Shown here: positions 1 through 64,000 of the stretch, one piece after another
Layout of the letters: the number at the start of each line of letters is the position of its first letter
Numbering within the stretch: the stretch's first letter is position 1
Origin: a virus
Taxonomy: Duplodnaviria; Caudoviricetes
Reading direction: 5' to 3' (one strand)
DNA length: 64,000 bases
IMG/VR virus record: IMGVR_UViG_3300012952_003952
Location: 177,979-241,978 of that record
Notes under the pieces: generated by a model
Seen by the model: the letters and a program-made list of their open reading frames with translations, nothing else
Database searches by the model: none
Told to the model about the DNA's origin: nothing
Position numbers and translations under genes: made by a program

Positions 1-183
1 GTTTATACAATGATGGCTCAAAACTGTGGCAAGAAAGACGATTATTTTATGGAAATAGTCTACACGAAGAAACACGCTGATTGGTTTCTAGATGCTAACG
101 AATGTAAGACTCATAATCTAGCTAATCACTTAAGAGTCCCAAAGCTCAACATTAAAATTGATGTTGACATAGATTTTGAGTAG
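1..183 (+). CDS. C-terminal fragment of a ClpP-like protease subunit (5' truncated by window)
   Basis: Open frame 1 from base 1 to TAG at 181-183: ...NCGKKDDYFMEIVYTKKHADWFLDANECKTHNLANHLRVP, resembling the ClpP C-terminal D-x-F/W-L-x-A-x-E-A/C segment. Confidence 0.55.
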   Translation, partial: VYTMMAQNCGKKDDYFMEIVYTKKHADWFLDANECKTHNLANHLRVPKLNIKIDVDIDFE

Positions 184-192
184 GTTTCTAAA

Positions 193-1128
193 ATGGCTAT
201 CGATAAAGTCTTCTACAACAAGAGCTCTTCAGACTCTCTCGGTTGGGAACCAAACTGGTTTGGCGCTAAATATCACGACGAAGATTTAGTAAAAGCAATC
301 CGATCTTGGCAAAAAGCAAGAGGCCTAACAGCAGATGGCTTGTGTGGCCCCTCTACTTATAGGAGAATTTGGACAGAAAGAGATGCCGAAATAGGGAATC
401 ATGTTAAATATAACCACAACCACAGTGGCGACTCTTTCATAATTCATAACAGTAAACCAATTTTGATAGAATGGGATAAAGTAGTTTTGTGGTCAGATAG
501 TGGTGGGTTAAAAATGAAGCCTGGCACTTATTATGATTACGCAGGTAAAAAAGATAGAAAACCAACTCATTTCGTTAACCATTGGGACGTGTGTTTAAGT
601 TCTGAGTCATGTGTAAAAGTTTTAAACAGGAGAGGCGTCTCAGTTCATTTTTGCATCGACAATGACGGCACCATTTACCAAATTTTAGATACTCAGCATG
701 GCGCTTGGCACGCGGGGAATGTCTATGGTAATAAGCACGGCATTGGCGTTGAGATCAGCAATGCATATTACACAAAATACCAGGATTGGTACTCTAGAAA
801 CGGTTTTGGCGAGCGGCCAATTCAAGAAAACGGATACGTTCATGGCAGAACTTTAGACCCCTTTACTGATTTCTACCCTGTCCAAATAGAAGCTCTTAAA
901 GCTCTTTGGAAAGCTTGCCACGTTGGTATGGAAATACCGTTAGAATATCCAAAAAATTCTAGTGGGCATATTGAAACTGGGGTTCATAAAGATGTCGCAA
1001 AAGGTAGGTTTTCTGGATTTTGTAATCACTATAATTTCACGAGAAATAAAATAGATTGCGCTGGTTTAGATCTTCCAACCCTTTTGGAAGAAGTAAAAAA
1101 CACGCCAATGTACTGTTTGGATAAATAA
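193..1128 (+). CDS. Endolysin-like N-acetylmuramoyl-L-alanine amidase with N-terminal peptidoglycan-binding domain
   Basis: PG-binding motif WQKARGLTADGLCGPST; amidase_2 motifs HWD, SVHFCID, AWHAG, GVEISN, NHY, IDC. Confidence 0.85.
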   Translation: MAIDKVFYNKSSSDSLGWEPNWFGAKYHDEDLVKAIRSWQKARGLTADGLCGPSTYRRIWTERDAEIGNHVKYNHNHSGDSFIIHNSKPILIEWDKVVLWSDSGGLKMKPGTYYDYAGKKDRKPTHFVNHWDVCLSSESCVKVLNRRGVSVHFCIDNDGTIYQILDTQHGAWHAGNVYGNKHGIGVEISNAYYTKYQDWYSRNGFGERPIQENGYVHGRTLDPFTDFYPVQIEALKALWKACHVGMEIPLEYPKNSSGHIETGVHKDVAKGRFSGFCNHYNFTRNKIDCAGLDLPTLLEEVKNTPMYCLDK

Positions 1129-1153
1129 GATGATTAATAATCGCTGGAGAACC

Positions 1154-1594
1154 ATGAATTTAATATCTACCCACTTGTGTAAAACAAGCGACGTTGGATT
1201 TCATGGTAATTTGTTTGGCGGCCAACTTTTAGCTTGGCTAGATGAAGCCGGAGCTGCTCTTTCCGCAGAGTTTACCGAAACCGGAAAAGTAGTAACAAAA
1301 CATATTTCAGAAGTTAATTTTCAGAGTCCAGTTCGGCCAGGCCAACTTATTAAAGTTTATGGAAAAATAATGAAAGTTGGAAACACTTCTTTGACTATTG
1401 AAGTGGAAGCCAGAAGACATAGTATTTATAACGGAACTCAAAAGCCAGTTTGTAAGTGCCAGATGGTTTTTGTGAGAATTGACGGAGATGGAGAAGCTGT
1501 TCCTATTCCTCCACACATTCACAAAAAATTTAAAAGACCGATAGAGAGAAGCAAGGTTTCTAACCATGATAAATCTTCTAATTCAGAAAATTAA
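1154..1594 (+). CDS. Acyl-CoA thioesterase (hotdog fold, YciA-like)
   Basis: D-x-GFHGNLFGGQLLAWLDEAG, VNFQSPVRPG, VFVRIDGDGEAVPIP; start taken at second Met. Confidence 0.85.
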   Translation: MNLISTHLCKTSDVGFHGNLFGGQLLAWLDEAGAALSAEFTETGKVVTKHISEVNFQSPVRPGQLIKVYGKIMKVGNTSLTIEVEARRHSIYNGTQKPVCKCQMVFVRIDGDGEAVPIPPHIHKKFKRPIERSKVSNHDKSSNSEN

Positions 1595-1757
1595 AAAAAT
1601 TTTTAAAAAAAAATCTAATAACACCGAAAACCACCCACAGAGTAACTTAGACGGCATAGTTGATCTTGAGAGTTTTCTGAAGTACCGCTTAAAATTTAAC
1701 CCAGAAAGCAAAAAATACCAAAAAGTGTTAGAGTACTCCGAAGAAGATCTAAATTAG
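1566..1757 (+). CDS. Hypothetical protein
   Basis: ORF in gene-dense plus-strand run, overlapping previous gene. Confidence 0.45.
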   Translation: MINLLIQKIKKIFKKKSNNTENHPQSNLDGIVDLESFLKYRLKFNPESKKYQKVLEYSEEDLN

Positions 1758-1805
1758 GCTCCAATCTTTATATTTAAGAAATGTCAGTACTTCTTGGTTG
1801 GTTTA

Positions 1806-2042
1806 ATGAGCAGTGATTCTCCATGCAGCGTTCAAGATTCTATTTTAAAGCTTAGGTCTTTAAGAGAAAAGCTTTGTAAAAACGATGTTCAGTGGAAAAA
1901 AGCTTTTGAAGTAAGAGATCACGTAATAAGCAGCCTCGAAGCTCTTCAGTGTAAGCTTGAAGATAAAGATACGCCTAAAGCAGAATGCGCTATAGAGCTA
2001 AGAAGAATATTAAGATATTTTGAGGATAACAATAATGTCTAG
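1806..2042 (+). CDS. Hypothetical protein
   Basis: ORF; ATG at 1806 preferred to the TTG at 1794. Confidence 0.5.
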   Translation: MSSDSPCSVQDSILKLRSLREKLCKNDVQWKKAFEVRDHVISSLEALQCKLEDKDTPKAECAIELRRILRYFEDNNNV

Positions 2043-2355
2043 TGGTGCCGACTGGAATGAATATTCAAGGTTGGTTTTAAACCAACTAGAAACCTTGGCG
2101 AATAGTATCCAGTCTTTAAATTCTGAGATTCAGGAGCTTAAGCAAGAGATTGCTAGAATGAGAGAGCGGGAAGACCGGGTTGACGAGCTTCGAGCCTGGA
2201 AAGAGAAAGTAGACGAAGTCGCTTCCCCAACTCAGCTCGGCACAGCCTTGAAAGAAGTCGACGAACTTAAACAATTTAAGACAAAAGCGATTACCATATT
2301 TGCAGTAGTTCAATTTGCGATGGGCGCCATAGTTTTTGCGATGAGATTTATGTAA
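2035..2355 (+). CDS. Coiled-coil protein with C-terminal transmembrane helix
   Basis: Heptad-rich middle; hydrophobic end AITIFAVVQFAMGAIVFAM; GAGG RBS before ATG 2035. Confidence 0.6.
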   Translation: MSSGADWNEYSRLVLNQLETLANSIQSLNSEIQELKQEIARMREREDRVDELRAWKEKVDEVASPTQLGTALKEVDELKQFKTKAITIFAVVQFAMGAIVFAMRFM

Positions 2356-2384
2356 ATTAGCTTTTTTTGTGTTATATTTTTAAC

Positions 2385-2810
2385 ATGAAGAAATGGAATC
2401 CACCAAAATCACCATGGAATCTTGTGCAAGAGCCATATTTCGGTGATGAATGGAAAATTCTTATATGCTGTCTGTTATTGAATCTTACGACTCACAAGCA
2501 AGTTAGAAAAATTTTAGACGAGTTATTTGAGAAATACCCTAATCCAAAATCTATGTGTTTGGCTGAAGAAGAAGATTTAAAAGATTTGCTTAGTTCTCTT
2601 GGTTTAGTTAACAAGAGAGCAAAAACGCTTATTCGGTTCTCTCATGAATACCTTACCAAAGATTGGAAGACGGCTAAAGATTTGTACGGCTGCGGAAAAT
2701 ATGCTGATGATGCATGGCATATTTTTTGTGTCGGAGATTGGCAAAGCGTTGAGCCAAAAGATCACGCATTAAACTATTATCATGACTTTTTGAGGGAGAA
2801 TTATGCCTGA
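2385..2810 (+). CDS. MBD4-like HhH-GPD DNA glycosylase (T/U:G mismatch type)
   Basis: SPWNLVQE..W, KRAKTLIRFSHEYLTKDW, LYGCGKYADD, IFCVGDW..V.PKDH.LN.YH closely follow the MBD4 glycosylase domain. Confidence 0.85.
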   Translation: MKKWNPPKSPWNLVQEPYFGDEWKILICCLLLNLTTHKQVRKILDELFEKYPNPKSMCLAEEEDLKDLLSSLGLVNKRAKTLIRFSHEYLTKDWKTAKDLYGCGKYADDAWHIFCVGDWQSVEPKDHALNYYHDFLRENYA

Positions 2811-3609
2811 AGGCCCAGAATGCAGAAGAATTGCAGAGTCGCTTGCAAAAGAAGTTTCTAATAAGACCATCGTGGGTATAGACATCCTCGGAGGCAGGTA
2901 TACTAAGAAAGAACCATCAGGTTTATCAGATTTAATTTCTGATCTACCGATTGCCGTTGCTGGGGTAGGTGTTCATGGAAAGTTTATTTATTGGATTCTT
3001 TCTAAAGAACATTCGCTCTGGAACACTCTTGGAATGAGTGGACATTGGTCTGGTGAAGAGCAAAAACATTCTAGAATAAAAATCAGGTTTTCTGATAAAA
3101 CGCATGTTTACTTTAATGACACTAGAAATTTTGGAACAATTAAATTAGTAAAGGGAAAATCAGAGCTTATAAAAAAGCTTAAATCTCTTGGTCCAGATAT
3201 GCTCTCAGAAGACGTTGATAATATAACATTTTTGTCTGCGCTTAGAAAGAAAAATAAACACAATATATGCAAAGTTCTTATGGACCAAAGCGTCATCGCT
3301 GGCGTAGGAAATTATGTAAAAGCTGAAGCATTGTGGTTAGCTAAAATTAATCCAGCTTCTAACGTTCAAGATTTAGAAGACTACCAGTTAATAGATCTTA
3401 ATGAGTCTATTAAAAGTGTTTTAAGAGCTTCTTACGAAAGCGGAGGAGCTACTATTAAGTCATATAAAAACTTTGATGGTGAAATTGGGGATTACTCTTC
3501 TCGGTTTCTTGTTTATAATCAGAAAACAGACCCCCACGGAAACGAAGTGGTAAAGTTTCAAACCCCAGACGGTAGAACAACTCACTGGGTGCCAGAAGTT
3601 CAAATTTAG
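2803..3609 (+). CDS. Fpg/Nei family DNA glycosylase/AP lyase, zincless-finger type
   Basis: N-terminal MPEGPE, HGK, LGMSG, FNDTRNFG, LGPD, H2TH LMDQ..IAGVGNY; C-terminal DGRTTHWVPEVQ without Cys. Confidence 0.92.
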   Translation: MPEGPECRRIAESLAKEVSNKTIVGIDILGGRYTKKEPSGLSDLISDLPIAVAGVGVHGKFIYWILSKEHSLWNTLGMSGHWSGEEQKHSRIKIRFSDKTHVYFNDTRNFGTIKLVKGKSELIKKLKSLGPDMLSEDVDNITFLSALRKKNKHNICKVLMDQSVIAGVGNYVKAEALWLAKINPASNVQDLEDYQLIDLNESIKSVLRASYESGGATIKSYKNFDGEIGDYSSRFLVYNQKTDPHGNEVVKFQTPDGRTTHWVPEVQI

Positions 3610-3617
3610 GAGAAAAA

Positions 3618-3899
3618 ATGAGCGAAGAAACAACATACAAAATGACAGATCATTCTATTGCCCACGTGGCGAAATTAATTCAGGTTGCTATGCTAACTGG
3701 AACAGACATAGTAGATCATTTGCGCTCTGTAGAGTTTACACTCGATGAAAACGGAGGGCTAACCCCATCTTCAGCAACTCTTTCGTCTCTAGGTTCAGAA
3801 ATTGAATCTATGTTTACAGACCTTGAAAATGAGGCAAGTAATCAAAATGACATTAGCTTCGAAACTCCTAATCAGAAAACAACTATTTTTGAAGTATAG
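3618..3899 (+). CDS. Hypothetical protein
   Basis: ORF with GGAG RBS. Confidence 0.6.
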   Translation: MSEETTYKMTDHSIAHVAKLIQVAMLTGTDIVDHLRSVEFTLDENGGLTPSSATLSSLGSEIESMFTDLENEASNQNDISFETPNQKTTIFEV

Positions 3900-3937
3900 A
3901 GATTTTTCAGTGATACTTACTAACAAGGTATCGCTAA

Positions 3938-4753
3938 ATGAAAGCTACAAATATCAGAGAAAAAATAAAGCTCAACAAAAAATATACCGAGCTTAATTAT
4001 TGGAAGAGTATCTTTGAAGATACCCAAGAGCTTTTTCATGCGTACGACATAGAATTAGCAGACTTTGTAAACCAAGTATCTAATATAGTCAACGAAAATG
4101 AAGCTTCGAGTGTAGAAATTTGTGATGAAGAAAATTTGGTAAAGTTTGAAGAGCAAAAACAAGATAACCAACATCAAAATTCTTACGAAGAAACTCGAAG
4201 CGAAGAATCTTTAGAGCATGATTTAGAAAACAAAAAAGCTCCAGATTGGATGAAAAAAGCTTTTAAAGCTATTGCGCTAAAAACGCACCCTGATAAAGTT
4301 CTTTATAGAGATGATCTCTCTGAAAAAGAAAAAGAACACCTGGTAAAAACTTACTCTAGAGCTGCTGATGCAGTAGCTTCTTTAAGCGGAATTTCGCTTA
4401 TAGAAATAGCCCAATCTTTAGGAATAGAGCTAGACCTAAGCCCGAAACAGCAGATTTTAATGCTGGAAAACAAGATAGAAAAAATAAAAAAAGAAGTCCA
4501 AAACCATCAACAGATGATTTCTTGGTCTTGGGGTGAAAATGAGGGTAATATAGAAATTAGAGCTAATTTGTTTCTTCACGTTTTAAGCCATTTAAAAATA
4601 GAGCCCATCCCGATAGAAAAACTCAAAAGCATGATTGAAAAATTCGAAAAGGGCGATAATTTAGTTGAAAAAACTGACAGCCGAGATAAAATATTAAAAA
4701 GAAAGGTTGGTCAAAGACCAGCTCCTGGTATAGGCAGGATGAGGAAAAAATGA
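3938..4753 (+). CDS. Protein with internal J-domain-like segment
   Basis: KKAFKAIALKTHPDK (HPD motif) at about residue 105-120. Confidence 0.6.
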   Translation: MKATNIREKIKLNKKYTELNYWKSIFEDTQELFHAYDIELADFVNQVSNIVNENEASSVEICDEENLVKFEEQKQDNQHQNSYEETRSEESLEHDLENKKAPDWMKKAFKAIALKTHPDKVLYRDDLSEKEKEHLVKTYSRAADAVASLSGISLIEIAQSLGIELDLSPKQQILMLENKIEKIKKEVQNHQQMISWSWGENEGNIEIRANLFLHVLSHLKIEPIPIEKLKSMIEKFEKGDNLVEKTDSRDKILKRKVGQRPAPGIGRMRKK

Positions 4754-4986
4754 AAATCGGTTCTCTTATAGTGTTTGAAGAAGAAGCTCAAGGATATGAT
4801 CTAGTTCAAAAGCAGGGCAATCTTTTTAGAAATGATCTAATAAGAATAAACACTGGAACCTGTGGAATAGTTTGCAAGCTTTACGACTACCCATCTACTA
4901 ACATGACACTGGCAGAGATACTAATTGGAAACAAGCTTGTTTGTGACGTTAATTTAAATAAGCACGAATACAAGCTTATAAATTAA
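4750..4986 (+). CDS. Hypothetical protein (SH3-like beta pattern)
   Basis: MKIGSLIVF start, GIVCK; ATGA overlap with upstream gene. Confidence 0.5.
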   Translation: MKIGSLIVFEEEAQGYDLVQKQGNLFRNDLIRINTGTCGIVCKLYDYPSTNMTLAEILIGNKLVCDVNLNKHEYKLIN

Positions 4987-5717
4987 AAACATTCTCTTGC
5001 AATTGAAACAGATCCGCTTGGAGAAGCTTGAAAAGTTCTTATTTTGACATGCGGATAATAGTCTTTGCATAAATCTGCAACAGCGTCGATATTGCCAGAA
5101 TTGTCATCATAAAAATACACTTCATCTGGATCATATTGGTCTATGTAAGATTTCATTATGCTTGCTTTAGCGCTAGGGTTCCCTCCCATATCACCAGCAG
5201 TATGAATGTCTCCACTAGAAATGCTTAATCCTTGAGAATTTAGAAATTGAGAAATGTCTTCTCTGTTCGTAGCTTTTACAGAGTTTCCCCTAAGAGAATC
5301 TAGATCTTGGTTACCAGATCTTGCTGTTATGATTATCACTAAAGAGCTAGGGCTACTCTGCGCGCTTTTAGCTATATTCAATATATTTTCTATTGGAGAA
5401 GTAGAATCAATGTTTACGCCGGCAGTTTCTGAAAAATCGAAAACATCTTCTAGCTCATTAGAAGAAAGGTAATCTAAATCTTTTCTTGCTTTTTGCTCAT
5501 AGTGCGCAAAGTCTTCTGATGAAAACCAAACTATTTCATTTTCAGTGCCTTTATTCTCTACAGAGTTAAAATCTAGTGAATTGTCTAATATCCAATTCAT
5601 GAATTCTGGATCAGCTTTTCCGCTTGGTTTATTTCTCCTAACTCCGATCAGATTATCAGTTATAGCTAGCGTATCATCAAAATCAAACGCGAATATTTTT
5701 TTAATTTTTGAAGCCAT
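4983..5717 (-). CDS. HAD-superfamily phosphatase
   Basis: Motif I FDFDDTL, motif II IITARS, conserved K, motif IV FYDD; start at MASK. Confidence 0.8.
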   Translation of the reverse strand: MASKIKKIFAFDFDDTLAITDNLIGVRRNKPSGKADPEFMNWILDNSLDFNSVENKGTENEIVWFSSEDFAHYEQKARKDLDYLSSNELEDVFDFSETAGVNIDSTSPIENILNIAKSAQSSPSSLVIIITARSGNQDLDSLRGNSVKATNREDISQFLNSQGLSISSGDIHTAGDMGGNPSAKASIMKSYIDQYDPDEVYFYDDNSGNIDAVADLCKDYYPHVKIRTFQASPSGSVSIARECF

Positions 5718-5774
5718 GTACAATTTCCTTATGCAAAATATAAGTATTATAGTATTATCTAACAAGAGACTCTA

Positions 5775-6071
5775 ATGAATCCTTTAAGACTTTTTATAAG
5801 AGAAATTTTAAAAGAACAAGTAGTCGGGTATACACCGCCGCAAAAAGATTCTAGCGGAGATGACGACGCCGACTTTTTAGCTTATGGAGACATGTCAAGT
5901 CCAGCGCCTGCAAATCCTTCCGAAACCGAAGATCCAGAAGACGAAGAGCAGCTTCAGACGCAACTTCAGACTACTAATAAGCAACGCCAAAAAGATTTAG
6001 ATTCAGGTGATGCTACGGCTGCTAATTACGACGGTAGGGTACTTCAAAAACTTCAAAAAACTACAGGATAG
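5775..6071 (+). CDS. Acidic hypothetical protein with LRLFIREILKEQ leader (possible virion internal protein)
   Basis: Leader resembles those in the 51.6-54.5 kb array. Confidence 0.55.
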   Translation: MNPLRLFIREILKEQVVGYTPPQKDSSGDDDADFLAYGDMSSPAPANPSETEDPEDEEQLQTQLQTTNKQRQKDLDSGDATAANYDGRVLQKLQKTTG

Positions 6072-6072
6072 T

Positions 6073-6102
6073 TGTGAAAAACTAAGCTTACTTTGATATA
6101 AT
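6073..6102 (+). promoter_or_regulatory. Promoter TGTGAA-N18-TATAAT upstream of dnaE
   Basis: TGTGAA 6073-6078, TATAAT 6097-6102 preceded by TG-A; same spacing recurs at four other sites. Confidence 0.65.
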
Positions 6103-6122
6103 AAACTATCAAAGGTAGGTTT

Positions 6123-9100
6123 ATGAAAACACCCAGCAAGTTTTTTGGTTTACACGCGCATTCTGGCTTTTCTATTTTCGATGGGCTAGGTTATCCGCAA
6201 GAACATATTGATTTTTGTAGAGAGAATGGACTAGACGGATGGTCCATGACTGACCATGGTCACATGAACGGCTTTGGTCACGCTTATTTGCACACGGAAA
6301 AGCTAAATAAAGCAGGCGGTAATTTTAAGTTAATCCCCGGCTGCGAGATGTATGTTCATCCAGATTTAGACGTGTGGAAGCTAGATTACGAAATCAATAA
6401 AACAGCTAAAAAAGGAGACAAAGAAGCTTTAGCTATTTTAAAAAAGCAGAGAGAAGCAATTCAAACTCCTCTTCTCGCTTTTGTAGATGAGCATGACGAA
6501 ACTTTAAACGTTGGCCTAGAAGGCGCTTCTTTGACCGTTGAAAACGAAGAAGAAACTAAATCAGGAAAGTTTTATGATCCGATCAAGCGTCGTCACCATC
6601 TAGTGGTTTTACCAAAAACTTCCGAGGGATTGCAAAGGTTGTTCCACTTAGTTTCTCGAGGTTACACAGAGGGATTCTATAGATTTCCAAGAGTAGACTA
6701 TAAGATGCTTAAAGAAGCCGCTAAGGGTGGCCATCTAATGGTATCGACAGCTTGTATCGGTGGACCGTTAGCCTATGACGTGTTCCAACCGCTGCAAGAA
6801 ACCAATTTTGAAGATCTCATTCCTTCACTTTTTGATGACGAATCTTTAAGAAATAAAATTCTTTCTAAGTTTGAATATTCTTATGACCAGCTAGCGGATG
6901 CCGTTGGAGAAGAAAATGTAATGCTGGAATTGCAGTTTAATAAACTCCCAGCGCAGCACTTAGTAAACAAAGCTATATTAGAATTCGCTAGAACGCGATC
7001 TTTAACAGATCAACTTATTGTTACTTGCGATTCTCATTATGCTTCTCCTGACCACTGGAAAGAGAGAGAGCTTTATAAAAAGCTCGGGTGGCTAAACTAT
7101 CAAAGCTTTAATCCAGATAATTTGCCCAAATCTAAAGAAGACTTAAAGTGCGAACTGTACCCTAAGAATGCAAAACAGGTTTGGGAATCATATCTTGAAA
7201 CGACAGAAGGCCACGATTTTTATGAAGATTCAGAAATATTTGACGCTATAGAAAGAACACATGATGTTGCTCACGAGATGATTGGAGAAATTCACCCTGA
7301 TCGTAAAATGAAATTACCTTCTTATGTAGTTCCTAAAGGCCAAACAGCGAATAAAGCTCTTTTAGAAGCAGCTAAAGCTGGATTAATCAAGCGAGGACTA
7401 GCAAATCAACCAGAATATGTCGACAGGATGAAGACAGAGCTTAAAGTTATTTTTGATAAAAATTTCTCTGAGTATTTCTTAACCATGAAAGCAATTATTG
7501 ATCTTGCTCGCGAGAAAATGCTAGCTGGACCAGGCCGCGGATCTGGAGCAGGGTCTCTAGTGAATTACGCCCTTTATATTACTGACATAGATCCAGTGGA
7601 ATATGGGCTCTTATTTGAGCGGTTCATGTCTCCAGAGCGAACCGAAATGCCGGATATCGACACCGATATCGCAGACCGAGATGAACTCATTAAAATTCTT
7701 AGAGAGAATTTTGGTAACAAAAATGTGATTCCGATCTCAAATTACAATACTTTCAAGATCAAAAGTCTTCTTAAAGATGTTTCTAGATTTTATGGGATTG
7801 AATTCTCAGAAGTAAATAAGACTCTAGCTTCTCTAGAAAGAGATGTTGCTCAAGGAAGAAAAGCAGACGGCGTGGACGCAGCTTTTGATATTAGTTTTGA
7901 AGAAGCCAAGAAGTATTCTACTAAAGTTAGTGATTATCTAGAAAAATATCCTCAAATTGCAGACCCTATCAATGTGCTTTACAAGCAAAATAAAGCACTT
8001 GGCCGACACGCTGGTGGTGTCATTGTTTCTGAAAAAATAGAAGAAAGAATGCCTTTGATTGTGGCTCGTGGCGAAATGCAAACTCCTTGGGTCGAGGGAA
8101 TGAACTACAAGCACCTTGAAGAGTTTGGTTGGATTAAGTTTGATCTCCTCGGCCTAGAAACTCTTAGAATTATCGAAAGAACAATTTCTCTTGTTTTACA
8201 AAAATCAGGGGTGGAGAACCCAACGTTCGACCAGGTGGTAGATTGGTACAATGAAAATATTGCCCCAAACGTAATTGACTTCAACGATAGCAAAGTTTAC
8301 AAAAACGTATATCACTCTGGAAGGTGGGCTGGTATTTTTCAGTGCACTCAAAGAGGTGCGCAAGCTCTATTTAAAAGAGCTAAGCCAGAATCAGTAGTAG
8401 ATTTAGCTACTCTTACTTCTATTTATCGTCCTGGTCCACTTTCTGCAAAAGTAGATAAGCTTTACATTAAAGCCAAAAACAATCCGCAGAATGTTTTTTA
8501 TGGTCACCCTTTAATCGAACAAGTTCTAAATTCAACTTATGGAATGATTATCTTCCAAGAGCAAGTAATGGAACTTTGCCATGTCGTAGCCGGTTTTCCA
8601 AAAGCAGAATGTAATAAGCTTAGAAAGATGATGAAGCCGGTTGGGTCTGGTAACGAAAATGTAAAGAAGGCTGCAGCTCTAAAGAATAAATTCGTAGAAG
8701 GAGCTTCGCAAAATGGAGTAGATAAAAATATAGCTAGCGAGCTTTACGATAGAATCTTGTATTTCAGTGGCTATGGTTTCAATAAGTCTCACGCTGTTTC
8801 TTACGCAGTTAATTCTTACCACTGCGCTTGGCTTATGACTTACTACGAGCAAGAATGGATTCAAGCTTATTTAGAAGCTTGTTCTGGTAACCCTAAAAAG
8901 CTTTCTAAAGCCCTAAGCGAAGTAAAAGCTTTAGGATACAACATTGTTCCCATCGATATCAATAAAGCTGGTAAAGCTTGGAGTTGCGTAGACGACAATT
9001 CTTTGATGCCGTCTTTTCTCTCTTGTAAAGGCGTTGGCGAAGCTGCTGTAGAAGAAATCTTAGAGCAGAGACCTTACTCTTCTATTGAAGATTTGTTTTG

Positions 9101-9722
9101 GGATGAAGAAGGAAAGTGGAAGCATGCAAAATTCAATAAAAGAGCTATTGAATCTTTAATCAAGATTAGAGCTTTTGATTCTCTTGATTGTGTGGGTCCA
9201 GACAAAACTTTCCAAAGTTATTCTCACATGCACACTGTACTCATGGAAAACTTTAATGATATCAGGAAGAGAACCAAGAAAGATCCTTATCGCGGCAAGA
9301 ATAACTTTATTAAAGCTTTAGTAGAATCTCCTCGTTCTGAAGAGTGGTCTTTCGATGCGTTGATGAACTTTGAAGAAGAGTTGTTGGGAACTATTAACGT
9401 AGAAGCTCTTCTTCCGAAAAAATTCGTGAAGAAGATGACCGAAAAGAATATCCATTCTTTAGACGATCATAACGGAAGAGAGTTTTATTGGTTCGTTTTG
9501 ACTAAAGCTATACCTAAGCTTACAAAAAACAAGAAGCCATACCTTCTTTTAAATGGAATAGCTTCAACTGGAAGGGTCCATAGAATGTTTTGCTGGGGAG
9601 TTCCTAAAGATGCTGACCTTCCGCCGTTTACTTTTTGTATAGCCGAAGTAGACAAAAACGACTTTGGGATGTCTACTAAGTGGAACAGAATTAAAAAATT
9701 TAGCTTTAATGATTTAGCTTAA
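6123..9722 (+). CDS. dnaE: DNA polymerase III alpha subunit (family C)
   Basis: PHP domain (HAHS..S.FDG, TDHG, DSHY), GPGRGSGAGSLV, catalytic MPDIDTD, GRHAGG, KFDLLGL, YRPGP, YGFNKSHA. Confidence 0.97.
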   Translation: MKTPSKFFGLHAHSGFSIFDGLGYPQEHIDFCRENGLDGWSMTDHGHMNGFGHAYLHTEKLNKAGGNFKLIPGCEMYVHPDLDVWKLDYEINKTAKKGDKEALAILKKQREAIQTPLLAFVDEHDETLNVGLEGASLTVENEEETKSGKFYDPIKRRHHLVVLPKTSEGLQRLFHLVSRGYTEGFYRFPRVDYKMLKEAAKGGHLMVSTACIGGPLAYDVFQPLQETNFEDLIPSLFDDESLRNKILSKFEYSYDQLADAVGEENVMLELQFNKLPAQHLVNKAILEFARTRSLTDQLIVTCDSHYASPDHWKERELYKKLGWLNYQSFNPDNLPKSKEDLKCELYPKNAKQVWESYLETTEGHDFYEDSEIFDAIERTHDVAHEMIGEIHPDRKMKLPSYVVPKGQTANKALLEAAKAGLIKRGLANQPEYVDRMKTELKVIFDKNFSEYFLTMKAIIDLAREKMLAGPGRGSGAGSLVNYALYITDIDPVEYGLLFERFMSPERTEMPDIDTDIADRDELIKILRENFGNKNVIPISNYNTFKIKSLLKDVSRFYGIEFSEVNKTLASLERDVAQGRKADGVDAAFDISFEEAKKYSTKVSDYLEKYPQIADPINVLYKQNKALGRHAGGVIVSEKIEERMPLIVARGEMQTPWVEGMNYKHLEEFGWIKFDLLGLETLRIIERTISLVLQKSGVENPTFDQVVDWYNENIAPNVIDFNDSKVYKNVYHSGRWAGIFQCTQRGAQALFKRAKPESVVDLATLTSIYRPGPLSAKVDKLYIKAKNNPQNVFYGHPLIEQVLNSTYGMIIFQEQVMELCHVVAGFPKAECNKLRKMMKPVGSGNENVKKAAALKNKFVEGASQNGVDKNIASELYDRILYFSGYGFNKSHAVSYAVNSYHCAWLMTYYEQEWIQAYLEACSGNPKKLSKALSEVKALGYNIVPIDINKAGKAWSCVDDNSLMPSFLSCKGVGEAAVEEILEQRPYSSIEDLFWDEEGKWKHAKFNKRAIESLIKIRAFDSLDCVGPDKTFQSYSHMHTVLMENFNDIRKRTKKDPYRGKNNFIKALVESPRSEEWSFDALMNFEEELLGTINVEALLPKKFVKKMTEKNIHSLDDHNGREFYWFVLTKAIPKLTKNKKPYLLLNGIASTGRVHRMFCWGVPKDADLPPFTFCIAEVDKNDFGMSTKWNRIKKFSFNDLA

Positions 9723-9757
9723 TTTGTAAATCTAGCGAAAGAGGATATTATTACTAC

Positions 9758-10606
9758 ATGAATTCGAAATACAAAAATTTAAATCAAGCCTTTGTAGAAG
9801 AGTTAGTCGATTGCCACAAGAACGGCGTAGAAGTTGAATCTCGTGGCTTCGTACAAAAAGAAAAACTTTTCTCTTCTTTTATAATTCAAGATCCCACCGA
9901 TTTGCGAATTGATGTCCCAGCTAGAAAGTTCAATGAAGACTATGCAATTTTAGAATGGCTTTGGTACCTAAACTCTGACTCTAGAATAAAGACTATCGGT
10001 AAATTTGCAGATATTTGGAACAAGATTGCAGATTCGCAAGGGGTCGTTGAGTCTAACTATGGCTCTTATTTAAAGCCGTGCTGGTATGACTTAGTAGATG
10101 AGCTTATATCTGATAGAGATACCCGTAGAGCAACTTGCGTAATTAATCAGCCATACCATAGGTTCAAAAACCCAAAAGACTATCCTTGTACGCACTATAT
10201 TCACTTTTTTATCAGAGAAGAAGCTCTTCACATGGGCGTATATATGCGGTCTAATGATGCAGTTTTTGGTTTTTGTAACGACGTTTTCACCTTTGCGTTG
10301 TTTCAACAGCTTATGCTAAATGAACTAAACGCTCGCGGTGGTAAACTTTCATTAGGAACATACTACCACTCGGCTGGAAGCTTTCACGTATACGATAGAC
10401 ATTATTCTATGATGGAAAAGATAGCTGAAAATTATTTTGTGAAAGCTAGAAGAAATGGGTATCCAACCGACTTAAAGAAAATAGTGCTAGATCCCAATTT
10501 AACCTGGCCGAAAATGGAAAACTACACGTCTTTTTTCAATGAAGACTTAGACAAAGAAGAAGTTTTAAATACAATTAAAAAGACTAAGGAAATTATATTC
10601 AAATGA
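9758..10606 (+). CDS. Thymidylate synthase homologue of dCMP hydroxymethylase/methylase type
   Basis: DTRRA, catalytic YPCT, MRSNDAVFGFCND with Asp at the position of the TS Asn (T4 gp42-like), AGSFHVY. Confidence 0.85.
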   Translation: MNSKYKNLNQAFVEELVDCHKNGVEVESRGFVQKEKLFSSFIIQDPTDLRIDVPARKFNEDYAILEWLWYLNSDSRIKTIGKFADIWNKIADSQGVVESNYGSYLKPCWYDLVDELISDRDTRRATCVINQPYHRFKNPKDYPCTHYIHFFIREEALHMGVYMRSNDAVFGFCNDVFTFALFQQLMLNELNARGGKLSLGTYYHSAGSFHVYDRHYSMMEKIAENYFVKARRNGYPTDLKKIVLDPNLTWPKMENYTSFFNEDLDKEEVLNTIKKTKEIIFK

Positions 10607-10884
10607 ATATTCTAAAAAAAGCAAATGAGATAATCAATGAAAGATCTGAAGAAAAAGAGCGCCAATACGGCCCAATGGGTGAAGGCCTTGAAAGAGCTGC
10701 GATGATTGCTTCTGGAATAACGGGTAAAGATTTAACAGCAGACGATATTTTTGCATGCCTCATCGGCCTTAAATTTTCTAGACATTCGTATAACTACAAA
10801 GAAGATAATTTTCTAGATGCTGCTGCTTATTTGGGAGCGTGGAACAATTACCAACAGGAGAAATTAAAAAGTGAAGATAAGTAA
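10603..10884 (+). CDS. DUF6378-like small all-alpha protein (putative dNTP pyrophosphohydrolase)
   Basis: ILKKANEIINER..E..RQYG, IGLKFSR, DNFLDAAAYL. Confidence 0.65.
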   Translation: MNILKKANEIINERSEEKERQYGPMGEGLERAAMIASGITGKDLTADDIFACLIGLKFSRHSYNYKEDNFLDAAAYLGAWNNYQQEKLKSEDK

Positions 10885-11305
10885 AGTAAGGGCAGTTAAA
10901 ACACCGCAAAGGGGGACTCCAGAGTCAGCTGGAATTGATTTTTTCGTGCCAGAGGGAATGATAGCTAAATTATCGCCTGGAGACTCTTGCTTGATGCCAA
11001 GCGGAATCAAAGCCAATGTTCCATCTGGCCATGCATTAATAGCGTTTAATAAGAGTGGAGTAGCAGTTAAGAAATCTCTTCACGTTGGGGCATGCGTCGT
11101 AGACGAAGATTATCAGGGCGAAATTCACCTTAATTTAATCAATGTTGGCTCGAGCGTTGCAGAGATAAAATCTGGAGAAAAAATAGTCCAATTTATTTTA
11201 CTTCCTGTTTTTTATGACACAATTGAAGAAGTAGAATTGGAAAACCTTTACGAAGACGAAACTGTTCGAGGTGAAGGTGGTTTTGGTAGCACGGGAGTAG
11301 AATAG
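10871..11305 (+). CDS. dut: Trimeric dUTPase
   Basis: AGIDF, KSG, VVDEDYQGEI, QFILLP, RGEGGFGSTG. Confidence 0.95.
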   Translation: MKISKVRAVKTPQRGTPESAGIDFFVPEGMIAKLSPGDSCLMPSGIKANVPSGHALIAFNKSGVAVKKSLHVGACVVDEDYQGEIHLNLINVGSSVAEIKSGEKIVQFILLPVFYDTIEEVELENLYEDETVRGEGGFGSTGVE

Positions 11306-12375
11306 TGGATTATTTTGTAGATTATGAAATTCCTAAAAACTTTAAGATAGGGATCGACGGACTAGAGAGAAACATTCCGGCTAGAAAACACAGCCACAAT
11401 GCTGCCTGGGTTCATCTCTACAAAAATATGCTACAATCTGCTGGCTGGAGTGATGTACACGTCTTAGGCAATCATGACACTTACGAAGGTTATGATGCTA
11501 TGATATTTTATCCAGGAATTGCTTACGCTGGAACGATTAACTTCTTTTTTGGAGTTGACGACAATGTAGTTAGAAGGTTCTCCAGAATTCAAGATTTTGA
11601 AGGTCCGACTTTTATTTTAAATCATGAAATGCCGCTCATTGGAGCGACGATCAGCAAAAGACTGCACAATAAATCGACAAGCTCGAAAATTGGAAATCTT
11701 AAACTGAGCTTATTAGATGATATTTGCAAATCTACTCGCAGAATAGATTATGTTGAAAGATCAACAAAGCTTTGCTTTGGAGACAGTCATTGTTTTTCTG
11801 CTTATCTTCCAGGGTATTCTGTTTGCCGAAATGACGGGCTCACTCTTTTTTCTACGCTTCGCGATGGAGTAAAAGAGACCATTGAAGAAAAATATGGAGC
11901 TTCTGTTGAAAATTTGACTCATCTTACTTTTTATATGGGCAATATTGATATAAGGCACCACTTGATGCGCCAAGAAAATCCATATGAAAAAATCCACGCT
12001 ATGACTATCGAGCTTTCACACCAGCTTAAAAAACTTGATATACCAAACATTGAACTAGTTCACGCACTGCCTATCGAAAATATTTCTAGAAAACTTCCTA
12101 AAACTGGATATTATAAGAAGACTCCATATTTCGGAACTTGGGAAGAAAGAACAAAATTAGTCAATACATTCAATGCCGCTGTAGATAGAATTTGTATAGA
12201 AAACAAATGGAATTCTTTCCACTGGCCAGCTAAATTTTTAAATGATTCTGGTGAATTAGACTTTGAATATATGGAGCGCCCTAAAAGCGTACACTTAAGC
12301 CCGCTTTCTTATAGGTGGGACCTTTTTGAAAATCAATTAAATTTATTGCATAGTAATCAAAACAACGGAGAATAA
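11305..12375 (+). CDS. Putative DNA-modification protein: BGT-like N-terminal region plus SGNH-hydrolase-like C-terminal domain
   Basis: YDAMIF...TINFFFG resembles T4 beta-glucosyltransferase YDRLIV..SINFFGG; FGDSH, MGNID, SVHL resemble SGNH blocks I, III, V. Confidence 0.45.
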   Translation: MDYFVDYEIPKNFKIGIDGLERNIPARKHSHNAAWVHLYKNMLQSAGWSDVHVLGNHDTYEGYDAMIFYPGIAYAGTINFFFGVDDNVVRRFSRIQDFEGPTFILNHEMPLIGATISKRLHNKSTSSKIGNLKLSLLDDICKSTRRIDYVERSTKLCFGDSHCFSAYLPGYSVCRNDGLTLFSTLRDGVKETIEEKYGASVENLTHLTFYMGNIDIRHHLMRQENPYEKIHAMTIELSHQLKKLDIPNIELVHALPIENISRKLPKTGYYKKTPYFGTWEERTKLVNTFNAAVDRICIENKWNSFHWPAKFLNDSGELDFEYMERPKSVHLSPLSYRWDLFENQLNLLHSNQNNGE

Positions 12376-12376
12376 T

Positions 12377-13567
12377 ATGCCAAAAAACAAGTCAATTAGA
12401 GTTGCAATCGTCGGAGTCGGAAATTGTGCTAATTCCTTTTACCAGGGCTTAACGTATTATGCGGGGTACACCGCTGGACAAGAGCGCGATGGAGTGATGA
12501 AGAGCCGAATCGGAGGATATTCGGTAGCTGATCTCGAGGTTGTAGCAGCATTCGACGTTGATAAACGAAAAGTTGGAAAGTGTTTTAGAGAAGCTATGCT
12601 AGCCAAACCAAACTGTACTCCAAGCTATGAGGCAAATGTTCCTGACGGTCCCGTAGTTCAAATGGGCCCAATCATGGACGGTGTTCCAAATTTGATGGCT
12701 AATTATTCTGATGAAGAAGCGTTTAGAACTGCTGATTTAGAACCAGTAGATGTGGCTCAAGTGTTATTAGACCGCAAAGTGGATATTCTTATCAACTATC
12801 TTCCTGTTGGTTCTCAGAAGGCCACCGAGTGGTATGCAGAACAGTGCCTTAAGACTGGAGTTTCTCTTCTTAACTGTATTCCAGTTTTTATTGCTTCTAA
12901 TCCAGTTTGGGAGCAAAAGTTTATTGATGCTGGAATTCCACTCGTTGGCGATGACATGAAATCTCAATTTGGGGCCTCTATTATGTCTCAAATGCTTCAA
13001 GAACTAGCTTTTGCTCGAGGTCTAAATGTTAAAGCTCACATTCAGCGAAATGTCGGTGGCAATACTGATTTCTTGAACATGGTAGATCAATCTCGGCTGA
13101 AATACAAGAAAGTTTCAAAGGAGAATGTAATTCGATCTCAACACGTAATTCGTGGTGTAGACCCCGAAGAATCTTTCCTCCATGCTGGGCCGTCTGAATA
13201 TATTCGCTACTATGGAGATAACAAGGTCGCAAACTTCCGAATTGAAATGGAGGGATTCCTTGGTGCCCCAGTTATTTTAGACGCGCAGCTTTCTGTAATT
13301 GACTCTCCTAACTCTGGAGGCGTTGTAATCGACGCCGCTCGGTATCTAAAAGTCGCCAGAGAGATGGGCATTGTAGGGGCTCTCAGAGGTCCGTCTGCTT
13401 TTACTCAGAAGACTCCGCCTCAACAGCTTATGTTTAGTGAAACTCTTTATGAATGCGACGCTCTTTCTGATAGGAGGCTCACTCGATTTACTAAGCGCCA
13501 AACAGAAAAATACAGCGCTGAAGAGCTTTACCTATCGTGTCCAGCAGGAAACAAGGAAGTAGATTAA
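12377..13567 (+). CDS. ino1: Inositol-3-phosphate (myo-inositol-1-phosphate) synthase
   Basis: AIVGVGNCA, INYLPVGSQKA, GDDMKSQFGA, NVGGNTDFLNM, GPSEY, DSPNSGGVVIDAAR. Confidence 0.95.
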   Translation: MPKNKSIRVAIVGVGNCANSFYQGLTYYAGYTAGQERDGVMKSRIGGYSVADLEVVAAFDVDKRKVGKCFREAMLAKPNCTPSYEANVPDGPVVQMGPIMDGVPNLMANYSDEEAFRTADLEPVDVAQVLLDRKVDILINYLPVGSQKATEWYAEQCLKTGVSLLNCIPVFIASNPVWEQKFIDAGIPLVGDDMKSQFGASIMSQMLQELAFARGLNVKAHIQRNVGGNTDFLNMVDQSRLKYKKVSKENVIRSQHVIRGVDPEESFLHAGPSEYIRYYGDNKVANFRIEMEGFLGAPVILDAQLSVIDSPNSGGVVIDAARYLKVAREMGIVGALRGPSAFTQKTPPQQLMFSETLYECDALSDRRLTRFTKRQTEKYSAEELYLSCPAGNKEVD

Positions 13568-14283
13568 TGGCTAAATTGCATGAGCAAAAAGGAAAACTTT
13601 TTAATCCAGACTCTGAAGATTTTGAAGAGTGTGTAATAAAGTTTAACGGAAGGAATGGGTTTTGGTACAGACCAGGCACTTTTGATTTAAATTCTATAAG
13701 AGAGTGCAGAGACAATTATAGCGATATTGACACTTGCGGGAAAACAGTTTTAGATTTAGGAGCCAACATTGGAGGATTTTCAAGAATGGCTCTAGAAAAA
13801 GGAGCTAAAAAAGTAATAGCTTTAGAGCCATGCCCTCATAATTTTCAAATTTTAGAGATCAATGCCCCAAATGCAGAATGTCTAAATGCTGCAGTTTGCG
13901 AAAGCAAGGTAAAAGAAGTAGTTTTTCATTATGCTGGATCTAAAAGAAACTCAGTGTCGTCTTCTACTCTTAAAAGAAGAAATGCTTCTGGAGTATCTAT
14001 TGCAGTACCAGGATTATCATTTTCAAGTCTTTTAGAAAAATATAGGCCAGAAATATTAAAAATAGACATTGAAGGTAAAGAGTACGACATTTTAGATTCT
14101 ATTAAAGAAATTCCAGATTTCGTAGAAATAGTAGGGATTGAGTTTCACAATACTCGTAAGCCATACTCAGAATATCCAGTTAAATTTTTCCCAGAGTCCA
14201 CTTGGAAGAAAGTAGAACACCCTATTTTGATGTTCGGACAGAAAAAAGTTTTAGATTACACTTTTTATAGAAAGTATGCATAG
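13567..14283 (+). CDS. FkbM-family SAM-dependent methyltransferase
   Basis: VLDLGANIGGFS, VIALEP, LKIDIEGKE; TAATG overlap with ino1 stop. Confidence 0.85.
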   Translation: MAKLHEQKGKLFNPDSEDFEECVIKFNGRNGFWYRPGTFDLNSIRECRDNYSDIDTCGKTVLDLGANIGGFSRMALEKGAKKVIALEPCPHNFQILEINAPNAECLNAAVCESKVKEVVFHYAGSKRNSVSSSTLKRRNASGVSIAVPGLSFSSLLEKYRPEILKIDIEGKEYDILDSIKEIPDFVEIVGIEFHNTRKPYSEYPVKFFPESTWKKVEHPILMFGQKKVLDYTFYRKYA

Positions 14284-14292
14284 GAAATATTA

Positions 14293-14709
14293 ATGAAAGT
14301 AAATGGTTTTGATATTGATGGAGTTATCCATCTTGGAGACGGAGTCTGCGGCATTCGCCCGGGCCCTGGAGATGTTATCATCACAGGACGAAGCTTTGAA
14401 GAAGAAGCTGAGACTCTAGCTTTTCTTCGGCGCAATGGAATTAATAACCCAGTTTTTTTTAACCAGTGCCATTATGAGGAAAAATCTCGAACAGGGTCAG
14501 GAAATCATAAGGCGGAAACTATTAAGCTTCTCCACAGAGCTGGCTTAAGCGTTCAATATTTTTTTGAAGATGATGAAGTTCAAAAAGCTGAAATTGAAAG
14601 AGGCATCGAAGAAGTCTCAACTTGGGGAATCGGAACTAAAGTTATTCACGTCAACAATCCTCATGTTAAGAAAGAAAATAGACGTCATTTAGAGGATTTA
14701 AATGAGTAA
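14293..14709 (+). CDS. Capless HAD-family phosphatase
   Basis: FDIDGVI, ITGRS, HKAETI, FFEDD. Confidence 0.8.
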   Translation: MKVNGFDIDGVIHLGDGVCGIRPGPGDVIITGRSFEEEAETLAFLRRNGINNPVFFNQCHYEEKSRTGSGNHKAETIKLLHRAGLSVQYFFEDDEVQKAEIERGIEEVSTWGIGTKVIHVNNPHVKKENRRHLEDLNE

Positions 14710-16156
14710 TTCTGAACTTCTTAAAATGAGGGATGAAGAACTCTTTGCAGAGATACCCACTTACAAAAAGCAAGATTTTGTCGACTTTATAAAAGAGCTT
14801 AACAGAAGAGAGTACTTAGTAAGATTTGCAAAGTCGTGTACTTTTGACTCTTTTGAGCATTTGCCTGGAACTGGATTTAAATACGGGAACGGCTTTATAG
14901 TAGACGGCAAATCAGTACCTTACTTCCACCCCAATCGTAGTTTTCATGATGAGATAATTTGGTTAAACGAGAACCTATTCTATAATCCCCAAGCTACGTT
15001 TGAAGATAAACTTATTAATGCGGCGATAGTGAAATTCTATGGGCCTTCTAATACCCTTAAACTAATTGCTGAGGGCACCGGCAAGAAATTCGTGGACTAC
15101 AAGAGGTTCGTGGGAGATCCTAAATACTTGAGGCAGGTTTGCGTCAATTTAGAAACAGCAGTTAAGAATAAAGAAAAGATTTATGGAACAACTGAGCTTA
15201 GGACAAGCTTACAAACAGCTGGTAGAAATTATGCTAGAAGCGTTGGTTCTCCAATTGATAAAATAGAATTAATTCCAGTTTCTGAAAGGAAATCTCGTAC
15301 GTGCCGTCCCTCTGATATTCTTTTTTGGTTTACTAAAATCGGCCCTGATTTTGTTAAATTTTATAAAACAACACCCAACATGGAAGAGTCTTTTAAGTTT
15401 TTAAATTCATTTCGAGGAATTGGAAATTATTATGGATACCATTTTAGTTGTAACCTTGCTCGAATGCCAGAAGTAGGAAATTTAATTTTTAAGGGAACTC
15501 CTGGAAAAATTGACGAAGACGACGAGTATGTAGTTCCTGGGGTTGGAGCAATGCAAGCGATTAATTGGTTTTATGAACACAGGGGACACTCAATTAATAC
15601 AAAAGTTGGAAAGAAATTAATCAATGCTATTCGACGTCACCAAAATAGTTTCTTTGACTTAAATAATGCTGATAATTCTAAATTCTATATGGAAAAAGTT
15701 TCTGAACTGGGATATTTTACTAATTTTGGATGTGAAATATCTTGCTGCCAGTTTGGAGTTTATCGTCGACTAAGAGAAGATAAAAAATTAGCTCTAAGGA
15801 GAGCAGCAGCGCCAATATCAAGAGAGGAAGTAAAAATGATTCTTACGCCCAAAACACTAATGCAAAAACTCGGTCTTTTATCTGAAGAAGATTCTAATGT
15901 TGAAAATAAAAATCAAAGTATTGAAAAAGATTCTTCACTAGATTTTTCTTCGACTAGCAAAGAAGACTTGATCCTTAACATCATTGATGAAGCTGGAGGT
16001 TCTTGTTCACATTCTTCAGTTGCTAAATTAATCGAAGAAAAAGGATACACTCAGTATAAGCAAAATGGTTCTTGGAAAGAGAGCTGGATGATAATGAGGC
16101 AACTTGTTGAAAAGGGGGCCTTAGTAAAAGACGGAAAATTTTATCGGAGGTCATAG
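14702..16156 (+). CDS. aGPT-Pplase1 / 5-hmdU DNA kinase helical-domain-like protein with C-terminal winged-helix-like tail
   Basis: YFHPNRSFHDEIIW, RGIGNYYGYHFSCNL, DEDDEYVVPGVGA, CEISCCQFGVYRR follow the family pattern (F.N..R..D...W; G.G.F..Y....DL; D.....GPGA; E...CE..KY.R). Confidence 0.7.
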   Translation: MSNSELLKMRDEELFAEIPTYKKQDFVDFIKELNRREYLVRFAKSCTFDSFEHLPGTGFKYGNGFIVDGKSVPYFHPNRSFHDEIIWLNENLFYNPQATFEDKLINAAIVKFYGPSNTLKLIAEGTGKKFVDYKRFVGDPKYLRQVCVNLETAVKNKEKIYGTTELRTSLQTAGRNYARSVGSPIDKIELIPVSERKSRTCRPSDILFWFTKIGPDFVKFYKTTPNMEESFKFLNSFRGIGNYYGYHFSCNLARMPEVGNLIFKGTPGKIDEDDEYVVPGVGAMQAINWFYEHRGHSINTKVGKKLINAIRRHQNSFFDLNNADNSKFYMEKVSELGYFTNFGCEISCCQFGVYRRLREDKKLALRRAAAPISREEVKMILTPKTLMQKLGLLSEEDSNVENKNQSIEKDSSLDFSSTSKEDLILNIIDEAGGSCSHSSVAKLIEEKGYTQYKQNGSWKESWMIMRQLVEKGALVKDGKFYRRS

Positions 16157-17334
16157 TGTCAGATATTAAGTGGGGAACAATTATTCCTCTTATTGGCGGA
16201 AGCGCTATAGGGTGCTCACAAGCTACTAAAAATAAACCAGAGTTTCATCTTAGCTACTCTGCTTTCGGCGCTAACGAAAAATATCTAACTGACTACTGGA
16301 AAGATGTTCCGAGAATAGTTTTAGATGAAGGTGGAAAAATACCAAACGAAAAAATTGATTTTATCAATTCTGTTTGTCCGTGCGCAGGCCTAAGCCAGCT
16401 TAATACTTCTAGAAGTAAAGATATGCGTGAATCTAAAAACTATTGGATGTACGAATCTGCACAGAGAATCTTAAGCGAACTACGCCCTAGAGTTTATTGG
16501 GGAGAAAATGCGCCCGGCCTTTTTACTAATTCAGGCGCGTACGTGCGTGATAAGCTTAAAGTTTTTGCTAAAGAAAACGGCTACACTTTTTCTCTTTACA
16601 AGACCGATACGCAAAGGCACGGTATTCCGCAACGCAGAGTAAGAACTTTTTACTTTTTCTGGAGAGACACTAACCCTCCTCTCTTGAGCTATTTTAATAA
16701 CCCTCCCATTCCATTCGCCGAGTACATAAGACAGATACCGCAATCTGCAACCCTTCAAGATCAATTTAACATCGAAGGGAAAATCTCTGAAAATTTTGAT
16801 TCTTATGCTTTTGTGTTACAATATCTTGGGTTGGCGCATGAAGAGTTCGTGAAGTCTAATGATTCTGGCTCTATTCACTCTATTTTTTCTTATCTATCAG
16901 AAAATAATCTTTTAGCCGAGTGTATTGAGTGGATTGAAAAAAGAAATATTGAAGAAACTGCAGAACACAGACGACTCAAAGCTATTTACAAAAAAGTTCA
17001 AGCGGGTGGAAGATTTATGGATGCTTCTCCTGGATATTATTACAACCGCACTAATGCAATCGTAGGAAGAACCTTGACCCATTTAGTACACCCCACTGAA
17101 GACAGAGGGATGTCTATTAGAGAGCTTCTTCATATGATGGGACTGCCCCATGATTTTGAAATGGGCGATAGAAAATCTCTAAATGTAATCGCTCAAAATG
17201 TTCCAACTTGTACAGCTAGAGATATGGCAAGTCAAGTTATAGAATACTTAAGAGGTGATTTACAAATTGCAGAAAACAGCTTTTTAATGCAAAATAACCT
17301 AAAAGAGGAGATTACATTATGCGAGCCCTTGTAA
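16156..17334 (+). CDS. C5-cytosine methyltransferase-fold protein with atypical motif I
   Basis: Motif IV VCPCAGLS, VI WGENAP, VIII PQRRVRTFY, IX/X RELLHMMGLP..F, QNVP; motif I is PLIGG; GTG start. Confidence 0.8.
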   Translation: MSDIKWGTIIPLIGGSAIGCSQATKNKPEFHLSYSAFGANEKYLTDYWKDVPRIVLDEGGKIPNEKIDFINSVCPCAGLSQLNTSRSKDMRESKNYWMYESAQRILSELRPRVYWGENAPGLFTNSGAYVRDKLKVFAKENGYTFSLYKTDTQRHGIPQRRVRTFYFFWRDTNPPLLSYFNNPPIPFAEYIRQIPQSATLQDQFNIEGKISENFDSYAFVLQYLGLAHEEFVKSNDSGSIHSIFSYLSENNLLAECIEWIEKRNIEETAEHRRLKAIYKKVQAGGRFMDASPGYYYNRTNAIVGRTLTHLVHPTEDRGMSIRELLHMMGLPHDFEMGDRKSLNVIAQNVPTCTARDMASQVIEYLRGDLQIAENSFLMQNNLKEEITLCEPL

Positions 17335-18305
17335 CTGGCGGATGCGGTTTTATCGGATCTTGTTTAACTAAAAAATTGGTAGATTTAGGCTGGGACGTAG
17401 AAATAGTAGATGATATGTCTAATGGAGATTATTCTTTTTTAGAAGAGTATTCTTTTCGTAGCGTCCCTGTTCAAATGGGACATATTTTCGAAAATCAAAA
17501 TTTGAAAAAAGATGACGTTATTACTGTTTTGGTAGGAGATTTTGTTAGCCAAGAAGTTGTTAGAAGGATTGTTGAAAAAAAATATGACGTAATTTTTCAC
17601 CTTGCAGCTAACCCAAGAGTAGAATACTCGGTGCAAAATCCGCTAGAGACTACAGACGAAAACCTTACAAAGACCATAAGGCTTTTTACTCATGCTGTGG
17701 GTAATGTCAAGAGAGTTGTTTTTTCTTCTAGTTGCTCAGTGTATGGAGACCCTTGGAGTCTTCCAACTACAGAAAGCCATGGAAAAAACCCTAACAGTCC
17801 TTATGCTCTTCAAAAGCAATGTGTTGAAGAATACGCTAAACTCTACTCAAAAATATATGATTTAGATGTAGCTTGCTTGAGGTACTTTAACGTATATGGT
17901 CCATTTCAGCATGGCGACTCTCCTTACTCTACTGCCATAGTTTCTTGGTGTGATAAAGTATCTAAGGGTTTGCCTCTTCGGAGTGATGGAGATGGCACTC
18001 AATCTAGAGACATGGTTTTTGTAGAAGATGTAGCGCGAGCTAATATTTTAGCTGCTACTAGAGAAGAAAATTTCAATGGAAAGTCTATAAACATAGGAAG
18101 CGGCGCTTCTTATACCAATAATCAGATTTTAGATATTTTTAAAAATCAATTTGGAAATTTAGAAATCACACATGCTCCAGAACGGCCTGGAGACGTAAAG
18201 CACACGCAAGCAGATGTTAAAGAAGCTAGATCTAAATTAGGCTTTACTACTGAATACAGCTTAGAAGAAGGGTTGAAAAAGACCTTTGCTTGGTGGGACT
18301 TATAA
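17319..18305 (+). CDS. NAD-dependent nucleotide-sugar epimerase/dehydratase (extended SDR)
   Basis: VTGGCGFIGS, HLAA, SSCSVYG, YALQK, LRYFNVYGP, RDMVFVEDVA. Confidence 0.92.
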   Translation: MRALVTGGCGFIGSCLTKKLVDLGWDVEIVDDMSNGDYSFLEEYSFRSVPVQMGHIFENQNLKKDDVITVLVGDFVSQEVVRRIVEKKYDVIFHLAANPRVEYSVQNPLETTDENLTKTIRLFTHAVGNVKRVVFSSSCSVYGDPWSLPTTESHGKNPNSPYALQKQCVEEYAKLYSKIYDLDVACLRYFNVYGPFQHGDSPYSTAIVSWCDKVSKGLPLRSDGDGTQSRDMVFVEDVARANILAATREENFNGKSINIGSGASYTNNQILDIFKNQFGNLEITHAPERPGDVKHTQADVKEARSKLGFTTEYSLEEGLKKTFAWWDL

Positions 18306-18859
18306 TGACAAACCCTCAATTCATTATTTTTACTGGACCGATGTTTGGAGGCAAGACCACGAGGCTATTGTCTGCTTTAGATAGATACGTTCACCAAAAG
18401 AAAGATGTTTTAGCTTTCAAGCCAGATATCGACAAAAGGTACGGGAAAGAGTCTATTAACACTCACACTGGCGGAAAGATTGATGCCATCAGAGTTGCGA
18501 CTGGTGAAGATATAGCACAATGCGTTCTAGAAAAAGCAGAAAATAAGTTGGTAGAAATCATTGCAGTAGATGAAGCTTTCATGATACCCGGCTCTGCTAA
18601 CGTGCTAATAAATCTTTTCAACAAAGGATTCACTATCTTGATATCTACTTTACAGCTATGTTCTGACGGTACGTCTTATAAAGAAATTAGAGAAATGATG
18701 CCTTGGGCTACTAAAATAGAAATCTGCCCTGCGGTTTGTACAGTGTGTGGATCCGATGCGTATTACACTTTTAAAAAAGGCGGAAATAGCCACCAGCAAA
18801 TTGAAGTTGGAGGAGCTGATTTATACGAGCCCCGCTGTTTAACTCACTTTGAATTTTGA
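18305..18859 (+). CDS. tdk: Thymidine kinase
   Basis: GPMFGGKTT, FKPDIDKRY, VDEAF, C..C Zn site, IEVGGADLYEPRC. Confidence 0.93.
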   Translation: MTNPQFIIFTGPMFGGKTTRLLSALDRYVHQKKDVLAFKPDIDKRYGKESINTHTGGKIDAIRVATGEDIAQCVLEKAENKLVEIIAVDEAFMIPGSANVLINLFNKGFTILISTLQLCSDGTSYKEIREMMPWATKIEICPAVCTVCGSDAYYTFKKGGNSHQQIEVGGADLYEPRCLTHFEF

Positions 18860-18916
18860 ATAATTAATGAAATTATTCCCACTTTTTATTATAATATAGA
18901 TAGAGGACTATGAAAT

Positions 18917-19345
18917 ATGCCTGAATACAAAAGCTCTTGGAAATCAAAATCATCTAGTCATTTGACCCCATGGGGATCTGAGATCCGGTGGGCTGCTACT
19001 TCTGGCTGTGTAGGTAAATGTTTAAGCGTAAAAAAGGGAATGAGAACCAGTTTAAAGTACTATAAAATGAAAGATGAAGTGCTATTTTTGTATCGCGGCA
19101 AAATATTGGTTACTCACGGAGACGAGAAAACTATAGAAGATCCAACTCGCCACCCGTATGTTAAAAGCTATCTTGCTCCAGGAGAGATGGTGATAATTCA
19201 AAGCGGTTGTCCTTATAGAATAGAAGCTTTAGAAGATTCTGAAGTTATTGAGATAGGAACGAACCGCGGTGCTGGAATTGGTGACCGAGTTATGGTAGAA
19301 GATGATTTTGGTAGAGTAGAAAAACCAGAAAGTGGAGAAATATAA
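18917..19345 (+). CDS. Cupin-fold protein (mannose-6-phosphate isomerase type II-like)
   Basis: TPWGSE, TSLKYY..KDE, YRIEALEDSEVIEIG, RVMVEDDFGR. Confidence 0.7.
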   Translation: MPEYKSSWKSKSSSHLTPWGSEIRWAATSGCVGKCLSVKKGMRTSLKYYKMKDEVLFLYRGKILVTHGDEKTIEDPTRHPYVKSYLAPGEMVIIQSGCPYRIEALEDSEVIEIGTNRGAGIGDRVMVEDDFGRVEKPESGEI

Positions 19346-20245
19346 ATGATCGTAAGTGATCCATCTTCAGTAAACGTGGTAATTTATCACGCCGATTGTA
19401 CGGACGGTTTCGGCGCAGCATATTCAGCTTGGAAACTCCTCGGCAATCGCGCAGAGTACTACGCTTGTAAGCACGGAACGCCACCGCCTGAAGTAAAAGA
19501 CAAAAACGTTGTAATCTTAGATTTTTCTTTTGATAATGCGACGACTAAAAAAATGATAGAAGAAGCATCTGCTTTATTGGTTATTGATCACCATAAATCA
19601 GCAGTAGTAGAGCTTCACGATATCAGCAACACTATTTTTGATATGACAAAGTCTGGAGCTATGTTATCATGGGAATGGTTTCATCCAGGAAAAGAGCCGC
19701 CAAAATTTATAAAATACATTCAAGACAGAGATTTGTGGAAGTGGGAACTTGATTATTCTAAAGAGTTTAGCGCTGCGTTTGATATGGTGCCATTCGAGTT
19801 TGAAGAGTTTGAAAAATTTGAAGACGATTCAGTTTTTGATGATGCAGTAAAACGAGGTTCTTACATTTTAGCTTATAGTAAAACCGTCGTCAAGAAAGTA
19901 TGCGAAAAAGCCCAACCTAGAAAAATGGATGGGAAAGATGTTTTGGTGGTTAACGCTTCTCACTGGATGTCTGAGATTGGCTCAAGGCTAGCTCCTGATT
20001 GTGATTTCGCAATGATATGGTATTGGGATCATGATGCACAGCATACAAAAGTTTCTCTGAGAGCTTTTCATGACGCGGTTGATGTTTCTGAGATCTCGAA
20101 GAAGTTTGGCGGAGGTGGCCATAAAAAAGCAGGAGGGTTTCAACTTCCTAAGAATAAACACGTAGAAGATTTATTCGACAAACCAAAACCAGCAAGAAAG
20201 AAAAGAGCTTCAAAAACAAAGGTTAAACAAGATGAGTCGTCCTAG
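19346..20245 (+). CDS. DHH/DHHA1 phosphoesterase (NrnB/oligoribonuclease-like)
   Basis: YHADCTDGFGAA, ILDFS, IDHH, QDRDLW, GGGGHKKAGG. Confidence 0.88.
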   Translation: MIVSDPSSVNVVIYHADCTDGFGAAYSAWKLLGNRAEYYACKHGTPPPEVKDKNVVILDFSFDNATTKKMIEEASALLVIDHHKSAVVELHDISNTIFDMTKSGAMLSWEWFHPGKEPPKFIKYIQDRDLWKWELDYSKEFSAAFDMVPFEFEEFEKFEDDSVFDDAVKRGSYILAYSKTVVKKVCEKAQPRKMDGKDVLVVNASHWMSEIGSRLAPDCDFAMIWYWDHDAQHTKVSLRAFHDAVDVSEISKKFGGGGHKKAGGFQLPKNKHVEDLFDKPKPARKKRASKTKVKQDESS

Positions 20246-20636
20246 TTGGGATCAGATCTGGATGAATTTTGCAGAATCTATTTCTGAAAGATCTTATGAT
20301 CCAAGGTTTCAAGTTGGAGCAGTCGTTGTAACTGAAGACAACAGCCAGGTTTTAGCTGTTGGATACAATGGAAATTATGCCGGCGGACCCAATCAAGTAG
20401 AGTCAGAAACCCCTGGAGAGTCTGGTATGCTACATGCTGAAATTAATGCGCTCTTAAAAATGGATTATAATAACCCTAAAAAGAAAAAGCTTTATTTAAC
20501 TCTATCGCCTTGTAGAATGTGCGCAAAGGCTATAATTAATAGTGGAATTAAAGAAGTAGTCTACGCTGAAGCTTACAGGGATCTTTCGGGGATAAAACTT
20601 TTAAAAGAATGTGGCATATCAGTAAGACACTTTTGA
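20232..20636 (+). CDS. dCMP deaminase-family protein
   Basis: QVGAVVV, GYNG, HAEINAL, SPCRMCAK. Confidence 0.88.
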   Translation: MSRPSWDQIWMNFAESISERSYDPRFQVGAVVVTEDNSQVLAVGYNGNYAGGPNQVESETPGESGMLHAEINALLKMDYNNPKKKKLYLTLSPCRMCAKAIINSGIKEVVYAEAYRDLSGIKLLKECGISVRHF

Positions 20637-20685
20637 TTCAGAACTTAATATGTAGTAATGAATTGTAAGCAATGAGGTTGATATA

Positions 20686-22680
20686 ATGTCACAAATGAAC
20701 ATGAAAGAGAGATTTGATCTCTTTGCCAAATGCGGAGCTTTTGGTAATTTAGAAGATTTAATGCTTCAAGAATCTAATCTGTCTTTTCTTTTAGTAGAGC
20801 AATTAGAAAATCAAGATGTTGATAAACTAAGAGCTTCTATCGCTGCAACAATGGAAGTTCTTGATAGTATTAAGGGAAAAATCGGAAACTCTTTTCCTTC
20901 ACTTGCCGCATATCTTGATAAAAATAAGCTTGCTCTATCTAAAGCTGAAGAATTAGCCTCAAAAGTAGATTTAAAAGATCCCAAAGGGTTAAAGGGTTTA
21001 CTTGGCAGCATGTTTGGCGATAAAATGGATATCGGTCGAGCTCTCCAGGGAGTACTTGAAGTAGAAGCTAAAGCCAACCAGTCTTTAAACACTTTTAAAG
21101 CTGCCATTCCTTTAATAGCTAGAAACCTAAAAGGAAAACTCGAGCCTGAAACAAAACTTTCTCAAATTCCAGCAGACGTAGGAATTACTTCTGACCAACT
21201 CCGCGGAGGAGTAGAAAAAGCGTTTGGTTCTGCTGGTAAAAAAGGTATCTTCGCTAAAATGGCCGGTTTCTTTAAAAGTAAAGCTGCAAAAATACCTGGC
21301 GCCGAAGATCCTGGAGATTTTCCAACAGACGCATTTGCAGACGAATTATTAGAATTAACTTATGGTGATTTAGAAGATTTAGTTTCAGCTGTAGAAGCAG
21401 TAGATCTTCCGCAACCTCAGCAAGACGCCATAGAAGACGTAAACACGGCAGCTCAAGAAGCTGAGGGTTCTGATGATCCCTTAGCTGGCACGCCCGCAGC
21501 TGCTGCCGGTGCCGAGGAAGGTGGCGAAGAAGCCGAAGAAGCCGAAGAAGGAGAAACTGCAGCTAGTATAACTAGAGACAGTTTAATCCAAAAAGCTACC
21601 GACGCCGCAGGAGAACCAGGAGCTAAAATCTTTGCTAAGTTAATCGACATGGGCACTTTGAAAGATGCTGGTTTAGAAATAACTGAAGAATCTTTTAATC
21701 GAAGAAATTTGCTCGACTTACTTTTTGAGCAAGTTAAAGTTTCTCACGAAAAATACCAAGCCGCAGTTAACGCTGTTTCTGAAGAAGATGAAGAAGCGTT
21801 CAAAGACGTAGATTTAGATGACATTAGAGATAAACTTAGTGGAATCGACGAACTAGATATTGAAGCTAAAAAAATCAATCCAAAAGAACTAACGGATAAA
21901 GCTTATAGGCAGGGTAAATTTGCTGTAACGCTAAATGGAAATGAATTTATTGAAGGCCGTCCATCTGAAATCGTAGCCTACGTTGCAATGGAGCTCAGCA
22001 AAGACGAAGACTTACAGGTCGATTTTGTAGAAGACGCTGAAATAGAAGTCGATGGCGGCGGTGGTGAAAAAATTCCTTTCATAGAAATGGAAGACATGGT
22101 TTCTAGAATCAACAAAGACCTTGAAGCTGCGAAATATGGAGAAACAACATTTCGACTTGGAGCTTCTGAAGAAGCTGAAGAGCCAGCTGAAGATGCAGAA
22201 GAAATTGCAGCAGCACTAGAAAAAGCTGCCGCTGAAGTAACTGCCGAGCCAGAAGCTCCAGCAGTCGCGATTGGTCATGCTTTAGATGGTTGGTTCGACA
22301 CTTTGTCCACTTCGGCTAAGAGTGTTTTAAATGCTAAGGGAAGATTTGGTGGATTAAAAACAGCAGTTGATACGTCTTTAGGAAATGCTGCTAAAGCTAT
22401 AGCGGGCGAAGTACAAAAAGCAGTTGACGCCTGGTGGAAAGAGCATGAAGAGACACTGGTTAAGAGCAAAAAGTTTAGTAAAACTAATGGCGAAACTCTT
22501 AGAGCAGAAATTCCAAAAATTGCAGCAGCCATGCTACAACAGAAAGCTGAAAACAGCTTTCCAATAACCACTTCCACTATACGACGTGTGACAAACAGAT
22601 ATCTTAATAAAAAGTATCTTTCTGGAGAACTCCTCCAAGAGTCTTCTAGGTGGCAAACACTTGCGGGTATTAAAAAATGA
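20686..22680 (+). CDS. Large acidic protein, possible virion internal protein
   Basis: Ala/Glu-rich; LQE/LVE motifs; ends LLQESSRWQTLAGIKK. Confidence 0.6.
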   Translation: MSQMNMKERFDLFAKCGAFGNLEDLMLQESNLSFLLVEQLENQDVDKLRASIAATMEVLDSIKGKIGNSFPSLAAYLDKNKLALSKAEELASKVDLKDPKGLKGLLGSMFGDKMDIGRALQGVLEVEAKANQSLNTFKAAIPLIARNLKGKLEPETKLSQIPADVGITSDQLRGGVEKAFGSAGKKGIFAKMAGFFKSKAAKIPGAEDPGDFPTDAFADELLELTYGDLEDLVSAVEAVDLPQPQQDAIEDVNTAAQEAEGSDDPLAGTPAAAAGAEEGGEEAEEAEEGETAASITRDSLIQKATDAAGEPGAKIFAKLIDMGTLKDAGLEITEESFNRRNLLDLLFEQVKVSHEKYQAAVNAVSEEDEEAFKDVDLDDIRDKLSGIDELDIEAKKINPKELTDKAYRQGKFAVTLNGNEFIEGRPSEIVAYVAMELSKDEDLQVDFVEDAEIEVDGGGGEKIPFIEMEDMVSRINKDLEAAKYGETTFRLGASEEAEEPAEDAEEIAAALEKAAAEVTAEPEAPAVAIGHALDGWFDTLSTSAKSVLNAKGRFGGLKTAVDTSLGNAAKAIAGEVQKAVDAWWKEHEETLVKSKKFSKTNGETLRAEIPKIAAAMLQQKAENSFPITTSTIRRVTNRYLNKKYLSGELLQESSRWQTLAGIKK

Positions 22681-23045
22681 AAGTTGAAAAAATTGCGAAC
22701 GGCTTACTTTACGAAAGGTATAAAAGAAAACTTTTAGAAGCTCTTTCCGAAGTAGATGTTTTAGATGATCAGGGTAATATCATAATATCGAAAGATTTAA
22801 AAGTGAAACATAAAGATTCTGGTTTTGAATACACAGTAGATGATGTAGTAGATGATAATGGAAATGTCAGTATCTATCTTAGAGATCCCACTGCCCCGCG
22901 TATAGAAGATCCACCAGGAGACGAAACTTTATTAGGCGCTCCTCCAGCCGCAGATTTTCTTCATGAAGAAGACGACGAAGACGAAGAAGATACTGTATTT
23001 GTAATAGATCAAAGTGAATTTGAAAAGGAATACGAAATAAAATGA
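22677..23045 (+). CDS. Hypothetical acidic protein
   Basis: ATGA-coupled ORF. Confidence 0.6.
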   Translation: MKVEKIANGLLYERYKRKLLEALSEVDVLDDQGNIIISKDLKVKHKDSGFEYTVDDVVDDNGNVSIYLRDPTAPRIEDPPGDETLLGAPPAADFLHEEDDEDEEDTVFVIDQSEFEKEYEIK

Positions 23046-23728
23046 AAGATTTAGAAAAAAATTTAAAGGCACAAATACGCTCGGATCTTGGTATAGAAAA
23101 TGAAAAACTTTCTGAAGCTTATGTTACTAAAGCCAAAAAGTTCAATCTAAACACTGAGCTCCTTAGCACTAAAACAAAGAAAGTTCAGCAAGAAATGCTT
23201 AACGGCTATGTAGAAACACTTAACGATACTGCTGCTTCTTTAGACACGGCAAACAGAGACAATGCTAATTCCGATTCTTCTAAGTTTAGGTCTTTAAAAA
23301 TAGACGAGATTTATAATCTAAATGGAGCGTTTCTTTTTGGGTTGCACTTTGAAAATATTTCAGACCCGCAGTCTCAAGTTGCGATGGACTCTTTGTCATT
23401 TATGAGACTAGAAAGAGATTTTGGCACTTTTGATGAATGGCAAAAAGATTTCATTGCTTGCGCTCTTTCTTCTCGCTCTGGTTGGGTAGTCACTGTTTAC
23501 AATGGTTTTTTGAATCGATACATAAATTGCACAGTAGATTCTAATGACATTAGTATTCCAATCAATTCTTATCCAGTTTTAGTTTTAAGCATGCATCCTG
23601 AATCTTATGTTCGAGATTACTTAGAAGACAAAAAAGCTTATGTTTATGCAATGATGCAAGAGCTTAACTGGGGAGTAATAGAAGATAGATTCAAGAAGTC
23701 TGACAGAATTAGCAAGGTGCTTCGATGA
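23042..23728 (+). CDS. Fe/Mn superoxide dismutase-fold protein with degenerate metal ligands
   Basis: GYVETLN, FGTFDEWQKDF, SGWVV, PVLVL..., DY...KKAYV...LNW match the SOD scaffold; DxWEH replaced by SMHPES. Confidence 0.75.
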   Translation: MKDLEKNLKAQIRSDLGIENEKLSEAYVTKAKKFNLNTELLSTKTKKVQQEMLNGYVETLNDTAASLDTANRDNANSDSSKFRSLKIDEIYNLNGAFLFGLHFENISDPQSQVAMDSLSFMRLERDFGTFDEWQKDFIACALSSRSGWVVTVYNGFLNRYINCTVDSNDISIPINSYPVLVLSMHPESYVRDYLEDKKAYVYAMMQELNWGVIEDRFKKSDRISKVLR

Positions 23729-24387
23729 AAAGAGATGATTTAAAAAGATATTTTGTAAGGTATTTCTCTAATACCCTCCTCCAAGAGCAAGACGAGCTTT
23801 TTGGAGACGAAGAAGAGGATACTGCTGATGATGAAGCTGCTGATGAAGAGGGAGACACCGAGACAGAAGAAGGTGCTACCGAAGATGAAGAACCACCAGA
23901 AGAAGAAATAGAAATAGAAGCTGGCGATGAAGTAAGGTTAGGTAAGGGATTTGAAGCAGCGATAGATTCTATACTTAACGATTTTGAAATGGACGCTTTA
24001 AAAAGCGCGCAAATAAACATTGGCGATGAAGAAATAGCAGTAGAGTCTAGCTGGTGGAATAAACCACTTTCTAAAATGCTTCTAGAGCAAGAAGAAGCAA
24101 CTACAGAAGCAGAACTTGATATAGACATTTTTGCTGAAGATGTAGCTCGGTTTATAAACAATTACGATACTCTTTTGGACATGGAGTCGATAATATACAA
24201 TAAGGCTAAAGAGCTTTTAATCACTAAATACGGAGACGAAGTAGCTCTTGCTTTTGAAGAGATATTAAAAGCGCGCCACGGAATAGATTTGACATCTGCA
24301 GTAGATGGAAAAGCCGTATCGGACTCTGAAGAAATTCAGCCTCCACTAGCAGTTGGTTCATCGGGTGCAGCAGCTGGTGGGGCATGA
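23725..24387 (+). CDS. Acidic hypothetical protein (LLQEQ/LLEQ motifs)
   Basis: ATGA-coupled ORF with D/E-rich segment. Confidence 0.6.
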   Translation: MKRDDLKRYFVRYFSNTLLQEQDELFGDEEEDTADDEAADEEGDTETEEGATEDEEPPEEEIEIEAGDEVRLGKGFEAAIDSILNDFEMDALKSAQINIGDEEIAVESSWWNKPLSKMLLEQEEATTEAELDIDIFAEDVARFINNYDTLLDMESIIYNKAKELLITKYGDEVALAFEEILKARHGIDLTSAVDGKAVSDSEEIQPPLAVGSSGAAAGGA

Positions 24388-24665
24388 CCAGCCGTTTTCA
24401 AACTAGAAAATCGGTTCACGTTAATCTCAGCACCGGAGTGCATGCTGAATTTAGGATGGAGCTCTTTAAAAGAGGCTTATCTATGCAGGAAGTATTTGAG
24501 CATTTAGCATGTTCAATTACAAATGGTGACTCTTATTTAACTAATCTTTTAGATACTCTTGAATATAATAAAAAATATCGAGTAGATACAAAGAAATTTG
24601 TGGATGCTGATTCTGAAACATTGTTTGAGCAAATTAAAGCTAATAATACGCTTGGAGAAGATTAA
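24384..24665 (+). CDS. Possible ribbon-helix-helix DNA-binding protein
   Basis: RKSVHVNL followed by two helices (HAEFRMELFKRGLSMQEVFEHL). Confidence 0.45.
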   Translation: MTSRFQTRKSVHVNLSTGVHAEFRMELFKRGLSMQEVFEHLACSITNGDSYLTNLLDTLEYNKKYRVDTKKFVDADSETLFEQIKANNTLGED

Positions 24666-24965
24666 GTGTTTGATTTTTTATTTAAAGGTGGTAATCAAAA
24701 ACTTTTAGAAGAGAAAAATAGAAATCTCTCTAAAGATTTAGACGCGTTAACAAGAGAAGTCGCGGTTATTAAATCAGAGCTTGAAACACTCAAGCACTCT
24801 TTTGCTGAAACACAAATGAGTCTAAACATTTTAATTACAGCAACTCAAGGCGTGGCAGACGATTTAAGTATTGTCTATAATGCAGTAATGGGTCCAGAAA
24901 AAACAGCATCTAATGTTTTACCATTTTCGTTTGGCCAAGTTGAGGATGATGATTACGAAAATTAA
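24666..24965 (+). CDS. Coiled-coil hypothetical protein
   Basis: GGAG RBS, GTG start, heptads. Confidence 0.55.
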   Translation: MFDFLFKGGNQKLLEEKNRNLSKDLDALTREVAVIKSELETLKHSFAETQMSLNILITATQGVADDLSIVYNAVMGPEKTASNVLPFSFGQVEDDDYEN

Positions 24966-24988
24966 TACTTAAGTTCAGGAGGTGGATT

Positions 24989-25180
24989 ATGAATGTCCCG
25001 TTTCTTGACAGAGTAGTTAATAAGTTAATCTCCCGAAAGTTTTTAGTATTTTGTACTGCGACCGGTCTATTGACTTGGTCAGGATTAGATTCTGACACTT
25101 GGGGAATGATAGCTATAGTTTATATCGGAGGGCAGTCTGTAATTGATGCTGCCTTAGCTTGGAAGCATGGCAACAATTAA
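24989..25180 (+). CDS. Small two-helix membrane protein (holin-like)
   Basis: SRKFLVFCTATGLL and WGMIAIVYIGGQSVID hydrophobic segments; GGAGG RBS. Confidence 0.5.
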   Translation: MNVPFLDRVVNKLISRKFLVFCTATGLLTWSGLDSDTWGMIAIVYIGGQSVIDAALAWKHGNN

Positions 25181-25595
25181 GATGGCACTTTGGTGGATTT
25201 CTGCAAGTTCTTGGCTTAAGAAAGCTTGGGCTTGGTGTAAGAAAAATTGGAAGCTGTTCTTAGGGATGGCTATACCGATTATCGTAATGCTTATTTCGCG
25301 CAAAAGAGTCGATCTTAAAAAAGTTTTAGATAGGACTAGAGAAGATTACGAAAAAGAAATACAACTTATTGAAGACTCTAAAGCTGCAGAATTAGAAAAG
25401 AGAGACGCTTCTCGAAAAAAATATTTTTCTACAGTAGACGAAATTAAAGAAAGATACGAAAATAGAAGAAGCGAGTTAGAAGAATCTAAGGCTGAAGAAG
25501 TTGATAAGTTGTTAAAAGAATATGAAAGTGACCCAGCAGCTCTTACTGAAAAGATAAAAAGTTTAACAGGATTCAGCATATATAATAATGAATAA
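25167..25595 (+). CDS. Membrane-anchored coiled-coil protein
   Basis: N-terminal TM (WKLFLGMAIPIIVMLI) then charged heptads. Confidence 0.6.
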   Translation: MATIKMALWWISASSWLKKAWAWCKKNWKLFLGMAIPIIVMLISRKRVDLKKVLDRTREDYEKEIQLIEDSKAAELEKRDASRKKYFSTVDEIKERYENRRSELEESKAEEVDKLLKEYESDPAALTEKIKSLTGFSIYNNE

Positions 25596-25613
25596 ACAGC
25601 AGAAGGTATCTTA

Positions 25614-27188
25614 ATGTCATATTCTTTAAAAAAGGTTTACGGTTTTTCAGACAAAGACGACACTCGAGTTAAAAAAGTAACCGGAAAGTCTTTATCTAAT
25701 TTGCTAATGAGAGAAGCTTTGATCTTAGAGCAAGAAGCTCTGGCTCAGCAAGTTCAAGCGGCTGGCGCAAAACCAGTTACTCTAGTTGTTTTGTATGGGC
25801 CCCCAGCAGCTGGGAAGGGCGCGGCTAAAAAAGATATCGGAACTTTCATTGGAGGCGTAGAGCAAAATTTTGAAGATTGGCTCGATGACATCGGCGATGA
25901 AGGAAATAAACACTTTCAAGAAGAAGATGCTGCCATGGTTAACATCACCACAAAACAAATGGCTCCAGCAGTCTACAGCGAGATTTCGAAAAGAGTTTCT
26001 GGCGGAGAGAATTTTGAAGATGTAGTAGAAGATTATTTTCATGTTAATGAATCTGGCAAAAAGTTTTCCGTTTCAGATATTCTCAGTAAGTCTGCGTTTG
26101 AAAAACTAGAATCTGAAGGAGGAAGCGCTGCTTTTGCTGACTTCCCGCAAACTCAAGCTTTCTTTACACAAGCCAGAGGTTTTTCTCGTGCGCTAGATGG
26201 ATTAAGCGCTGAAGTAAACGACATGATGGGGCCTGATGATGGTTCTCCTACACTCGGTATCAGAGCTGCTGCTGCCGGCAGATATATGAACGATGTGAAA
26301 AAAGAGCTGCAGGGCATGTTAGCTACTGAAGAAATTGGCTCTACACCTTACGCTACAGTTTATTTAGCTGATCAAGCTGGAGAATCTACAGCTGACACAG
26401 CCAGAATTTCTGCTTTGGGCAAGATGAAAGAAGATCCTGAATTTGATGCTCTTAAAATTATTGGTGTTTATATTCACCAACCAGCCGAAAGAACTCGCAT
26501 AGCCAATCTCCACCGCGCCTCAACTGGCGGCCGGAGAGTTGCCCAAAAAGAAGTAGACCGTATTTTCGCTGCCGGACCTCAGATAAGCGCAGATGGAAAT
26601 ATCGAAGAGAAGGGTGCCGCATTAGAAGCTATGGAGTCTGCTGGATTCGATCAAATTCATCTTTATCATCCACCAGACCCTTTTGATCCTGAGGGCGTCG
26701 AAGTAGACGGTCAACCTATTGGAAACGCTATTTGCGAGCCTCTTGGATCCGGTAAAGGACACTTAGATATTGAAGGCTGTGAAGAAGAATCCGAAGGATC
26801 AGCAACAGGTGCAAAGTCTCTTAAAGGAATGGAAAAATATGCTGTCAAACAAGCTAATATTTCAGACGAAGAAGTAGAAGCTGCTGGCGGAGGTATACCA
26901 GAAGATCTAGAAGCAGAAGAAAAAGAGAAAATAATTGCTGCTTTTAACAAAATGGGATTTAGTGGAGTTTCGCCTGGGGATCTAGACAATTATCTTACTC
27001 GTCTAGCTCCTCCCGGTGTGCGTGGAGCTTCGAAACATGGTAAAGTTCCATGGTCAGGCGATTTGTTTGGAAAGGGGACTAACCCCACTGAAAAAATTAC
27101 TATTAAAGATGAAAGTGCTAGAACACAAAAATCTGAAGATGACCTTATTTTAGAACGCTGGCAAAGAATGGCAGGTTTACTTAAGTAA
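25614..27188 (+). CDS. P-loop kinase (zeta-toxin/AAA_33-like) with virion-type terminal motifs
   Basis: Walker A LYGPPAAGKG, YLADQAG, RIANLHR..GGRRV; ends LILERWQRMAGLLK. Confidence 0.65.
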   Translation: MSYSLKKVYGFSDKDDTRVKKVTGKSLSNLLMREALILEQEALAQQVQAAGAKPVTLVVLYGPPAAGKGAAKKDIGTFIGGVEQNFEDWLDDIGDEGNKHFQEEDAAMVNITTKQMAPAVYSEISKRVSGGENFEDVVEDYFHVNESGKKFSVSDILSKSAFEKLESEGGSAAFADFPQTQAFFTQARGFSRALDGLSAEVNDMMGPDDGSPTLGIRAAAAGRYMNDVKKELQGMLATEEIGSTPYATVYLADQAGESTADTARISALGKMKEDPEFDALKIIGVYIHQPAERTRIANLHRASTGGRRVAQKEVDRIFAAGPQISADGNIEEKGAALEAMESAGFDQIHLYHPPDPFDPEGVEVDGQPIGNAICEPLGSGKGHLDIEGCEEESEGSATGAKSLKGMEKYAVKQANISDEEVEAAGGGIPEDLEAEEKEKIIAAFNKMGFSGVSPGDLDNYLTRLAPPGVRGASKHGKVPWSGDLFGKGTNPTEKITIKDESARTQKSEDDLILERWQRMAGLLK

Positions 27189-27209
27189 GCAAAAGTTTAG
27201 TATTTTCAT

Positions 27210-27659
27210 ATGATTATGAAAAAAATCTTCGCCTGCTTGATTTCAATTCAGTTAATGTTTCTGCCAGTCGCAGCTCATGCTGATGAAGTTATAACAAATA
27301 TATCTGAAGGAGACCCCGCTCCATTTAGTGGAACTCTTTTTAATCCAGAGGCTAGCGCTAGGATTATAATACAATTAGATTATGCACAGGAATCTTGCGA
27401 TTTAAGGATTTCCGAATTGCAAGAGACGCTAACTGCAAGGCACACTTTCGAAATGGAAGTACTGCAATCTTCTCTAACTAGCTGCAATCAACTTTGCACA
27501 TCGAGATTAGACATTAGACAAAACCAAATAGACTTTCTCAACGAAGAATTAACTAAGAAAAGACCGCAAAATCAAGTGCTTTATTTTATAGTTGGGACAG
27601 TTCTTGGTGTGGGCCTAACGCTAGGCACGTCTTATGCGTATTCAAATATTGTAAATTAG
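27210..27659 (+). CDS. Exported coiled-coil protein with C-terminal TM
   Basis: Signal peptide ending AHA-D; C-terminal VLYFIVGTVLGVGLTLG. Confidence 0.6.
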   Translation: MIMKKIFACLISIQLMFLPVAAHADEVITNISEGDPAPFSGTLFNPEASARIIIQLDYAQESCDLRISELQETLTARHTFEMEVLQSSLTSCNQLCTSRLDIRQNQIDFLNEELTKKRPQNQVLYFIVGTVLGVGLTLGTSYAYSNIVN

Positions 27660-27697
27660 CTTTAATATGCATACTTAGTTATGTTCATGGAGTTACT

Positions 27698-28705
27698 ATG
27701 CCCAAGAGTAAAAGATCTAATTTGTTAAAAACACTAGACGACATTTTATTCGAAGACGTTTATCAAAAATACGGATCCGAATATATGTCGCACGGAATGT
27801 CAAAAGACGAAGAGCAGTTTACGGTTCCGCAATCTCTTCCAATTCAGGCGTTCGACCAAATGGCGACTCAGCTTACAGTAGAGAGACCGCCAGTTGAAGA
27901 TTCAGATTATATTCCAGATGGAGTAGAAGAATTAGCACGAGCAGCTTCCGCTGTAGCCCAGCAAGTTCCAAGAGATCAAGTTTCTTCTTTTTATGAAAAA
28001 ATAAAATCTGCTTTAGAAGCATCTATTGCAGATGAAAATGATCCAGAGACAGTTTCTCCAGCGCAAGAAAAAGAAGAAGCAGCAGAAGCTGCCATAGAAT
28101 CAGAAGTCGCACCTCCAGTAGTAGAAAGTAGGCTAAGGTCTTTTTTAAGAGAGCAATTAAGCGATTGGGGGACTCCCGATCCAAGGTACGATAAAAAGAA
28201 GAAAGAAGACTGGGAAGAGGAAGACGCTCCTGCGGGAAGGCCTGGGAAAGATACTATAAAGGGAAAATATATAGCTCCCTATTATGACAAAAAAGGTCCA
28301 AGCGGAGTAAACGTTTCTAGCGACAGACTAATGCAAAATTTTTTAGCTCCACTTTTTGAAGTTCCATCTGAAGATTTAAAAGACTCTATGGACTATGTGA
28401 AATATTTTTACAACGAACACGCTACAGGCGAAGAACCCCAAGGATCTCAGCAAGCTTTTGTAAGCTACGTCCTCAAAAAAGTGGTAAAGAAAGAATTGAA
28501 AAAAGGAAGTAATCTTACCCAAACTCTTTTACCAGCCGTTGTGCAGCACGTTAAAGAGATGCCAGATAAAGAATTTGCTCAGTTAATAGACAAGGCTTCT
28601 AAAGAATCTTCTAGCGAACTTCAAGCTAGAGGAGAGTTTGCAGATATGCTTCAAAAAGAAGACCCAGAACAGTTTAAACTTCTACAAGATTTAGGTCTTG
28701 CGTAA
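27698..28705 (+). CDS. Hypothetical acidic protein
   Basis: ORF with GGAG RBS; internal VESRLRSFLREQ motif. Confidence 0.6.
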   Translation: MPKSKRSNLLKTLDDILFEDVYQKYGSEYMSHGMSKDEEQFTVPQSLPIQAFDQMATQLTVERPPVEDSDYIPDGVEELARAASAVAQQVPRDQVSSFYEKIKSALEASIADENDPETVSPAQEKEEAAEAAIESEVAPPVVESRLRSFLREQLSDWGTPDPRYDKKKKEDWEEEDAPAGRPGKDTIKGKYIAPYYDKKGPSGVNVSSDRLMQNFLAPLFEVPSEDLKDSMDYVKYFYNEHATGEEPQGSQQAFVSYVLKKVVKKELKKGSNLTQTLLPAVVQHVKEMPDKEFAQLIDKASKESSSELQARGEFADMLQKEDPEQFKLLQDLGLA

Positions 28706-29088
28706 TGATGCTTCAAGAGCTGCTAAAAGAATATCTAGATTCAGAGAAAGAAGAAGAAATACCTTTTCTGCAAGAGGGAATTTATTTTAGTGTGCCCATA
28801 GTTCCCCAACAGAAAAATCATTGGGAGGTGATACCGTCGCCAAACAGGCTTTCTAGATCTTATGATTTTGAAAGTTCTGAAATTTTGAAAATTTTCTTAA
28901 ACGAAGCCCTAGATTACCAAGAATCAGTTCAACACCATGGAAAATTTATTGTAGAACATCAGAAAGTTACAATAGAAATCTACACACACGATTTAGACGA
29001 TGTAACAGAAGTAGACTTAGAATGGGCTAAGATGATGGATAACATATACAAGGACGTTCAGTTTTATGTCTCAAGAACCCAATTCTGA
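28705..29088 (+). CDS. Pterin-4-alpha-carbinolamine dehydratase-like protein
   Basis: W...NRLSRSYDF, QHH, VTIEIYTHDL..VTEVDLEWAKMMD. Confidence 0.75.
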   Translation: MMLQELLKEYLDSEKEEEIPFLQEGIYFSVPIVPQQKNHWEVIPSPNRLSRSYDFESSEILKIFLNEALDYQESVQHHGKFIVEHQKVTIEIYTHDLDDVTEVDLEWAKMMDNIYKDVQFYVSRTQF

Positions 29089-29491
29089 AAAAGAGCTGAT
29101 GAGAGTGCTTTCTAATCCGGACAATCTGATAATTAGTGAAGCTTTATTAGATAGGCTGCCTGGAGAAAGCCCTAAGTCGCAAACAGGGTGCCTCGTTAAG
29201 TTTGGACAAGCAGAGTATTCTGGCAGTTGTTTAAACGTCACCTTTAATGAAGAATCTCTGTTTATATCTTTAGTTTTGCATTCAGATGTTGATAAATTTG
29301 AATTTTTAGATTCTGGCATTCCTTGCACTAAAATTTTTAAATCTAAAATTACTGTTGTTTTATCTTCAAATAAAGAAAGTAAGATTTTTTCTGGAATACC
29401 CAAGCAAATTTCATATGATCAAACACCAACTTCTGAATGTACTATGAGCTTAGAGTTGTATAATTACTCGTTGGAGGATTCTCATGAGTAA
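29066..29491 (+). CDS. Hypothetical protein
   Basis: ORF in coupled run. Confidence 0.5.
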   Translation: MSQEPNSEKELMRVLSNPDNLIISEALLDRLPGESPKSQTGCLVKFGQAEYSGSCLNVTFNEESLFISLVLHSDVDKFEFLDSGIPCTKIFKSKITVVLSSNKESKIFSGIPKQISYDQTPTSECTMSLELYNYSLEDSHE

Positions 29492-29626
29492 CAAAGATTA
29501 CGATTTTTCTAAATTTATCGAAGATATTGAAAAAAGAGAAAATCAAGCTCGAGAAAAAAAAGAAAAATACCAAAACGATCATAGAGATCATCCTATGAGA
29601 AGAAGAAATGTTTTGTCTAGGGAGCT

Positions 29627-30286
29627 TTGGCAAAACAGAATATTCTGGAGAAGAAACAAATGAAGCTTTCTCTTCTAGATGAAATAACAGAAGCTTCAGT
29701 AAGAGATGCTTTTCTAGAAGTGTATTCTAATTTGCTCGAGCAAAAAGAGCAAACAAAACAAGATAAAGCATCTGAAGAAATTAAAGATTTAGATCTTCGC
29801 GCTAATAAAAAAGCTAGACCCACTGACGAAGAAGAAGTCGAAGAAGAAGAAATAGAGGTAAAGACGCAAGTCGAGCCAAAAGAAGAAAAACCCGAAGTAG
29901 TAATACCAGAAACCTTGCCCGATGTTTTAGAAGCCGAATCTATTATTAAGTCAATAAACGTGATTCGATCTGGAAATTCTTTAAAAGATCCAGGCGTGCA
30001 AGAGAGGTTTGGTATTTATTTTGATAAATTATCACCGCCTGAAAAAGTAGCCTTGAAAGGTTTCTTAGACGGGTTAGCTCAAGTCATTGCAGGAGACGTT
30101 CCCGGCGAAGAGGCTACTAGTCCAAAAAATCCGCCGTACAATGTTACTATGCAAGACAATCCAGATCAAAAATCCAGAGAAGTTAAACCTCCTCCTGGCA
30201 CTGGAGAGCCTGACGCTCCAATTATAGTTGGAGAAAGTGCTAATAAATCTTGGGTTAAAAATGTGTTTTCAAAAAACTTACTTTGA
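29627..30286 (+). CDS. Hypothetical acidic protein
   Basis: ORF; start uncertain (TTG 29627 or a downstream ATG). Confidence 0.6.
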   Translation: MAKQNILEKKQMKLSLLDEITEASVRDAFLEVYSNLLEQKEQTKQDKASEEIKDLDLRANKKARPTDEEEVEEEEIEVKTQVEPKEEKPEVVIPETLPDVLEAESIIKSINVIRSGNSLKDPGVQERFGIYFDKLSPPEKVALKGFLDGLAQVIAGDVPGEEATSPKNPPYNVTMQDNPDQKSREVKPPPGTGEPDAPIIVGESANKSWVKNVFSKNLL

Positions 30287-30293
30287 TTCTTTT

Positions 30294-30420
30294 GGCGGGC
30301 GGCTGTTCCTATCCACGGTCGACCATAGGTTAAGCGATCACTCACTACTTTTCACCGATGCCCCATGCGGTTAAACCGCTTCATTCCCCGGTGAATATGT
30401 ATCTTCGCCGGCCGTCCGCC
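30294..30420 (+). ncRNA. Unassigned structured RNA (three-way junction)
   Basis: GC-rich intergenic 127 nt; closing stem GGCGGGCGGCUG/CGGCCGUCCGCC with two G-U pairs on plus strand; inner stems CCUAU/AUAGG, UUCACCG/CGGUGAA, GCGGU/ACCGC. Confidence 0.55.
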
Positions 30421-30446
30421 TCTTGTTTGAAATATATTGAGCGATC

Positions 30447-30476
30447 TGTAAAAAAGCTTTGATTCTATGATATAAT
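30447..30476 (+). promoter_or_regulatory. Promoter TGTAAA-N18-TATAAT
   Basis: TGTAAA 30447-30452, TATAAT 30471-30476, AAGGAG RBS downstream. Confidence 0.65.
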
Positions 30477-30499
30477 ATATTATATAAAGGAGTTGAATT

Positions 30500-31783
30500 A
30501 TGGGAGGTATCGCTAAGCATCTAAGCCACGTCTGGGAAGACTTGGATATGACCTTTGGGGATTTGAAAGGAATACTTTCAGAAGCCAGTCAGGGAAATCT
30601 AGAGGCTGTAGAGAAATGGGATGGAGTTAATCTTCACTTCTGTGTAGATTCTTCTGGGATAGTACGTTTCGGCCGAAATGATACGCACCGCAGAAATGGC
30701 GGACTAACTCTTAGAGAGTTGAGAGACTTCTTTGAAGGCCACCCAGCTCAAGATACTTTCGTCCGCGGTGGAATTGCTATTTGCGAAATGGTCCAGGATT
30801 CATGGTGGCCACTTGGTTTCTCTAAGAGAAATTGGGTTAATTGTGATGTCATCGATACGAGTCGGCCGCAGTTGCTGAACTACGACAGAAACGCTGTAGC
30901 CCTTCATGAAGCTGTGTCTTATGACGCCAATGGATTCAAGCTCGCATCAACTAGCGAAAGTGTTAAAAATCAATTCAAGAAATTAGTTGAGTCATTGCCA
31001 TCGAGTGTGTCTTTCGATGGAGAAGAGTTTGATATAGTCGGTCCAAAACTTATTGAAGTGAATGAAATAGCTGGTACCGATGAATACTACCAGATACTAG
31101 AAGCGATAAACGAATGTCAAAAGTCGACGTCTCTAAGCGATGAAGATACACTCCGCGAATTTGCTTATCGCTCTGTCTACACTGGAGTAACTAGTCAGAT
31201 CAACATCTCTGAAAATAAAGCTAAAGATTTAGCCAATTTAATTGTCGGATATGAATCTCCTACATTGGTCCAGATTAAAAAAGGTATGCCTGTTGGGATC
31301 GCCAGCCGTATATCTTCAGTTGGTAAATCTACAGTCAGGGGAAAAGTGGTTGCTGAAGCGATGCTTCCAATAGAGACAGCGTTCACAACGCTTGGAGCTT
31401 ATATCTTAGATGGAGTATCTTCTACTTTAATCAACAACCCCGCAGCTGAATGTGAGCGAATTAAAACAGATTATATTTCTTCTCGTAGCGTATGCGAAAG
31501 TGTAGATGATGGCTTTCAAGCTCGTAGAATTGAAGCTATCGAAAAACACATTAGGAAAATAGAATTAAGTAATTACCACATAGAAGATTCCATATTCTCC
31601 GGCTTTGCAATTGAGGGCTTAGTGTTCGAGAAGAATGACAGGAAATATAAGCTCACAGGCAACTTTGCTCCTGTTAACCAAATTGTTGGAACGACTAGAT
31701 ACGGCAGAGGAAAGATACCTGCGGTATCGCCAAGCTCTCAAAACAAAGAATATTCTATCTTAGAGGGATTTTCAGTCGGCTAG
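30500..31783 (+). CDS. Phage protein with EKxDG ligase/nucleotidyltransferase-like motif
   Basis: EKWDGVNL, GRN, late IEGLVF and KYKLTGNF resemble ligase motifs I, IV, V. Confidence 0.45.
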   Translation: MGGIAKHLSHVWEDLDMTFGDLKGILSEASQGNLEAVEKWDGVNLHFCVDSSGIVRFGRNDTHRRNGGLTLRELRDFFEGHPAQDTFVRGGIAICEMVQDSWWPLGFSKRNWVNCDVIDTSRPQLLNYDRNAVALHEAVSYDANGFKLASTSESVKNQFKKLVESLPSSVSFDGEEFDIVGPKLIEVNEIAGTDEYYQILEAINECQKSTSLSDEDTLREFAYRSVYTGVTSQINISENKAKDLANLIVGYESPTLVQIKKGMPVGIASRISSVGKSTVRGKVVAEAMLPIETAFTTLGAYILDGVSSTLINNPAAECERIKTDYISSRSVCESVDDGFQARRIEAIEKHIRKIELSNYHIEDSIFSGFAIEGLVFEKNDRKYKLTGNFAPVNQIVGTTRYGRGKIPAVSPSSQNKEYSILEGFSVG

Positions 31784-32347
31784 CAAAATCTCTATGTTTT
31801 GATCTACAGTTTGCTTTGAGTAACCTCGATGCGAATGTTGTAGCACCATTTCATCGTCGATATAAAAGAATGTTGGCCAAGCTGAGATAGGCCACCCAAA
31901 AGGATCGGTAGGTTGAAGTAAATCCCTGTTTCCAGCCAGAACAGGTTCGGATATGCCATGAGTTTGAGCCCACCAATCTAAGTCTTCTGTAGTTGGATCT
32001 TGACCGCTTTTGTTTTCTATTAAGATAGTGATATAATTTATTTCAGGAAACTCATTTACAGTATCTTCTATGTCTACAGCAGCTATTTGACAGGGCCCAC
32101 ACCACATCGCAGAGAAATCTATAACAACGGGAGATCCATAAAAGTCATATAAATTAACTTCGCTCCCTTCTTGATTGACCAGCGTAAAATTACAAGGATG
32201 GTCTCCTATAGTAGATGCGCAAGATTCCCACGTAGCAAACGGGTAGGGCTCAGTATCTTCAATTTCTTCAGTTTCTAACTCAGCAGGATTGCATGCCCCG
32301 CAACCAAGAGCACCAATAGTTAACAGTGCAAAAAATATTTTTTTCAT
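31772..32347 (-). CDS. TlpA/thioredoxin-like lipoprotein
   Basis: Lipobox GALGC; NFTL.NQ.G..V.LYDF; SAMWCGPCQ; WPTFFYID. Confidence 0.85.
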   Translation of the reverse strand: MKKIFFALLTIGALGCGACNPAELETEEIEDTEPYPFATWESCASTIGDHPCNFTLVNQEGSEVNLYDFYGSPVVIDFSAMWCGPCQIAAVDIEDTVNEFPEINYITILIENKSGQDPTTEDLDWWAQTHGISEPVLAGNRDLLQPTDPFGWPISAWPTFFYIDDEMVLQHSHRGYSKQTVDQNIEILLAD

Positions 32348-32364
32348 GATTTCCTCTTTTGAAT

Positions 32365-33984
32365 TTATTGGCAAGACCAGATCGCGTAGTTTATTTCTAT
32401 ACTGCTACCGTCAGGTGGAGAAACTGTAAATATGACTGTATTAGAAGAAGCTTCGTAGCCCCAGTCCGACGAAACAACTCCGTCTACAGTTACCTCTATA
32501 GTGTCTTCAATTGGCGTATCTGATAAAGCAAATGCTACTTGCGCCAAAGAATCTCTAGCAAGTGTGTCCATTGTGCCACTCCAGTCAGAAGCGCATATCG
32601 ACATGAAAGTTCCGCCTAGATCATTTACTACGTCGTAATACCCCTCTCCAAACTGGGCTCCACCGTTTGCGCTGCACCCAGATGGATAGTCTCCTGCGAT
32701 TGCATGAGCAGCTACCAGAGATGATGAAGTCTTCAGAGATAAAAGCGATGCTGAATAATCTGAAGGTGCCATAGTGGAGGACCCTCCGCTTCCGTATGCG
32801 TGGTCTGAGAAATCAGGTTCATCAGAAACGTATACGACGACGAGCCTTGCTGCTGATCTTTGAAAGCCAGTTGCGCTACCAGGAGATGCATCACCAGTCG
32901 TTGTTGATTCATATGCATACCATAGCCCTTTTTCATGAGCGCTACCACGTGTGCCTATTGAATCAATTTGATCGTTAAACGCAGTTACAGGATCTGCTGT
33001 TGCGTTAGTGATGACGTCACCTACGAAACTTGAGCTGTCTGTTGTTATTAGAGCTATTTGATAAGAAACACCTGCTGCAGTGAAAGCATTCATAAATGTG
33101 TCAAAGTTATTCTTTATGTTTGTCTGGTTAGATCCCATAGACCCTGAATTGTCTATTACAAAAAGAATATCGACGTCTACTGTTCCATCTTGAATATGAG
33201 AATCATTTACCCAAGCTTCTATATCACCGAGCCCATCTTGATCAGCATAAGCTAGTGGAGTAGCTGGGTCGTTAGAAGCTATCTCTAAATACCCAGCATC
33301 ATCATGCAGGTCTAAAGGTAGGTAATCTATGTTAAGATCTATAGTATCTCCAGGGGGCACTGTGATTGGTAGAGCGCCCCATCCAGCTTCATAGTCTTGC
33401 ATAGAGAAATCTACAGGCAGGCTAGCAAAAAATTCAATGTCAGAAATTATAAGATTGGAATTACCAATGTTGCCAACTTCTATTGAAAGAGTATCATCAC
33501 AGCCTAAATAAACATCTCCAAAGTCGTGATAATCTGGAGTTATAGTAATGACTGGTGCATCACCAGATCCATCTAGCAAGACATTCACTATTGGTTCATC
33601 TTCGTCGTTAGATATAATACTAACTGTTTCGTGATTTGTCTCATATGTTCCAGGAGCATAAGTTACGATAAGCTCTACAGAATTTAGAGAGTCAACAATT
33701 CCTGTTGGGACTGTCGTGAGAGAGAAATTAGAGTTTCCATTGTTGAGGTAGATATTAGAAATGTTAAGTTCGCCATTTCCAATGTTTTCAATGTTTATAA
33801 CAACGTCTTGAGTTTCGCTACCAGCGCTTAGCGCTCCATAGCTGTGATAAGTTGGATCTACTTCTATTTCCGGAGCAGTAACCCCAGGTTCGACCTCTTC
33901 AGTTATCTTTGATATTTTATAATCTGAGCACCCAACTGAAAATAAAAAGAGGGTGCACAATAATGATTTAGTTAACGTATACAT
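32365..33984 (-). CDS. Lipoprotein with two Ig-like (choice-of-anchor D-like) domains and a vWA domain
   Basis: Lipobox FSVGC; two repeats of P..HDFG..., I.N.GN..L.IS, I.SND; MIDAS DILFVIDNSGSM; VSDEPD. Confidence 0.8.
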   Translation of the reverse strand: MYTLTKSLLCTLFLFSVGCSDYKISKITEEVEPGVTAPEIEVDPTYHSYGALSAGSETQDVVINIENIGNGELNISNIYLNNGNSNFSLTTVPTGIVDSLNSVELIVTYAPGTYETNHETVSIISNDEDEPIVNVLLDGSGDAPVITITPDYHDFGDVYLGCDDTLSIEVGNIGNSNLIISDIEFFASLPVDFSMQDYEAGWGALPITVPPGDTIDLNIDYLPLDLHDDAGYLEIASNDPATPLAYADQDGLGDIEAWVNDSHIQDGTVDVDILFVIDNSGSMGSNQTNIKNNFDTFMNAFTAAGVSYQIALITTDSSSFVGDVITNATADPVTAFNDQIDSIGTRGSAHEKGLWYAYESTTTGDASPGSATGFQRSAARLVVVYVSDEPDFSDHAYGSGGSSTMAPSDYSASLLSLKTSSSLVAAHAIAGDYPSGCSANGGAQFGEGYYDVVNDLGGTFMSICASDWSGTMDTLARDSLAQVAFALSDTPIEDTIEVTVDGVVSSDWGYEASSNTVIFTVSPPDGSSIEINYAIWSCQ

Positions 33985-34843
33985 TGTACCCTACCTCTAT
34001 TACTGATCCGTAATCTGGAACAAAGCCAAGCTGAATTCCATTAGTTTCTTCTACGTAAGACCAGTTGTATATTGCTTCTTGATTTACATAAACAACAAGA
34101 GACTCTAAGATAGGCTCAGGCTCGCTTAAAGCGATAAAGTCTTTTAATTGAGTTAAATAAGAAGAATCTGAAAGCCAAACTGACCAGTCTTCTTCGCATA
34201 TATCTATTGCGTCTTTTCCATACAAGTTTACTAATTCTTCGTACTTGTATCCGATATCATAAGTGTAGCCGCACTCGCTATCTTCTAGTTGCGTAATAGC
34301 GACAACATCATGATTTACGTCTTTAAATTCATCTTGCATCCAATCACGAAACAAATCTGCAGAAATAGCACTTTGTTCATCTTCGTCAGAAATCAAGAAT
34401 AATAGAAAATCCGCCTCTGGACGCCTGAAGGCTAATCCTTCCTCTGTGTCCAAAAAAGAGTATGTGGCTCCAAACCCCTCCTCATAAAAAGTAGAGCTTA
34501 GTAAGCTTGGTGCCATAAGCATATCAATTGCAGTAGAAGATGAATCATAAGGGCCTACGTATGAAAGATCTGTTGGGTCCATAGTAATATACCCAAACTT
34601 ATAGTCAAGGGTCAGAGACTCAATGTCGGTTCTTAGCATGTCCATTCCATCTGCCACATCTTCATAATTGTCCCTCATAGAACCAGAAGTATCTAAAGCT
34701 ACGAGAACGTCTAGTTCTTCTAGTTGTTTTGCTTGGACAAATGAATCTACAACAACTTTAACTTCTTTTCGATCTACAACTTGAAAATCTCCACCGCAGC
34801 CTGCGATCAAAAAAGATAAAAAGATGAACAATATTTTTTTCAT
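33968..34843 (-). CDS. vWA-domain lipoprotein
   Basis: Lipobox LIAGC; DVLVALDTSGSM; ISDEDEQS; C-terminal domain paralogous to that of the neighbouring gene. Confidence 0.8.
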   Translation of the reverse strand: MKKILFIFLSFLIAGCGGDFQVVDRKEVKVVVDSFVQAKQLEELDVLVALDTSGSMRDNYEDVADGMDMLRTDIESLTLDYKFGYITMDPTDLSYVGPYDSSSTAIDMLMAPSLLSSTFYEEGFGATYSFLDTEEGLAFRRPEADFLLFLISDEDEQSAISADLFRDWMQDEFKDVNHDVVAITQLEDSECGYTYDIGYKYEELVNLYGKDAIDICEEDWSVWLSDSSYLTQLKDFIALSEPEPILESLVVYVNQEAIYNWSYVEETNGIQLGFVPDYGSVIEVGYNVYVN

Positions 34844-35634
34844 AGACTTCTCAGAGTGTCTCTAATTTTTCCTACTTCTTCTTGCGACAAAGGGCAGACG
34901 TAAACAAGCGTTTCTAGAGCTTGAGGCCGGCCTGCAAAACTTTCTACTCCTAAAGCCCATACTAGACCAACTAGCCGTCCATTAGAGTCAAAAACACCCG
35001 CTCCACTCGACCCTGGCCAGACAAACCCTTGTATTAATACTGAATTATTATGATTAACTGCAGTCCCACTTACAAACCCAGTGGAAGTTAACCTACTGTA
35101 TGAGCTTGGATAGCCTGTATACACCACTTCACTTCCGATGACCCAATCTTCTAAATCTAACGCCCCTATTGAAACAGCTGTCAAGTCATTTATTTTAGGA
35201 ACAGAAAGTACTGCAATGTCGTAATCGTCAGAAACATAGACCGTGTGAGCAACTGTAGTAAAAGAGTTTTCGCTACTGATTAATAAAATTGATTGGTCGT
35301 CTATTACATGCTTTGCGGTAAGAATGTAATAAGATCCTCGAAACTTAAAATATGTTCCTGACCCATGTCCGTTAGTGTAGGCTCTGTCTTGTGTTGGAAG
35401 CTGAGATAATTGATGAACTTTTACTGAAGATTCCCGACTCATTCTGTGGTGGTAATCTAAAGATCTTAAAGCTGCTTGCTCTTGAATTAAAACCGGAGAT
35501 TCTACCAGTTGAGGAGATGGAATGGGCTCTTCATGTTCTTCTAAGAGCGCGCCGTTGTTTTTAGCAGTGATTCCAATCAAGAGTAAAAAAGTGAAAAAAG
35601 AGAGTAAAACTAACCTTTTAAAAAGTGTAGACAT
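34840..35634 (-). CDS. Membrane-anchored trypsin-like serine protease
   Basis: N-terminal TM; triad LTAKHV, DYDIAVL, PGSSGAG. Confidence 0.88.
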   Translation of the reverse strand: MSTLFKRLVLLSFFTFLLLIGITAKNNGALLEEHEEPIPSPQLVESPVLIQEQAALRSLDYHHRMSRESSVKVHQLSQLPTQDRAYTNGHGSGTYFKFRGSYYILTAKHVIDDQSILLISSENSFTTVAHTVYVSDDYDIAVLSVPKINDLTAVSIGALDLEDWVIGSEVVYTGYPSSYSRLTSTGFVSGTAVNHNNSVLIQGFVWPGSSGAGVFDSNGRLVGLVWALGVESFAGRPQALETLVYVCPLSQEEVGKIRDTLRSL

Positions 35635-35688
35635 TATGGGGACCTCTATTAAATAGTTATTATTAAAAAGACGTCTAAGGAACTAATT

Positions 35689-35718
35689 TGTAAATTTTTT
35701 TACGTACTCCGTTATAAT
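35689..35718 (+). promoter_or_regulatory. Promoter TGTAAA-N18-TATAAT
   Basis: TGTAAA 35689-35694, TATAAT 35713-35718. Confidence 0.6.
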
Positions 35719-35764
35719 TGTGTACAGAGATAGGCACAAGGGCTAACTTTTTAATAGTTAATAC

Positions 35765-37015
35765 ATGAAAAAAGGTTTAAAAATAATGAACGAACAAGCG
35801 ATCCGAAAGGTTATCCGACAAGAAATAAAGAAACAGAATTCGCTGCTTTTAGAGCAGGGTGGAACAATTTATTACAGCAAAGATGAGTTTTATGATGCTT
35901 TCATTGGTCCGTGGATCAACGTTTTAAAAGTGATAAAAAACGAGAGTCAAAAAACTTTAGCTAACGTTAAAACATCGTTTCAAGTTTTCTTTACGTTCAA
36001 CCAAAAGAAAGCGGAGCTGCTTCTGGCTAAAAATAGAGATAGAGTAGCAAAAATAAACGCCGACACCGATGCCATTCTAAAGACGATGCCAATCAATGGC
36101 GAATTTAAAGCAGCGGCCTTTATCATGAATCCTGGAGCTTATTTAGCTATTAATCACGGTCCAGATTTTGCAAGAGGTACTGTGGATTATTTAAAAGGAG
36201 CAGGTTTTGGAGACTTCTTACCAGACGAATCTAATTACGATGCTCAAAAAAGAAAAGACGACGACAAAGGTCCTATTGGAAAAGCTCTTTCTGCTCTAAA
36301 TCAGATTTTTCTTCTCGCAGGAGCTACTCACCCTGGCCAAATATTAACCGAGCAAGATGAAGAATCAGAAGCAGAGATAGAAGATGAATCGCAAATACCT
36401 CCAGACCTTATAATTCAAGCTTTTGAAGAAAGTGGAGACTTGCAAAAAATAGAAAAAGTCAAAAAAGATTTTCTAGATTCTATTTTTCTAGGAGAAGATT
36501 CTATAGAGTCTCTTGCAACTTTGGCCAATAGCCAGATGAAGTTTTTAGAAAATGTTGCTGGCGCTACGAATGTGGAAGAATTAAATAAGTCACTACAAGA
36601 ATTTAAAGTGGCTGCTCCAGAAGCTGACCTTGGTGGAGTAGAAAAATTACCTGAAACTTTAAAACAAGATGCAGAAAACATAGCAAACAATGAAAAAGCT
36701 ATGAAGAAAATTAAAGAAGAATTCTTAAAAGAAAAAGGTATGGACGCTGAAGAGGTCGATAATATCGATAAGCAAGAGTTGCGAGATTATGTAAATAATT
36801 TAGCATTTGGTCAAGCTATGTCAGGTGTCCAAAGTTCAGTAAAAGAAACAACGCAAAATTTAATAAGATTCACCGAAGACAGTATTGATGAACAAGTCCA
36901 GTCTCTATGGTCCGAAATGAATAAAGCGGTACCAGAAATAGACTTAGATCCAAACAACGATCCGGTCCTCCAGAGTTATATTAAGGCTGCTAAGCAAAAA
37001 ATTCAAGCTCCTTAA
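35765..37015 (+). CDS. Hypothetical protein with IRKVIRQEI/LLEQ/LTEQ motifs (possible virion protein)
   Basis: ORF; leader similar to the array proteins. Confidence 0.6.
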   Translation: MKKGLKIMNEQAIRKVIRQEIKKQNSLLLEQGGTIYYSKDEFYDAFIGPWINVLKVIKNESQKTLANVKTSFQVFFTFNQKKAELLLAKNRDRVAKINADTDAILKTMPINGEFKAAAFIMNPGAYLAINHGPDFARGTVDYLKGAGFGDFLPDESNYDAQKRKDDDKGPIGKALSALNQIFLLAGATHPGQILTEQDEESEAEIEDESQIPPDLIIQAFEESGDLQKIEKVKKDFLDSIFLGEDSIESLATLANSQMKFLENVAGATNVEELNKSLQEFKVAAPEADLGGVEKLPETLKQDAENIANNEKAMKKIKEEFLKEKGMDAEEVDNIDKQELRDYVNNLAFGQAMSGVQSSVKETTQNLIRFTEDSIDEQVQSLWSEMNKAVPEIDLDPNNDPVLQSYIKAAKQKIQAP

Positions 37016-37077
37016 ATCTATTCAGATTAACATTTTTCTTCTTTGTTTAAAATAGAAAAGTAATAAGAGAGTTCACA

Positions 37078-37443
37078 ATGTCGAAACAACCTTCCAATTC
37101 TCAGTGGATACCAGAAATAATGTATGAAGAAGATTCTCAAGGCTTATCTTCGCACATTCCCTTTATTCAAGTTCCAATTTCTGAAGATATGCCAGCGCTT
37201 CTATTTGTTTTTGAATCTAGAGAAACTGGAGAATTTGAACCAGGTCCAAATGGAGAAGAGCTTCCAGTTACTGAATTAGATTTACATCAATACGCTGACA
37301 TGCTAATTTTAAAAGAAGGGCTCTCAGCTTCAGAATACGATAAAGTTCGTGAAGCTTTAGGGTTAGAGCCGCTCATTTCGGCCGCTACAAAAGGTCGAGA
37401 ATTAACAAAAAATATTAGACAAAATCTTGAAAAATCCTCTTAA
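37078..37443 (+). CDS. Hypothetical acidic protein
   Basis: ORF. Confidence 0.6.
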   Translation: MSKQPSNSQWIPEIMYEEDSQGLSSHIPFIQVPISEDMPALLFVFESRETGEFEPGPNGEELPVTELDLHQYADMLILKEGLSASEYDKVREALGLEPLISAATKGRELTKNIRQNLEKSS

Positions 37444-37479
37444 ATATGGTATAATATCCATATAAGAGGAGTTTTATTT

Positions 37480-38136
37480 ATGAATCCCATCTCTGTTAGA
37501 ATGACTCAGGGTGCACTCGCAAGAATGTCTGAGTTTCACGAGGCCATTAAAAATCTTTATGCAGCTCAAGGCTTAGAGTTTTTCGAAGATTTAGGCCGTA
37601 GAAATATTCTTATGTCTCGCCCACAAGAAAAATTCTTTGCCGAAGAGCTTAAAGAGAAATATCCGCTAGCTCATGCTGATGGAAAAACAGGTCAGCCAGA
37701 CATAATCGTCCCAGAGATCAGCAAAGAAATAGAGTGTAAAATTACTTCGAAGGGAAAATCTGGGAGCTGGAGCTTGCAAACAGATTACAATACTTTGAAA
37801 ACTAAGGGCAAACTAGACTACCTATACGTTCTTTGTAGTCCAGAATTTGAGAAATTCTCTGTTTTATATTTTGAGGGTCTTGACGTTTCTGATTTTAGAA
37901 ATCCTTCTCCTGGCTCTCGTGGTAAATCTCAAATGGTTCTCTGGAAAGCTATGAAGAAGTGCACTGTGCTGTGGGGAGGAGTAGAAAATTTAAGCGACCA
38001 AAATAGAGCTAAAGTAGAAGCTCTTTTAGCAGACGCTAAAAATATCGATAAACATTCTTTGAAAAAATTGATAAAAAGAAAAAAGTTTTGGAACACAACT
38101 CCAGATCGTTTTAGATTTGTTTTGGAGGAAATTTAA
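37480..38136 (+). CDS. PD-(D/E)XK nuclease-fold protein
   Basis: QPDIIV...KEIECK; upstream TATAAT (37450) and GAGGAG RBS. Confidence 0.6.
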   Translation: MNPISVRMTQGALARMSEFHEAIKNLYAAQGLEFFEDLGRRNILMSRPQEKFFAEELKEKYPLAHADGKTGQPDIIVPEISKEIECKITSKGKSGSWSLQTDYNTLKTKGKLDYLYVLCSPEFEKFSVLYFEGLDVSDFRNPSPGSRGKSQMVLWKAMKKCTVLWGGVENLSDQNRAKVEALLADAKNIDKHSLKKLIKRKKFWNTTPDRFRFVLEEI

Positions 38137-38576
38137 TGCAAAGATATGAAGTTGGATCAGTTTTGTACTTAATCCCTACTGGAAATTTTGTAGCAGTACC
38201 TGCTCAAGTAGTAGAAGAAGTAATCAGAAAATCTATTTCAGGAGAAAACATAGACTACTACATTGCAATACCGGGAAAAGAAAAGACAATTCTTTTAGAA
38301 AGTTTTGATGGAGACATCTTTCAAGACATATCTGACATAAGAGCTTATCTTTTAGAAATAGCAACATCTAAAGTTAGAGAATTAGTAGACAACGCAGAAA
38401 AAGTTGCAAAAGCTAGTTTTGAATCTTTCGAGAAACCAGAACCAAAACCATCATCGAAAAAGCCGCGTCGTAAAAAAGCTACAAAAAAATCTAGTGATCA
38501 TGCTGAAGTAGATTTGGGGAATGGACAAAGCGCTAAAATAGTAGTGAATGACGAACTTAAGGAGTTGCTCTCATGA
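38136..38576 (+). CDS. Hypothetical protein
   Basis: TAATG-coupled ORF. Confidence 0.6.
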   Translation: MQRYEVGSVLYLIPTGNFVAVPAQVVEEVIRKSISGENIDYYIAIPGKEKTILLESFDGDIFQDISDIRAYLLEIATSKVRELVDNAEKVAKASFESFEKPEPKPSSKKPRRKKATKKSSDHAEVDLGNGQSAKIVVNDELKELLS

Positions 38577-39385
38577 TATTAGTTCTAGATGCTTATAATC
38601 TTATACACAGAGCGAGGTGGTCGCCTATGGGCAAAGCTTATTCTGGAAACGGGATGACTTTTTCTTTTTTTCGCTCTCTTAAAGCTCTTGTTGAAAAGTT
38701 TGATCCTGATAAAGTCTATCTAGTTTTAGAAGGACACCCAAAGCTGAGACACGAAGCCACTTCAGATTATAAAGGCACTAGAGGAAAAATAGAAGACGAA
38801 TCTTTTCACGAGCAAAAAGAAGATATAATCTCTTTATGCCGTAGCGCTCTTCCAATTACTATTATACGACACCCTGAATTCGAGTGTGACGACGTCATCG
38901 GGTTTCTAACCAGGCAGAGACATGTCAGTGAAAAGTGCACTATAGTATCTACCGATACAGACTTCATTCAACTTTTAACAAACCCCAACACCAGTCTCTA
39001 TAACCCAGTTAAAAAGAAATATATCAACCCAACGCCATTTAACTATGTTCAGTGGAAAGCCCTCCGCGGAGACTCCGCTGATAACATCCATGGATTCAAG
39101 GGAATCGGCGACAAGAGAGCTACTAAGCTTTTAGAAAACAGAGAATCTTTATATGAGTTTTTAGATTCTGCAGACAATAGAGAAAAATTTGCTAAAAACT
39201 GTTTTCTTATTAGTCTACATGATTACATTTTAACTACTAAGATAGAACTTCTTGAAGAAAGTAGTTCTGGTTTCGACTGGAAAGGCTGTAGAAAATTCTT
39301 CCAAGAAAGAGAATTTGGATCAATGCTTAACACAGTATACTCAACACAATTCAAGAAAGTCTTTTCAAACGTGGAGAATAAATGA
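38573..39385 (+). CDS. 5'-3' exonuclease / flap endonuclease (PolI 5' nuclease, T4 RNase H-like)
   Basis: VLDAYNLIHRA, YKGTR, ECDDVIG, STDTDFIQL, LRGDSADNIHGFKGIGDKRA. Confidence 0.92.
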   Translation: MILVLDAYNLIHRARWSPMGKAYSGNGMTFSFFRSLKALVEKFDPDKVYLVLEGHPKLRHEATSDYKGTRGKIEDESFHEQKEDIISLCRSALPITIIRHPEFECDDVIGFLTRQRHVSEKCTIVSTDTDFIQLLTNPNTSLYNPVKKKYINPTPFNYVQWKALRGDSADNIHGFKGIGDKRATKLLENRESLYEFLDSADNREKFAKNCFLISLHDYILTTKIELLEESSSGFDWKGCRKFFQEREFGSMLNTVYSTQFKKVFSNVENK

Positions 39386-39570
39386 AGAATTTAACTGAAG
39401 AAATTTTATCTGCTTTAAGAGAGAAAGGCTTTATTTCTGAGAATGAAATAGCCTATAAACAAGGTGATCTTTTAATAGCTGAAAACGTAATATCTAATCA
39501 AAAAAGAAAATTAGAGAATGTTCCGACGTCTTTGATTGAAGGTTCTGCACCAAGAATTCTAAAGGGTTAA
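39382..39570 (+). CDS. Hypothetical protein
   Basis: GGAG RBS, ATGA overlap. Confidence 0.55.
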   Translation: MKNLTEEILSALREKGFISENEIAYKQGDLLIAENVISNQKRKLENVPTSLIEGSAPRILKG

Positions 39571-39574
39571 ATCT

Positions 39575-41185
39575 ATGAGCATAAACAAGACTTTAATGTT
39601 TGATGGGGCTGCTCGTGGAGAAATACTTTCCGGAGTAGATATTATTGCTAATGCTGTAAAGAGCACGATGGGACCTAACGGGCAAACAGTAGTAATTGAA
39701 AGAGCTGGACTTCCTCCGATCTTAACTAAAGATGGAGTCACAGTAGCTCACGCAATCAACTTGAGAGACAAGTTTAAAAATCTTGGCGTTCAAATGGTCA
39801 AACAAGCTGCTGCTAGAACTGCAGAAGAAGCTGGAGATGGAACCACTACGTCTACAGTGCTTACTCATAAATTAACTTCGGAGGGAGTGAAACTAATTTC
39901 AGCAGGTTATAAAAGTTCTGAAGTCCGAGAAGGAATGCTTTGGGCTACTGAGAAAGTACTTAAAGATTTAGAAGACAGCGCACGCCCAGTCACTGAAGAC
40001 GAAGAAATAATCAACATTGGGACTATATCAGCTAATGGAGACAGGAAAATTGGCGATCTTTTGTTAGAGGCGATGAAATCTGTCGGACCAGACGGCGTAA
40101 TTTCTATAGAAGAAGCAAAAGGCTTTAGCACGAGCTTGGACACCGTGGACGGATTCCAGCTAGACAGAGGTTATATTTCTCCGTATTTTGTTACAAACCA
40201 CGATCGCTTAAGCGTTGAGTTTTCTAATCCTAGAATTTTGCTAGCTAACAAAACTATATCTAATGTTACAGAAATGCTGCCTCTTCTAGAGCAAGCTCAC
40301 AAAAATTCTATTCCTTTAGTTATAATCGCGAACGATGTCGATGGAGACGCTCTCAAAGCTTTAGTAGTCAATAATTCAAAGGGCGTAGTTAAAGTTTGCG
40401 TTATTCGAGCTCCAGAGTTCGGAGACGGGAGAGTAGATAGTATGAATGACCTTTCTCTTCTGTTCGACACAAGCGTAGTTTTCTCCGGAGAAGAATTGCC
40501 GCAAAATATAGAAGATCTTGGTACATGCGAAAGATTAGAAGTTTTTAGATCTCGTTCTGTCTTCGTCAATCCAGTGTGTACACAAGAGTCTTTAGAAGAT
40601 AGATGCCAAGCTATTCAAGAGATGTTAGTTTCTCCAGAAACTGAATTGAATCAAAAGATGCTGTTGGGTCGTAGGCTAAGTAGACTGCAGGGCGGAATTG
40701 CCGTGATAAGAGTTGGCGGTCACACTGAACTAGAACTTAAAGAAAGAAAAGATAGAGTAGAAGACGCTCTCCACGCTACCCAGGCAGCTGCAGCTAAGGG
40801 TATTTTACCAGGGGGAGGAATTGCTCTTATAAGATCTTCAAGAAATTTATTAGAAGACAAGAATTTAGAAAATCAAAGTAGAGATTTTATAGCTGGAGTT
40901 CAAGCAGTTTCTCTGTCTTGCGAAGCTCCACTCCGCCAAATTGTAGAGAATTCTGGCGGAGCTCCAGATGTAGTGTTTAATAGAGCAACTAACCCTGAAG
41001 AGCCTGACGAAGGATATGATGCACGAAAAAATGAGTTTGTGAATATGTATAAACAGGGAATTATTGATCCGTACAGCGTTGTGAGTGCCGCTCTGAAAAA
41101 TGCGTGCTCTGCTGCTACTTCGATAATCTCTATCGGTTGCGCGATGATAGAAGAAGATTCTGAAGGAATAGATAAATTAATTTAG
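39575..41185 (+). CDS. groEL: Chaperonin GroEL homologue
   Basis: TMGPNG, TKDGVTVA, AGDGTTT, SANGD, FDRG-like LDRGYISPYF, APEFGD, KDRVEDAL, GGGIAL, GIIDP; no GGM tail. Confidence 0.95.
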   Translation: MSINKTLMFDGAARGEILSGVDIIANAVKSTMGPNGQTVVIERAGLPPILTKDGVTVAHAINLRDKFKNLGVQMVKQAAARTAEEAGDGTTTSTVLTHKLTSEGVKLISAGYKSSEVREGMLWATEKVLKDLEDSARPVTEDEEIINIGTISANGDRKIGDLLLEAMKSVGPDGVISIEEAKGFSTSLDTVDGFQLDRGYISPYFVTNHDRLSVEFSNPRILLANKTISNVTEMLPLLEQAHKNSIPLVIIANDVDGDALKALVVNNSKGVVKVCVIRAPEFGDGRVDSMNDLSLLFDTSVVFSGEELPQNIEDLGTCERLEVFRSRSVFVNPVCTQESLEDRCQAIQEMLVSPETELNQKMLLGRRLSRLQGGIAVIRVGGHTELELKERKDRVEDALHATQAAAAKGILPGGGIALIRSSRNLLEDKNLENQSRDFIAGVQAVSLSCEAPLRQIVENSGGAPDVVFNRATNPEEPDEGYDARKNEFVNMYKQGIIDPYSVVSAALKNACSAATSIISIGCAMIEEDSEGIDKLI

Positions 41186-41190
41186 TTTTC

Positions 41191-41220
41191 TGTAAAATTG
41201 TGCCAGTTTTGTGGTATAAT
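41191..41220 (+). promoter_or_regulatory. Promoter TGTAAA-N18-TATAAT upstream of the sigma operon
   Basis: TGTAAA 41191-41196, TATAAT 41215-41220. Confidence 0.65.
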
Positions 41221-41246
41221 AGGAGTATAAGTTAAAGGAGTGGCTT

Positions 41247-41507
41247 GTGAAAAGACAAAGACAGCATAATTCTGAAAGAGACATTGCGTATCTTTCAGAG
41301 TACGAAGTGCAAAGACGATACGATTCTCTTGTGAGATTGATTCAGGGGCGAGGTTTTTCTAGAGATAAGAAGATAAAACTAGAAATAGATGCTTGTTATA
41401 TCTGGAGAGAGCTGGAGCATCGCAAAACTAGAAAGACAATGCACGCAGAGTATCTTAAAAAATTCAACAAAAACAGACGCTACCGTGGAGGGCGCAAAAA
41501 TGGCTGA
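41247..41507 (+). CDS. Hypothetical basic protein
   Basis: AAGGAG RBS, GTG start. Confidence 0.6.
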   Translation: MKRQRQHNSERDIAYLSEYEVQRRYDSLVRLIQGRGFSRDKKIKLEIDACYIWRELEHRKTRKTMHAEYLKKFNKNRRYRGGRKNG

Positions 41508-42258
41508 TTTGGCATCGTACTTCGAACAAGTAGGAAAAACCGCACTTTTAACAAAAGAGCAAGAAGTCCAACTTTCTCAAAGGATTGAACAAGGAGACAG
41601 GCAAGCTAGGGATCATATGATTCAAGCAAATCTTCGGCTTGCTATTTCTATTGCTAAAAAATATCAGAATTCTGGTTGCTCATTAGAAGACCTTATCCAG
41701 GAATCTAGCATGGGCCTTATTAAAGCAGTTGATCGATTCGACTGGCGAAAGGGTTTTAAGTTCTCCACTTATGCATGCTGGTGGATTAAGCAAGCTGTAA
41801 GAAAGCACGTTGCTTCTCATTCTGGTTCTATTAAACTTCCAACGCATGCAAAAAACCTGCTTTGGAAAGTGAAGGTGGTTTCTGATGAATATGAAGAAGA
41901 GTTTGGTTCTAGACCTTCAATAGAAGAATTGTCTGATTTGTTAAGCGTAAAGAAAGAAACTCTAGATTCTATTATGATGAGTTCTCGATGGACTCTTTCT
42001 CTTGACAAAGAAGTTGGAAATAGAGAAGAAGGTTCAGGTCGAACCTTGAAAGAAATCATTCCAGATGATAAAGAGTCGTTTGAACTCAGTCTAGATAAAT
42101 CTAAGATTTCAAAGATTATCCGCGATGCGTTTTGCCAACTAACACCTCGCGAAGAAAAAGTTTTGAGACTCAGGTTTGGAATTGACGAAGTTCCAGGTTC
42201 TCAAGAGCAGTTTTTTTTGTCTAATGAAGAATACAAAACTATTAAGAAGGGAGAATAA
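41500..42258 (+). CDS. RpoD-like sigma70-family factor lacking region 4.2
   Basis: Region 1.2 LASYFEQVG..ALLT.EQE; region 2 NLRLAISIAKKY..DLIQE..GLIKAVDRFD..GFKFSTYACWWIKQA; ends after LTPREEKVLRLRFGI. Confidence 0.92.
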   Translation: MADLASYFEQVGKTALLTKEQEVQLSQRIEQGDRQARDHMIQANLRLAISIAKKYQNSGCSLEDLIQESSMGLIKAVDRFDWRKGFKFSTYACWWIKQAVRKHVASHSGSIKLPTHAKNLLWKVKVVSDEYEEEFGSRPSIEELSDLLSVKKETLDSIMMSSRWTLSLDKEVGNREEGSGRTLKEIIPDDKESFELSLDKSKISKIIRDAFCQLTPREEKVLRLRFGIDEVPGSQEQFFLSNEEYKTIKKGE

Positions 42259-42261
42259 AAA

Positions 42262-42540
42262 ATGAGTATGCCGAAAGGATATCAAAGTGAGCTTGGTTAT
42301 GCCACCGTTTCAGGCGATGAAGGGTGCATGGGCTATAGAGAAATTGCTGAGAAGATGACAGGCGAGGGAGATAAAATGAATCACTCTACTGCCCGCAACG
42401 TTTTTCTTAGGGCTATGGAAAAACTAGCGAATCCAGTATGCCAGCTTTACGGAAAAAATGATTCTGTAGCAATGGCTAGAGACCCAAGATTTCAGTCTTG
42501 TATGCAAGAAATTATTGAAGATCTCGGGATTGATATTTAA
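42262..42540 (+). CDS. Stand-alone sigma region 4.2-like helix-turn-helix protein
   Basis: MGYREIAEKM....MNHSTARNVFLRAMEKL resembles T/S-L-x-EIG....TRERVRQI..KAL.KL; own GGAG RBS. Confidence 0.6.
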   Translation: MSMPKGYQSELGYATVSGDEGCMGYREIAEKMTGEGDKMNHSTARNVFLRAMEKLANPVCQLYGKNDSVAMARDPRFQSCMQEIIEDLGIDI

Positions 42541-42561
42541 TATAAGAAGCGTGGAGGAATC

Positions 42562-42972
42562 ATGGCTGTAAGTTGGGAATTTTTTTCTGGTCGTAGATCA
42601 GTTACTTTGAGAGAAATATTAGAAGCGGAAAACATCACTTGTTACGAAGAGCTTTTTTTAAAGCTTAAACACATGGGAGTAGAAGCTCCGCCAGAAAAAA
42701 CTTTGGCTTGGATGTTTAATGAAAAAGCTGATAAAATAAAAATTCCAAATGATCCCTCTGCATCGATGGACGATTTGGTAGAAGCAAAAAAAGAAATAGA
42801 TCAAATAATCGCAGATGGCGATCCAGACGCGCTAGTTCCAGATTTGCACTTGCCAGCTCAGCCCGGCATAAACAAAGCCGCCGTACCTGGATCTAAAGCA
42901 GCGCAATCTAAGACTGCTGCGCCAAGAAAGAGGAGGAGTGCAAGAAAGCCAAGTAAAGCAAAGGCAAAATAA
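42562..42972 (+). CDS. Hypothetical protein with basic tail
   Basis: GGAGG RBS. Confidence 0.6.
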   Translation: MAVSWEFFSGRRSVTLREILEAENITCYEELFLKLKHMGVEAPPEKTLAWMFNEKADKIKIPNDPSASMDDLVEAKKEIDQIIADGDPDALVPDLHLPAQPGINKAAVPGSKAAQSKTAAPRKRRSARKPSKAKAK

Positions 42973-43214
42973 TGGATTTATCCCTTCCGCACGGAGCTGT
43001 AATAGACGACCAAAATCAGCTTATAACTGTTAACTTAGGAAGAATACAACTGAGTTTTTCTTTTGAAGAGTGGGAAGAGTTTATAGGGATGATATCAGAT
43101 ATAGACACCGTTGTTCAATCGAATGTAACGGCTGAAGGATATACATGCCCTTCTTGTGGCACTCAAAAAGTTTTTTATGATTATCAACAACCAGATGAAG
43201 ACGAATATAATTGA
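42972..43214 (+). CDS. Hypothetical protein
   Basis: TAATG-coupled; single CPSC motif. Confidence 0.55.
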   Translation: MDLSLPHGAVIDDQNQLITVNLGRIQLSFSFEEWEEFIGMISDIDTVVQSNVTAEGYTCPSCGTQKVFYDYQQPDEDEYN

Positions 43215-43415
43215 AAATAGCGGAATGTTAGTTAAGCTCAAGCCGGGTAGATATGTCTTGAGTGGAGAGCATTCTGGAGATTCTGCGTTTGTAAATCTAA
43301 AAGAATCTAGAGAAGCTATAATACTAGAAGATCTCGGTGGCCGTGACTCGGCATATCTTTCTTTGTTAGACAGCAAAGTTATAATAGTTTGGCAAGACCA
43401 ATTTGAGAAATTATA

Positions 43416-43598
43416 GTGTCGCTAGAGAAATTAATTCCAGACATTGTACTTCAAATTGCAATAGGAGTTAATTACGCCCTTATTTTACTTGGTGCTTATT
43501 TGGGAGAGCCAGATTTAATCTTGCTACCCATTTTTTCTATAGGCTGTTGTGCCCTACCTCTTTGGATTAGAAAAAAACAAAAAGATGATAAAAAGTAG
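43416..43598 (+). CDS. Small membrane protein
   Basis: Two hydrophobic helices; GTG start. Confidence 0.5.
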   Translation: MSLEKLIPDIVLQIAIGVNYALILLGAYLGEPDLILLPIFSIGCCALPLWIRKKQKDDKK

Positions 43599-43634
43599 AT
43601 TTTTTTGATATAATCTACTTAAACAGGAGAATGT

Positions 43635-44309
43635 ATGGCTTATAGAAAAGTGCTTCAGTGGCCTGACGAAAGGCTTCAGAAAAAATCTGAAAATGTCGTG
43701 CAAGAAGACGATTCTATTATGTCTCTTATGAATGACATGATAGACACTCTTAAAATAGAAAGAGGGGCGGGGCTAGCAGCTCCACAAATTGGATTTAATC
43801 AAAATGTTGTTGTTTTAGATTTAGGAGAAATGGAATCTCCCTCTGGAATCACTCAGAAGCTTTCTGATGAATTAGTGGACGAAAGATATTGGTTCCTATT
43901 GAATCCAAAGTTGGATACTTCGAGGGAGACTCAGAGCTGGTCAGAGGGTTGTTTATCTGTTCCCTGGGTTAGTGAAGATGTAGAAAGACATTCTGCATGC
44001 ACAGTAAACTATATGACTTTAGATTTTAAAGCAAAATCGATTAGCCTTGGTTGGCCACTCTCAGGTGCAATTCAGCATGAGTGCGACCATCTAGACGGTG
44101 TTCTTTTTTTAGATAGATTAAGTCGCTTAAAATCTAGCAGGCTAAAAAAGTCTATTACTAAAAAGAGAAAAAAGATAGAATCATACAAAGAAAATCTCTT
44201 GAGCGATCCTGAAGAAAAGAAGATAGGAAAAAAGAAGAAGAATTCTCATATTGGAAAAAAAGAGCTTCAAAAAAGAAGAACTACAAGGCGTAGATCTGGA
44301 AGAAAATAG
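43635..44309 (+). CDS. def: Peptide deformylase with basic C-terminal extension
   Basis: GAGLAAPQIG, EGCLS, QHECDHLDG. Confidence 0.95.
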   Translation: MAYRKVLQWPDERLQKKSENVVQEDDSIMSLMNDMIDTLKIERGAGLAAPQIGFNQNVVVLDLGEMESPSGITQKLSDELVDERYWFLLNPKLDTSRETQSWSEGCLSVPWVSEDVERHSACTVNYMTLDFKAKSISLGWPLSGAIQHECDHLDGVLFLDRLSRLKSSRLKKSITKKRKKIESYKENLLSDPEEKKIGKKKKNSHIGKKELQKRRTTRRRSGRK

Positions 44310-44397
44310 GTCCATTTTAAAATTATTTTGATTTTTTTTGAAAAAAACTGAATAAAATGGGCCCTTCATACGGCTAATAGACAGCAGGAGGAAAAAA

Positions 44398-44685
44398 ATG
44401 ACTGCTTTAATTTTGGTAGGAACACTATTTTTGGGTGGAAACGAAGCCCATGCGCATAACGCGCGACACAACCATAGACCACCAGCCACACAAGTTCAAA
44501 TTAATTTTCACTGGGTTTGGGTAAATGGTCATTGGTCTCACGGAAGCTGGGTGAAGGGACATTGGTCTAGACGACCAGGGCATCATCCTCGTGCCCATCA
44601 GCATGATATGCGCTGGATTCCTGGACACTACGAGGGTAGAGGGCCACGTAGGCACTGGGTACCAGGCCACTGGAAGCGTAAGTAA
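44398..44685 (+). CDS. Secreted His/Trp-rich protein with W-x-x-G-H-W repeats (YXWGXW-like)
   Basis: Signal peptide; WVNGHW, WVKGHW, WIPGHY, WVPGHW. Confidence 0.7.
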   Translation: MTALILVGTLFLGGNEAHAHNARHNHRPPATQVQINFHWVWVNGHWSHGSWVKGHWSRRPGHHPRAHQHDMRWIPGHYEGRGPRRHWVPGHWKRK

Positions 44686-44713
44686 ACCAGTCGGCGTTAT
44701 ACTTAATTGCGTT

Positions 44714-44965
44714 ATGACTACGCAAGAAATTGAAACCAACAGATTTTTTCGATACTGTTTAAGACGGTATCAATCCTTCGGTCCTTCTCAGCTAGAAAAG
44801 GCAAAGCTAAGCCTTATTTCAAGAATGACAGATAATACGGGATGGGGATCAGAAATTTTTTGGGAATTGTTCGAAGATCTTGTGAAAAATAATGATTGGT
44901 CTGAAGCACAAGTATGCGCCTACTTTGAAGTTTGCAGTATTGGAGAGCTAGAAGTAGAGGTATAA
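44714..44965 (+). CDS. Hypothetical protein
   Basis: ATG 44714 (MTTQEIE) preferred over the upstream frame extension. Confidence 0.5.
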   Translation: MTTQEIETNRFFRYCLRRYQSFGPSQLEKAKLSLISRMTDNTGWGSEIFWELFEDLVKNNDWSEAQVCAYFEVCSIGELEVEV

Positions 44966-45127
44966 GAAATTATGAAAATGAGAATAAGAGACTATATTAT
45001 AATCTCGGTTTTTACTACTGGGATATTTGTTGGGTGCTTTAAGTTAACAATGTTTTTGGGAGATTTCCTTGGAACTTTTACTTACTGAGTGTATATTTAT
45101 CGACACGGCCAAGGGGTAAAGATTACA

Positions 45128-45322
45128 ATGAGTGAAGAATTAATAGAGTACGCAGTCTACAATCGCCAATATAGTAGAGAAGCTGCAGAAGAAATTTCAA
45201 ATTATGGAATTTGCGAACTTTTAAAATACGTAGATTACCCTACAGCATTAGTTATCTTAGAGAGAGCTCAGACCGGTCTTCAGCGCGCTCAGCACACTCT
45301 TAACATGTTTGGTAGAAAATAG
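45128..45322 (+). CDS. Hypothetical protein
   Basis: ORF from MSEELIEY. Confidence 0.45.
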   Translation: MSEELIEYAVYNRQYSREAAEEISNYGICELLKYVDYPTALVILERAQTGLQRAQHTLNMFGRK

Positions 45323-45371
45323 TTAGTACGATTTTATCCGACTGATTATAATCTTTCAGAGGTTATAGCTA

Positions 45372-45698
45372 ATGAAGTTTAAGTTGGATCATATTGCTCT
45401 AAACTGCAGATCGATTTCAAATTCAGTTGATTGGTACGTTGAGAATTTTGATGCTCAAATAATACATTTCGACGGCACTTGGGCGATGTTAGAAATCGGC
45501 GGCCAAAGAGTCGCTTTGACTGTACCGAACCAACATAAACCTCATATAGCATTCTGCGTAGATTCTTTTGACGATTTTCCTGAAGGTGTAGAGATTAAAA
45601 CCCATAGAGATGGCAGCATGTATCACTATATGGAAGACCCAGACGGTAATGTAATTGAATATATCTATTGGCCAAAACAAACACTGGCTGACGAATAA
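45372..45698 (+). CDS. VOC/glyoxalase-family protein
   Basis: LDHIAL, WYVENF, HIAF, YMEDPDGNVIE. Confidence 0.85.
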   Translation: MKFKLDHIALNCRSISNSVDWYVENFDAQIIHFDGTWAMLEIGGQRVALTVPNQHKPHIAFCVDSFDDFPEGVEIKTHRDGSMYHYMEDPDGNVIEYIYWPKQTLADE

Positions 45699-45722
45699 TT
45701 AATTGTAGTTGGGAGATTGTCC

Positions 45723-47711
45723 ATGGGAAGAAGTCGTAAAATTTTAGATTCTATTTTGTTAGAAGAGCTCCTCAAAGAAGCAGTTAGTTCCGGGCCGGCT
45801 AATATTCAGAGGATGGCCATTGGATATGCGATAGCTAGCTTAGGAAATTTTCAGTTTTCTCCTACTAGCAGCAATCCTTCTACAAGTTCTGGCATAAGAT
45901 TAAATCCCTCTGAGTCTAATAAAGATTTGGGAGCTACGGAGATAGAATCTCTTTTAAATTCCGATGCTAAAAAAATAGGCATCGACTTTGGAGACTCAAT
46001 CGGCCCTGATAAAAGTAAGGGTGAAGGATCTCTTTCGGGTAAATTTACTTCTTTTCCAGCTCTTGACGCGTCCGCATGGCTACAAACTCCTGAGGGTAAA
46101 AAGTGGATAATCAAGACGCTCGTTAATGCTAAAGGAATAGACGAACAAACTGCAGAGAAAGAAATCTCTAGTTGGAAAAAGGGAAAGGGAAAATATCTTA
46201 CAAATGTTCAAACAGTAGTAGTTAATGCTCGATCTCTCCAGAGTAGACTCTGGACCGGTCAAGGCCAGGGAGAATTAGCAGAGTACGCAGTGGCAGGTGC
46301 GATTAACGGTAACTCTGACGCGGAATTTAATAATGCTATAAAAGGTGCTATTCTCGCTCCCTCTTGGAAAAACGCTAATGGAGGCTCGGAAGATCCAGAT
46401 CCTCAAACTGATGCCGCAACAAAATTTAGAGCTAGCTTTGACAAAATGTTAGAAAAAGCTCAAGCTAATATGTCTTCAGCTTCTTCTGATCAAAATACTA
46501 CTGTTGCGGAATTATTCGGCTCTTCAGCTGCAGTGCAGGGTGGCGGTGGTGGAAGATATGACGTAGAGACAGACTCAGCTAGAATTCACGTTAAATTTGA
46601 CGAGCCCTCTAGACTTTCAGGGCTTCAACAGACAGGAATAAGTAAAAGACACGCCGTCACAGATGCTGATTCTTTGAATGCGAAGATAGCGCAATTAGAA
46701 TTTGGAAAAGCTGATGCATATTGGAAATATATGCGAGATGAATTTAAAAAGCGCGCAGGAATAACGAGCGCTAAAGATAAAGAGCCATTAATGAATCTTG
46801 GTTTTTATGAATGGTTGCTGGACGGCACAGTTACACCTAAACTCCAAGCTGGACTAGATCAAAATCCAGATTTCAAAAGTTGGATCTCAGGCCAGTCTCC
46901 TGACATAGCTTCTCACTTAAAGACTGATCTTAAGCAAGAGTTTATGGACATCCTCCCAGCTGGCGCTACTCCAGAAGGTGGAAATTATTTTTATTTTACT
47001 TTTTATCCTAAGGGCGATAATGAGTTTACTCTAAAAATAGAAGAGATTAATCCGGGAGAAGGCATAATTTCAGCAGTTCCCAATCTTCAAATCGCCATCA
47101 ACCCAAACTATAAAGGCGCAGGCGGAGGGTCTATTGGGACTCCCTATGTTGCTATAGATTCTGAAACCGGAGAAGAGTACATAGAGCTAGAGTTTAGAGC
47201 AAAAGCTTCAGCTAAACCAATCCAACTTCACAGAGGCGAGAGTTTCGGTTCTGCTTCAGACGAGAATAAAAAGTCTATGACTATAACTTTGGTAAACGAA
47301 ATTAGAAAAAGAATAAGAGAAATCATTCAAGAAGAAAAAGAAAGAGCCTCTGAGTCAAAACTATCAAGCGTAACCGAGTCTATTCTGCTAGAAGAGCTCA
47401 CAAGATCTGATAAAAAAGATATTGAAAAAATGATTAAAAAGAGAATCGAAGCTGATAGATCTGAACAGAAAAAGATAATTCAAAAAGAGCTTGCTGCTGA
47501 ACTTAAGAAAACTTTAGGAAGAGACTTCTTTGGAAATCCTGGAAAGCTTGGTAGAGCTATCCAAGAAATAGCTAATGAAGAATTAATGAAAGGCTTTTCT
47601 AGAGGTCAAGCTAGAGATGAAGTCGTAGAAATATCTAAAAAAGTTTTGAAGAAATTTTATAGAGAAATATCTTTTTCTTCCTCGCCTTTTATCGATAGAA
47701 TTAAACTATAG
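45723..47711 (+). CDS. Large hypothetical protein with LLEE/IREIIQEE motifs (possible virion protein)
   Basis: ILLEELLKEA near N-terminus; IREIIQEE and ILLEEL near C-terminus. Confidence 0.65.
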   Translation: MGRSRKILDSILLEELLKEAVSSGPANIQRMAIGYAIASLGNFQFSPTSSNPSTSSGIRLNPSESNKDLGATEIESLLNSDAKKIGIDFGDSIGPDKSKGEGSLSGKFTSFPALDASAWLQTPEGKKWIIKTLVNAKGIDEQTAEKEISSWKKGKGKYLTNVQTVVVNARSLQSRLWTGQGQGELAEYAVAGAINGNSDAEFNNAIKGAILAPSWKNANGGSEDPDPQTDAATKFRASFDKMLEKAQANMSSASSDQNTTVAELFGSSAAVQGGGGGRYDVETDSARIHVKFDEPSRLSGLQQTGISKRHAVTDADSLNAKIAQLEFGKADAYWKYMRDEFKKRAGITSAKDKEPLMNLGFYEWLLDGTVTPKLQAGLDQNPDFKSWISGQSPDIASHLKTDLKQEFMDILPAGATPEGGNYFYFTFYPKGDNEFTLKIEEINPGEGIISAVPNLQIAINPNYKGAGGGSIGTPYVAIDSETGEEYIELEFRAKASAKPIQLHRGESFGSASDENKKSMTITLVNEIRKRIREIIQEEKERASESKLSSVTESILLEELTRSDKKDIEKMIKKRIEADRSEQKKIIQKELAAELKKTLGRDFFGNPGKLGRAIQEIANEELMKGFSRGQARDEVVEISKKVLKKFYREISFSSSPFIDRIKL

Positions 47712-47752
47712 AAGCTTCGAATATATACTCTTTCTAAAGGCGAGTTTCTACA

Positions 47753-48514
47753 ATGATTCAAGAATTATCAATCCTTTTAGAGAGCTACGAAGACCGTGGA
47801 ATTAAGTCCCGAGAATATTATTTTTTAAGGGATATGGAATACAACCTTAAGAAAGAGAGAAATATCTCAGAGGGCCAGAGAAGTTGGCTAGAGCGTATCT
47901 TAGAAAGAGGCGCTCCAAAAGCTGTAGACAAAGATTCTTTAGCAAAAATAGAGTCTCTCATAGAGTTAGACAGTATTTCTTCTGCAAAAAAGAAAGTACT
48001 TTCAAATCTTCGAAGCCAAGCTTATAGTGGAAAAATTCTGAGTGAAAAACAAAAAAAGTTAATAGAACAAATTAGCTCTCAAGCAGCATCTCCTAAACGA
48101 TTTTTAAAAGATTCAAAAACTATAGAGCAAATAAGATTCATTCTGAAGCTTACGACATCTAGAAAACCTTCTTACTGGAGACTTAGACCCCAGCAGCTTC
48201 AAGCTATATCTGAATTAAACGAGTGGCTGGAGTGGAGCGATAGCGGGAGCATGTGCCAAGAGCCTCCCTTGGATGTCTATTCTTACGAAAGCTTGAAAAA
48301 AATATTTAAGAGACAACTTTCAGAATTAGAGAAATCACCGCACCCAGAAGGATCTATGAGACTGATAAAAATTTCAAGTGAATACATTCCAGCTTTAGTC
48401 ATTGGAAAACCTTATGTTTCTGATCTTGGATACGTTGTTCATCCAGTGTTAGTTAATGGTATAAACAGGGAAGTTAAGAAATTATTTATGCCCTCAGATG
48501 TTAAAACTAGCTAG
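47753..48514 (+). CDS. Hypothetical protein
   Basis: ORF with repeated S-x-x-Q helices. Confidence 0.6.
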   Translation: MIQELSILLESYEDRGIKSREYYFLRDMEYNLKKERNISEGQRSWLERILERGAPKAVDKDSLAKIESLIELDSISSAKKKVLSNLRSQAYSGKILSEKQKKLIEQISSQAASPKRFLKDSKTIEQIRFILKLTTSRKPSYWRLRPQQLQAISELNEWLEWSDSGSMCQEPPLDVYSYESLKKIFKRQLSELEKSPHPEGSMRLIKISSEYIPALVIGKPYVSDLGYVVHPVLVNGINREVKKLFMPSDVKTS

Positions 48515-48552
48515 ACGTTATACTTAATTTCCTATTTTTTCCGAGTGTTATC

Positions 48553-48819
48553 ATGTTAAAATTTAAAATTGTTGCCGCTTTAACAGCCAGCGCCATTCTT
48601 ATTTCTTCCTTTTCTTTTGCAGGAAGCTCTAATGACTATGTTTCGGGTGGATATGCATGCGAGCTTTCTCAGCAGAGAGTAAATTACGAAGTTGTAACTC
48701 GACCTGCCATTAGAGTCAATGGCTCAAATTTAGAGAAGATTTTAGAGAGAGAACAAACCGGACCATATACACTCACAGAAATTGAGAAGTACGCACAAGC
48801 TATAAACTCAGAAAGATAG
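48553..48819 (+). CDS. Exported hypothetical protein
   Basis: Signal peptide ending SFA. Confidence 0.55.
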   Translation: MLKFKIVAALTASAILISSFSFAGSSNDYVSGGYACELSQQRVNYEVVTRPAIRVNGSNLEKILEREQTGPYTLTEIEKYAQAINSER

Positions 48820-48902
48820 TTTATATTTTTAAATTTTGCTTTGCAATGAAAACTTCATAGACTTTTTATATAATAAAAGTAAATGGAGGGGCATCATGCC
48901 AA

Positions 48903-49259
48903 GTGTACTATCGAGCTAAAGAATTAGCCATCAATAATGGAAGAACATATCATATAGCAGCTATTTTAAAAAGAAATGGAAAAGTTGTTAGAATTGGTGA
49001 AAACACTAATAAAACTCACCCAAGGTTTAAAAGGCAATATGATGATGGGACTTGGGCTTCCCATATGCATGCAGAGATGAATGTCCTTCGATTCGCTAAG
49101 CCTGGCGACGAAGTTGAAGTTATGCGATTCTCAAAGTGTGGTCATCACGTGACAATGGCGAAGCCATGTCCTCTGTGCGAAGCAGAGTTACGTAGGTCTG
49201 GGATTAAGAAAGTAAGATATACAAATTGGGATGGAGCTTGGGAGGAGATGAGATTGTGA
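48903..49259 (+). CDS. Second cytidine/deoxycytidylate deaminase-fold protein
   Basis: HIAAIL, HMHAEMNVL, AKPCPLC; GTG start. Confidence 0.8.
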   Translation: MYYRAKELAINNGRTYHIAAILKRNGKVVRIGENTNKTHPRFKRQYDDGTWASHMHAEMNVLRFAKPGDEVEVMRFSKCGHHVTMAKPCPLCEAELRRSGIKKVRYTNWDGAWEEMRL

Positions 49260-49481
49260 GTGTTAAAAAAGGAGACTTAGTTCTTTTTAAAGATTCTAGA
49301 ATTTATGATTTCCTTGACTTAAATGAGGGAACTCCATTAATAGTAATCCGCGGACCCTATGAGGGAAGAAACACTTTTGAAAAAGGTTCTTTAACGTCTC
49401 TTTCGGTGGTGGTAGATTTAATGGCAGGCACTAGAATTGTAGAAAAAATAAAAGTACTAGACTTAGAGAGGGTTCGCTAAA

Positions 49482-50315
49482 ATGTCAAAAGATCCATTTA
49501 AAATACTCGGAATAAACAGAGGAGCTTCAGAAAAAGAAATTAAATCTGCTTATAGAAAGCTCGCGCTAAAGTACCACCCAGATAAAAATCCAGACGACCC
49601 AGCAGCTGCAAAAAAATTTAGTGAAATAACGCAGGCTTACGAGTTAGCTATGAACCCATCCAAACAGCAAGGGCACCAAAATCCATTTGAGGGTTTTGGT
49701 TTTGACATTAACGACCCCTTTGGTGCTTTTTTTGATAGTGCTTTTTTTGGATCTCACAGGTTTAGTGACATCCCTTTAGACACTGAAGTGAATTTAAAAA
49801 TTAGCTTTATGGACTCTGTGAAGGGCGCTAAACGAGTTATAAGGTACGATAGATATGTTATAGCTAATGAGGGGTATCAAGTAGAAGCTACTGAAATACA
49901 AGTTACTATTCCTCCAGGAATTAAGAGAGGTCAAACTCTAAGAGTTACAAGTGGAGGAAACGTTTCTAGAAGGGGTACAGGCGATTTATATGTCAATGTT
50001 TTCTGCCCTTCCGAAAATGGAGAATTTGTAAGGCGTGGCAGAGATATACTCTCGAAGATAGAAATAGACTATTTAGACGCAATGCTTGGTGCGCCAATAG
50101 AAATAAACACTATTCACGGTAAAAAAACAGTTGATGTTCCACCTTTTTGCAACGCGAATATTCCTTTAGTTTTAAAAAACCAGGGAATCCATGTTGGGGG
50201 ATATCGTGGAAATCATTTTGCCGAGTTCGTTATAACGATACCTCAAAATGTTAGTCCAGAAGAATTACAGTTGTTAAGAAACGCTAGAAAAATTAGGAAA
50301 ACAAAAAATGGTTAA
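49482..50315 (+). CDS. dnaJ: DnaJ (class II, no zinc finger)
   Basis: DPFKILG, IKSAYRKLALKYHPDKN, G/F-rich linker, IPPG, GDLYV, RRGRDI, TIHG. Confidence 0.92.
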   Translation: MSKDPFKILGINRGASEKEIKSAYRKLALKYHPDKNPDDPAAAKKFSEITQAYELAMNPSKQQGHQNPFEGFGFDINDPFGAFFDSAFFGSHRFSDIPLDTEVNLKISFMDSVKGAKRVIRYDRYVIANEGYQVEATEIQVTIPPGIKRGQTLRVTSGGNVSRRGTGDLYVNVFCPSENGEFVRRGRDILSKIEIDYLDAMLGAPIEINTIHGKKTVDVPPFCNANIPLVLKNQGIHVGGYRGNHFAEFVITIPQNVSPEELQLLRNARKIRKTKNG

Positions 50316-50661
50316 AGAGCTGATTTTTTCTTTCTTACTTTTTACTTGTTTGCACGCGTGTATCTGGTTCTCTACAAATACTCAGTTTATGGGAGAAGAA
50401 TTAAAAAACAAAAGTCTACAAATAGCTTTAGCGCTTTCAATCCCGATCAGCATGCTGGGATATTTTGCGGCTAAATATTCCTATGAAGCTTTAGGAGAAT
50501 CTCTTTGGGCAATTAGATTTATAGGCTTCGGAACGTCTTATTTGATATTTCCGATATTCACTTGGATATTTGTTGGAGAGTCTATGTTTACCCTCAAGAC
50601 AATGATATGTGTTCTTCTCTCTTTTGTAATTGTAAGTATTCAGGTATTCTGGCCATCTTAA
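50308..50661 (+). CDS. Four-helix membrane protein (DMT/SMR-like)
   Basis: Four hydrophobic segments. Confidence 0.55.
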   Translation: MVKELIFSFLLFTCLHACIWFSTNTQFMGEELKNKSLQIALALSIPISMLGYFAAKYSYEALGESLWAIRFIGFGTSYLIFPIFTWIFVGESMFTLKTMICVLLSFVIVSIQVFWPS

Positions 50662-50700
50662 TGTGATAATTAGTGTATACTATTCTTTTGAGAAGCTGAG

Positions 50701-51129
50701 ATGCCTAGTAAAAAACTCCCAAATCCAGACTTGACTTACGATCGAGGAAATAAGAAAAACCTTATTTTAGACAAACCCTCGAAGTCTCGTGGCTACATGA
50801 GCGGCAAAGATACTACCTGGACAGGAGAAGATGCAAATGACGCTATACACAACTATTTATCTTCTATGGGTATGGTAGAATCTCTAAGAGAGTTTATAAA
50901 AGAGGTGATGCAAAGCCACACTAACGAACCATTCGTGGGAGACAGAATAATAAATGTTAATCCCGAGTGCAAGCATTATCTCAGTAAGGGAATAGTTACT
51001 AAAGTAGACGCGTTGCCTGGAGACCAGGGAACAACTGCGACTTACATAGTTTTAAATGTCGGGCCGACCTATGCGGAAGGAGATATTTTAACTAAAACCT
51101 TAGATCAACTAGAATTAGATCTTAAATAA
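50701..51129 (+). CDS. Hypothetical protein
   Basis: ORF; internal VESLREFIKEVM motif. Confidence 0.6.
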   Translation: MPSKKLPNPDLTYDRGNKKNLILDKPSKSRGYMSGKDTTWTGEDANDAIHNYLSSMGMVESLREFIKEVMQSHTNEPFVGDRIINVNPECKHYLSKGIVTKVDALPGDQGTTATYIVLNVGPTYAEGDILTKTLDQLELDLK

Positions 51130-51143
51130 ATTAAAGGACTGTT

Positions 51144-51572
51144 ATGTTAGAAATTTTAAAATCGTGCTGGGGACTAATCGCTGGATTAGGAGAGGCTCTA
51201 TTAGATATTGTTTTAGTCGTGGGAGTTTGGGGATATGAAATTCTCCATCACTTGCATGTTAATGCTCCTCGCTTAGAAGGACTTTTAATAGGCGTTGCTC
51301 TTGCTTGGGTGCTCTTAAGAAGAGATAACCACCCCCTACTAAGAGTAATTAGCGCTCCCTTAAAGTTGGTTGTGGATATTTTAGATCTCGCATGGGACCA
51401 AGTCGTAGAAATATTCCAAGATCTCTGGGGAACTGTTACTGGCTGGGTCAATGGAGTCGTAGGATGGGTTAAAGGAAAAGTCATTAGTGGTTATAATTGG
51501 CTTATAAAATCATTGAAATCAGTTAAAGCCAGAATAGATAGCTGGGACAAAAAAGAAGAGGATAAAAAATGA
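51144..51572 (+). CDS. Membrane-associated hypothetical protein
   Basis: Trp-rich amphipathic helices. Confidence 0.6.
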   Translation: MLEILKSCWGLIAGLGEALLDIVLVVGVWGYEILHHLHVNAPRLEGLLIGVALAWVLLRRDNHPLLRVISAPLKLVVDILDLAWDQVVEIFQDLWGTVTGWVNGVVGWVKGKVISGYNWLIKSLKSVKARIDSWDKKEEDKK

Positions 51573-51631
51573 AAAACGAAAAATGCAAATGCTGTGAATG
51601 TTGTGCTTGCGAATGTGAAAACTGCTGCTAG
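51569..51631 (+). CDS. 20-aa Cys-rich metallothionein-like peptide MKNEKCKCCECCACECENCC
   Basis: ATGA overlap with upstream stop, GAGGA RBS, TAG at 51629-51631; 9 Cys. Confidence 0.6.
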   Translation: MKNEKCKCCECCACECENCC

Positions 51632-51639
51632 GTGACAAA

Positions 51640-51912
51640 ATGAAAATTACTAAAAGACAACTTAAGAGAATCATCAAAGAAGCAATCGACCCAGAGTATA
51701 TGAGGGAAGAGATCATGTCTTTCGCTGAAGAAACAGACGCCGAAGGATTAAGTGTTCTATTAGACATCATCGGTGGGCCTCCTCTAGCTAGTGGTAAAGA
51801 GGCAAACTTAGATGCTGCATTCGATATCATTGACAAGCACGTCACAGGATCTTATCCAGAAGACTTAGCATACATTCATCAAGAATTAACAAACGCGGGA
51901 TATTTCGGATGA
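51640..51912 (+). CDS. MKITKRQL-leader protein 1
   Basis: MKITKRQLKRIIKEA. Confidence 0.75.
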   Translation: MKITKRQLKRIIKEAIDPEYMREEIMSFAEETDAEGLSVLLDIIGGPPLASGKEANLDAAFDIIDKHVTGSYPEDLAYIHQELTNAGYFG

Positions 51913-52136
51913 AAATCACAAAAAGACAACTTAAGCAAATAATCCAAGAAGAAGTATATGGAGATCACCCTAGTTCTTACCGGCCTGGTGATTCACCGTT
52001 GACAGATCTTGCTGCTGGAATCGAAGACGCTATGCAAAACGCAGTCGGCAAGATAGACTTAGATTATAGTGATGATCCTCTAACTTATAAAGACATCCTT
52101 GATTTTGTCGTAAGAATGCTGCACGAGCAAAGATAG
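51909..52136 (+). CDS. MKITKRQL-leader protein 2
   Basis: MKITKRQLKQIIQEE. Confidence 0.75.
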   Translation: MKITKRQLKQIIQEEVYGDHPSSYRPGDSPLTDLAAGIEDAMQNAVGKIDLDYSDDPLTYKDILDFVVRMLHEQR

Positions 52137-52146
52137 ATATCAGAAA

Positions 52147-52554
52147 ATGAAAATCACCAAAAAACAACTAAGAACAATCATCAAAGAAGCAGCTGATTCT
52201 TATGACGCTGAAGCTGATGAGTGGTATGAATATAGGCATCAAGAAGACCAGATGGAAGCTGAAGACTATATGATGGACTCTTTGTATGATATAGTAGAAA
52301 AGAATCCTGGTTTATCTGGAGATGATCTGATTAAATCTGCAATGCAAGATGGAATATTTGGCGGAAAGACAAAAGAAGAAATCTTTGATATTGCCGATCA
52401 GATGGTCGATATGTCAACCCTTAAATTCGATTTAGAAGAAGACCAGTGGTGGATAGATCGTTCAGAAGATCTTTATAGCCCTTCCCACCAAGCTGATCTA
52501 GATCATGCCAATCAAGCTTATATTGATAAACATGGAGACCCTTATGAAGATTAG
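52147..52554 (+). CDS. MKITKRQL-leader protein 3
   Basis: MKITKKQLRTIIKEA. Confidence 0.75.
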   Translation: MKITKKQLRTIIKEAADSYDAEADEWYEYRHQEDQMEAEDYMMDSLYDIVEKNPGLSGDDLIKSAMQDGIFGGKTKEEIFDIADQMVDMSTLKFDLEEDQWWIDRSEDLYSPSHQADLDHANQAYIDKHGDPYED

Positions 52555-53083
52555 CAAGAGACAACTTAGAAATATCATCAAAGAAGCCATTGACGTTATC
52601 AACGCATCAACTGGTGAGATAAAGATCTTTGCTGATGAAGGTGATCCAGCATTGGGTGACTTTAAACCTGACGCTCCAGAGTTGGCGGCAAGAGATGTCA
52701 TAAAAAGATTAGGGTTAACTCCCCTTGAAAATATGGACGATAGTGACCGCGAGCCTGGTGTTGAGGAAATATATCTCGGTGCTGAAGACTGGGCCGAGAT
52801 GGACTATGAAATTGGTGGCAAGAGACATAAGCGTAAAGCAAAGAAAGAACTTGCCCGCCTGAACATTGATAATCTTATGACTCGCTTAGAAGACTGGGCC
52901 GTCAATGCTGGTGAAGAGTATGTCGCAGATAATCCAGGTACGGACTTGCAAGACATCGCTTGGGATTTAGCGCAAGGCGCAGAATTCTCTTTCGAGCCCG
53001 ATGAGTGGAATGCACTCTTGTATACTGGTCCTTTTGAGGGCGAAGATGATCTTCATACATACGTCGCAGATTTAATTGCATAG
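52544..53083 (+). CDS. MKITKRQL-leader protein 4
   Basis: MKISKRQLRNIIKEA; GGAG RBS before ATG 52544. Confidence 0.75.
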   Translation: MKISKRQLRNIIKEAIDVINASTGEIKIFADEGDPALGDFKPDAPELAARDVIKRLGLTPLENMDDSDREPGVEEIYLGAEDWAEMDYEIGGKRHKRKAKKELARLNIDNLMTRLEDWAVNAGEEYVADNPGTDLQDIAWDLAQGAEFSFEPDEWNALLYTGPFEGEDDLHTYVADLIA

Positions 53084-53091
53084 GAAACAAA

Positions 53092-53379
53092 ATGAAAATC
53101 ACAAAACGACAACTAAGAAGAATCATCAAAGAAGAGAAACAAAAACTCCTCAAAGAGTATTCCGATTATCCATCATGGCAAGACCTGTCTGACCAGATAG
53201 ACGATATTTCAGAAATGTTAGACATGGCCGCAGACAAGTATGTTACGAGTGCATGGTTGTTTAGCGGTGAAAATGAAGGTAACGCCATCGCTGATGGAGT
53301 AGCTGAAAAATTAGAACAACTCTATAGAGACGCCGAGGCATTGGGCGGGCTAATCAGGGGAAGCGGAGCATTAAGATGA
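53092..53379 (+). CDS. MKITKRQL-leader protein 5
   Basis: MKITKRQLRRIIKEE. Confidence 0.75.
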   Translation: MKITKRQLRRIIKEEKQKLLKEYSDYPSWQDLSDQIDDISEMLDMAADKYVTSAWLFSGENEGNAIADGVAEKLEQLYRDAEALGGLIRGSGALR

Positions 53380-53996
53380 AAATAACCAAGAAACAACTTG
53401 TAGAGATAATCCAAGAACAGATCGAACGTGTGGCCAAAGACGACATTGAAGATGCTGTGATGGATGTTCTTAGCGATGAAGGCGGAGCTGCCGGCATAGA
53501 GCCAATCGAAGACGCTCTTGAAGATCTTGAAGATGATGATGTAAGCTTACCTGAAGATCCAATTGAAGATGTCATAAGCAGCGTTACAGGTGTTAAGAGA
53601 CACGCTGACGGCGACTATGTAGATACTACAAAACTAGAAGGTAGAAAAATGAAAGTCACAAAGAGGCAGTTACGACAGATTATTAAAGAAGAAGTTTTAA
53701 AAGAATCGCTAGCTCAAAATGTTAGAGATTTGCTAGATCAAGATTACGAAATTGCAAATACAGATACTAAATATCCTTACGGTCGTAATAGAGGCGATGT
53801 TAGAAGTACAACGGTTTATTCTAGAAAAGACGGTCAACCTGTACCGCCAGAAGATTTAAAGCTGCTTCAGGATCGTGATCAAGATATATTAGACCGTGGC
53901 GGCCCAATGGCGGCGCTGGGAGGAATATACACCTCAACGCTTTCCCCAGATGGTAATTCATTAATAGTTAAATACTATAAGCATACTGCAGGCTAA
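53376..53996 (+). CDS. MKITKRQL-leader protein 6 (two leader copies)
   Basis: MKITKKQLVEIIQEQ and internal MKVTKRQLRQIIKEE at 53649. Confidence 0.75.
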   Translation: MKITKKQLVEIIQEQIERVAKDDIEDAVMDVLSDEGGAAGIEPIEDALEDLEDDDVSLPEDPIEDVISSVTGVKRHADGDYVDTTKLEGRKMKVTKRQLRQIIKEEVLKESLAQNVRDLLDQDYEIANTDTKYPYGRNRGDVRSTTVYSRKDGQPVPPEDLKLLQDRDQDILDRGGPMAALGGIYTSTLSPDGNSLIVKYYKHTAG

Positions 53997-53997
53997 A

Positions 53998-54300
53998 ATG
54001 AAAATCACTAAAAGACAACTTAGAAGAATTATTAACGAAGCTTGGGCTGATACAGGTGTAGATCTAGTCCAGTTTATAATCGACAACATTCAAGCAGAGT
54101 CAAACCCAACCGGCGCAGTCGATTGGGATACTGATGAACTCTATGAATTTTTAGAAAAACAGGGTTGGACAGAAGAAGAAATAGATTTCGCAGTAGAAGA
54201 CCCTCGCGTAGGTAAATACTTTGACAGGCTTGAAGGCCTTTACTCAGCTAAACAAGGGACGCTTGATGACTATAATCAGCACCCAGAATGGTTTAATTAA
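53998..54300 (+). CDS. MKITKRQL-leader protein 7
   Basis: MKITKRQLRRIINEA. Confidence 0.75.
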   Translation: MKITKRQLRRIINEAWADTGVDLVQFIIDNIQAESNPTGAVDWDTDELYEFLEKQGWTEEEIDFAVEDPRVGKYFDRLEGLYSAKQGTLDDYNQHPEWFN

Positions 54301-54302
54301 AA

Positions 54303-54542
54303 ATGAAAATTACAAAGAGACAACTAAGAAGAATTATCAAAGAGTATAAAGAAATGCTCAGCCCCGGCCACATAGACGGCCAGCCGTGGAGCGGTACCTT
54401 AGAAGATCTCGCCGTAGTCCAAAGTAAGACTTGGGGCCATGGAGAAGTCGTAGACAAGAAAGGCTACCGAGATATAGTCGGTCACGCTAGAGACTTAACG
54501 GCTGGAAAAGCTAAAAGCCCAGTAAAAAAATACGGAAAGTGA
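54303..54542 (+). CDS. MKITKRQL-leader protein 8
   Basis: MKITKRQLRRIIKEY. Confidence 0.75.
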   Translation: MKITKRQLRRIIKEYKEMLSPGHIDGQPWSGTLEDLAVVQSKTWGHGEVVDKKGYRDIVGHARDLTAGKAKSPVKKYGK

Positions 54543-54543
54543 T

Positions 54544-55359
54544 ATGCCAGAGAGCACTTATGAAAAATTTAAAGTGCTTGGATATGTACGGCCAGCTGAA
54601 GTGTTCCACACTCTTGACGAATGGGAACAAGTAGTTCTGGAGTTGATAGAACTCCAATCGGGCGGTTTAGATACTCGAGCTGGAGAAATTAGCTGTAAAC
54701 ATGCTTCTTTTTGTTCTACAGAAGATTTTGATAGGTTTGTAGAAATCATAAACACTTATTTTGGATATCAACTAAATATAGAAACTGAAAGATACGACCT
54801 CTTGACAAAAAAGAACGTCTTAGATTTTGTCGAAGATTTTGTGAATCATAGATTTTGGGGATTTGAACAAGAGTTTTCTTCTTATTTCCCCAATATAGGA
54901 CAGTTGAAGTTCGCTTACTTCTATTCGCGTGGAGATATGGAACCATATGTTATGCTTGACGAAGCATACACGACTCAAATCTATGGCCCTGAAACTATAG
55001 TCAGACCCGTTTGTCATTTTACTAGTCCTAAAGGTTTAGAAAGACTTAATTTTGCCATAGAGAATGGAGAAGCTTTTGACATTTCTACTTACACTACAGC
55101 AGAGCGTCCATTCTTCAGAAAAGAATCTACCCTTACGATAGAGTTGTTAGGCCATGTAAGAGCAGCTTTCAGAAGCGATATTAAATCTTTAGCTCTCGAC
55201 AATGGCCGCAGAGCTTGCAATATGTACAGGCTCCAATACCCTGGAAGAAACGTCAGTAACATTTGTTATGATTTGACGACATGCGACGATGAAGAAGTAA
55301 TTACAAACCTCTGGAACGAATATATTGCTACGCCTATTAGAATTATTGGCGTATCATAA
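54544..55359 (+). CDS. Hypothetical protein
   Basis: 271-aa ORF directly after the array. Confidence 0.65.
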   Translation: MPESTYEKFKVLGYVRPAEVFHTLDEWEQVVLELIELQSGGLDTRAGEISCKHASFCSTEDFDRFVEIINTYFGYQLNIETERYDLLTKKNVLDFVEDFVNHRFWGFEQEFSSYFPNIGQLKFAYFYSRGDMEPYVMLDEAYTTQIYGPETIVRPVCHFTSPKGLERLNFAIENGEAFDISTYTTAERPFFRKESTLTIELLGHVRAAFRSDIKSLALDNGRRACNMYRLQYPGRNVSNICYDLTTCDDEEVITNLWNEYIATPIRIIGVS

Positions 55360-55683
55360 AGTTGATAAATTGTGACGGAATATCTTCATAAAAGTTCCAT
55401 GTATTAGAATTTCGTAAACGTCGTAAGAAAACCATTTGGGGTCTTGAGATATTTGATTCGGCCTCCCAACAAACTTGCTCACCGTCGCTATGTCTCCATC
55501 TTGTACAAAAATTTTTCTTCCATAGAAATCATTGAAAGATGGAAAAGAAAATAAGTCTATCTCTTCATAAAGACAGATCTTGCCATCGATGTATTGAGAT
55601 CCATTAGAAAATCCATCTGGAGTGTAAACTAAGTTTCCGATTTTTATCGAAACAAGCTGACCTTTCTTTAGTTTATCGCTCAT
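55354..55683 (-). CDS. Hypothetical protein (SH3-like)
   Basis: LKKGQLV start, DIATV, YEILIHG; convergent with upstream gene. Confidence 0.55.
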   Translation of the reverse strand: MSDKLKKGQLVSIKIGNLVYTPDGFSNGSQYIDGKICLYEEIDLFSFPSFNDFYGRKIFVQDGDIATVSKFVGRPNQISQDPKWFSYDVYEILIHGTFMKIFRHNLSTL

Positions 55684-55771
55684 GGGTGGGGACCTTTAAT
55701 TAAATATCAAATTGTTTATAATCTTACTGCAGATACGTTAATATACCCAATTCAAACAACGGACAACAAAC

Positions 55772-55969
55772 ATGATAAAAATAGGTGATCGAGTTGCGAC
55801 ATTCGAAAATATGGGGCTGGAAGGCGTCGTAGTAAAAATGCGTCAAGAAAAAAGCAATCAGTGGATGGTTGGCGGAGCTATGTCAGCAATATTCATAGCT
55901 ACTGTTAGACTAGATAAAGATAATACTGAGTTTGAGATTAGGGCTGATAAATTGATGAGATTAGAATGA
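55772..55969 (+). CDS. Hypothetical protein (SH3-like)
   Basis: IKIGDRV..F....GVVV. Confidence 0.55.
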   Translation: MIKIGDRVATFENMGLEGVVVKMRQEKSNQWMVGGAMSAIFIATVRLDKDNTEFEIRADKLMRLE

Positions 55970-56262
55970 TTAATCAACTAGAATTTCTTTTTTCAAGTCT
56001 AAAATCTATTAGTAGAGATACCGCTATGCTAGAAATGTTTGATTGGAATGAAGAAAATCTAGAGAAATTTAATCAAGAAGTTGCTCATGCGTTGACCCTT
56101 CACGAAATGTCTAGTCCAAAAGCTTTAGTAGATTTTTTAATAGCTACAGCTGAACCATACACTATAGATTATATGAAAGAAGAACTAAAGAATGTAATGG
56201 AAGAATTAGTTGAACATTCTCTTATCGAAGTAAATAATTTACATGAAGGTGGAGATAACTAA
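55966..56262 (+). CDS. Hypothetical protein
   Basis: ATGA-coupled ORF. Confidence 0.55.
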   Translation: MINQLEFLFSSLKSISRDTAMLEMFDWNEENLEKFNQEVAHALTLHEMSSPKALVDFLIATAEPYTIDYMKEELKNVMEELVEHSLIEVNNLHEGGDN

Positions 56263-57110
56263 TGAAGAAAAATTTAGATGAAAGTGGTAAAAGAGTAGTA
56301 CTGCATAAGTTTGAAAAACTAAAAGAAACTACAAGAGAAAAATCTCCAGAAGATAAGCTGGCTATTGTGTTAGATTTGGAAACTACTGGGCTTTCTAAAG
56401 ATCACGACGAAATAATCGAAATTGCATTCCGGCCGTTTTATTTCTGTACGAAAACTTTTGAGCCTACAAAATTAGCTCGAAAATTTGTCTTATATAATGA
56501 ACCAACTTCTCCAATCAGAGAAGAGATAACTGGTTTCACCGGAATAACAGATGAAATGGTAAAAGGTCAATCGGTTGACTGGGCTTGGCTGAGAAACATG
56601 CTTAATTCCGCAGATTATATTATTTGCCATAACGCTGGATTTGATCGCGGCTTCTTAGAGACTGCTCTAGAAAAATCAGGCAATCCAGCTACCGATGATG
56701 TGATTTGGGCTTGTTCTATGAAACAAGTCGACTGGATTGAGTTCTGCCGTCCCTCTAAAGCTTTGGAAGTTTTGTGCGCGTGGTCTGGCTTCTTTTACGA
56801 TTCTCATCGAGCTCATGTCGATATCGATGCTCTTCTTCATCTTTTGAGAGAAGAATCTAAGATGGAAGAACTTATTTCAAATGCTTCTACTGCAGACTAT
56901 AGAGTTTTTGCGATGAACTCTCCAAGAGAAATGAACCATCTCTTAAAGAGGCGATGGTACAGATGGGACCCTAATGTCAACATGTGGTGGAAAAACACCA
57001 GCACCCAAGAAGAAGCAGAGCAAGAAACAGAGTGGTTAAAAGATAATTTAAAAGGAGTCGAACCACAAATATTTCCCATGGAGCCGAAATATCGTTTTGC
57101 ACCCGAATAA
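56262..57110 (+). CDS. DEDDh 3'-5' exonuclease (Pol III epsilon-like)
   Basis: ExoI VLDLETTG, IIEIA, ExoII HNAGFDR, ExoIII HRAHVD. Confidence 0.9.
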   Translation: MKKNLDESGKRVVLHKFEKLKETTREKSPEDKLAIVLDLETTGLSKDHDEIIEIAFRPFYFCTKTFEPTKLARKFVLYNEPTSPIREEITGFTGITDEMVKGQSVDWAWLRNMLNSADYIICHNAGFDRGFLETALEKSGNPATDDVIWACSMKQVDWIEFCRPSKALEVLCAWSGFFYDSHRAHVDIDALLHLLREESKMEELISNASTADYRVFAMNSPREMNHLLKRRWYRWDPNVNMWWKNTSTQEEAEQETEWLKDNLKGVEPQIFPMEPKYRFAPE

Positions 57111-57130
57111 TTACTGTAGAGGTGTAAAAA

Positions 57131-57580
57131 ATGTCATCCACAATTACCAAGGCTACTCTTAGTGTAGTAATAAACGAAAGTGTCAAATTAAATGAAAAAG
57201 AATATGGCGCAAGACAAGAAGTAAAAATCAAAAATATTAATGAAGTTAGTCAGCGAATAGTAAACGTTCCAACTTCTCAAGTTACCATACTTCAATTAAG
57301 CTCTTCTGTAGGGCCAGGAACTTATAAGACTTCTGACCTTCAATATCTGAGAATGACTAATTTAGATAATGAAAATTGGGTTAGGCTGTCTTTTTCGTCA
57401 GGCTCAGCGAACAGATTCGACGTAAAATTAGGAGCGCTGCAAAGCTATATAGTGACTAACGCTTCTATAAGCGGATCAGCAGCTGGAGATCAATTTGGCG
57501 CTTTCGTTAATTTTGATACTTTGAAAGCCGATGCTGACACAGCTGCTTGCGATATAGAATTATTTTTAGCTTCTAAATGA
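57131..57580 (+). CDS. Hypothetical beta-rich protein (possibly structural)
   Basis: GAGGT RBS; Ser/Thr/Val-rich. Confidence 0.6.
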   Translation: MSSTITKATLSVVINESVKLNEKEYGARQEVKIKNINEVSQRIVNVPTSQVTILQLSSSVGPGTYKTSDLQYLRMTNLDNENWVRLSFSSGSANRFDVKLGALQSYIVTNASISGSAAGDQFGAFVNFDTLKADADTAACDIELFLASK

Positions 57581-57918
57581 AAAAATCAAAAAATTTGTTT
57601 AAAATATATCATAAGGTTCAATCTTTCTCTTTGGTATTGGTCTCTCTGTTTTTAGCAACACTTTTTTGGTGGTGGGTAACAACGCAGGCAGAGCCTCAAA
57701 GAATTCACACTGAAGAACTTTGCGAATGCCCAGGCACTTGCTGGGAGTAGCACGTTGATTAGCGACATAAAATCAAAATTTAAAAAAACAAAAAACAAGT
57801 ATCAAGAAAAATTTGCGATGTTTGATGAGTGGATTTTAGGGATGTCGGTTAGTGCTTGCATAATTATGATTGTGCTGGGAAGAGCCGTTAAAGACACCAC
57901 TAGGAGAAAAGACAAAAA

Positions 57919-58527
57919 ATGAATATAGGATTAGTTCCAATTTCTGCAAAGCCCTACCATCAAGGGCACCATGCTTTAGTAGAATTAGCAGCAGCTCAAA
58001 ACGACAAAGTTCTCCTTTTTGTCTCTATCTCAGACAGAAATAGAAAGGGAGAATTTGCAATTAGCGGAGCCGACATGCAAAAGATTTGGTCTGATCATTT
58101 AGAAGCTATTATGCCTTCCAACGTAGAAATAGAATATGGCGGTTCTCCAGTAAGAAAAATTTATGAATTAATCGGTGTGGTCTGTGATGAGGGTTCTCCT
58201 GACGTTTTTACAGTATATTCAGACCCGTCTGACACCGCATCAAATTACCCGCAAGCTTACAGAGAGAAATATATGGAGCCAGCTTGTAGCCTCGGACAAG
58301 TTAAATTCGCAAGTGAAGAAAACCCAGATTCAGTCACACGAGGTGTGGGAACTCCGGATATTAGCGGGACAGAGATGAGAAGCTATCTAGAGTCGGAAGA
58401 CATAACTAAATTTGCAGAGAAGCTCCCTGCAGGTGTTGACGCAAAAGCTATTTTCGATCTTCTTTCTAAAAATAATCAGAATGAATCTATTTTAAAGAAT
58501 TACGTTAGCGCTATACTGAAAATGTAA
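57919..58527 (+). CDS. Cytidylyltransferase-like (HIGH) nucleotidyltransferase
   Basis: KPYHQGH, VLLFVS..DR, ISGTEMR (KMSKS-equivalent). Confidence 0.8.
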   Translation: MNIGLVPISAKPYHQGHHALVELAAAQNDKVLLFVSISDRNRKGEFAISGADMQKIWSDHLEAIMPSNVEIEYGGSPVRKIYELIGVVCDEGSPDVFTVYSDPSDTASNYPQAYREKYMEPACSLGQVKFASEENPDSVTRGVGTPDISGTEMRSYLESEDITKFAEKLPAGVDAKAIFDLLSKNNQNESILKNYVSAILKM

Positions 58528-58552
58528 AAAAAGCTTATTTCTATGGTATAAT
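58523..58552 (+). promoter_or_regulatory. Promoter TGTAAA-N18-TATAAT upstream of tilS operon
   Basis: TGTAAA 58523-58528, TATAAT 58547-58552. Confidence 0.65.
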
Positions 58553-58569
58553 ATAGATAAATCAAGGCA

Positions 58570-58848
58570 GTGAGTATGCTTAATTTATTCGTAAAAGATT
58601 TCTATCTTAAAAACGGTTTGATTCCAGTAGAGGGCTTTTCTCAAAGAGAAATTAAATCTTTTCATGATAGACTCGAATCTCTTTCCCCGTCAGAAAAAAG
58701 GAAAGCTAAGCGAAAGTTTCGTAAATTTGTGCGTAAAATGAATATAGAAACAGGCGAACCCACAAAGAAGACTAAAAGATCAAGACGCCGTTCAGTCCAC
58801 ATGGAGATTATGCGGGAAGTTAATCGTTTGCTTGAGGAAAATAAGTGA
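58570..58848 (+). CDS. Hypothetical basic protein
   Basis: ORF after promoter. Confidence 0.55.
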   Translation: MSMLNLFVKDFYLKNGLIPVEGFSQREIKSFHDRLESLSPSEKRKAKRKFRKFVRKMNIETGEPTKKTKRSRRRSVHMEIMREVNRLLEENK

Positions 58849-59465
58849 AACAAACTAATATTCGCCTCTTAAGAAAAATTCCAAATAAAGTTATTTTAGC
58901 TTGTTCTGGAGGTTGCGACTCGATGGCAGCTTTAGATTTCTTGTTGTCAGGAAGAAAAGAAGTTGTGGTTGCTTATTTTAATCACGGCACCGAACATGGA
59001 GAAAAAGCAGAAGAGTTTGTTAAATCTTATTGCGCTGAAAGAGGTCTAGAGCTTATCCTGGGATCTTGTAAGAATCCAAAGGATAACACTCAATCTCTTG
59101 AAGAGTATTGGAGAGAAGAGCGTCTCGGCTGGCTAGAATCTGCAGCTGGTGTGTTCCGCTTACCAGTCGTTACATGTCACCATTTAGATGATGCTGCAGA
59201 GTGGTGGGTTTTTTCTTCTCTTCACGGCAAGTCTAAACTTATACCAGACATTAGAGAACCATTTCTCCGACCATTTCTTCTTACTCGAAAAGAAACCCTT
59301 AAATCCTGGAATCAAAGAAAGGGTGTTCCTTGGATTGAAGATCCGTCTAATGAAAAAACAGAATTTATGAGAAATTATATTAGACACCAAATTATGCCGA
59401 AAGTCATGAAAGTGAATCCAGGAATTCATAAAGTGGTAGCAAGGCTGTATGAAAACTCGATATAA
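58845..59465 (+). CDS. tilS: Minimal tRNA(Ile)-lysidine synthetase (PP-loop domain only)
   Basis: ACSGGCDSMA, YFNHG, CHHLDDAAE, RPFL, WIEDPSN, RNYIRH. Confidence 0.88.
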   Translation: MKQTNIRLLRKIPNKVILACSGGCDSMAALDFLLSGRKEVVVAYFNHGTEHGEKAEEFVKSYCAERGLELILGSCKNPKDNTQSLEEYWREERLGWLESAAGVFRLPVVTCHHLDDAAEWWVFSSLHGKSKLIPDIREPFLRPFLLTRKETLKSWNQRKGVPWIEDPSNEKTEFMRNYIRHQIMPKVMKVNPGIHKVVARLYENSI

Positions 59466-59889
59466 AAAAGGTGACATCGTTCTAGCTAAGAGCGCCGCAG
59501 GAGACGGCATACTCCCAGTCCATCTCAAGCTCGTTGAGAGAATAGAAGTAAAACCATCAAAGGGCCGGACTATGGATTGGCCTGGATATAGTGGCTGGGA
59601 TTCTGTCTTGGTTTCAGCGGAAGAAATAAAATACCTGAAGCAAGAGTGGAACATTCCATACACTGAACCAGAAAAAGATTCGGTTTTTGTTTATGACTGG
59701 TGTATCTTAAAAAGAGTGAAAGAAGTTAAAGTATCTCAAAAAATTTTAAACAAATTAGCTTCTAGAAAAAAGATTAAAAGAGGAAGAAATGGCAAGAAGA
59801 AAAAAGAAAGTAGTCCGCCCGCAAAGAGAAAAAATTCTCGAATACGAAAATCTGAAAGCGGGAGAAAAAATGTGGGTCCTAACAAGTGA
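59449..59889 (+). CDS. Hypothetical protein
   Basis: YKKGDIV start; basic tail. Confidence 0.55.
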   Translation: MKTRYKKGDIVLAKSAAGDGILPVHLKLVERIEVKPSKGRTMDWPGYSGWDSVLVSAEEIKYLKQEWNIPYTEPEKDSVFVYDWCILKRVKEVKVSQKILNKLASRKKIKRGRNGKKKKESSPPAKRKNSRIRKSESGRKNVGPNK

Positions 59890-60058
59890 TATGCAAATCC
59901 TTCAAGCTGAGATAGTAGAGTTTCACCCTACTGATAATGTAGGACCAGCGGTATCGATCACGACAATTCCAGATGGAAAATATCGCACAGTCTTAGTAAA
60001 AAACTGTTTGGAAACTAAAAAAGAAGCTAAGCAGCTTAAAACAGAATTAAAAAATTAA
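59789..60058 (+). CDS. Hypothetical protein
   Basis: GAGG RBS; overlaps previous ORF. Confidence 0.5.
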   Translation: MARRKKKVVRPQREKILEYENLKAGEKMWVLTSDMQILQAEIVEFHPTDNVGPAVSITTIPDGKYRTVLVKNCLETKKEAKQLKTELKN

Positions 60059-60322
60059 TTTTAGATAGGAGAATCAATTGTATAAAGTATGCGATAGTTG
60101 TGGTGAATTATTCTTGCCGCAAGAAGAGCACAAGTATGTAGAAGGCTTTGGTTACGTTTGTTTTCTTTGTATTGAAGAAGGATTTCAATCACCAACTTCT
60201 GAAGACAGCAAAGAGGCGAAACGCTACGAAGCAAAAGAACAGATTCTTGGAAAATTTCCAAAAATTAATTTGAATTCTTGATGAAAAAAAGCTACTTTAG
60301 TATTATAATCTAAATAGGTTAA

Positions 60323-60399
60323 AGGCCCATAGCTCAATCGGTCAGAGCATTTGTCTCATAAACAAAGGGTTCCGGGTTCGAGCCCCGGTGGGCCTACCA
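60323..60399 (+). tRNA. tRNA with CAT anticodon (probably Ile2, else elongator Met)
   Basis: AGGCCCA/TGGGCCT acceptor, GCTC/GAGC D stem, TTTGT-CTCATAA-ACAAA, CCGGG-TTCGAGC-CCCGG, encoded CCA; TATAAT at 60304. Confidence 0.93.
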
Positions 60400-60418
60400 T
60401 TTTAAACAGGAGAAATAA

Positions 60419-61492
60419 ATGAACGATCCAGTCTCTCGAGCTGAGCCAATGCAACTTAGAGATATTTGGTCTAAAGAAGACGCAGACTTTACTCCATGGT
60501 TATCTTCTGATAGTGGAATGAACTGGCTTTGTCAAGACTTAGGTTTGGAGAGTCTAAAAACAGTGGGCACAGAAGTCTATACTGGAGCGTCTAAGAGAAT
60601 CGATATATTAGCAGAACTTCCCAATGGAGACCCGATTGTTATTGAAAATCAGTATTATGCTGCTGATGATAGCCACGGTTGGAGGACTATGCACTATGCT
60701 TTATGGGCTGGTGCTAAGACAGCGATTTGGATTTTTGAAAGTGTTCCCGTACACCAAGAAAGGCTTATTGAATTTATCAACAACAATACGGAAGGCTTAG
60801 ATATTATTGGAGTTTGCGCTAAGGTTCATGACGTTGGCGCATCAAAACCGACTCTTCAGTTTGAAGTTATACCTGCAAGCCAAGAAGCTCTTGAGCGCCT
60901 TCGAGGAGCAGGCGATGTAGAAGCCGAAGTAAAACCACCTTCGAATCTGCAGAATTTTTATGGAGAATATTTTCCTGGACTTCTATCAGAAACTAACTCT
61001 GTTTTGCGAAACGGAAAGCACAACAAAGGCCATGGGGGCTATGGCTGGCAGAGTTTTTGTGAGTGGAACTCCAAGCAAGGGGGGTGGATGAAGTGGCAAG
61101 CTGCTTTTAACCAGCAAAGAGGTCGGCGAGGAGAATACAGGGTGACCATTCTTTTTAATGGAGCTAACAAAGAAGCTAATCTCTCTAGGCTTGAATACTT
61201 GAAGCAAAACTCCAAAGCTCTTTTTAACGGAATCGAATTAGAATTTGACACAGACTGGAACTCTACTATTGGCAAACACGGCCAAAAAGTCCATTTTAAA
61301 TATCCTGAAGAGGTAAAATACGAAAACCTAACTTTAGAAGACTGCCAGGGTTTGGTGAATTGGACTTCTCACGTTCTAAAAAATCTAGTTAGGAACGCAA
61401 ATAAACTTGACATTAAGTCTTATCCTTCGTCAAGTTCTACTAATACTTACTCTACGAATGGAGTAAACAACCATATTTCTATTGCCCCTTAG
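60419..61492 (+). CDS. NucS/DUF91-like PD-(D/E)XK nuclease with DUF4268-like C-terminus
   Basis: LRDIW..EDADFTPWL, RIDILA, IVIENQ, AKTAIWI. Confidence 0.75.
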   Translation: MNDPVSRAEPMQLRDIWSKEDADFTPWLSSDSGMNWLCQDLGLESLKTVGTEVYTGASKRIDILAELPNGDPIVIENQYYAADDSHGWRTMHYALWAGAKTAIWIFESVPVHQERLIEFINNNTEGLDIIGVCAKVHDVGASKPTLQFEVIPASQEALERLRGAGDVEAEVKPPSNLQNFYGEYFPGLLSETNSVLRNGKHNKGHGGYGWQSFCEWNSKQGGWMKWQAAFNQQRGRRGEYRVTILFNGANKEANLSRLEYLKQNSKALFNGIELEFDTDWNSTIGKHGQKVHFKYPEEVKYENLTLEDCQGLVNWTSHVLKNLVRNANKLDIKSYPSSSSTNTYSTNGVNNHISIAP

Positions 61493-61559
61493 CTCAGTTG
61501 GTTAGAGCAGCTGACTGTTAATCAGCGGGTCCCCAGTTCGAGTCTGGGAGGGGCAGCCA
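61483..61559 (+). tRNA. tRNA-Asn (GTT)
   Basis: TGCCCCT/AGGGGCA acceptor, GCTGA-CTGTTAA-TCAGC, CCCAG-TTCGAGT-CTGGG, discriminator G, encoded CCA. Confidence 0.95.
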
Positions 61560-61573
61560 TTTTGGAGTATTCG

Positions 61574-63163
61574 ATGTGCGGATTTTTAACTTATTTTGGA
61601 AACAATATTGAAGAAAAAGATTTGGAGAACGCTTCTTTAAAAATTCAATATAGAGGTCCAGACAATACACAGCATGTAAGAGTTAATGAAAACTTGTTTA
61701 TGTCTTTTCATAGGTTGGCAATCATAGACACATCAGAAAATGGAGACCAACCTCTTCGGCATCCTGAAGACCCAAGCTTAGTTTTAGTTTGCAATGGAGA
61801 AATATATAACTACAAGCAGTTGATTGAAGACTATAATTTAAATGTGGACTCAGGATCTGATTGTGAAGTTATTCTGCATCTCTATAAAAAGTTTGGAATG
61901 AAAAAAACAGTCAGCATGCTGGACGGAGTATTCGCTTTTTGTTTATACGATACGAATAAAAACATCTTGTACGCAGCTCGAGATCCACATGGGGTTCGAC
62001 CATGCTTTCTTTTAGTAGAAGAAGATTTCTGCGCCCTCGCAAGTGAGGCTAAGTCCTTAAATCCAATTTCTACAAACGTAATCCCTTTTCAACCAGGGAC
62101 TTGGTGGTCTTCTGAGCACCCAAACGTTATGACTTCTTATTTTAATTTAGAGCATCATACAACAATAGATGTATCTGAAAAAGAAGCTTGCAGTGAAATC
62201 AAATCTCTTTTAACGAGCGCTGTCAGAAAAAGAATGATGGCTGACAGAGAGATTGGCTGTCTACTTTCAGGTGGTTTAGATTCGAGTCTAATTTCTTCTT
62301 TAGTCGCTTCTATGTGTAAAGATCCTAAGAAGCTCAAAACTTTTTCTATTGGAATGGAAGGAAGCCCTGATTTAGAATACGCTAAAAAAGTTGCAAAGCA
62401 TATTGGATCTGATCATCACAACGTTAAACTTACTCAGCAAGAATTTTTAGAAGCTATAGAAAAAGTTATCTACAACATCGAGTCTTATGACACTACAACT
62501 GTTCGTGCTTCTGTTGGGAATTATTTAGTTTCAAAATACATTAGCGAGAACACGAATGTAAAAGTAGTGTTCAATGGTGATGGAGCTGATGAAGTGTGCA
62601 TGGGCTACGTATATAATATAAATGCTCCAACTCTTGAAGATTTTCATCAAGAAAACCATCGGCTACTAAGAGAAATATATTTGTTTGATGTTTTGAGATC
62701 AGACAGGAGTATTAGCTCAAACGGCTTAGAAGCTCGAACTCCGTTTTTAGATAAGTCCTTTACTGAATACTACATGTCTATTCCGGCAAATATGAAAACT
62801 TTCGAAGGTGAAAAACCAGAAAAGTATTTGTTGAGAAAAGCCTTTGAGGGAGAAAATCTTCTGCCTGCAGAAGTTTTATGGAGAAACAAATGCGCCTTTT
62901 CAGACGGAGTTAGCAGTATTAAAAACTCTTGGCACAAAACTCTTCAAGAGTTTATAGACACCCAAGTAACTGATGAAGAGTTCGAAAAAGAAAAAAACAG
63001 ATTTGTTTCTTGCAAGCCTGTTCTGAAAGAAAGTTATTTTTATCGCAAGATATACGAAAAGCATTTCGGTAAAGAAATGAATTTAATTCCCCATTTCTGG
63101 ATGCCTAGATGGACTACAACTAACGACCCTTCAGCTAGAGAATTAGATAATTACAAAGAATAA
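61574..63163 (+). CDS. asnB: Asparagine synthetase (glutamine-hydrolysing)
   Basis: Ntn Cys (MCGF), RGPD, HRLAI, NGEIYN, LLSGGLDSS, GDGADE, LEARTPFLD, EKYLLR. Confidence 0.93.
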   Translation: MCGFLTYFGNNIEEKDLENASLKIQYRGPDNTQHVRVNENLFMSFHRLAIIDTSENGDQPLRHPEDPSLVLVCNGEIYNYKQLIEDYNLNVDSGSDCEVILHLYKKFGMKKTVSMLDGVFAFCLYDTNKNILYAARDPHGVRPCFLLVEEDFCALASEAKSLNPISTNVIPFQPGTWWSSEHPNVMTSYFNLEHHTTIDVSEKEACSEIKSLLTSAVRKRMMADREIGCLLSGGLDSSLISSLVASMCKDPKKLKTFSIGMEGSPDLEYAKKVAKHIGSDHHNVKLTQQEFLEAIEKVIYNIESYDTTTVRASVGNYLVSKYISENTNVKVVFNGDGADEVCMGYVYNINAPTLEDFHQENHRLLREIYLFDVLRSDRSISSNGLEARTPFLDKSFTEYYMSIPANMKTFEGEKPEKYLLRKAFEGENLLPAEVLWRNKCAFSDGVSSIKNSWHKTLQEFIDTQVTDEEFEKEKNRFVSCKPVLKESYFYRKIYEKHFGKEMNLIPHFWMPRWTTTNDPSARELDNYKE

Positions 63164-63221
63164 TTTATACACTTAGTGTGTTGTGGGTATATTTTGTAAA
63201 TCTACATTGAAGGAGAAGAAA

Positions 63222-63521
63222 ATGTTAGATAAAATTAAGTCAATTTTGACGAAATACAAAGTTCACGTAAGCGTTGTCGGCGGTGCTCTAGTTATTGCTA
63301 CTGTTTATGGACAATGCACGCTTGAGCCAAACGTAGAAGCGGTAGAAGAAGCGGTTGAAGAAGCTGCAACAGAAGCTGCAACAGAAGCTGCAACAGAAGC
63401 GTCTACTAATGAAGAAAAGAAGGCAGAAGTTGTAGAAGCTGATGCTGCTATCATGACTGAAGAAGCAACTAATGAAGATGCGACTACTTCTGAAGCCACT
63501 ACAGAGACCGAAGAAAATTAA
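63222..63521 (+). CDS. Membrane-anchored Ala/Glu/Thr-rich low-complexity protein
   Basis: AGGAG RBS; TM VSVVGGALVIATVYG; EAAT repeats. Confidence 0.65.
   Translation: MLDKIKSILTKYKVHVSVVGGALVIATVYGQCTLEPNVEAVEEAVEEAATEAATEAATEASTNEEKKAEVVEADAAIMTEEATNEDATTSEATTETEEN
63360..63400 (+). repeat. 12-bp tandem repeat GAAGCTGCAACA x3.4 (codes EAAT)
   Basis: Read directly from sequence. Confidence 0.9.
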
Positions 63522-63606
63522 AATAATTTTGTTTTGTGTTGAACAATAAGCGTTTTGAGTTTAAAATAAAACATAATTTACTAAACGTTCTTTAACATTG
63601 ATAATA

Positions 63607-64000
63607 AGACCCTGGTTCTCGGGTCTACAAACCTGGATGAGATTTACCGATCTCCAGGCATTAGCGAAAGCTATTGATAGAGAAAACCTCGTTTAGGAAA
63701 GGGGCGTTCTTACGTCTATCGTGCTGCCTGACTAAGAGAGGGGATGAGTTAAAGGGGGTGGTACCTCTGAATATCATCCAGTAATTCGATGCATGAGCTT
63801 TCATACCACTGAGAGAATACTGCTGAGAGTATCCACGGATTTCGTAGATTCATCGTGGAAACGGGATAAAGGCACACCAAGAAAAAGTCTTGGGAAGGAG
63901 TTTCATTAAGATCCTCTAGAATCTAACTGTCGGTGATAGAAGTCTCTCTGGCGGAATCGGAAACGAGACCGTCGTCCTGAAAGGGGTCTGGTGGACATCC
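63607..64000 (+). ncRNA. Large multi-hairpin non-coding RNA candidate, running off the window end
   Basis: No ORF called; GC higher than flanks; stems AGACCC/GGGTCT, CCTGGA/TCCAGG, TAGC-GAAA-GCTA, GATAGA/TCTATC, GGATGA/TCATCC, CCACG/CGTGG, CCAAGA/TCTTGG, GTCTC/GAGAC. Confidence 0.65.

Follow-up and report, generated by a model that had tools for sequence, protein, structure and literature searches.

An MBD4-family glycosylase domain encoded by marine and XP12-group phages, with an overlapping gene for a predicted zincless Nei enzyme in a large marine phage

In enterobacteria, dedicated repair of T:G mismatches travels with the enzyme that makes 5-methylcytosine (5mC), as in the Vsr/Dcm system. 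The logic is the same as in the phage case described here, although Vsr, instead of being a glycosylase, is an endonuclease that nicks specific sequences, and its fold is unrelated to that of the MBD4-like protein. In mammals, NEIL enzymes have been reported to speed the turnover of TDG. MBD4 is regarded as a eukaryotic guard of methylated genomes against C-to-T mutation, and a phage sister branch can now be added to it. The best substrate of mouse MBD4 is U:G (kobs, 1.7 per min), followed by 5hmU (1.0 per min) and T (0.45 per min), and the enzyme shows strong product inhibition, with a turnover of about 4 h (PMC3458566). Mouse Gln423, Tyr514, and Val422 (human Q449, Y540, and V448) read O2, N3, and O4 of thymine and exclude cytosine, the contact of the Gln with O2 and N3 being the basis of this exclusion; the catalytic residue is mouse Asp534 (human D560), and replacement of the leaving-group Tyr (human Y540) by Phe nearly abolishes activity (PMC3458566). 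On the C5 side of the base, the C-alpha of human G471 lies 4.0 Å from the thymine C5-methyl group, and human K562 stacks on the flipped base and touches the 5hmU hydroxyl, its Ala mutant being 5- to 10-fold slower (PMC3458566). In the DNA of phage XP12, 5mC replaces all C (PMC8256090). When fully modified XP12 and T4gt DNA was deaminated, the mouse MBD4 domain excised T and 5hmU opposite G whatever the sequence context (10.1101/2023.03.02.530819); a mammalian domain thus works on deaminated 5mC and 5hmC phage DNA, which shows that this chemistry is feasible in genomes of this kind. Among the Fpg/Nei enzymes, Mimivirus Nei1 (MvNei1), like human NEIL1, has a zinc-free beta-hairpin, and its K60 is a DNA-binding Lys (PMC7139703).

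The stretch of DNA analyzed here (the window) comprises the final 64 kb of an IMG/VR virus record that is 242 kb long and has an estimated completeness of 57%. Its genes are densely packed, nearly all of them on the same strand, and the GC content is about 38%. The surroundings of the gene pair described below have gene content of the large tailed phage type, and Pfam identified an amidase with a peptidoglycan-binding domain and a 4HBT thioesterase nearby. A DnaE-type polymerase gene (6123 to 9722) is followed, from 9758 onward, by a nucleotide and DNA modification cluster, which includes a 5-hmdU-DNA-kinase-like gene. At the head of this cluster is a thymidylate synthase (TS) homologue of the Asp, or cytosine, type (9758 to 10606, + strand), a predicted dCMP C5-hydroxymethylase with Asp at the position of TS Asn177 (motif RSNDAVFGFCND); its best PDB matches were MilA CMP hydroxymethylase and T4 dCMP hydroxymethylase. 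A blastn search of window positions 1 to 8000 against phage records gave no matches, and a promoter and terminator scan around the pair found sites no more often than in shuffled sequence.

The first gene of the pair (2385 to 2810, + strand) encodes a stand-alone HhH glycosylase domain of the MBD4 family, 141 amino acids (aa) long and belonging to a phage subfamily. The ORF begins with ATG, and its relatives begin at the same place. In a phmmer search against PDB chains, residues 2 to 140 matched the glycosylase domains of mouse and human MBD4 (E value, 2.4e-44; 154 bits), with about 50% identity to the mammalian domain, and the next families, MIG (27 bits) and EndoIII (21 bits), scored much lower. 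Modeling with AlphaFold on the basis of 31 relatives (pLDDT, 95.2; 7 helices) gave a structure that superposed on sixteen MBD4 structures with TM scores of 0.93 to 0.95 (0.94 to 0.95 for 4E9E, 4EVV, and 6VJW) and an rmsd of about 1.0 Å, compared with TM scores of 0.6 to 0.69 for MIG, MutY, and EndoIII. The fold is shared over the full length with the mammalian MBD4/MED1 glycosylase domain (1NGN, 4DK9, 4E9E, 4EVV, 4EW0, and 6VJW), which likewise has no Fe-S region. MIG, EndoIII, and MutY belong to the same superfamily (PF00730), and MIG also removes T opposite G, but these enzymes carry an Fe-S cluster domain; this domain is absent from the window protein, whose chain stops directly after the last helix. 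HhH-GPD (PF00730) was its sole Pfam match. Unlike mammalian MBD4, the window protein has neither a methyl-CpG-binding domain nor a linker, consisting of the glycosylase domain alone, and its gene is a phage gene that overlaps a Nei gene. A single longer relative, the metagenome protein P0271 (288 aa), turned up on the phage side. Plant MBD4-like matches had only the glycosylase domain in a precomputed Pfam list, so the methyl-CpG-binding domain probably does not define the family. The preliminary description of this DNA had recognized an MBD4-like glycosylase domain and proposed comparing it with EndoIII, MutY, and MIG; by bit scores, TM scores, and a tree that includes eukaryotic MBD4 (see below), the enzyme goes with MBD4.

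The residues with known functions in mouse MBD4 were located in 121 sequences from marine phages, in 147 of the eukaryote type, and in the XP12 homologue (positions are given in human numbering). The equivalents of D560, Y540, and Q449 (D126, Y106, and Q15 in the window protein) were invariant in all 121 marine-phage sequences and in XP12. V, I, or L occupies the position of V448, a main-chain contact, in phages; the equivalents of L466, N467, T469, and L506 were invariant in the phage branch, and that of Leu508 was conserved. At the position of the Arg finger (R468), which fills the gap left by the flipped base, marine phages carry Leu (92 of 121), Met (19), or Gln (10) and XP12 carries Leu, versus Lys or Arg in 115 of the 147 eukaryote-type sequences. 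G471 is replaced by Arg or His in 117 of the 121 marine-phage sequences and by Trp in XP12, with Gly or Ala in 138 of 147 eukaryote-type sequences; at K562, all 121 marine-phage sequences have Ala, XP12 has Lys, and 123 of 147 eukaryote-type sequences have Lys or Met. Judged from these alignments, the phage branch appears to retain the chemistry and the readout of the uracil edge, with the DNA wedge and both C5-facing residues rebuilt. The Arg-finger change marks a distinct MBD4 subfamily, in which a hydrophobic wedge may stand in place of the Arg finger, and the rebuilt C5-facing residues could reflect a different preferred C5 group. With neither the Arg finger nor Lys562 conserved, the phage enzymes may depart from mammalian MBD4 in activity and specificity.

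The second gene (2803 to 3609, + strand) encodes a predicted Fpg/Nei-family glycosylase/AP lyase of 268 aa that resembles Mimivirus Nei1 and NEIL1. Three Fpg/Nei Pfam domains were detected, namely, PF01149, PF06831 (the H2TH domain; E value, 2.3e-18, above the cutoff), and PF21025 (the C-terminal domain). The top PDB match was 3A46 (Mimivirus Nei1) together with its siblings (E value, 3e-46); the best bacterial Fpg gave 8e-26. C7 and C156 are the only Cys residues of the protein. The final 45 residues contain none, and 120 relatives have 0 or 1 there, which, with MvNei1 as the best match, agrees with the initial reading of a Nei enzyme lacking Zn-finger cysteines. P2 (the N-terminal Pro nucleophile), E3, E6, K60, M78, F110, N170, and R258 (the finger Arg) were invariant in the 120 relatives, R108 was kept in 119, and the N terminus reads MPEGPE in 106. 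With MvNei1 (3A46) and human NEIL1, the protein shares the zincless finger, K60, the finger Arg (R277 in MvNei1), the Pro2/Glu3 N terminus, and the M-R-F void-filling triad; it differs from them in being phage encoded and shorter, in having no C-terminal disordered tail, and in being paired with an MBD4-type gene. The ORF can be assigned by its sequence features to the zincless-finger Fpg/Nei enzymes, with Mimivirus Nei1 as the nearest solved relative.

Both ORFs lie on the + strand at the coordinates stated in the preliminary description, which also noticed that they overlap; the overlap is 8 nt long (ATGCCTGA, positions 2803 to 2810). The end of the MBD4-like gene, with its stop, and the start of the Nei gene are shared, and the Nei start codon, as read from the sequence, lies inside the MBD4-like gene. 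A word-based search for relatives of similar length returned 370 matches for the MBD4-like protein, nearly all from marine metagenomes, and 2468 for Nei. Among IMG/VR viral contigs, a single-protein scan found 3 MBD4-like loci, and a query with an alignment found 80. Nei was located within 10 kb of the MBD4-like gene in 49 of these 80 loci, mostly directly downstream, and the usual order was MBD4-like, Nei, a small acidic ORF, and then DnaE and the TS homologue. An unbiased sample was obtained by anchoring on DnaE and taking the 50 longest records of the marine clade. The MBD4-like gene was present in 30 of them and Nei in 25 (both genes in 19, MBD4-like only in 11, Nei only in 6, and neither in 14), giving an odds ratio of 4.0 (Fisher P = 0.04, uncorrected for phylogeny and fragmentary records). 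Where both genes occurred (n = 19), they abutted (≤20 bp) or overlapped in 8 records and were within 5 kb of each other in 15. In one record, both were decayed side by side. Each gene is also found without the other, an observation that counts against the explanation we prefer below.

The MBD4-like gene is missing from G002 and G023, the two relatives with a completeness of at least 90%. One of them, G002, is the closest relative of the window's phage (DnaE identity, 92%; 293 kb, with terminal repeats) and has the same hmC/inositol-type modification cluster. DNA alignments revealed a gene-sized difference at this site: window positions 2357 to 2784 correspond to 68 bp in one relative (L158) and to a sulfotransferase-like gene in another (L085). 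Given its presence in 30 of 50 records and its absence from near-complete relatives, including the same-cluster G002, the MBD4-like gene is a common but optional presence/absence cassette in the marine clade. MBD4-positive records had higher GC contents (locus, 0.452 versus 0.419; DnaE GC3, 0.521 versus 0.440; P of about 0.015), some of the negative records being short fragments; in 15 phylogenetically independent pairs, the trend was 11 versus 4 and not significant (sign test P = 0.12).

Outside the marine clade, a tblastn search with the MBD4-like protein against 50,697 phage records yielded 13 matching records, all of the XP12 group (Xp12, YB23, MET13-T1, Ep029, FMYAK-P1, DoCa6, AXL_1, and Donnerlittchen were among the positive phages); no homologue was found in T-even phages. 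All 13 records contained a close homologue of the XP12 TS. The XP12 homologue itself (QNN97216.1, annotated as hypothetical) is 44% identical to the window protein, and its best PDB match was MBD4 (E value, 5e-14, versus 5e-4 for EndoIII). XP12 is a 64-kb siphovirus with plain 5mC, and its gene order is MBD4-like, MazG-like pyrophosphohydrolase, Asp-type TS, dCMP deaminase, and DHFR. The MBD4-like gene is located inside this dCMP-methylase operon for nucleotide modification, two genes upstream of the Asp-type TS homologue, and overlaps the MazG-like gene. In the other MBD4-positive phages, a gap of one gene (about 0.8 to 1.1 kb) separates the MBD4-like match from the TS match downstream. In DLP4 and PaMx28, which are close to XP12 and share its operon with an Asp-type TS, the slot holds no MBD4-like gene. 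The XP12 homologue, which has relatives in Bosavirus-like phages, resembles the window protein in falling on the phage side of the tree, in carrying Leu in place of the Arg finger and a bulky side chain in place of Gly471, in adjoining an Asp-type TS homologue, and in being an optional cassette. It differs from those of the marine phages in having Lys at K562 and no Nei partner; no Nei gene was found in XP12.

In about 90 marine-clade loci, the TS homologues beside DnaE were all of the Asp type, except in L136, where the motif pattern was not found, and fell into three sequence classes. Co-occurrence of the MBD4-like gene with the Asp-type TS is not discriminating inside this clade, because its TS homologues are of the Asp type throughout; the cultured phages of the XP12 group are the discriminating evidence for a link to modified cytosine. 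The Asp-type TS homologues that accompany the MBD4-like gene belong to two or more classes. In both lineages, an MBD4-like gene implies an Asp-type TS but not vice versa, and the link amounts to two independent associations, not many. Co-occurrence had been proposed as a check in the preliminary description. It held in 13 of 13 phage records and in the marine clade, but not in the converse direction, as DLP4, PaMx28, and G002 have an Asp-type TS without the gene. The same description took the pair as independent support for C5-modified cytosine made by the cluster at 9758 to 17334. The XP12-group link and the changes on the C5 side of the pocket give this interpretation a better footing than it had, and it is borne out in part; for this particular cluster the support is weak, the gene being missing from the closest relatives with the same cluster. 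The MBD4-like gene is an optional extra and no marker of that cluster. Being accessory, it is compatible with a modified-cytosine genome but no proof of one, and it cannot tell which modification is present.

The distribution of the domain in cellular organisms and its phylogeny were also evaluated. A pattern scan covering 185,579 prokaryotic species, each represented by a single genome, detected no MBD4-like homologue, a result that is suggestive only, as two motifs were used. In a HMMER search of 1.84 billion cluster representatives, the top matches were, a few short metagenome proteins aside, long proteins with the domain at the C terminus; those looked up were MBD4 or MBD-domain proteins from a copepod, mouse, snake, shrimp, and snail. 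The plant MBD4-like proteins came from a separate search. A maximum-likelihood tree of 59 domains (18 marine-phage, XP12, two short metagenome, and 38 eukaryote-type sequences), unrooted and with no close outgroup, separated a phage side composed of the marine phages, XP12, and the two metagenome sequences from the 38 eukaryote-type sequences, with support of 100/95. Animals were monophyletic on the eukaryote side (100/97), XP12 was on a very long branch, and a larger quick tree agreed with the split. Without a root, the tree does not show which way the domain moved between phages and eukaryotes. A bolder scenario, which we consider doubtful, is that phages with fully C5-modified cytosine own an ancient MBD4 branch, the C5 side of whose pocket was rebuilt (Lys to Ala, Gly to Arg/His) for bulky deaminated hypermodified cytosines, and that the eukaryotic MBD4 glycosylase domain derived from such a phage lineage, not the reverse. 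Literature searches of open-access papers and preprints found no description of phage MBD4 homologues or of the MBD4-like/Nei pair. New findings are the separation of phage and eukaryotic MBD4 domains into two well-supported sister groups, with no homologue in the prokaryotic pattern scan, the changes of the Arg finger and on the C5 side of the pocket beside retained catalytic and uracil-edge-reading residues, and the position of Nei as the sole recognizable AP-site enzyme (see below).

We favor, with moderate confidence, the explanation that the MBD4-like and Nei genes form a two-gene phage module that starts base-excision repair and is linked to deaminated (modified) cytosine. The MBD4-like protein, most likely a monofunctional, mismatch-specific glycosylase, would flip out a uracil-type base opposite G in the phage's own DNA and cut the glycosidic bond with the conserved Asp. 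Its substrates would be deamination products of cytosine or C5-modified cytosine, i.e., U, T, 5hmU, or a bulkier 5-substituted uracil. Nei would then take over and cleave the abasic site and could additionally remove oxidized pyrimidines. The resulting 3' phosphate would be cleared by host enzymes or by a weakly supported HAD-like protein (4983 to 5765, − strand), and the gap would be filled from the modified dCTP pool of the phage and ligated. Searches for the ExoIII, EndoIV, PNK3P, and UDG families and for a second HhH-GPD gene, performed per family, found none in the window's record and four large relatives. Nei appears to be the only recognizable AP-site enzyme in the records searched, and for this reason the abasic site produced by the MBD4-like protein is probably cleaved by Nei. 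A partner that clears the product also makes sense in view of the very slow turnover of MBD4 (about 4 h). Ung is not known to remove T or 5hmU, so a genome in which cytosine is fully C5 modified would specifically need an MBD4-type enzyme. Among phages, the MBD4 branch is limited to two unrelated lineages, both with Asp-type TS homologues, that replace or, in the marine case, probably replace cytosine with a C5-modified form; since the MBD4 type occurs only in these lineages, it probably removes deaminated modified cytosines.

The pair might instead be a generic repair kit for sunlit surface water, in which the MBD4-like enzyme acts mainly against uracil from the deamination of ordinary cytosine and Nei against oxidized bases, neither having a specific tie to cytosine modification. 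U:G being the best substrate of mouse MBD4 (PMC3458566) fits such a role, as do the optional status of the MBD4-like gene in the marine clade, the far greater abundance of the Nei family (2468 versus 370 matches), and the presence of Nei without a tie to MBD4-independent features. We nevertheless consider a generic kit unlikely. Homologues in the 50,697 phage records were confined to the XP12 group, with its 5mC genomes and Asp-type TS, and the two-motif scan of 185,579 prokaryotic species genomes, suggestive as it is, gave none; in our judgment, a common UDG family would be expected for plain uracil, yet none was found, and both C5-facing residues are systematically changed. Damage inflicted by the host is another conceivable target, with the pair mending lesions left by DNA or nucleotide deaminases or the abasic sites that arise when modified bases are excised by glycosylases. 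Attack on the modified bases of phages by host glycosylases is a known form of defense (PMC11078745, 10.1101/2025.10.29.685425), the accessory, cassette-like turnover of the gene is typical of arms-race genes, and Nei is the only AP-site enzyme encoded. However, the neighbors of the module are replication and nucleotide metabolism genes, with no defense or antidefense genes seen around it, and an AP lyase nicks DNA and adds damage if downstream steps do not follow; a role in counterdefense therefore seems improbable.

A biosynthetic function would make the MBD4-like protein a base-flipping transferase of hypermodification, by analogy with aGPT-PPlase, a glycosylase-like enzyme of the thymidine hypermodification pathway. 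In its favor are the proposal that an enzyme resembling a glycosylase takes part in the hypermodification of phage bases (PMC8256090), the presence of a 5-hmdU-DNA-kinase-like gene in the cluster nearby, and the altered C5-facing residues of the pocket. This function is nonetheless very improbable in our view: the closest relatives with the same cluster do not have the MBD4-like gene, which suggests that the modification persists in its absence, and the invariant residues read a uracil-type, not a cytosine-type, Watson-Crick edge. In XP12, moreover, plain 5mC arises at the level of nucleotides and no DNA-acting enzyme is required, and Pfam matched HhH-GPD only.

The repair module favored here raises the question of how viruses with fully modified cytosine handle deamination that is faster and invisible to UDG. 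Also opened are the role of the C5-facing pocket residues in substrate range and whether repair of 5mC deamination was born in phages, like other parts of the eukaryotic DNA modification toolkit. XP12 is culturable and the classic all-5mC model, which makes such questions directly testable. For the removal of sequencing errors, T:G and 5hmU:G glycosylases that act independently of context are already in use (10.1101/2023.03.02.530819), and the phage MBD4-like enzymes are small single-domain candidates for this purpose.

Two further genes of the locus were examined. The HAD-like protein (DFDDT motif) matched PHROG 415, "polynucleotide kinase" (E value, 3e-6), and PDB and Pfam searches gave no support; its gene is restricted to the 5 closest phages and is thus a weak lead, with the protein as a weak candidate for a 3'-phosphatase acting after Nei cleavage. 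A gene annotated as "HAD hydrolase" in XP12 was considered as a counterpart, but it did not match and is MazG/PRA-PH-like. The small acidic protein (93 aa; 3618 to 3899, + strand) matched no family in Pfam, PHROG, or NCBIfam, and a protein atlas returned viral hypothetical proteins only. Its conserved gene lies 3' of Nei, or of the MBD4-like gene where Nei is missing, and was present in 57 of the 80 MBD4-anchored loci and in the majority of the DnaE-anchored loci.

The window's MBD4-like gene lies in a slot flanked by a conserved membrane-anchored ORF and the Nei gene, and this slot is a hot spot of cassette exchange. In the closest complete relative (IMGVR_UViG_3300007513_000001), it is occupied instead by a 275-aa sulfotransferase-like gene (locus L085, 5837-6664; Pfam Sulfotransfer_1, E value of 7e-8), and at locus L158 it spans just 68 bp. 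Truncated or interrupted copies were also detected among the 50 longest records of the DnaE-anchored marine phage clade. In G028 (IMGVR_UViG_3300025133_000085, about 54228-54870; loci L113 and L123), the MBD4-like gene is reduced to residues 3-41 and two TAA codons interrupt the reading frame of the adjoining Nei gene, so the pair appears to be undergoing joint decay. A single in-frame TGA within the MBD4-like gene of G049 (IMGVR_UViG_3300016471_001002, 112985-113404, minus strand) could represent a recoded stop, a sequencing error, or a pseudogene. Across the 50 records (G001-G050), the GC3 of DnaE was 0.52 in MBD4-positive records versus 0.44 in the remaining ones, a trend that was followed by 11 of 15 phylogenetically independent pairs and was not significant in these pairs.

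Thymidylate synthase (TS) homologues encoded in the window (9758-10606) and at loci L001-L159, which surround MBD4-like or DnaE anchors in IMG/VR records, were grouped into three sequence classes, namely, RSNDAVFGFCND (about 280 aa), RSSDLIFGIAYD (about 340 aa), and RSNDIWAGYRND (about 240 aa). Asp occupies the Asn177 position in each class. This diversity suggests that related phages use several different cytosine-modification chemistries. In Xanthomonas phage Xp12 (MT664984.1), QNN97216.1 (46973-47455; L160, 5839-6321), annotated as a "hypothetical protein," is a member of the MBD4 glycosylase family. The annotation of the gene beside it as a "HAD superfamily hydrolase" is wrong; its product is a MazG/PRA-PH-type pyrophosphohydrolase (Pfam PF01503, E value of 7e-15).

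A 93-aa acidic protein encoded in the window (3618-3899), without a match to known families, is more widely conserved than either the MBD4-like or the Nei glycosylase. Its gene separates the repair genes from DnaE, a position that suggests a possible accessory role in replication rather than a part in repair. An amidase_2/PG-binding protein (193-1128), likely the endolysin, is directly followed by a 4HBT-family thioesterase (1130-1594), an uncommon gene for a phage, and this pair is retained beside the MBD4-like/Nei module in many relatives. An ORF of the window whose product contains the Fe/Mn superoxide dismutase C-terminal domain (23042-23728; Pfam E value of 1e-13) is, together with Nei, consistent with oxidative-damage pressure.

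Follow-up and report, generated by a model that had tools for sequence, protein, structure and literature searches.

Thymidine hypermodification in phages PaMx11, M6, ViI and PhiW-14 relies on a dUMP hydroxymethylase, a 5-hmdU DNA kinase and an aGPT-Pplase2/ADDT transferase (PMC8989533, PMC11472151), and the product of ViI gp247, O-linked through a serine hydroxyl, sets a precedent for an ether. The system for hmC glucosylation in T4 comprises gp42, gp56, gp1 and an alpha- and a beta-glucosyltransferase, and the arabinosyl-5-hydroxycytosine clusters of RB69 and DLP3 encode the whole donor route, including a small HAD-type sugar-phosphate phosphatase, beside a thymidylate synthase (TS) homologue (PMC13326640). 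We describe here an operon of an uncultured jumbo phage, found in a window of 64,000 nucleotides within a 242-kb record (57% complete), which we read as a DNA hypermodification operon that probably puts a cyclitol on cytosine; the pathway laid out below, taken as a whole, seems to us moderately probable. The operon points to a putative inositol-bearing DNA base that appears to be undescribed, as a literature search found no paper describing one. If this reading is true, the modified DNA would be shielded from restriction enzymes and other nucleases.

The operon lies directly 3' of the gene for a DnaE-type replicative polymerase (6123..9722, 1199 aa; PF07733, PF17657, PF02811, PF14579), on the + strand like all genes described below. 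It consists of ten coupled ORFs (9758-18305), all present as listed in the original prediction of a tightly coupled run after dnaE. Between 9758 and 12375 neighbouring ORFs overlap by 4, 14 and 1 nt; then come a 1-nt gap before the Ino1 ORF (12377), a 31-nt overlap, a 9-nt gap, and overlaps of 8, 1 and 16 nt; a thymidine kinase ORF (18290..18859; PF00265 2.8e-33), the last coupled gene, overlaps the GalE-like ORF (17319-18305) by 16 nt. The same gene order is kept across the whole block in the related loci L006 and L010-L018, and the arrangement is thus not due to chance. The labels given earlier to the DUF6378, dUTPase, Ino1, FkbM, C5-MTase-like and NDP-sugar epimerase genes were each matched by profile search.

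The first gene (9758..10606; Thymidylat_synt 1.2e-17) encodes a TS homologue and is the sole TS-family gene in the 242-kb record, in which no ThyX was found either. Based on the diagnostic residues of TS homologues (PMC13326640), the protein has Cys144, and Asp141, Asp167 and Asp175 at the positions of E. coli L143, D169 and N177, respectively. The description of this gene as a dCMP-type TS agrees with the Asp at the Asn177 and Leu143 positions and with the retained Asp169. Among proteins of solved structure, MilA (6e-23) and T4 gp42 (2.4e-20) come closest in residue-level alignments, and the dCMP-hydroxymethylase signature is common to the TS homologues of all relatives of the same hmC/PF18723 type (class A). 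The sequence thus supports its assignment as a dCMP hydroxymethylase, and the phage would accordingly build 5-hydroxymethylcytosine into its DNA. As in PaMx11, M6, ViI and PhiW-14, a TS homologue would supply a 5-hydroxymethyl pyrimidine, but here it is of the dCMP type, so that the base would be cytosine; the position of Asp169 still holds an Asp in the window enzyme, unlike in the homologues of RB69 and DLP3, which have D169N and produce 5-hydroxy-dCMP (PMC13326640). The DUF6378 protein (10603..10884; PF19905 1.4e-12) is a regular companion of TS homologues, co-occurring in 13 loci and in L051. The phage shares with T4, beyond the gp42-type enzyme, a dUTPase-family trimeric nucleotide pyrophosphatase (10871..11305; PF00692 1.1e-21; TIGR00576 105 bits), possibly a dCTPase/dUTPase like gp56, a dCMP deaminase (20232..20636; PF00383 2e-23) that may supply dUMP, and the thymidine kinase, which together would shape the nucleotide pools as they do in T4.

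The candidate for the decoration of this base is P8 (14702..16156), a PF18723 protein (aGPT-Pplase clade 1/HMUDK_hel; 6.2e-07, 29.5 bits versus a cut-off of 25) with a helical enzyme core (residues 1-379) and a C-terminal winged helix (~413-484). With the AF2 model (pLDDT 90), the only structural matches of the large domain were PaMx11 gp46 PUGT (8z2m; VIA Z 9.9 over 230 residues, a middling value for a helical protein) and Qng1/DUF2419, and the wHTH tail matched MecI (VIA Z 10.7); sequence-profile comparison of P8 with ADDT or PUGT was not significant. Its invariant alignment columns include a dyad, Glu345-x3-Cys349, with a spacing identical to that of the catalytic dyad of PUGT (E243-x3-C247), and the ADDT proteins found beside Ino1 in another group of viruses (class B) have it as well (E265-x3-C269). 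The profile match above cut-off, the PUGT fold and the dyad are in line with the earlier label (aGPT-Pplase1/5-hmdU-DNA-kinase-like) and place P8 among the transferase-type proteins of the aGPT-Pplase superfamily; we infer it to be a cyclitol:DNA transferase. Following the mechanism of PUGT-type Glu-x3-Cys transferases (PMC11472151, PMC8989533), P8 would bind DNA and flip the base, Cys349 would attack C6 of the modified cytosine with the assistance of Glu345, the leaving group on the 5-methylene would be expelled, and an inositol hydroxyl would add to the exocyclic methylene, giving ether-linked 5-(inosityl-O-methyl)cytosine. Such chemistry has been shown for M6 gp51, PaMx11 gp46 and ViI gp247, the last of which links serine through its oxygen; with P8 a polyol would take the part of the nucleophile. 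The thymidine systems likewise have a helical Glu-x3-Cys enzyme of this superfamily, which modifies the base post-replicatively within DNA as P8 is predicted to do, and tailoring enzymes clustered with it, but theirs belongs to PF18724, the nucleophile is a cellular amino acid or polyamine instead of the presumed cyclitol from a phage Ino1 and HAD, and the tailoring enzyme in the window would be an FkbM methyltransferase. As in T4, hmC would be decorated after replication with a C6 polyol, yet the operon contains neither a GT-B glucosyltransferase nor a UDP-sugar donor, and in place of a glycoside there would be a carbocyclic, ether-linked substituent, with a phage-made donor. Donor synthesis beside the TS homologue is shared with RB69 and DLP3, which differ in using UDP-sugar activation and GT-B transferases (PMC13326640).

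No 5-hydroxymethyl-base kinase was found in the 242-kb record (57% complete), and the place of the P-loop kinase of the thymidine systems would be held by P4 (11305..12375, 356 aa), a two-domain protein of a family of 388 representative clusters. P4 has no Pfam match; its AF2 model (pLDDT 96) comprises an N-terminal alpha/beta domain (~residues 10-150) and a C-terminal SGNH-fold domain, with 2hsj as top fold match (VIA Z 13.5), followed by numerous SGNH esterases and O-acetyltransferases. Conserved are GDSH (D160, S161, H162), GNIDIRHH, R262, R282, E324 and H330. The GT-B fold was absent from all fold searches, in which the N-domain was taken only within the longer query; of the initial BGT-like/SGNH-like description the SGNH part therefore stands, and the BGT-like N-domain is unsupported. 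P4 may either turn the hydroxymethyl into a better leaving group, for instance through O-acylation, or serve as a partner in DNA handling. Gene fusions tie FkbM, P8 and P4 into one machine: P4::P8 in 44RR (ORF233c), FkbM::P8 in P0077, and FkbM::P8::P4 in P0137, the latter beside Ino1-HAD and a D-type TS. The FkbM-family SAM methyltransferase (13537..14283; PF05050 1.3e-14; TIGR01444 85.9 bits) also occurs in L042 together with Ino1 and an ADDT transferase but no P8, which ties it to the cyclitol and not to P8. It would then O-methylate the cyclitol.

The cyclitol itself would come from inositol-3-phosphate synthase (Ino1/MIPS; 12377..13567; Inos-1-P_synth 4.1e-22; PHROG 33138 6.9e-145; TIGR03450 328 bits). 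The gene is intact, and the protein is nearest to M. tuberculosis Ino1 (1gr0, 9.3e-88; ~50% identity, by eye), and the alignment takes in the GDDxKSQ, NVGGNxDFLN and DSPNS motifs, which supports a predicted conversion of glucose-6-phosphate to inositol-3-phosphate. A small capless HAD-type protein (14293..14709, 138 aa) begins with the DxDGV motif (FDIDGV, motif I) and matches PHROG 415 (1.1e-9); these speak for its earlier naming as a HAD phosphatase, but the Pfam HAD match reached only E 0.2. From motif and PHROG match we predict an inositol-phosphate phosphatase, which would free myo-inositol from inositol-3-phosphate or, alternatively, remove the phosphate after transfer. In actinobacterial mycothiol and phosphatidylinositol pathways Ino1 also acts first and a phosphatase follows, but theirs is an IMPase-fold inositol monophosphatase, and the operon, whose neighbours are DNA-modification genes, lacks MshA, PI synthase and a CDP-inositol enzyme.

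It is conceivable, if unlikely, that hmC carries a group other than plain ether-linked (O-methyl-)myo-inositol: an inositol phosphate joined by a phosphodiester, with the HAD acting on DNA like a PNK phosphatase, another cyclitol isomer made through the GalE-like SDR epimerase/dehydratase (PF01370 (Epimerase) 1.5e-49; TIGR01179 175 bits, below cut-off), or a larger cyclitol-based group. The HAD is indeed capless and its PHROG family is that of polynucleotide kinase/phosphatase, many invariant Arg and His residues in P4 and P8 could bind phosphate, the SDR is coupled to the operon, and relatives of MIPS such as Ari2 can make other cyclitols. Yet the window enzyme is much nearer to true Ino1 than to Ari2, a five-membered cyclitol synthase (9.3e-88 vs 2e-49), most class A loci lack the SDR, which is present in the DnaE-type clade and L040, and Ino1-HAD is the only pair constant in all three contexts described below, which fits a soluble product shared by them, myo-inositol.

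In a search seeded on Ino1 alone, 44 of 47 viral Ino1 loci lie within DNA base-modification gene sets, the other three being truncated or unclassified. These sets are the hmC/PF18723 type of the window (class A), TET/JBP with a P-loop kinase and an ADDT transferase (class B), and 7-deazaguanine/DpdA; a small HAD is found directly 3' of Ino1 in 40 of the 47 loci. Caulobacter phage Cr30 and Ralstonia phage RP13 have Ino1-HAD with ADDT (Cr30 also with TET/JBP and the P-loop kinase), and the Stenotrophomonas Menderavirus has it with preQ0 genes and a DpdA-like protein; Stenotrophomonas phages Mendera and IME-SM1, like Cr30 and RP13, are cultured carriers of the cassette. All share with the window an Ino1-HAD pair embedded in a base-modification cluster, but the Cr30/RP13 group differs in its thymine or 5mC oxidation route and canonical kinase-plus-ADDT pair, and Menderavirus in its 7-deazaguanine base and GT1-like protein. 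Conversely, when seeded on P8, all eight metagenomic contigs inspected have Ino1 adjoining P8, and the proposed conservation of ino1 beside an Asp-type TS and PF18723 recurs in class A relatives. The three contexts are interleaved in the Ino1 tree, which indicates exchange of the cassette among modification systems.

This association is one of gene neighbourhood, drawn from regions of replication genes in which auxiliary genes often accumulate, and Ino1 has been treated as a stray bacterial-like gene in published phage papers (PMC9025141). Ino1 and HAD could accordingly be a cassette of auxiliary metabolism that only happens to lie among early genes of nucleotide metabolism and whose inositol serves a use unconnected with DNA (an osmolyte, a lipid head group, a mycothiol-like thiol or a glycan), while TS, P4, P8 and FkbM make another, inositol-free hmC derivative. 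We find this improbable, even though Ino1 is absent from Aeromonas phages 44RR and 31, which carry P4::P8 and gp42, and from L051, which carries P4 and a TS homologue, and the phage's large glycan clusters could use unusual building blocks. The pair is embedded within three unrelated sets of base-modification genes rather than just adjacent to them (between DpdA-like and QueC, ADDT and P-loop kinase, or P4 and FkbM-P8), among which it has repeatedly moved, and its adjacency to P8 in all eight contigs inspected also argues against this alternative. A link of ino1 to glycan genes, named at the outset as counting against a role in DNA modification, was not seen in any locus, and the phage's own glycosyltransferase/glycan clusters are >100 kb from the operon. 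The neighbourhoods, the TS signature, the type of P8 and the fusions thus favour the original prediction of hm-dC decorated with inositol or O-methyl-inositol. Since the Pfam family PF18723 was built from the helical portion of 5-hmdU DNA kinases and takes its name from a helper domain of the kinase, P8 could instead be a module that only presents the hydroxymethyl base, flanked in the fusions by FkbM and P4 much as the kinase is placed in those enzymes, with FkbM yielding 5-methoxymethylcytosine, P4 an ester, and any inositol coming through another enzyme, but this is very unlikely given the proven catalytic role of the same Glu-x3-Cys spacing in PUGT and ADDT proteins and the P8-less association of FkbM in L042.

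The C5 cytosine DNA methyltransferase family protein (16156..17334; PF00145 (DNA_methylase) 6.4e-18) and the GalE-like enzyme would be accessory to the cyclitol pathway. The former looks like an ordinary SAM enzyme. Its PC, ENA, QxRxR, NE and GG motifs are invariant in 22 homologues, and all three distant contigs sampled have a PF00145 gene in the vicinity of P8 and Ino1. Such a conserved and apparently functional methyltransferase would be odd if hmC replaces all cytosine.

The clustering of genes behind the original prediction, which proposed that 5-hydroxymethylcytosine (hmC) is decorated with inositol, is real, and comparative evidence supports this interpretation. The operon consists of ten ORFs on the + strand (9758-18305), whose junctions overlap by up to 31 nt or leave gaps of up to 9 nt. 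It is directly preceded by a gene for a DnaE-type polymerase (6123-9722) and adjoined at its 3' end by a thymidine kinase gene with a 16-nt overlap, just past which are found genes for a DHH protein and a dCMP deaminase. The only intergenic gaps bordering the block are 9723-9757 and 18860-18916. The parent viral record is 241,978 bp long and estimated to be 57% complete; the window has a G+C content of 38% and carries nearly all genes on the + strand. Simple scans showed no excess of promoter-like sites over shuffled sequence and only a slight one of terminator-like sites (17 versus 11.2 ± 3.4). Megablast returned no nucleotide match between the operon and cultured phages. Family searches recovered the genes initially listed: a thymidylate synthase (TS) homologue, a DUF6378 protein, a dUTPase, an inositol-3-phosphate synthase (Ino1), an FkbM methyltransferase, a PF18723 protein (P8, 484 aa, 14702-16156), a C5 methyltransferase (P9, 16156-17334) and a GalE-like SDR. 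The block also encodes a protein of 356 aa that matches no Pfam family (P4, 11305-12375) and a 138-aa HAD-like protein (P7, 14293-14709). Searches of the Atlas and the PDB yielded no functional lead for the DUF6378 protein, and the GalE-like SDR is restricted, in the set of Ino1 loci, to the DnaE-type clade and one further locus.

The closest solved relatives of the TS homologue are the CMP hydroxymethylase MilA and T4 gp42. Its Cys144, kept in relatives, aligns with T4 Cys148 (catalytic C146 in E. coli), and its Asp175 (in GFCND) with T4 Asp179, at the position of E. coli Asn177. Asp141 (in KDYPC) falls at the position of E. coli Leu143, where an acidic residue admits water in this family, and Asp167 at that of E. 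coli Asp169, where the Asp is retained. All class A relatives, i.e., the loci of the window type, share these four signature residues; two loci outside this class (L042 and L044) have an Asn at position 177 and are thus of the dUMP type. Asp at 177 is known to select dCMP, an acidic residue at 143 to give hydroxymethylation, and Asn at 169 to mark the 5-hydroxy-dCMP synthases (PMC13326640). Based on these residues, the window homologue reads as a dCMP hydroxymethylase; an assignment to the 5-hydroxy-dCMP synthases of the RB69 gp48 type was rejected because Asp167 is retained in place of Asn. The 242-kb record contains no second TS-family gene and no ThyX. Both sequence and comparison support a supply of hmC by the phage.

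Ino1 aligns with the M. tuberculosis enzyme 1gr0 (9.3e-88, residues 5-351, 347 aligned) and keeps its GDDxKSQ, NVGGNxDFLN and DSPNS active-site motifs. It scores 78.8 bits against PF01658 (cut-off 27), and 328 bits against the NCBIfam equivalog TIGR03450, below the cut-off of 638; we therefore infer its product rather than take it as assured, and place the protein in a divergent viral clade. A primary reading as an Ari2-like synthase of a five-membered cyclitol was rejected (2e-49 for Ari2 versus 9.3e-88 for true Ino1). With these qualifications, the Ino1 step of the pathway is supported by sequence and comparison. The next candidate step falls to P7, which carries the HAD nucleophile motif FDIDGV at residues 6-11, a TGR motif and an EDDE motif near its end, and matches PHROG 415 (polynucleotide kinase/phosphatase, 1.1e-9) and, weakly, Pfam Hydrolase_6 (E of only 0.2); it would act as an inositol-phosphate phosphatase. 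Among the papers found, phage Ino1 is presented solely as a bacteria-like gene (PMC9025141).

The company kept by Ino1 was surveyed in 47 loci (40 from IMG/VR, three from records of cultured phages and four on assembly contigs), in 40 of which a small HAD gene directly follows. Three contexts account for most of them. Class A comprises 14 loci. Class B (21 loci) combines a TET/JBP dioxygenase, P-loop nucleotide kinase 3 and a ∼410-aa protein with an invariant E265-x3-C269, nine of 13 members of which match the ADDT transferases of PF18724 (best 1.3e-52). In class C (8 loci), the Ino1-HAD pair is flanked by a TGT/DpdA-like protein and QueC, in a cluster with FolE, QueD and QueE. One locus has FkbM together with ADDT and a dUMP-type TS, and the last three are truncated or unclassified. 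All three class B marker genes are present in Caulobacter phage Cr30, whereas in Ralstonia phage RP13 just the ADDT protein and the HAD accompany Ino1. The Stenotrophomonas Menderaviruses belong to class C, which suggests an inositol-decorated deazaguanine in these cultured phages. Since the three contexts are interleaved in the Ino1 tree, where Mendera has a class A sequence as its sister (support 100/99), the Ino1-HAD cassette has moved between chassis. Conversely, starting from P8, Ino1 adjoins it in all eight metagenomic contigs inspected (five long or fusion-architecture contigs, and three long ones chosen for distant homologues with 41-48% identity), and all three distant contigs further have a TS homologue nearby, as well as a PF00145 gene. 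Travel of the Ino1 genes with glycan genes had been named as the observation that would speak against a role in DNA modification. The glycan genes of this phage (GT1, GT2, GT9, UDP-glucose dehydrogenase, carbamoyltransferase and further SDRs) are found elsewhere in the record, between 43 and 53 kb and between 73 and 83 kb, and the operon starts at ∼187.7 kb. A specific association of Ino1-HAD with base-modification systems is thus backed by sequence and by the comparison of loci.

Several details of these loci deserve mention. The ADDT-type ones are L002 (Cr30), L003 (RP13), L022-L029 and L033-L039, most of which, including Cr30, have the TET/JBP protein and a P-loop kinase resembling PaMx11 gp49; here Ino1-HAD occupies the place of the amino-acid tailoring enzymes of known phages. 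The class C loci are L001 (Stenotrophomonas phage Mendera, 28852-32547), L030-L032, L041, L045, L046 and L049, with a TGT/DpdA-like protein of 404-428 aa, QueE-like and QueC-like proteins and, in some, a GT1-like protein. Two of the distant P8/Ino1 contigs have extra genes within the module, for an NTP_transferase and a PNP_UDP_1 phosphorylase (L067, 2446-4515) and for a nucleoside 2-deoxyribosyltransferase-like protein (L068, 5167-5637), which hint at further variants. The glycan clusters (43000-53000 and 73000-83000 of the record) also include a GFO/IDH/MocA oxidoreductase and SDR epimerases.

The candidate for attaching the substituent is P8. It matches PF18723 with 29.5 bits (cut-off 25), as do most of its homologues, and its structural neighbour in the Atlas is a PF18723 cluster (TM 0.72). 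Its AlphaFold model (pLDDT 90) consists of an all-helical core followed by a C-terminal winged helix. Foldseek found no match in the PDB at E ≤ 0.001, and an exhaustive VIA search gave two large-domain matches, all remaining rows being winged helices. The best is PUGT, i.e., PaMx11 gp46 (Z 9.9, rmsd 4.2, 230 residues aligned within positions 24-379 of the model), with an intermediate score for a helical protein; the other is the queuine-salvage hydrolase DUF2419 (Z 9.4). PUGT is a 5-phosphomethyl-dU glycinyltransferase in which Cys247 attacks C6, the phosphate is expelled and glycine adds to the exocyclic methylene (PMC11472151, PMC8989533). In P8, E345 and C349 are invariant in an alignment of 51 sequences (motif FGCEISCCQF), with a spacing equal, at the level of sequence, to that of E243-x3-C247 in the PaMx11 gp46 record, and the same as that of E265/C269 in the ADDT neighbours of Ino1. 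Neither the P8-family profile nor that of the ADDT neighbours found anything in the PDB, and hhalign comparisons of the ADDT neighbours or PUGT with the P8 family were not significant, so that the putative P8-ADDT link is one of Pfam clan, fold and motif only. An assignment of P8 to the 5-hmdU DNA kinases was rejected, as the P-loop kinase domain is absent, the model being a helical core with a winged helix; no kinase family matches the protein. Nor was any 5-hm-base kinase detected in the 242-kb record with PF18751, PaMx11 gp49 or a custom profile. We infer that P8 is a transferase.

P4 occupies the place expected for a kinase, yet its fold points to ester chemistry. The model (pLDDT 96) predicts an alpha/beta domain at the N terminus and a second domain with the SGNH fold, which matches 2hsj with Z 13.5 and dozens of SGNH entries at Z > 10; many esterases and O-acetyltransferases, PatB and OatA among them, follow 2hsj with lower scores. 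Conserved residues include GDSH (block I GDS), GNID (block III GxND) and several Arg and His, and in the region of block V (Asp-x-x-His) only E324 and H330. The N-terminal domain had been described as BGT-like; this found no backing, as no GT-B entry appears in the Foldseek PDB, Swiss-Prot and AFDB-cluster lists or in VIA, with whole-protein lists being filled by the SGNH domain. A predicted complex of the P8 core with P4 scored 0.00, which has no bearing either way. Gene fusions are more telling: PHROG 17781 is a family of 795 residues with P4 as first half and P8 as second half (type, ORF233c of Aeromonas phage 44RR2.8t), P0077 is an FkbM::P8 fusion, and P0137 an FkbM::P8::P4 fusion, encoded on a contig in the order Ino1, HAD, fusion, kinase-like 188-aa protein and D-type TS. 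These fusions, seen in sequence and in comparison, support the idea that FkbM, P8 and P4 act as one machine. A compact cluster in L051 (157-4180), with DUF6378, P4 fused to a weak GT-B-like part (MGDG_synth), a PLP-dependent PALP enzyme, a D-type TS and MazG, probably encodes a different hmC hypermodification.

Phages 44RR, 31 and 25 of Aeromonas encode gp42 and gp56 and no glucosyltransferase, and what kind of DNA they contain has been an open question since 2010 (PMC2993671). We confirmed their TS genes. In 44RR2.8t, the P4::P8 fusion gene (ORF233c, 6900-9287) adjoins one for a symporter (ORF234c, 5307-6830) very like the Vibrio sodium/galactose transporter vSGLT (3.3e-103). This neighbor would be in keeping with a P8 enzyme whose substrate is a free hexose or polyol and not a nucleotide sugar, and 44RR may import its substituent instead of making it. 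These findings offer a candidate answer to the 2010 question of what replaces glucosylation in gp42-bearing Aeromonas phages.

Two methyltransferases complete the operon. The FkbM protein (TIGR01444, 85.9 bits versus 37.7; PF05050, 55.1 versus 22.7) would O-methylate the cyclitol. P9 (PF00145, 65.7 bits, cut-off 22) has invariant GG, NE, CPC, ENA and QRRxR motifs across 22 homologues, covering motifs I/II (SAM), IV (PC), VI (ENV) and VIII (QxRxR) of the C5 methyltransferases, and belongs to a very large family (2,885 homologues), its closest cultured relatives being standalone in cyanophages; it can be read as an ordinary C5 methyltransferase that recurs beside P8. That P9 might be a non-SAM enzyme exchanging aldehydes or alcohols is a distant prospect, SAM motifs I and II being retained and invariant and the catalytic motifs kept too.

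Collectively, the compared sequences support an operon that varies the theme of hydroxymethyl-pyrimidine hypermodification with a new class of donor and an architecture that lacks a kinase. To our knowledge, sugars, amino acids, polyamines or small groups are the substituents of all hypermodified phage bases described so far, and our full-text searches of the literature brought up no report of a DNA base bearing inositol. We tentatively propose, giving it somewhat less than an even chance, that a portable donor cassette of Ino1 and a small HAD serves at least three unrelated systems of base modification (hmC from a TS, with a PF18723 transferase; hmU from TET/JBP or a TS, with a kinase and ADDT; 7-deazaguanine inserted by DpdA), giving a whole class of cyclitol-bearing DNA bases new to chemistry, and that in the window an O-methyl-inositol ether is formed on hmC without a base kinase, a Cys/Glu transferase and a new SGNH-fold partner replacing ATP-dependent activation. 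The ether linkage would be analogous to that of the O-serinyl product of ViI gp247. If true, DNA would gain a new chemical class of substituent, a carbocyclic polyol. Being isobaric with glucosyl-hmC, a cyclitol held by an ether bond would probably withstand glycosidases and anti-glucosyl defences, and it could evade restriction, DNA glycosylase and CRISPR systems adapted to the modifications already known. Both the transferase and its activation without a kinase might also serve as tools for hmC tagging. The idea is open to test in the cultured phages Cr30, RP13, the Stenotrophomonas Menderaviruses, and Aeromonas 44RR and 31.

Elsewhere in the window, genes for a base-excision pair lie adjacent to each other (HhH-GPD glycosylase, 2367-2810; Fpg/Nei-type glycosylase, 2803-3609), and an HhH-GPD gene is also found upstream of the module in L007 and L008. 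A small protein matching a PHROG annotated as cysteine dioxygenase (18917-19345) and a protein with an Fe/Mn superoxide dismutase C-terminal domain (23042-23728) are both conserved in relatives. Genes for tRNA-Met(CAT) and tRNA-Asn(GTT) are located at 60323-60399 and 61483-61559, and one of the few genes on the - strand (32365-33984) encodes HYDIN/VesB-like Ig domains together with a VWA domain.

What the first reader, a model, noticed from the sequence alone, without database searches (positions are those of the whole stretch)
14702..16156. 5-hmdU DNA kinase-type helical protein in a cytosine context, with an added winged-helix tail
Seen: aGPT-Pplase1-like motif series with substitutions (PGVGA for GPGA; CCQFGVY for CE..KY) and a ~65-aa C-terminal wHTH-like segment. 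Known: characterised relatives act in 5hmU (thymidine) hypermodification. Inference: here the partner TS is dCMP-type, so this may be a version acting on hmC, or one with inositol phosphate as co-substrate.
Basis: partly seen in the sequence, partly recalled or inferred. Interest (0 to 1): 0.7.

Follow-up and report, generated by a model that had tools for sequence, protein, structure and literature searches.

The report
Cysteine enzyme for inositol-linked hydroxymethylcytosine DNA
This gene of an uncultured marine T4-like giant phage encodes a DNA-base-modifying enzyme related to those that decorate thymine, but here it sits with genes that make hydroxymethylcytosine and inositol, which points to an undescribed and so far chemically unproven decoration of cytosine in phage DNA.

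Summary
Window 14702-16156 (+) is a real 484-aa gene. Residues 1-378 are a helical domain that passes Pfam PF18723 (HMUDK_hel, formerly aGPT-Pplase1). A disordered linker leads to a 69-aa winged helix.

New here:
- The Glu-x3-Cys pair that is catalytic in amino-acid:DNA transferases (PaMx11 gp46) is invariant in 147 homologues, so the protein is probably an enzyme, not just a "kinase helical domain".
- In 80 viral contigs (27-91% identity) the gene travels with an SGNH-domain protein (78/80), inositol-3-phosphate synthase (77/80) and a small HAD phosphatase (77/80). It never travels with a 5-hmdU kinase or an AADT.
- It is fused, in either order, to the SGNH protein and to an FkbM methyltransferase.
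- All 34 scorable neighbouring thymidylate-synthase homologues carry the 5-hydroxymethyl-dCMP signature.

Best reading (about 0.45): the base-flipping Cys transferase of a kinase-free pathway that puts an inositol-derived group on 5hmC in DNA. The chemistry is inferred, not shown. Cultured Aeromonas phages 44RR2.8t and 31 carry the fused form, so the idea is testable.

The scan had already flagged this cluster on overlapping windows of the same genome, not on other DNA.

The parts
14702..16156 (+). Whole gene, 484 aa (P0001): helical core, linker and winged helix
   Evidence: ORF list and translation; AlphaFold model with mean pLDDT 88.4
14702..15835 (+). Helical catalytic-type core, residues 1-378 (PF18723-like, HhH-glycosylase-like fold), net charge +11
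   Evidence: Pfam 29.5 bits against cut-off 25. Best non-wHTH PDB match is 8z2m_A, PaMx11 gp46 glycinyltransferase: Z 9.5, rmsd 4.7 A, 228 residues, model range 22-378. Next is QNG1/DUF2419 at Z 9.2. Charge.
14918..14953 (+). Nearly invariant block PYFHPNRSFHDE (residues 73-84)
   Evidence: Invariant in alignment A1. In 147 homologues H76 is kept in 131, R79 in 124 and D83 in 132.
15185..15214 (+). Invariant block GTTELRTSLQ (residues 162-171); S169 is kept in 147 of 147
15416..15442 (+). GIGNYYGYH hairpin (residues 239-247), the HhH-like motif. It aligns with gp46 FGPWIGFK, which holds the wedge residue W146.
   Evidence: the role of gp46 W146 is from PMC11472151
15536..15550 (+). PGVGA (residues 279-283), a variant of the family's GPGA. 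G280 and G282 are (near-)invariant. The motif aligns at gp46 K174-D175-P176, the pocket loop.
15734..15748 (+). E345-I-S-C-C349: the Glu-x3-Cys pair, with E345 and C349 kept in 147 of 147 homologues. The same spacing occurs in PaMx11 gp50 (E-H-T-L-C) and in gp46 (E243-T-I-L-C247, C247 being the catalytic nucleophile).
   Evidence: gp46 Cys247; loss of activity on Cys or Glu mutation in M6 gp51 and ViI gp247 from PMC8989533
15836..15946 (+). Acidic disordered linker, residues 379-415, variable in length and sequence among homologues
   Evidence: pLDDT 31-63; alignment A1; net charge -3
15947..16153 (+). Winged helix-turn-helix, residues 416-484, with the conserved signature N-W-K-E-S/T-W in helix 3
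   Evidence: Model topology; Z 10.6 and rmsd 1.8 A to MecI; Foldseek probability 0.99-1.0 to small winged helices. The same tail sits on cores only 32-34% identical (P0250, P0252, P0254).
11305..12375 (+). Partner P0003, 356 aa: N-terminal alpha/beta domain plus SGNH/GDSL-fold domain with invariant G-D-S-H 159-162 and N213. It is fused to the target's family in other phages.
   Evidence: phrog_17781 spans both proteins; model pLDDT 89; Foldseek E 1e-4 and VIA Z 12.8 to GDSL esterases and O-acetyltransferases; fusions; present in 78 of 80 loci
12377..13567 (+). Inositol-3-phosphate synthase (MIPS), 396 aa
   Evidence: PF01658 at 78.8 bits; TIGR03450 at 328 bits over its full length; present in 77 of 80 loci
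13537..14283 (+). FkbM-family methyltransferase, 248 aa; an accessory gene that is fused to the target's family in some phages
   Evidence: PF05050; TIGR01444; 47 of 80 loci; fusions P0076, P0264 and P0267
14293..14709 (+). Small HAD-type phosphatase, 138 aa (motif I D-I-D-G-V); translationally coupled to the target gene
   Evidence: Sequence; phrog_415; present in 77 of 80 loci
9758..10606 (+). Thymidylate-synthase homologue with the 5-hydroxymethyl-dCMP synthase signature (D/D/D at ThyA positions L143/D169/N177)
   Evidence: PDB hits MilA at 5.9e-23 and T4 gp42 at 2.4e-20; diagnostic residues from PMC13326640; motif check
16156..17334 (+). C5-cytosine-methyltransferase-like protein, 392 aa; an accessory gene immediately downstream
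   Evidence: PF00145 at 65.7 bits; the P-C, E-N-x and Q-R-R motifs are aligned; 34 of 80 loci

Best explanation
P0001 is most likely the DNA-acting, base-flipping transferase of a conserved phage module that further modifies 5-hydroxymethylcytosine (5hmC) after replication.

Proposed steps, with their status:
1. The phage makes 5hm-dCMP with its thymidylate-synthase homologue and incorporates it into DNA. This is inferred from active-site signatures.
2. MIPS and the small HAD phosphatase supply inositol-3-phosphate or inositol. The family assignments are shown; their role here is inferred.
3. P0001 binds DNA through its basic helical core, helped by the winged-helix tail, and flips out 5hmC. 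Cys349 attacks C6 while Glu345 assists, as in amino-acid:DNA transferases. The 5-substituent leaves, giving an exocyclic methylene that is captured by a hydroxyl of inositol or inositol phosphate, which forms an ether. All of this is inferred by homology and context.
4. The SGNH-domain partner P0003, which is fused to this family in other phages, takes the place of the P-loop kinase of the thymine systems. It may activate the hydroxymethyl group, for example by O-acylation. This is speculative.
5. FkbM and the C5-methyltransferase-like protein are optional tailoring enzymes. This is inferred from their patchy distribution and from the fusions.
For: Family and fold:
- PF18723 is passed above its cut-off.
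- The core's best PDB match outside winged helices is the 5-PmdU glycinyltransferase gp46: Z 9.5 over 228 residues.
- The order HhH-like hairpin, then pocket loop, then Glu-x3-Cys is collinear with gp46. The spacing from pocket loop to Glu/Cys is 65/69 residues here and 68/72 in gp46.

Catalytic potential:
- E345 and C349 are kept in 147 of 147 homologues found by searches that did not use the motif.
- They are also kept in the canonical gp50.
- The equivalent Cys and Glu are essential in M6 gp51 and ViI gp247, and Cys247 contacts the flipped base in gp46.
- The clan already forms ether links: ViI gp247 is a serine:DNA transferase (Table 1 of PMC8989533), and its product 5-NeOmdU is 5-(2-aminoethoxy)methyl-dU (named in the abstract listed). 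That the serine is joined through its oxygen is my reading of that product name.

Context:
- In 80 IMG/VR loci at 27-91% identity, P0003 is present in 78, MIPS in 77 and HAD in 77. No gp46-like AADT and no gp49-like kinase was found.
- Fusions exist as P0003-HEL, HEL-P0003, FkbM-HEL and FkbM-HEL-P0003, where HEL stands for this protein's family.
- All 34 scorable neighbouring TS homologues, the window's and that of 44RR are D/D/D, the hydroxymethyl-dCMP type.
- 44RR2.8t has gene 42 and a sodium/solute symporter next to the fused gene, but no MIPS.
- The core is basic, at net +11.
Against: - There are no chemical data: no nucleoside analysis of any phage that carries the module was found.
- PF18723 proteins were dispensable in the published thymine reconstitutions, so the family has no proven activity.
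- Profile-profile similarity to AADT is weak (probability 35.7%, E 3.9e-4) and covers only the central region, not the Glu-x3-Cys helix.
- Z 9.5 for an all-helical domain lies within the range the tool warns can be a common arrangement.
- No activating enzyme has been identified. Ether formation from two free alcohols is not favourable without activation.
- The residue after the Cys is Gln here, Glu in canonical clade 1 and Lys in gp46, so the active sites differ.
- A C5-methyltransferase-like enzyme in the same operon could carry out the Cys-C6 chemistry instead.
- 5hm-dCMP could in principle be deaminated to 5hm-dUMP by the phage dCMP deaminase, so 5hmU in the DNA is not strictly excluded.
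- The genome record is only about 57% complete, so a kinase could lie elsewhere.
Confidence: 0.45

Rival explanations
1. P0001 is a non-catalytic, or only base-flipping, DNA-targeting subunit. It presents 5hmC to partner enzymes (the SGNH protein P0003, the FkbM methyltransferase, the HAD phosphatase). This would parallel the way PF18723 is thought to accompany the P-loop kinase in thymine systems.
For: Pfam names the family 'helical domain of 5-hmdU DNA kinase'. In PaMx11 the canonical member gp50 directly follows the kinase gp49. The family is fused to three different kinds of enzyme domain, which is typical of a shared targeting module. Clade-1 proteins were not needed for catalysis in vitro. 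There is an extra winged helix and a basic core.
Against: A pure recognition module would not be expected to keep Glu345, Cys349 and Gln350 in 147 of 147 sequences down to about 25% identity, at the exact positions of the catalytic pair of AADT. No other protein of the conserved four-gene core has a fold known to do chemistry at pyrimidine C5.
Confidence: 0.25
2. The protein acts before replication on free nucleotides (5hm-dCMP or 5hm-dCTP), as a glycosylase-like or transferase enzyme of the nucleotide pool, and not on DNA.
For: Its second-best structural relative is QNG1/DUF2419, a nucleotide-processing member of the HhH-like fold (Z 9.2). The operon sits among nucleotide-pool genes: TS homologue, dUTPase, dCMP deaminase, thymidine kinase and MazG-like proteins. 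One relative has a Nuc_deoxyri_tr2 gene inside the module.
Against: The closest enzymatic relatives (AADT) act on polymeric DNA with a flipped base. A winged-helix tail recurs on divergent cores, and the core is basic. Bulky base adducts in phages are as a rule installed after replication (introduction of PMC13326640).
Confidence: 0.1
3. The inositol genes are an auxiliary metabolic pair that is not connected to DNA. P0001 would then be a DNA glycosylase-like repair or anti-defence protein, or would attach a group other than inositol.
For: 44RR-type phages keep the P0003-HEL fusion without MIPS or HAD. No activated inositol donor, such as a cytidylyltransferase, is encoded in the module.
Against: MIPS and HAD lie directly beside the gene in 77 of 80 loci across very divergent phages and in several gene orders, which is hard to explain without a shared pathway. 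In 44RR a solute symporter occupies the neighbouring position. No catalytic Asp/Lys pattern of HhH glycosylases was detected, and Pfam HhH-GPD does not match.
Confidence: 0.1
4. It is an ordinary clade-1 aGPT-Pplase working on 5-hydroxymethyluracil, as in M6, ViI and PaMx11.
For: It matches PF18723. A dCMP deaminase is encoded nearby and could in theory deaminate 5hm-dCMP.
Against: No dUMP-type hydroxymethylase is present: all TS homologues have Asp at N177. No 5-HMUDK (PF18748) and no AADT (PF18724) is found in the record or in the 80 loci. T4 also has a dCMP deaminase together with gp42 and contains no hmU (textbook knowledge). The Pfam score is marginal, at 29.5 bits against 141 bits for gp50.
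Confidence: 0.03

Closest known systems
PF18723 proteins (HMUDK_hel, formerly aGPT-Pplase clade 1): PaMx11 gp50, M6 gp55, ViI gp160
   Same: The Pfam model is passed. They share the hairpin G-I/L-G...Y, the G-P-G-A loop, the Glu-x3-Cys helix, and invariant W209, G241, G280, G282, E345 and C349 in a joint alignment.
   Different: Identity is only 16% and the score is marginal. The residue after the Cys is Gln, not Glu. The core is about 85 aa longer and has its own invariant blocks (PYFHPNRSFHDE, GTTELRTSLQ). There is a winged-helix tail. The neighbours are MIPS, HAD and the SGNH protein instead of a P-loop kinase, AADT and a dUMP hydroxymethylase. The context is cytosine-type. The function of the canonical members is itself unknown.
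Amino-acid:DNA transferases (AADT, PF18724, aGPT-Pplase clade 2): PaMx11 gp46/PUGT (PDB 8z2m), M6 gp51, ViI gp247
   Same: It is the best structural match of the core (Z 9.5, 228 residues). The order of motifs is collinear. Glu-x3-Cys has the same spacing, and that Cys is the proven nucleophile and the Glu is essential. These enzymes act on a flipped 5-substituted pyrimidine in DNA. The clan forms C-N links, and by my reading of the ViI product (5-(2-aminoethoxy)methyl-dU) also C-O links.
   Different: There is no PF18724 hit even at E 10. Identity is 9% in the structural alignment. hhalign gives only 35.7% probability. AADTs need 5-phosphomethyl-dU made by a kinase that is absent here. The base is uracil there and probably cytosine here.
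T4 alpha/beta-glucosyltransferases and the RB69/DLP3 arabinosyltransferases
   Same: They decorate a 5-hydroxy(methyl)cytosine of T4-like phage DNA after replication, downstream of a TS-homologue that acts on dCMP.
   Different: Those are nucleotide-sugar-dependent glycosyltransferases, described as structurally similar to bacterial UDP-sugar glycosyltransferases (PMC13326640). No such enzyme lies in this module. Here the donor pathway is MIPS/HAD and the candidate transferase is a helical Cys enzyme. RB69-type TS homologues carry D169N (5-hydroxy-dCMP), which is not the case here.
QNG1/DUF2419, queuosine-5'-monophosphate glycosylase (PDB 7ugk, 7u07)
   Same: Fold-level resemblance of the helical core: Z 9.2 and 8.8 over 230-247 residues.
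   Different: Identity is 6-10%. It acts on a free nucleotide and cleaves a glycosidic bond. No shared motifs were tested.
Prokaryotic inositol-phosphate condensing systems (MshA/MshA2 of mycothiol, DIPP synthase, PIP synthase). Cited from general knowledge, not tested here.
   Same: The logic is the same: MIPS makes inositol-phosphate, a transferase couples it, and a dedicated phosphatase removes the phosphate.
   Different: The transferase folds and the acceptors are unrelated. Whether the phage HAD acts before or after coupling is unknown.

Membership tests
PF18723 HMUDK_hel (aGPT-Pplase clade 1) | Score above Pfam's gathering threshold | tested here: met
   29.5 bits against 25, E 6.2e-7; 28.3 bits in the genome scan. 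Most homologues carry a precomputed PF18723 hit.
PF18723 HMUDK_hel (aGPT-Pplase clade 1) | Family motifs: HhH-like hairpin, GPGA loop, and a conserved Cys with a nearby Glu | tested here: met
   The joint alignment with PaMx11 gp50 has invariant G241, G280, G282, E345 and C349. Two variants occur: PGVGA for GPGA and CQ for CE.
PF18723 HMUDK_hel (aGPT-Pplase clade 1) | Genomic association with, or fusion to, a P-loop 5-hmdU DNA kinase (PF18748) | tested here: not met
   There is no PF18748 match in the 242-kb record. No gp49-like hit and no conserved Walker-A protein lies within 6-10 kb in the 80 loci. The adjacent small ORF is a HAD phosphatase. The record is about 57% complete.
PF18723 HMUDK_hel (aGPT-Pplase clade 1) | 5-hydroxymethyluracil context (dUMP hydroxymethylase with Asn at ThyA N177) | tested here: not met
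   The window's TS homologue, that of 44RR and 34 of 34 scorable neighbours have Asp at N177, Asp at L143 and Asp at D169.
PF18724 AADT (amino-acid:DNA transferase, aGPT-Pplase clade 2) | Match to the family HMM | tested here: not met
   No hit at E up to 10. No match in the whole record. The positive control gp46 scores 97 bits.
PF18724 AADT (amino-acid:DNA transferase, aGPT-Pplase clade 2) | Shared fold with the solved member (8z2m) | tested here: inconclusive
   VIA-align gives Z 9.5, rmsd 4.7 A and 228 aligned of 287; it is the top hit that is not a winged helix. Foldseek finds nothing. The tool warns that Z below 13 for helical proteins can be a common arrangement. hhalign gives probability 35.7%.
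PF18724 AADT (amino-acid:DNA transferase, aGPT-Pplase clade 2) | Catalytic Cys with a Glu four residues upstream on the same helix | tested here: met
   gp46 has E243-x3-C247 and P0001 has E345-x3-C349, at matching distance from the pocket loop. The pair is kept in 147 of 147 homologues. The equivalence rests on sequence position and spacing, not on a superposed active site.
PF18724 AADT (amino-acid:DNA transferase, aGPT-Pplase clade 2) | Group transfer onto the C5-methylene of a pyrimidine in DNA | not testable with these tools
   This needs an enzyme assay with hmC-DNA and LC-MS.
Winged helix-turn-helix domain | H1-S1-H2-H3-S2-S3 topology and superposition on solved winged helices | tested here: met
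   DSSP of the model for residues 419-483. Z 10.6 with rmsd 1.8 A over 65 residues to MecI, Z 9.6-10.0 to Fur- and BlaI-type domains. Foldseek probability 0.99-1.0. There is no Pfam hit for the tail alone.
Winged helix-turn-helix domain | Binds DNA | not testable with these tools
   The tail's net charge is only +2, with helix 3 plus wing at +4. Protein-binding winged helices (RPA32C, cullin WHB) match about as well.

The most novel reading that the evidence does not exclude
P0001 founds a cytosine-directed, kinase-independent branch of the aGPT-Pplase/AADT clan: a 'cyclitol:DNA transferase' that links myo-inositol, optionally O-methylated by FkbM, through an ether to the 5-methylene of 5hmC. 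This would give an inositol-bearing DNA base that is widespread in marine T4-like phages. It would also be the first activity assigned to any PF18723 protein.
Probability: 0.3. Interest if true: 0.9.

Novelty: new variant of a known kind. Interest (0 to 1): 0.7.

Why it matters
All known phage pyrimidine hypermodifications built by this enzyme clan are on thymine, and all start with a kinase. Here the same catalytic scaffold (Glu-x3-Cys) is found without a kinase in phages whose thymidylate-synthase homologues are of the hydroxymethylcytosine type. It is tied to inositol synthesis on hundreds of marine viral contigs.

If the reading is right, three things follow:
- It adds a new chemical class, a cyclitol, to natural DNA modifications.
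- It gives the first function to Pfam PF18723.
- It shows an alternative way to activate a 5-hydroxymethyl group.

Such bases matter for how phages evade restriction and CRISPR defences, and as handles for DNA-labelling chemistry. Cultured Aeromonas phages (44RR2.8t, 31, AS4, the avDM series) carry the fused core enzyme, so the question can be tested directly by nucleoside mass spectrometry.

Tried and rejected
- An apparent HAD-HEL-wHTH fusion of 601-608 aa in loci L014-L017 was an artefact of my ORF caller, which chose an upstream out-of-frame-looking start. BLAST shows that the homology begins at residue 88-94 and that the extension has no HAD similarity. I rejected it.
- Complex prediction of P0003 with the P0001 core gave 'no answer' (score 0.00). 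This is not evidence either way.
- Foldseek against the PDB gave nothing for the helical core, only winged-helix hits for the tail.
- An HMM profile of the family against PDB sequences gave only chance hits with E above 0.4.
- Single-sequence hhalign against gp50 and gp46 was uninformative.
- Megablast of the operon against cultured phages found no match.
- Sequencing runs: the stretch is held by marine or seawater metagenome DNA runs, and no RNA holder is listed.
- The literature searches found no paper that links MIPS or inositol to phage DNA modification, and none on the DNA composition of 44RR or 31. The library is limited to open-access papers.
- I considered the upstream 138-aa ORF as the missing P-loop kinase because it hits phrog_415, 'polynucleotide kinase'. 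I rejected this: it has the HAD motif DxDGV and no Walker A.
- I considered a Z-alpha identity for the tail. I rejected it as unsupported: the hits (Z 8.2-8.8) rank below ordinary repressor winged helices, and the conserved residues differ.
- The NCBIfam scan gave no family for P0001, P0002 or P0003.
- The substrate of the symporter next to the 44RR fusion could not be narrowed beyond 'sodium/solute symporter'.
Full report
**What is there**

Window 14702-16156 (+) is an intact ORF of 484 aa, here called P0001. It lies in a run of tightly packed same-strand genes. Its ATG overlaps the stop of the upstream 138-aa gene by 8 nt, and its stop overlaps the GTG start of the next gene. The window is the last 64 kb of a 242-kb IMG/VR viral record with an estimated completeness of 57%.

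Pfam gives a single hit: PF18723 HMUDK_hel, 29.5 bits against a cut-off of 25, residues 89-357. PF18723 appears to be the family that the literature calls aGPT-Pplase clade 1, since PaMx11 gp50, which follows the kinase gene as aGPT-Pplase1 does in M6-like phages, scores 141 bits on it. PF18724 is now named 'ADDT' (clade 2, amino-acid:DNA transferase), and PF18746 is clade 3. Neither matches anything in the record.

- PGVGA at residues 279-283.
- CCQFGVY at residues 348-354.

The canonical PaMx11 gp50 reads PGPGA and C-E-F-D-K-Y at those places.

**Structure**

An AlphaFold model built on 38 homologues has mean pLDDT 88.4. It shows three parts:
- an all-helical core, residues 1-378;
- a disordered acidic linker, residues 379-415;
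- a C-terminal H-S-H-H-S-S winged helix, residues 416-484.

The tail superposes on MecI, BlaI, Fur and other winged helices, with Z up to 10.6 and rmsd 1.8 A over 65 residues. Foldseek gives these small domains probability 0.99-1.0.

For the core, Foldseek finds nothing. The exhaustive VIA-align search ranks 8z2m_A first among non-winged-helix chains. That chain is the 5-phosphomethyl-dU glycinyltransferase gp46 of phage PaMx11: Z 9.5, rmsd 4.7 A, 228 of 287 residues, model range 22-378. The queuine-salvage glycosylase QNG1/DUF2419 follows at Z 9.2. The tool warns that such Z values are not decisive for helical proteins. I therefore treat the fold match as supportive only in combination with the Pfam hit and the motif evidence below.

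**A conserved catalytic pair**

In AADTs a Cys and a neighbouring Glu are essential (M6 gp51 and ViI gp247; PMC8989533). In the gp46-DNA structure Cys247 contacts the flipped base (PMC11472151). The Glu-x3-Cys spacing recurs across the three groups:

| Protein | Motif |
|---|---|
| gp46 | E243-T-I-L-C247 |
| gp50, canonical clade 1 | E-H-T-L-C |
| P0001 | E345-I-S-C-C349 |

In a 20-sequence alignment that runs from P0001 to gp50 at 16% identity, only six positions are invariant: W209, G241, G280, G282, E345 and C349. Among 147 full-length homologues collected by HMMER and word-based searches that did not use the motif, six positions are kept in every sequence: E345, C349, Q350, S169, W209 and G282.

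A profile-profile comparison with an AADT alignment is weak (probability 35.7%, E 3.9e-4). It does align the hairpin GIGxYYGYH with gp46 FGPWIGFK, which holds the wedge residue W146. It also aligns the PG(V/P)G loop with gp46 K-D175-P, the pocket loop. From that loop, Glu and Cys lie 65 and 69 residues downstream in P0001 and 68 and 72 residues downstream in gp46. The proteins are therefore collinear.

This argues that P0001 is an enzyme of the Cys-to-C6 Michael-addition type rather than an inert 'helical domain'. No PF18723 protein has a demonstrated activity: M6 gp55 and ViI gp160 were dispensable in the published reconstitutions.

**Cytosine, not thymine**

The thymidylate-synthase homologue at 9758-10606 matches MilA (5.9e-23) and T4 gp42 (2.4e-20) far better than true thymidylate synthases. 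A 2026 paper showed that MilA-like phage TS homologues can instead be 5-hydroxy-dCMP synthases, recognisable by D169N in E. coli ThyA numbering. Hydroxymethylases keep D169 and have an acidic residue at L143 and Asp at N177 (PMC13326640).

The window's protein reads D-Y-P-C-T ... R-S-N-D-A-V-F-G-F-C-N-D, which is D/D/D. The same holds for gene 42 of Aeromonas phage 44RR2.8t and for all 34 scorable TS homologues next to related modules. By this signature the base supplied to the pathway is predicted to be 5hmC.

**Conserved neighbourhood**

A pattern-plus-tblastn scan of IMG/VR returned 276 relatives. I kept the best 80 loci, at 27-91% identity. The table gives what lies within 10 kb of the P0001 homologue.

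| Neighbour | Loci (of 80) |
|---|---|
| P0003 homologue (window 11305-12375) | 78 |
| Inositol-3-phosphate synthase (MIPS) | 77 |
| 120-150-aa HAD phosphatase | 77 |
| FkbM methyltransferase | 47 |
| DUF6378 | 37 |
| TS homologue | 36 |
| C5-methyltransferase-like protein | 34 |
| gp46-like AADT | 0 |
| gp49-like kinase | 0 |
| Conserved Walker-A protein | none found |

Gene order differs between clades:
- P0003-MIPS-HAD-FkbM-HEL in one clade;
- MIPS-HAD-HEL-P0003-C5MT in another;
- P0003-MIPS-FkbM-HAD-HEL-C5MT-epimerase in the window's clade.

HEL stands for the P0001 family. The association therefore does not come from one frozen operon. MIPS is a full-length match to TIGR03450 at 328 bits. 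The HAD protein has the DxDGV motif and no P-loop.

**Fusions**

PHROG 17781 is a 795-position profile whose first half matches P0003 and whose second half matches P0001. Its members include ORF233c of Aeromonas phages 44RR2.8t and 31. Database representatives show every combination:
- P0003-HEL (P0122, P0098);
- HEL-P0003 in the opposite order (P0065);
- FkbM-HEL (P0076, P0267);
- FkbM-HEL-P0003 (P0264).

Independent fusions in both orders are classic evidence that the proteins act together or consecutively.

P0003 itself is modelled at pLDDT 89. It has an N-terminal alpha/beta domain and a C-terminal SGNH/GDSL domain with invariant G-D-S-H and Asn (Foldseek E 1e-4; VIA Z 12.8).

44RR2.8t has gene 42 but no MIPS. 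A sodium/solute symporter gene sits directly upstream of the fusion.

**The tail**

The winged helix is not peculiar to the window's subclade. Cores only 32-34% identical (P0250, P0252, P0254) carry the same tail, with a strongly conserved N-W-K-E-S/T-W...L-V-K-x-G helix 3. Most family members lack it. Its net charge is modest (+2), while the core is +11. Whether it binds DNA or a protein cannot be decided here.

**Interpretation**

The parsimonious reading has three parts:
- a supply module: MIPS plus HAD, or a symporter in 44RR;
- a transfer module: P0003 plus P0001;
- optional tailoring: FkbM and the C5-methyltransferase-like protein.

I propose that P0001 flips 5hmC out of DNA, that Cys349 attacks C6 with Glu345 assisting, and that an exocyclic methylene is captured by a hydroxyl of inositol or inositol phosphate. 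Within the clan, ViI gp247 is a serine:DNA transferase and its product is 5-(2-aminoethoxy)methyl-dU, which I read as an ether link formed through the serine oxygen.

The weak point is activation. The thymine systems use a kinase, and none is found here. P0003 is the only other universally conserved enzyme and is repeatedly fused to HEL, so it is my candidate for that step, for example by O-acylation. That is speculation.

The rivals are listed with probabilities in the report sections: a targeting subunit, action on the nucleotide pool, inositol unrelated to DNA, and ordinary hmU chemistry. I put 0.45 on the main reading and about 0.8 on the weaker claim that the protein takes part in a post-replicative modification pathway of 5hmC.

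**Relation to known families and novelty**

By HMM and motifs P0001 is a peripheral member of PF18723. It fails two contextual hallmarks of that family, kinase association and hmU context. It is not a PF18724 member, although it keeps that family's catalytic pair.

No paper in the searchable library links MIPS or inositol to phage DNA modification, or describes the DNA of 44RR or 31. I rate it a new variant of a known kind.

The scan had already noted this cluster on overlapping windows of the same genome (e1-5367042, e1-5367067, e1-5367059). I reached the MIPS link independently. I add the catalytic-pair conservation, the 80-locus statistics, the fusion catalogue and the D169 test.

Noticed in passing
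window 16156-17334 (+): A C5-cytosine-methyltransferase-like protein keeps the P-C (motif IV), G-E-N (motif VI) and Q-R-R (motif VIII) elements but has a degenerate motif I. It sits in a phage predicted to replace C with 5hmC, where C5 is already occupied. It follows the module in 34 of 80 related loci. It may do Cys-C6 chemistry on 5hmC rather than methylate.
   Followed up: partly
L001 6307-7830 (Aeromonas phage 44RR2.8t ORF234c): A 507-aa sodium/solute symporter (TIGR00813, 272 bits) is encoded directly upstream of the fused P0003-HEL gene in a phage that lacks MIPS and HAD. This suggests that the co-substrate is imported instead of synthesised. The substrate could not be assigned.
   Followed up: partly
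protein P0264 (981 aa, metagenomic): A triple fusion, FkbM methyltransferase - HEL - P0003, in one polypeptide. P0065 has HEL-P0003 in the opposite order to the 44RR fusion.
   Followed up: yes
window 10603-10884 (+), and the 155-aa ORF downstream of HEL in loci L018-L043 (e.g. L020 11228-11695): DUF6378 (93 aa, present in 37 of 80 loci) and a 155-aa protein with a MazG-like E..E...D pattern recur beside the module. They are candidate dCTP pyrophosphatases that would exclude unmodified C.
   Followed up: no
model of window 11305-12375 compared with the ESM Atlas: The whole P0003 fold (TM 0.56, 248 residues) recurs inside proteins of about 970 aa from Nucleocytoviricota that also carry Gly_transf_sug and Glyco_transf_8 domains. 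This hints that the fold works in glycan or polyol transfer in giant viruses too.
   Followed up: no
proteins P0259, P0261, P0280, P0281, P0287, P0288, P0291, P0294: Stand-alone proteins of 95-148 aa match only the winged-helix tail of P0001. The tail may therefore also exist as a separate gene, or these may be fragments. Their contexts were not examined.
   Followed up: no
window 17319-20636 (+): Downstream genes found mostly in the window's own subclade: a GalE-like epimerase/dehydratase, thymidine kinase, a 142-aa cupin (phrog 'cysteine dioxygenase') and a 299-aa protein with weak NrnA/RecJ DHH similarity. A dCMP deaminase is also there and is the most widespread of them (32 of 80 loci). 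The first four may tailor the adduct or be unrelated.
   Followed up: no
L007 7167-7637: In one T4-like relative a Nuc_deoxyri_tr2 (nucleoside deoxyribosyltransferase-like) gene lies between MIPS and HAD, where other phages have no P0003 upstream. I did not test whether it relates to the N-terminal domain of P0003.
   Followed up: no
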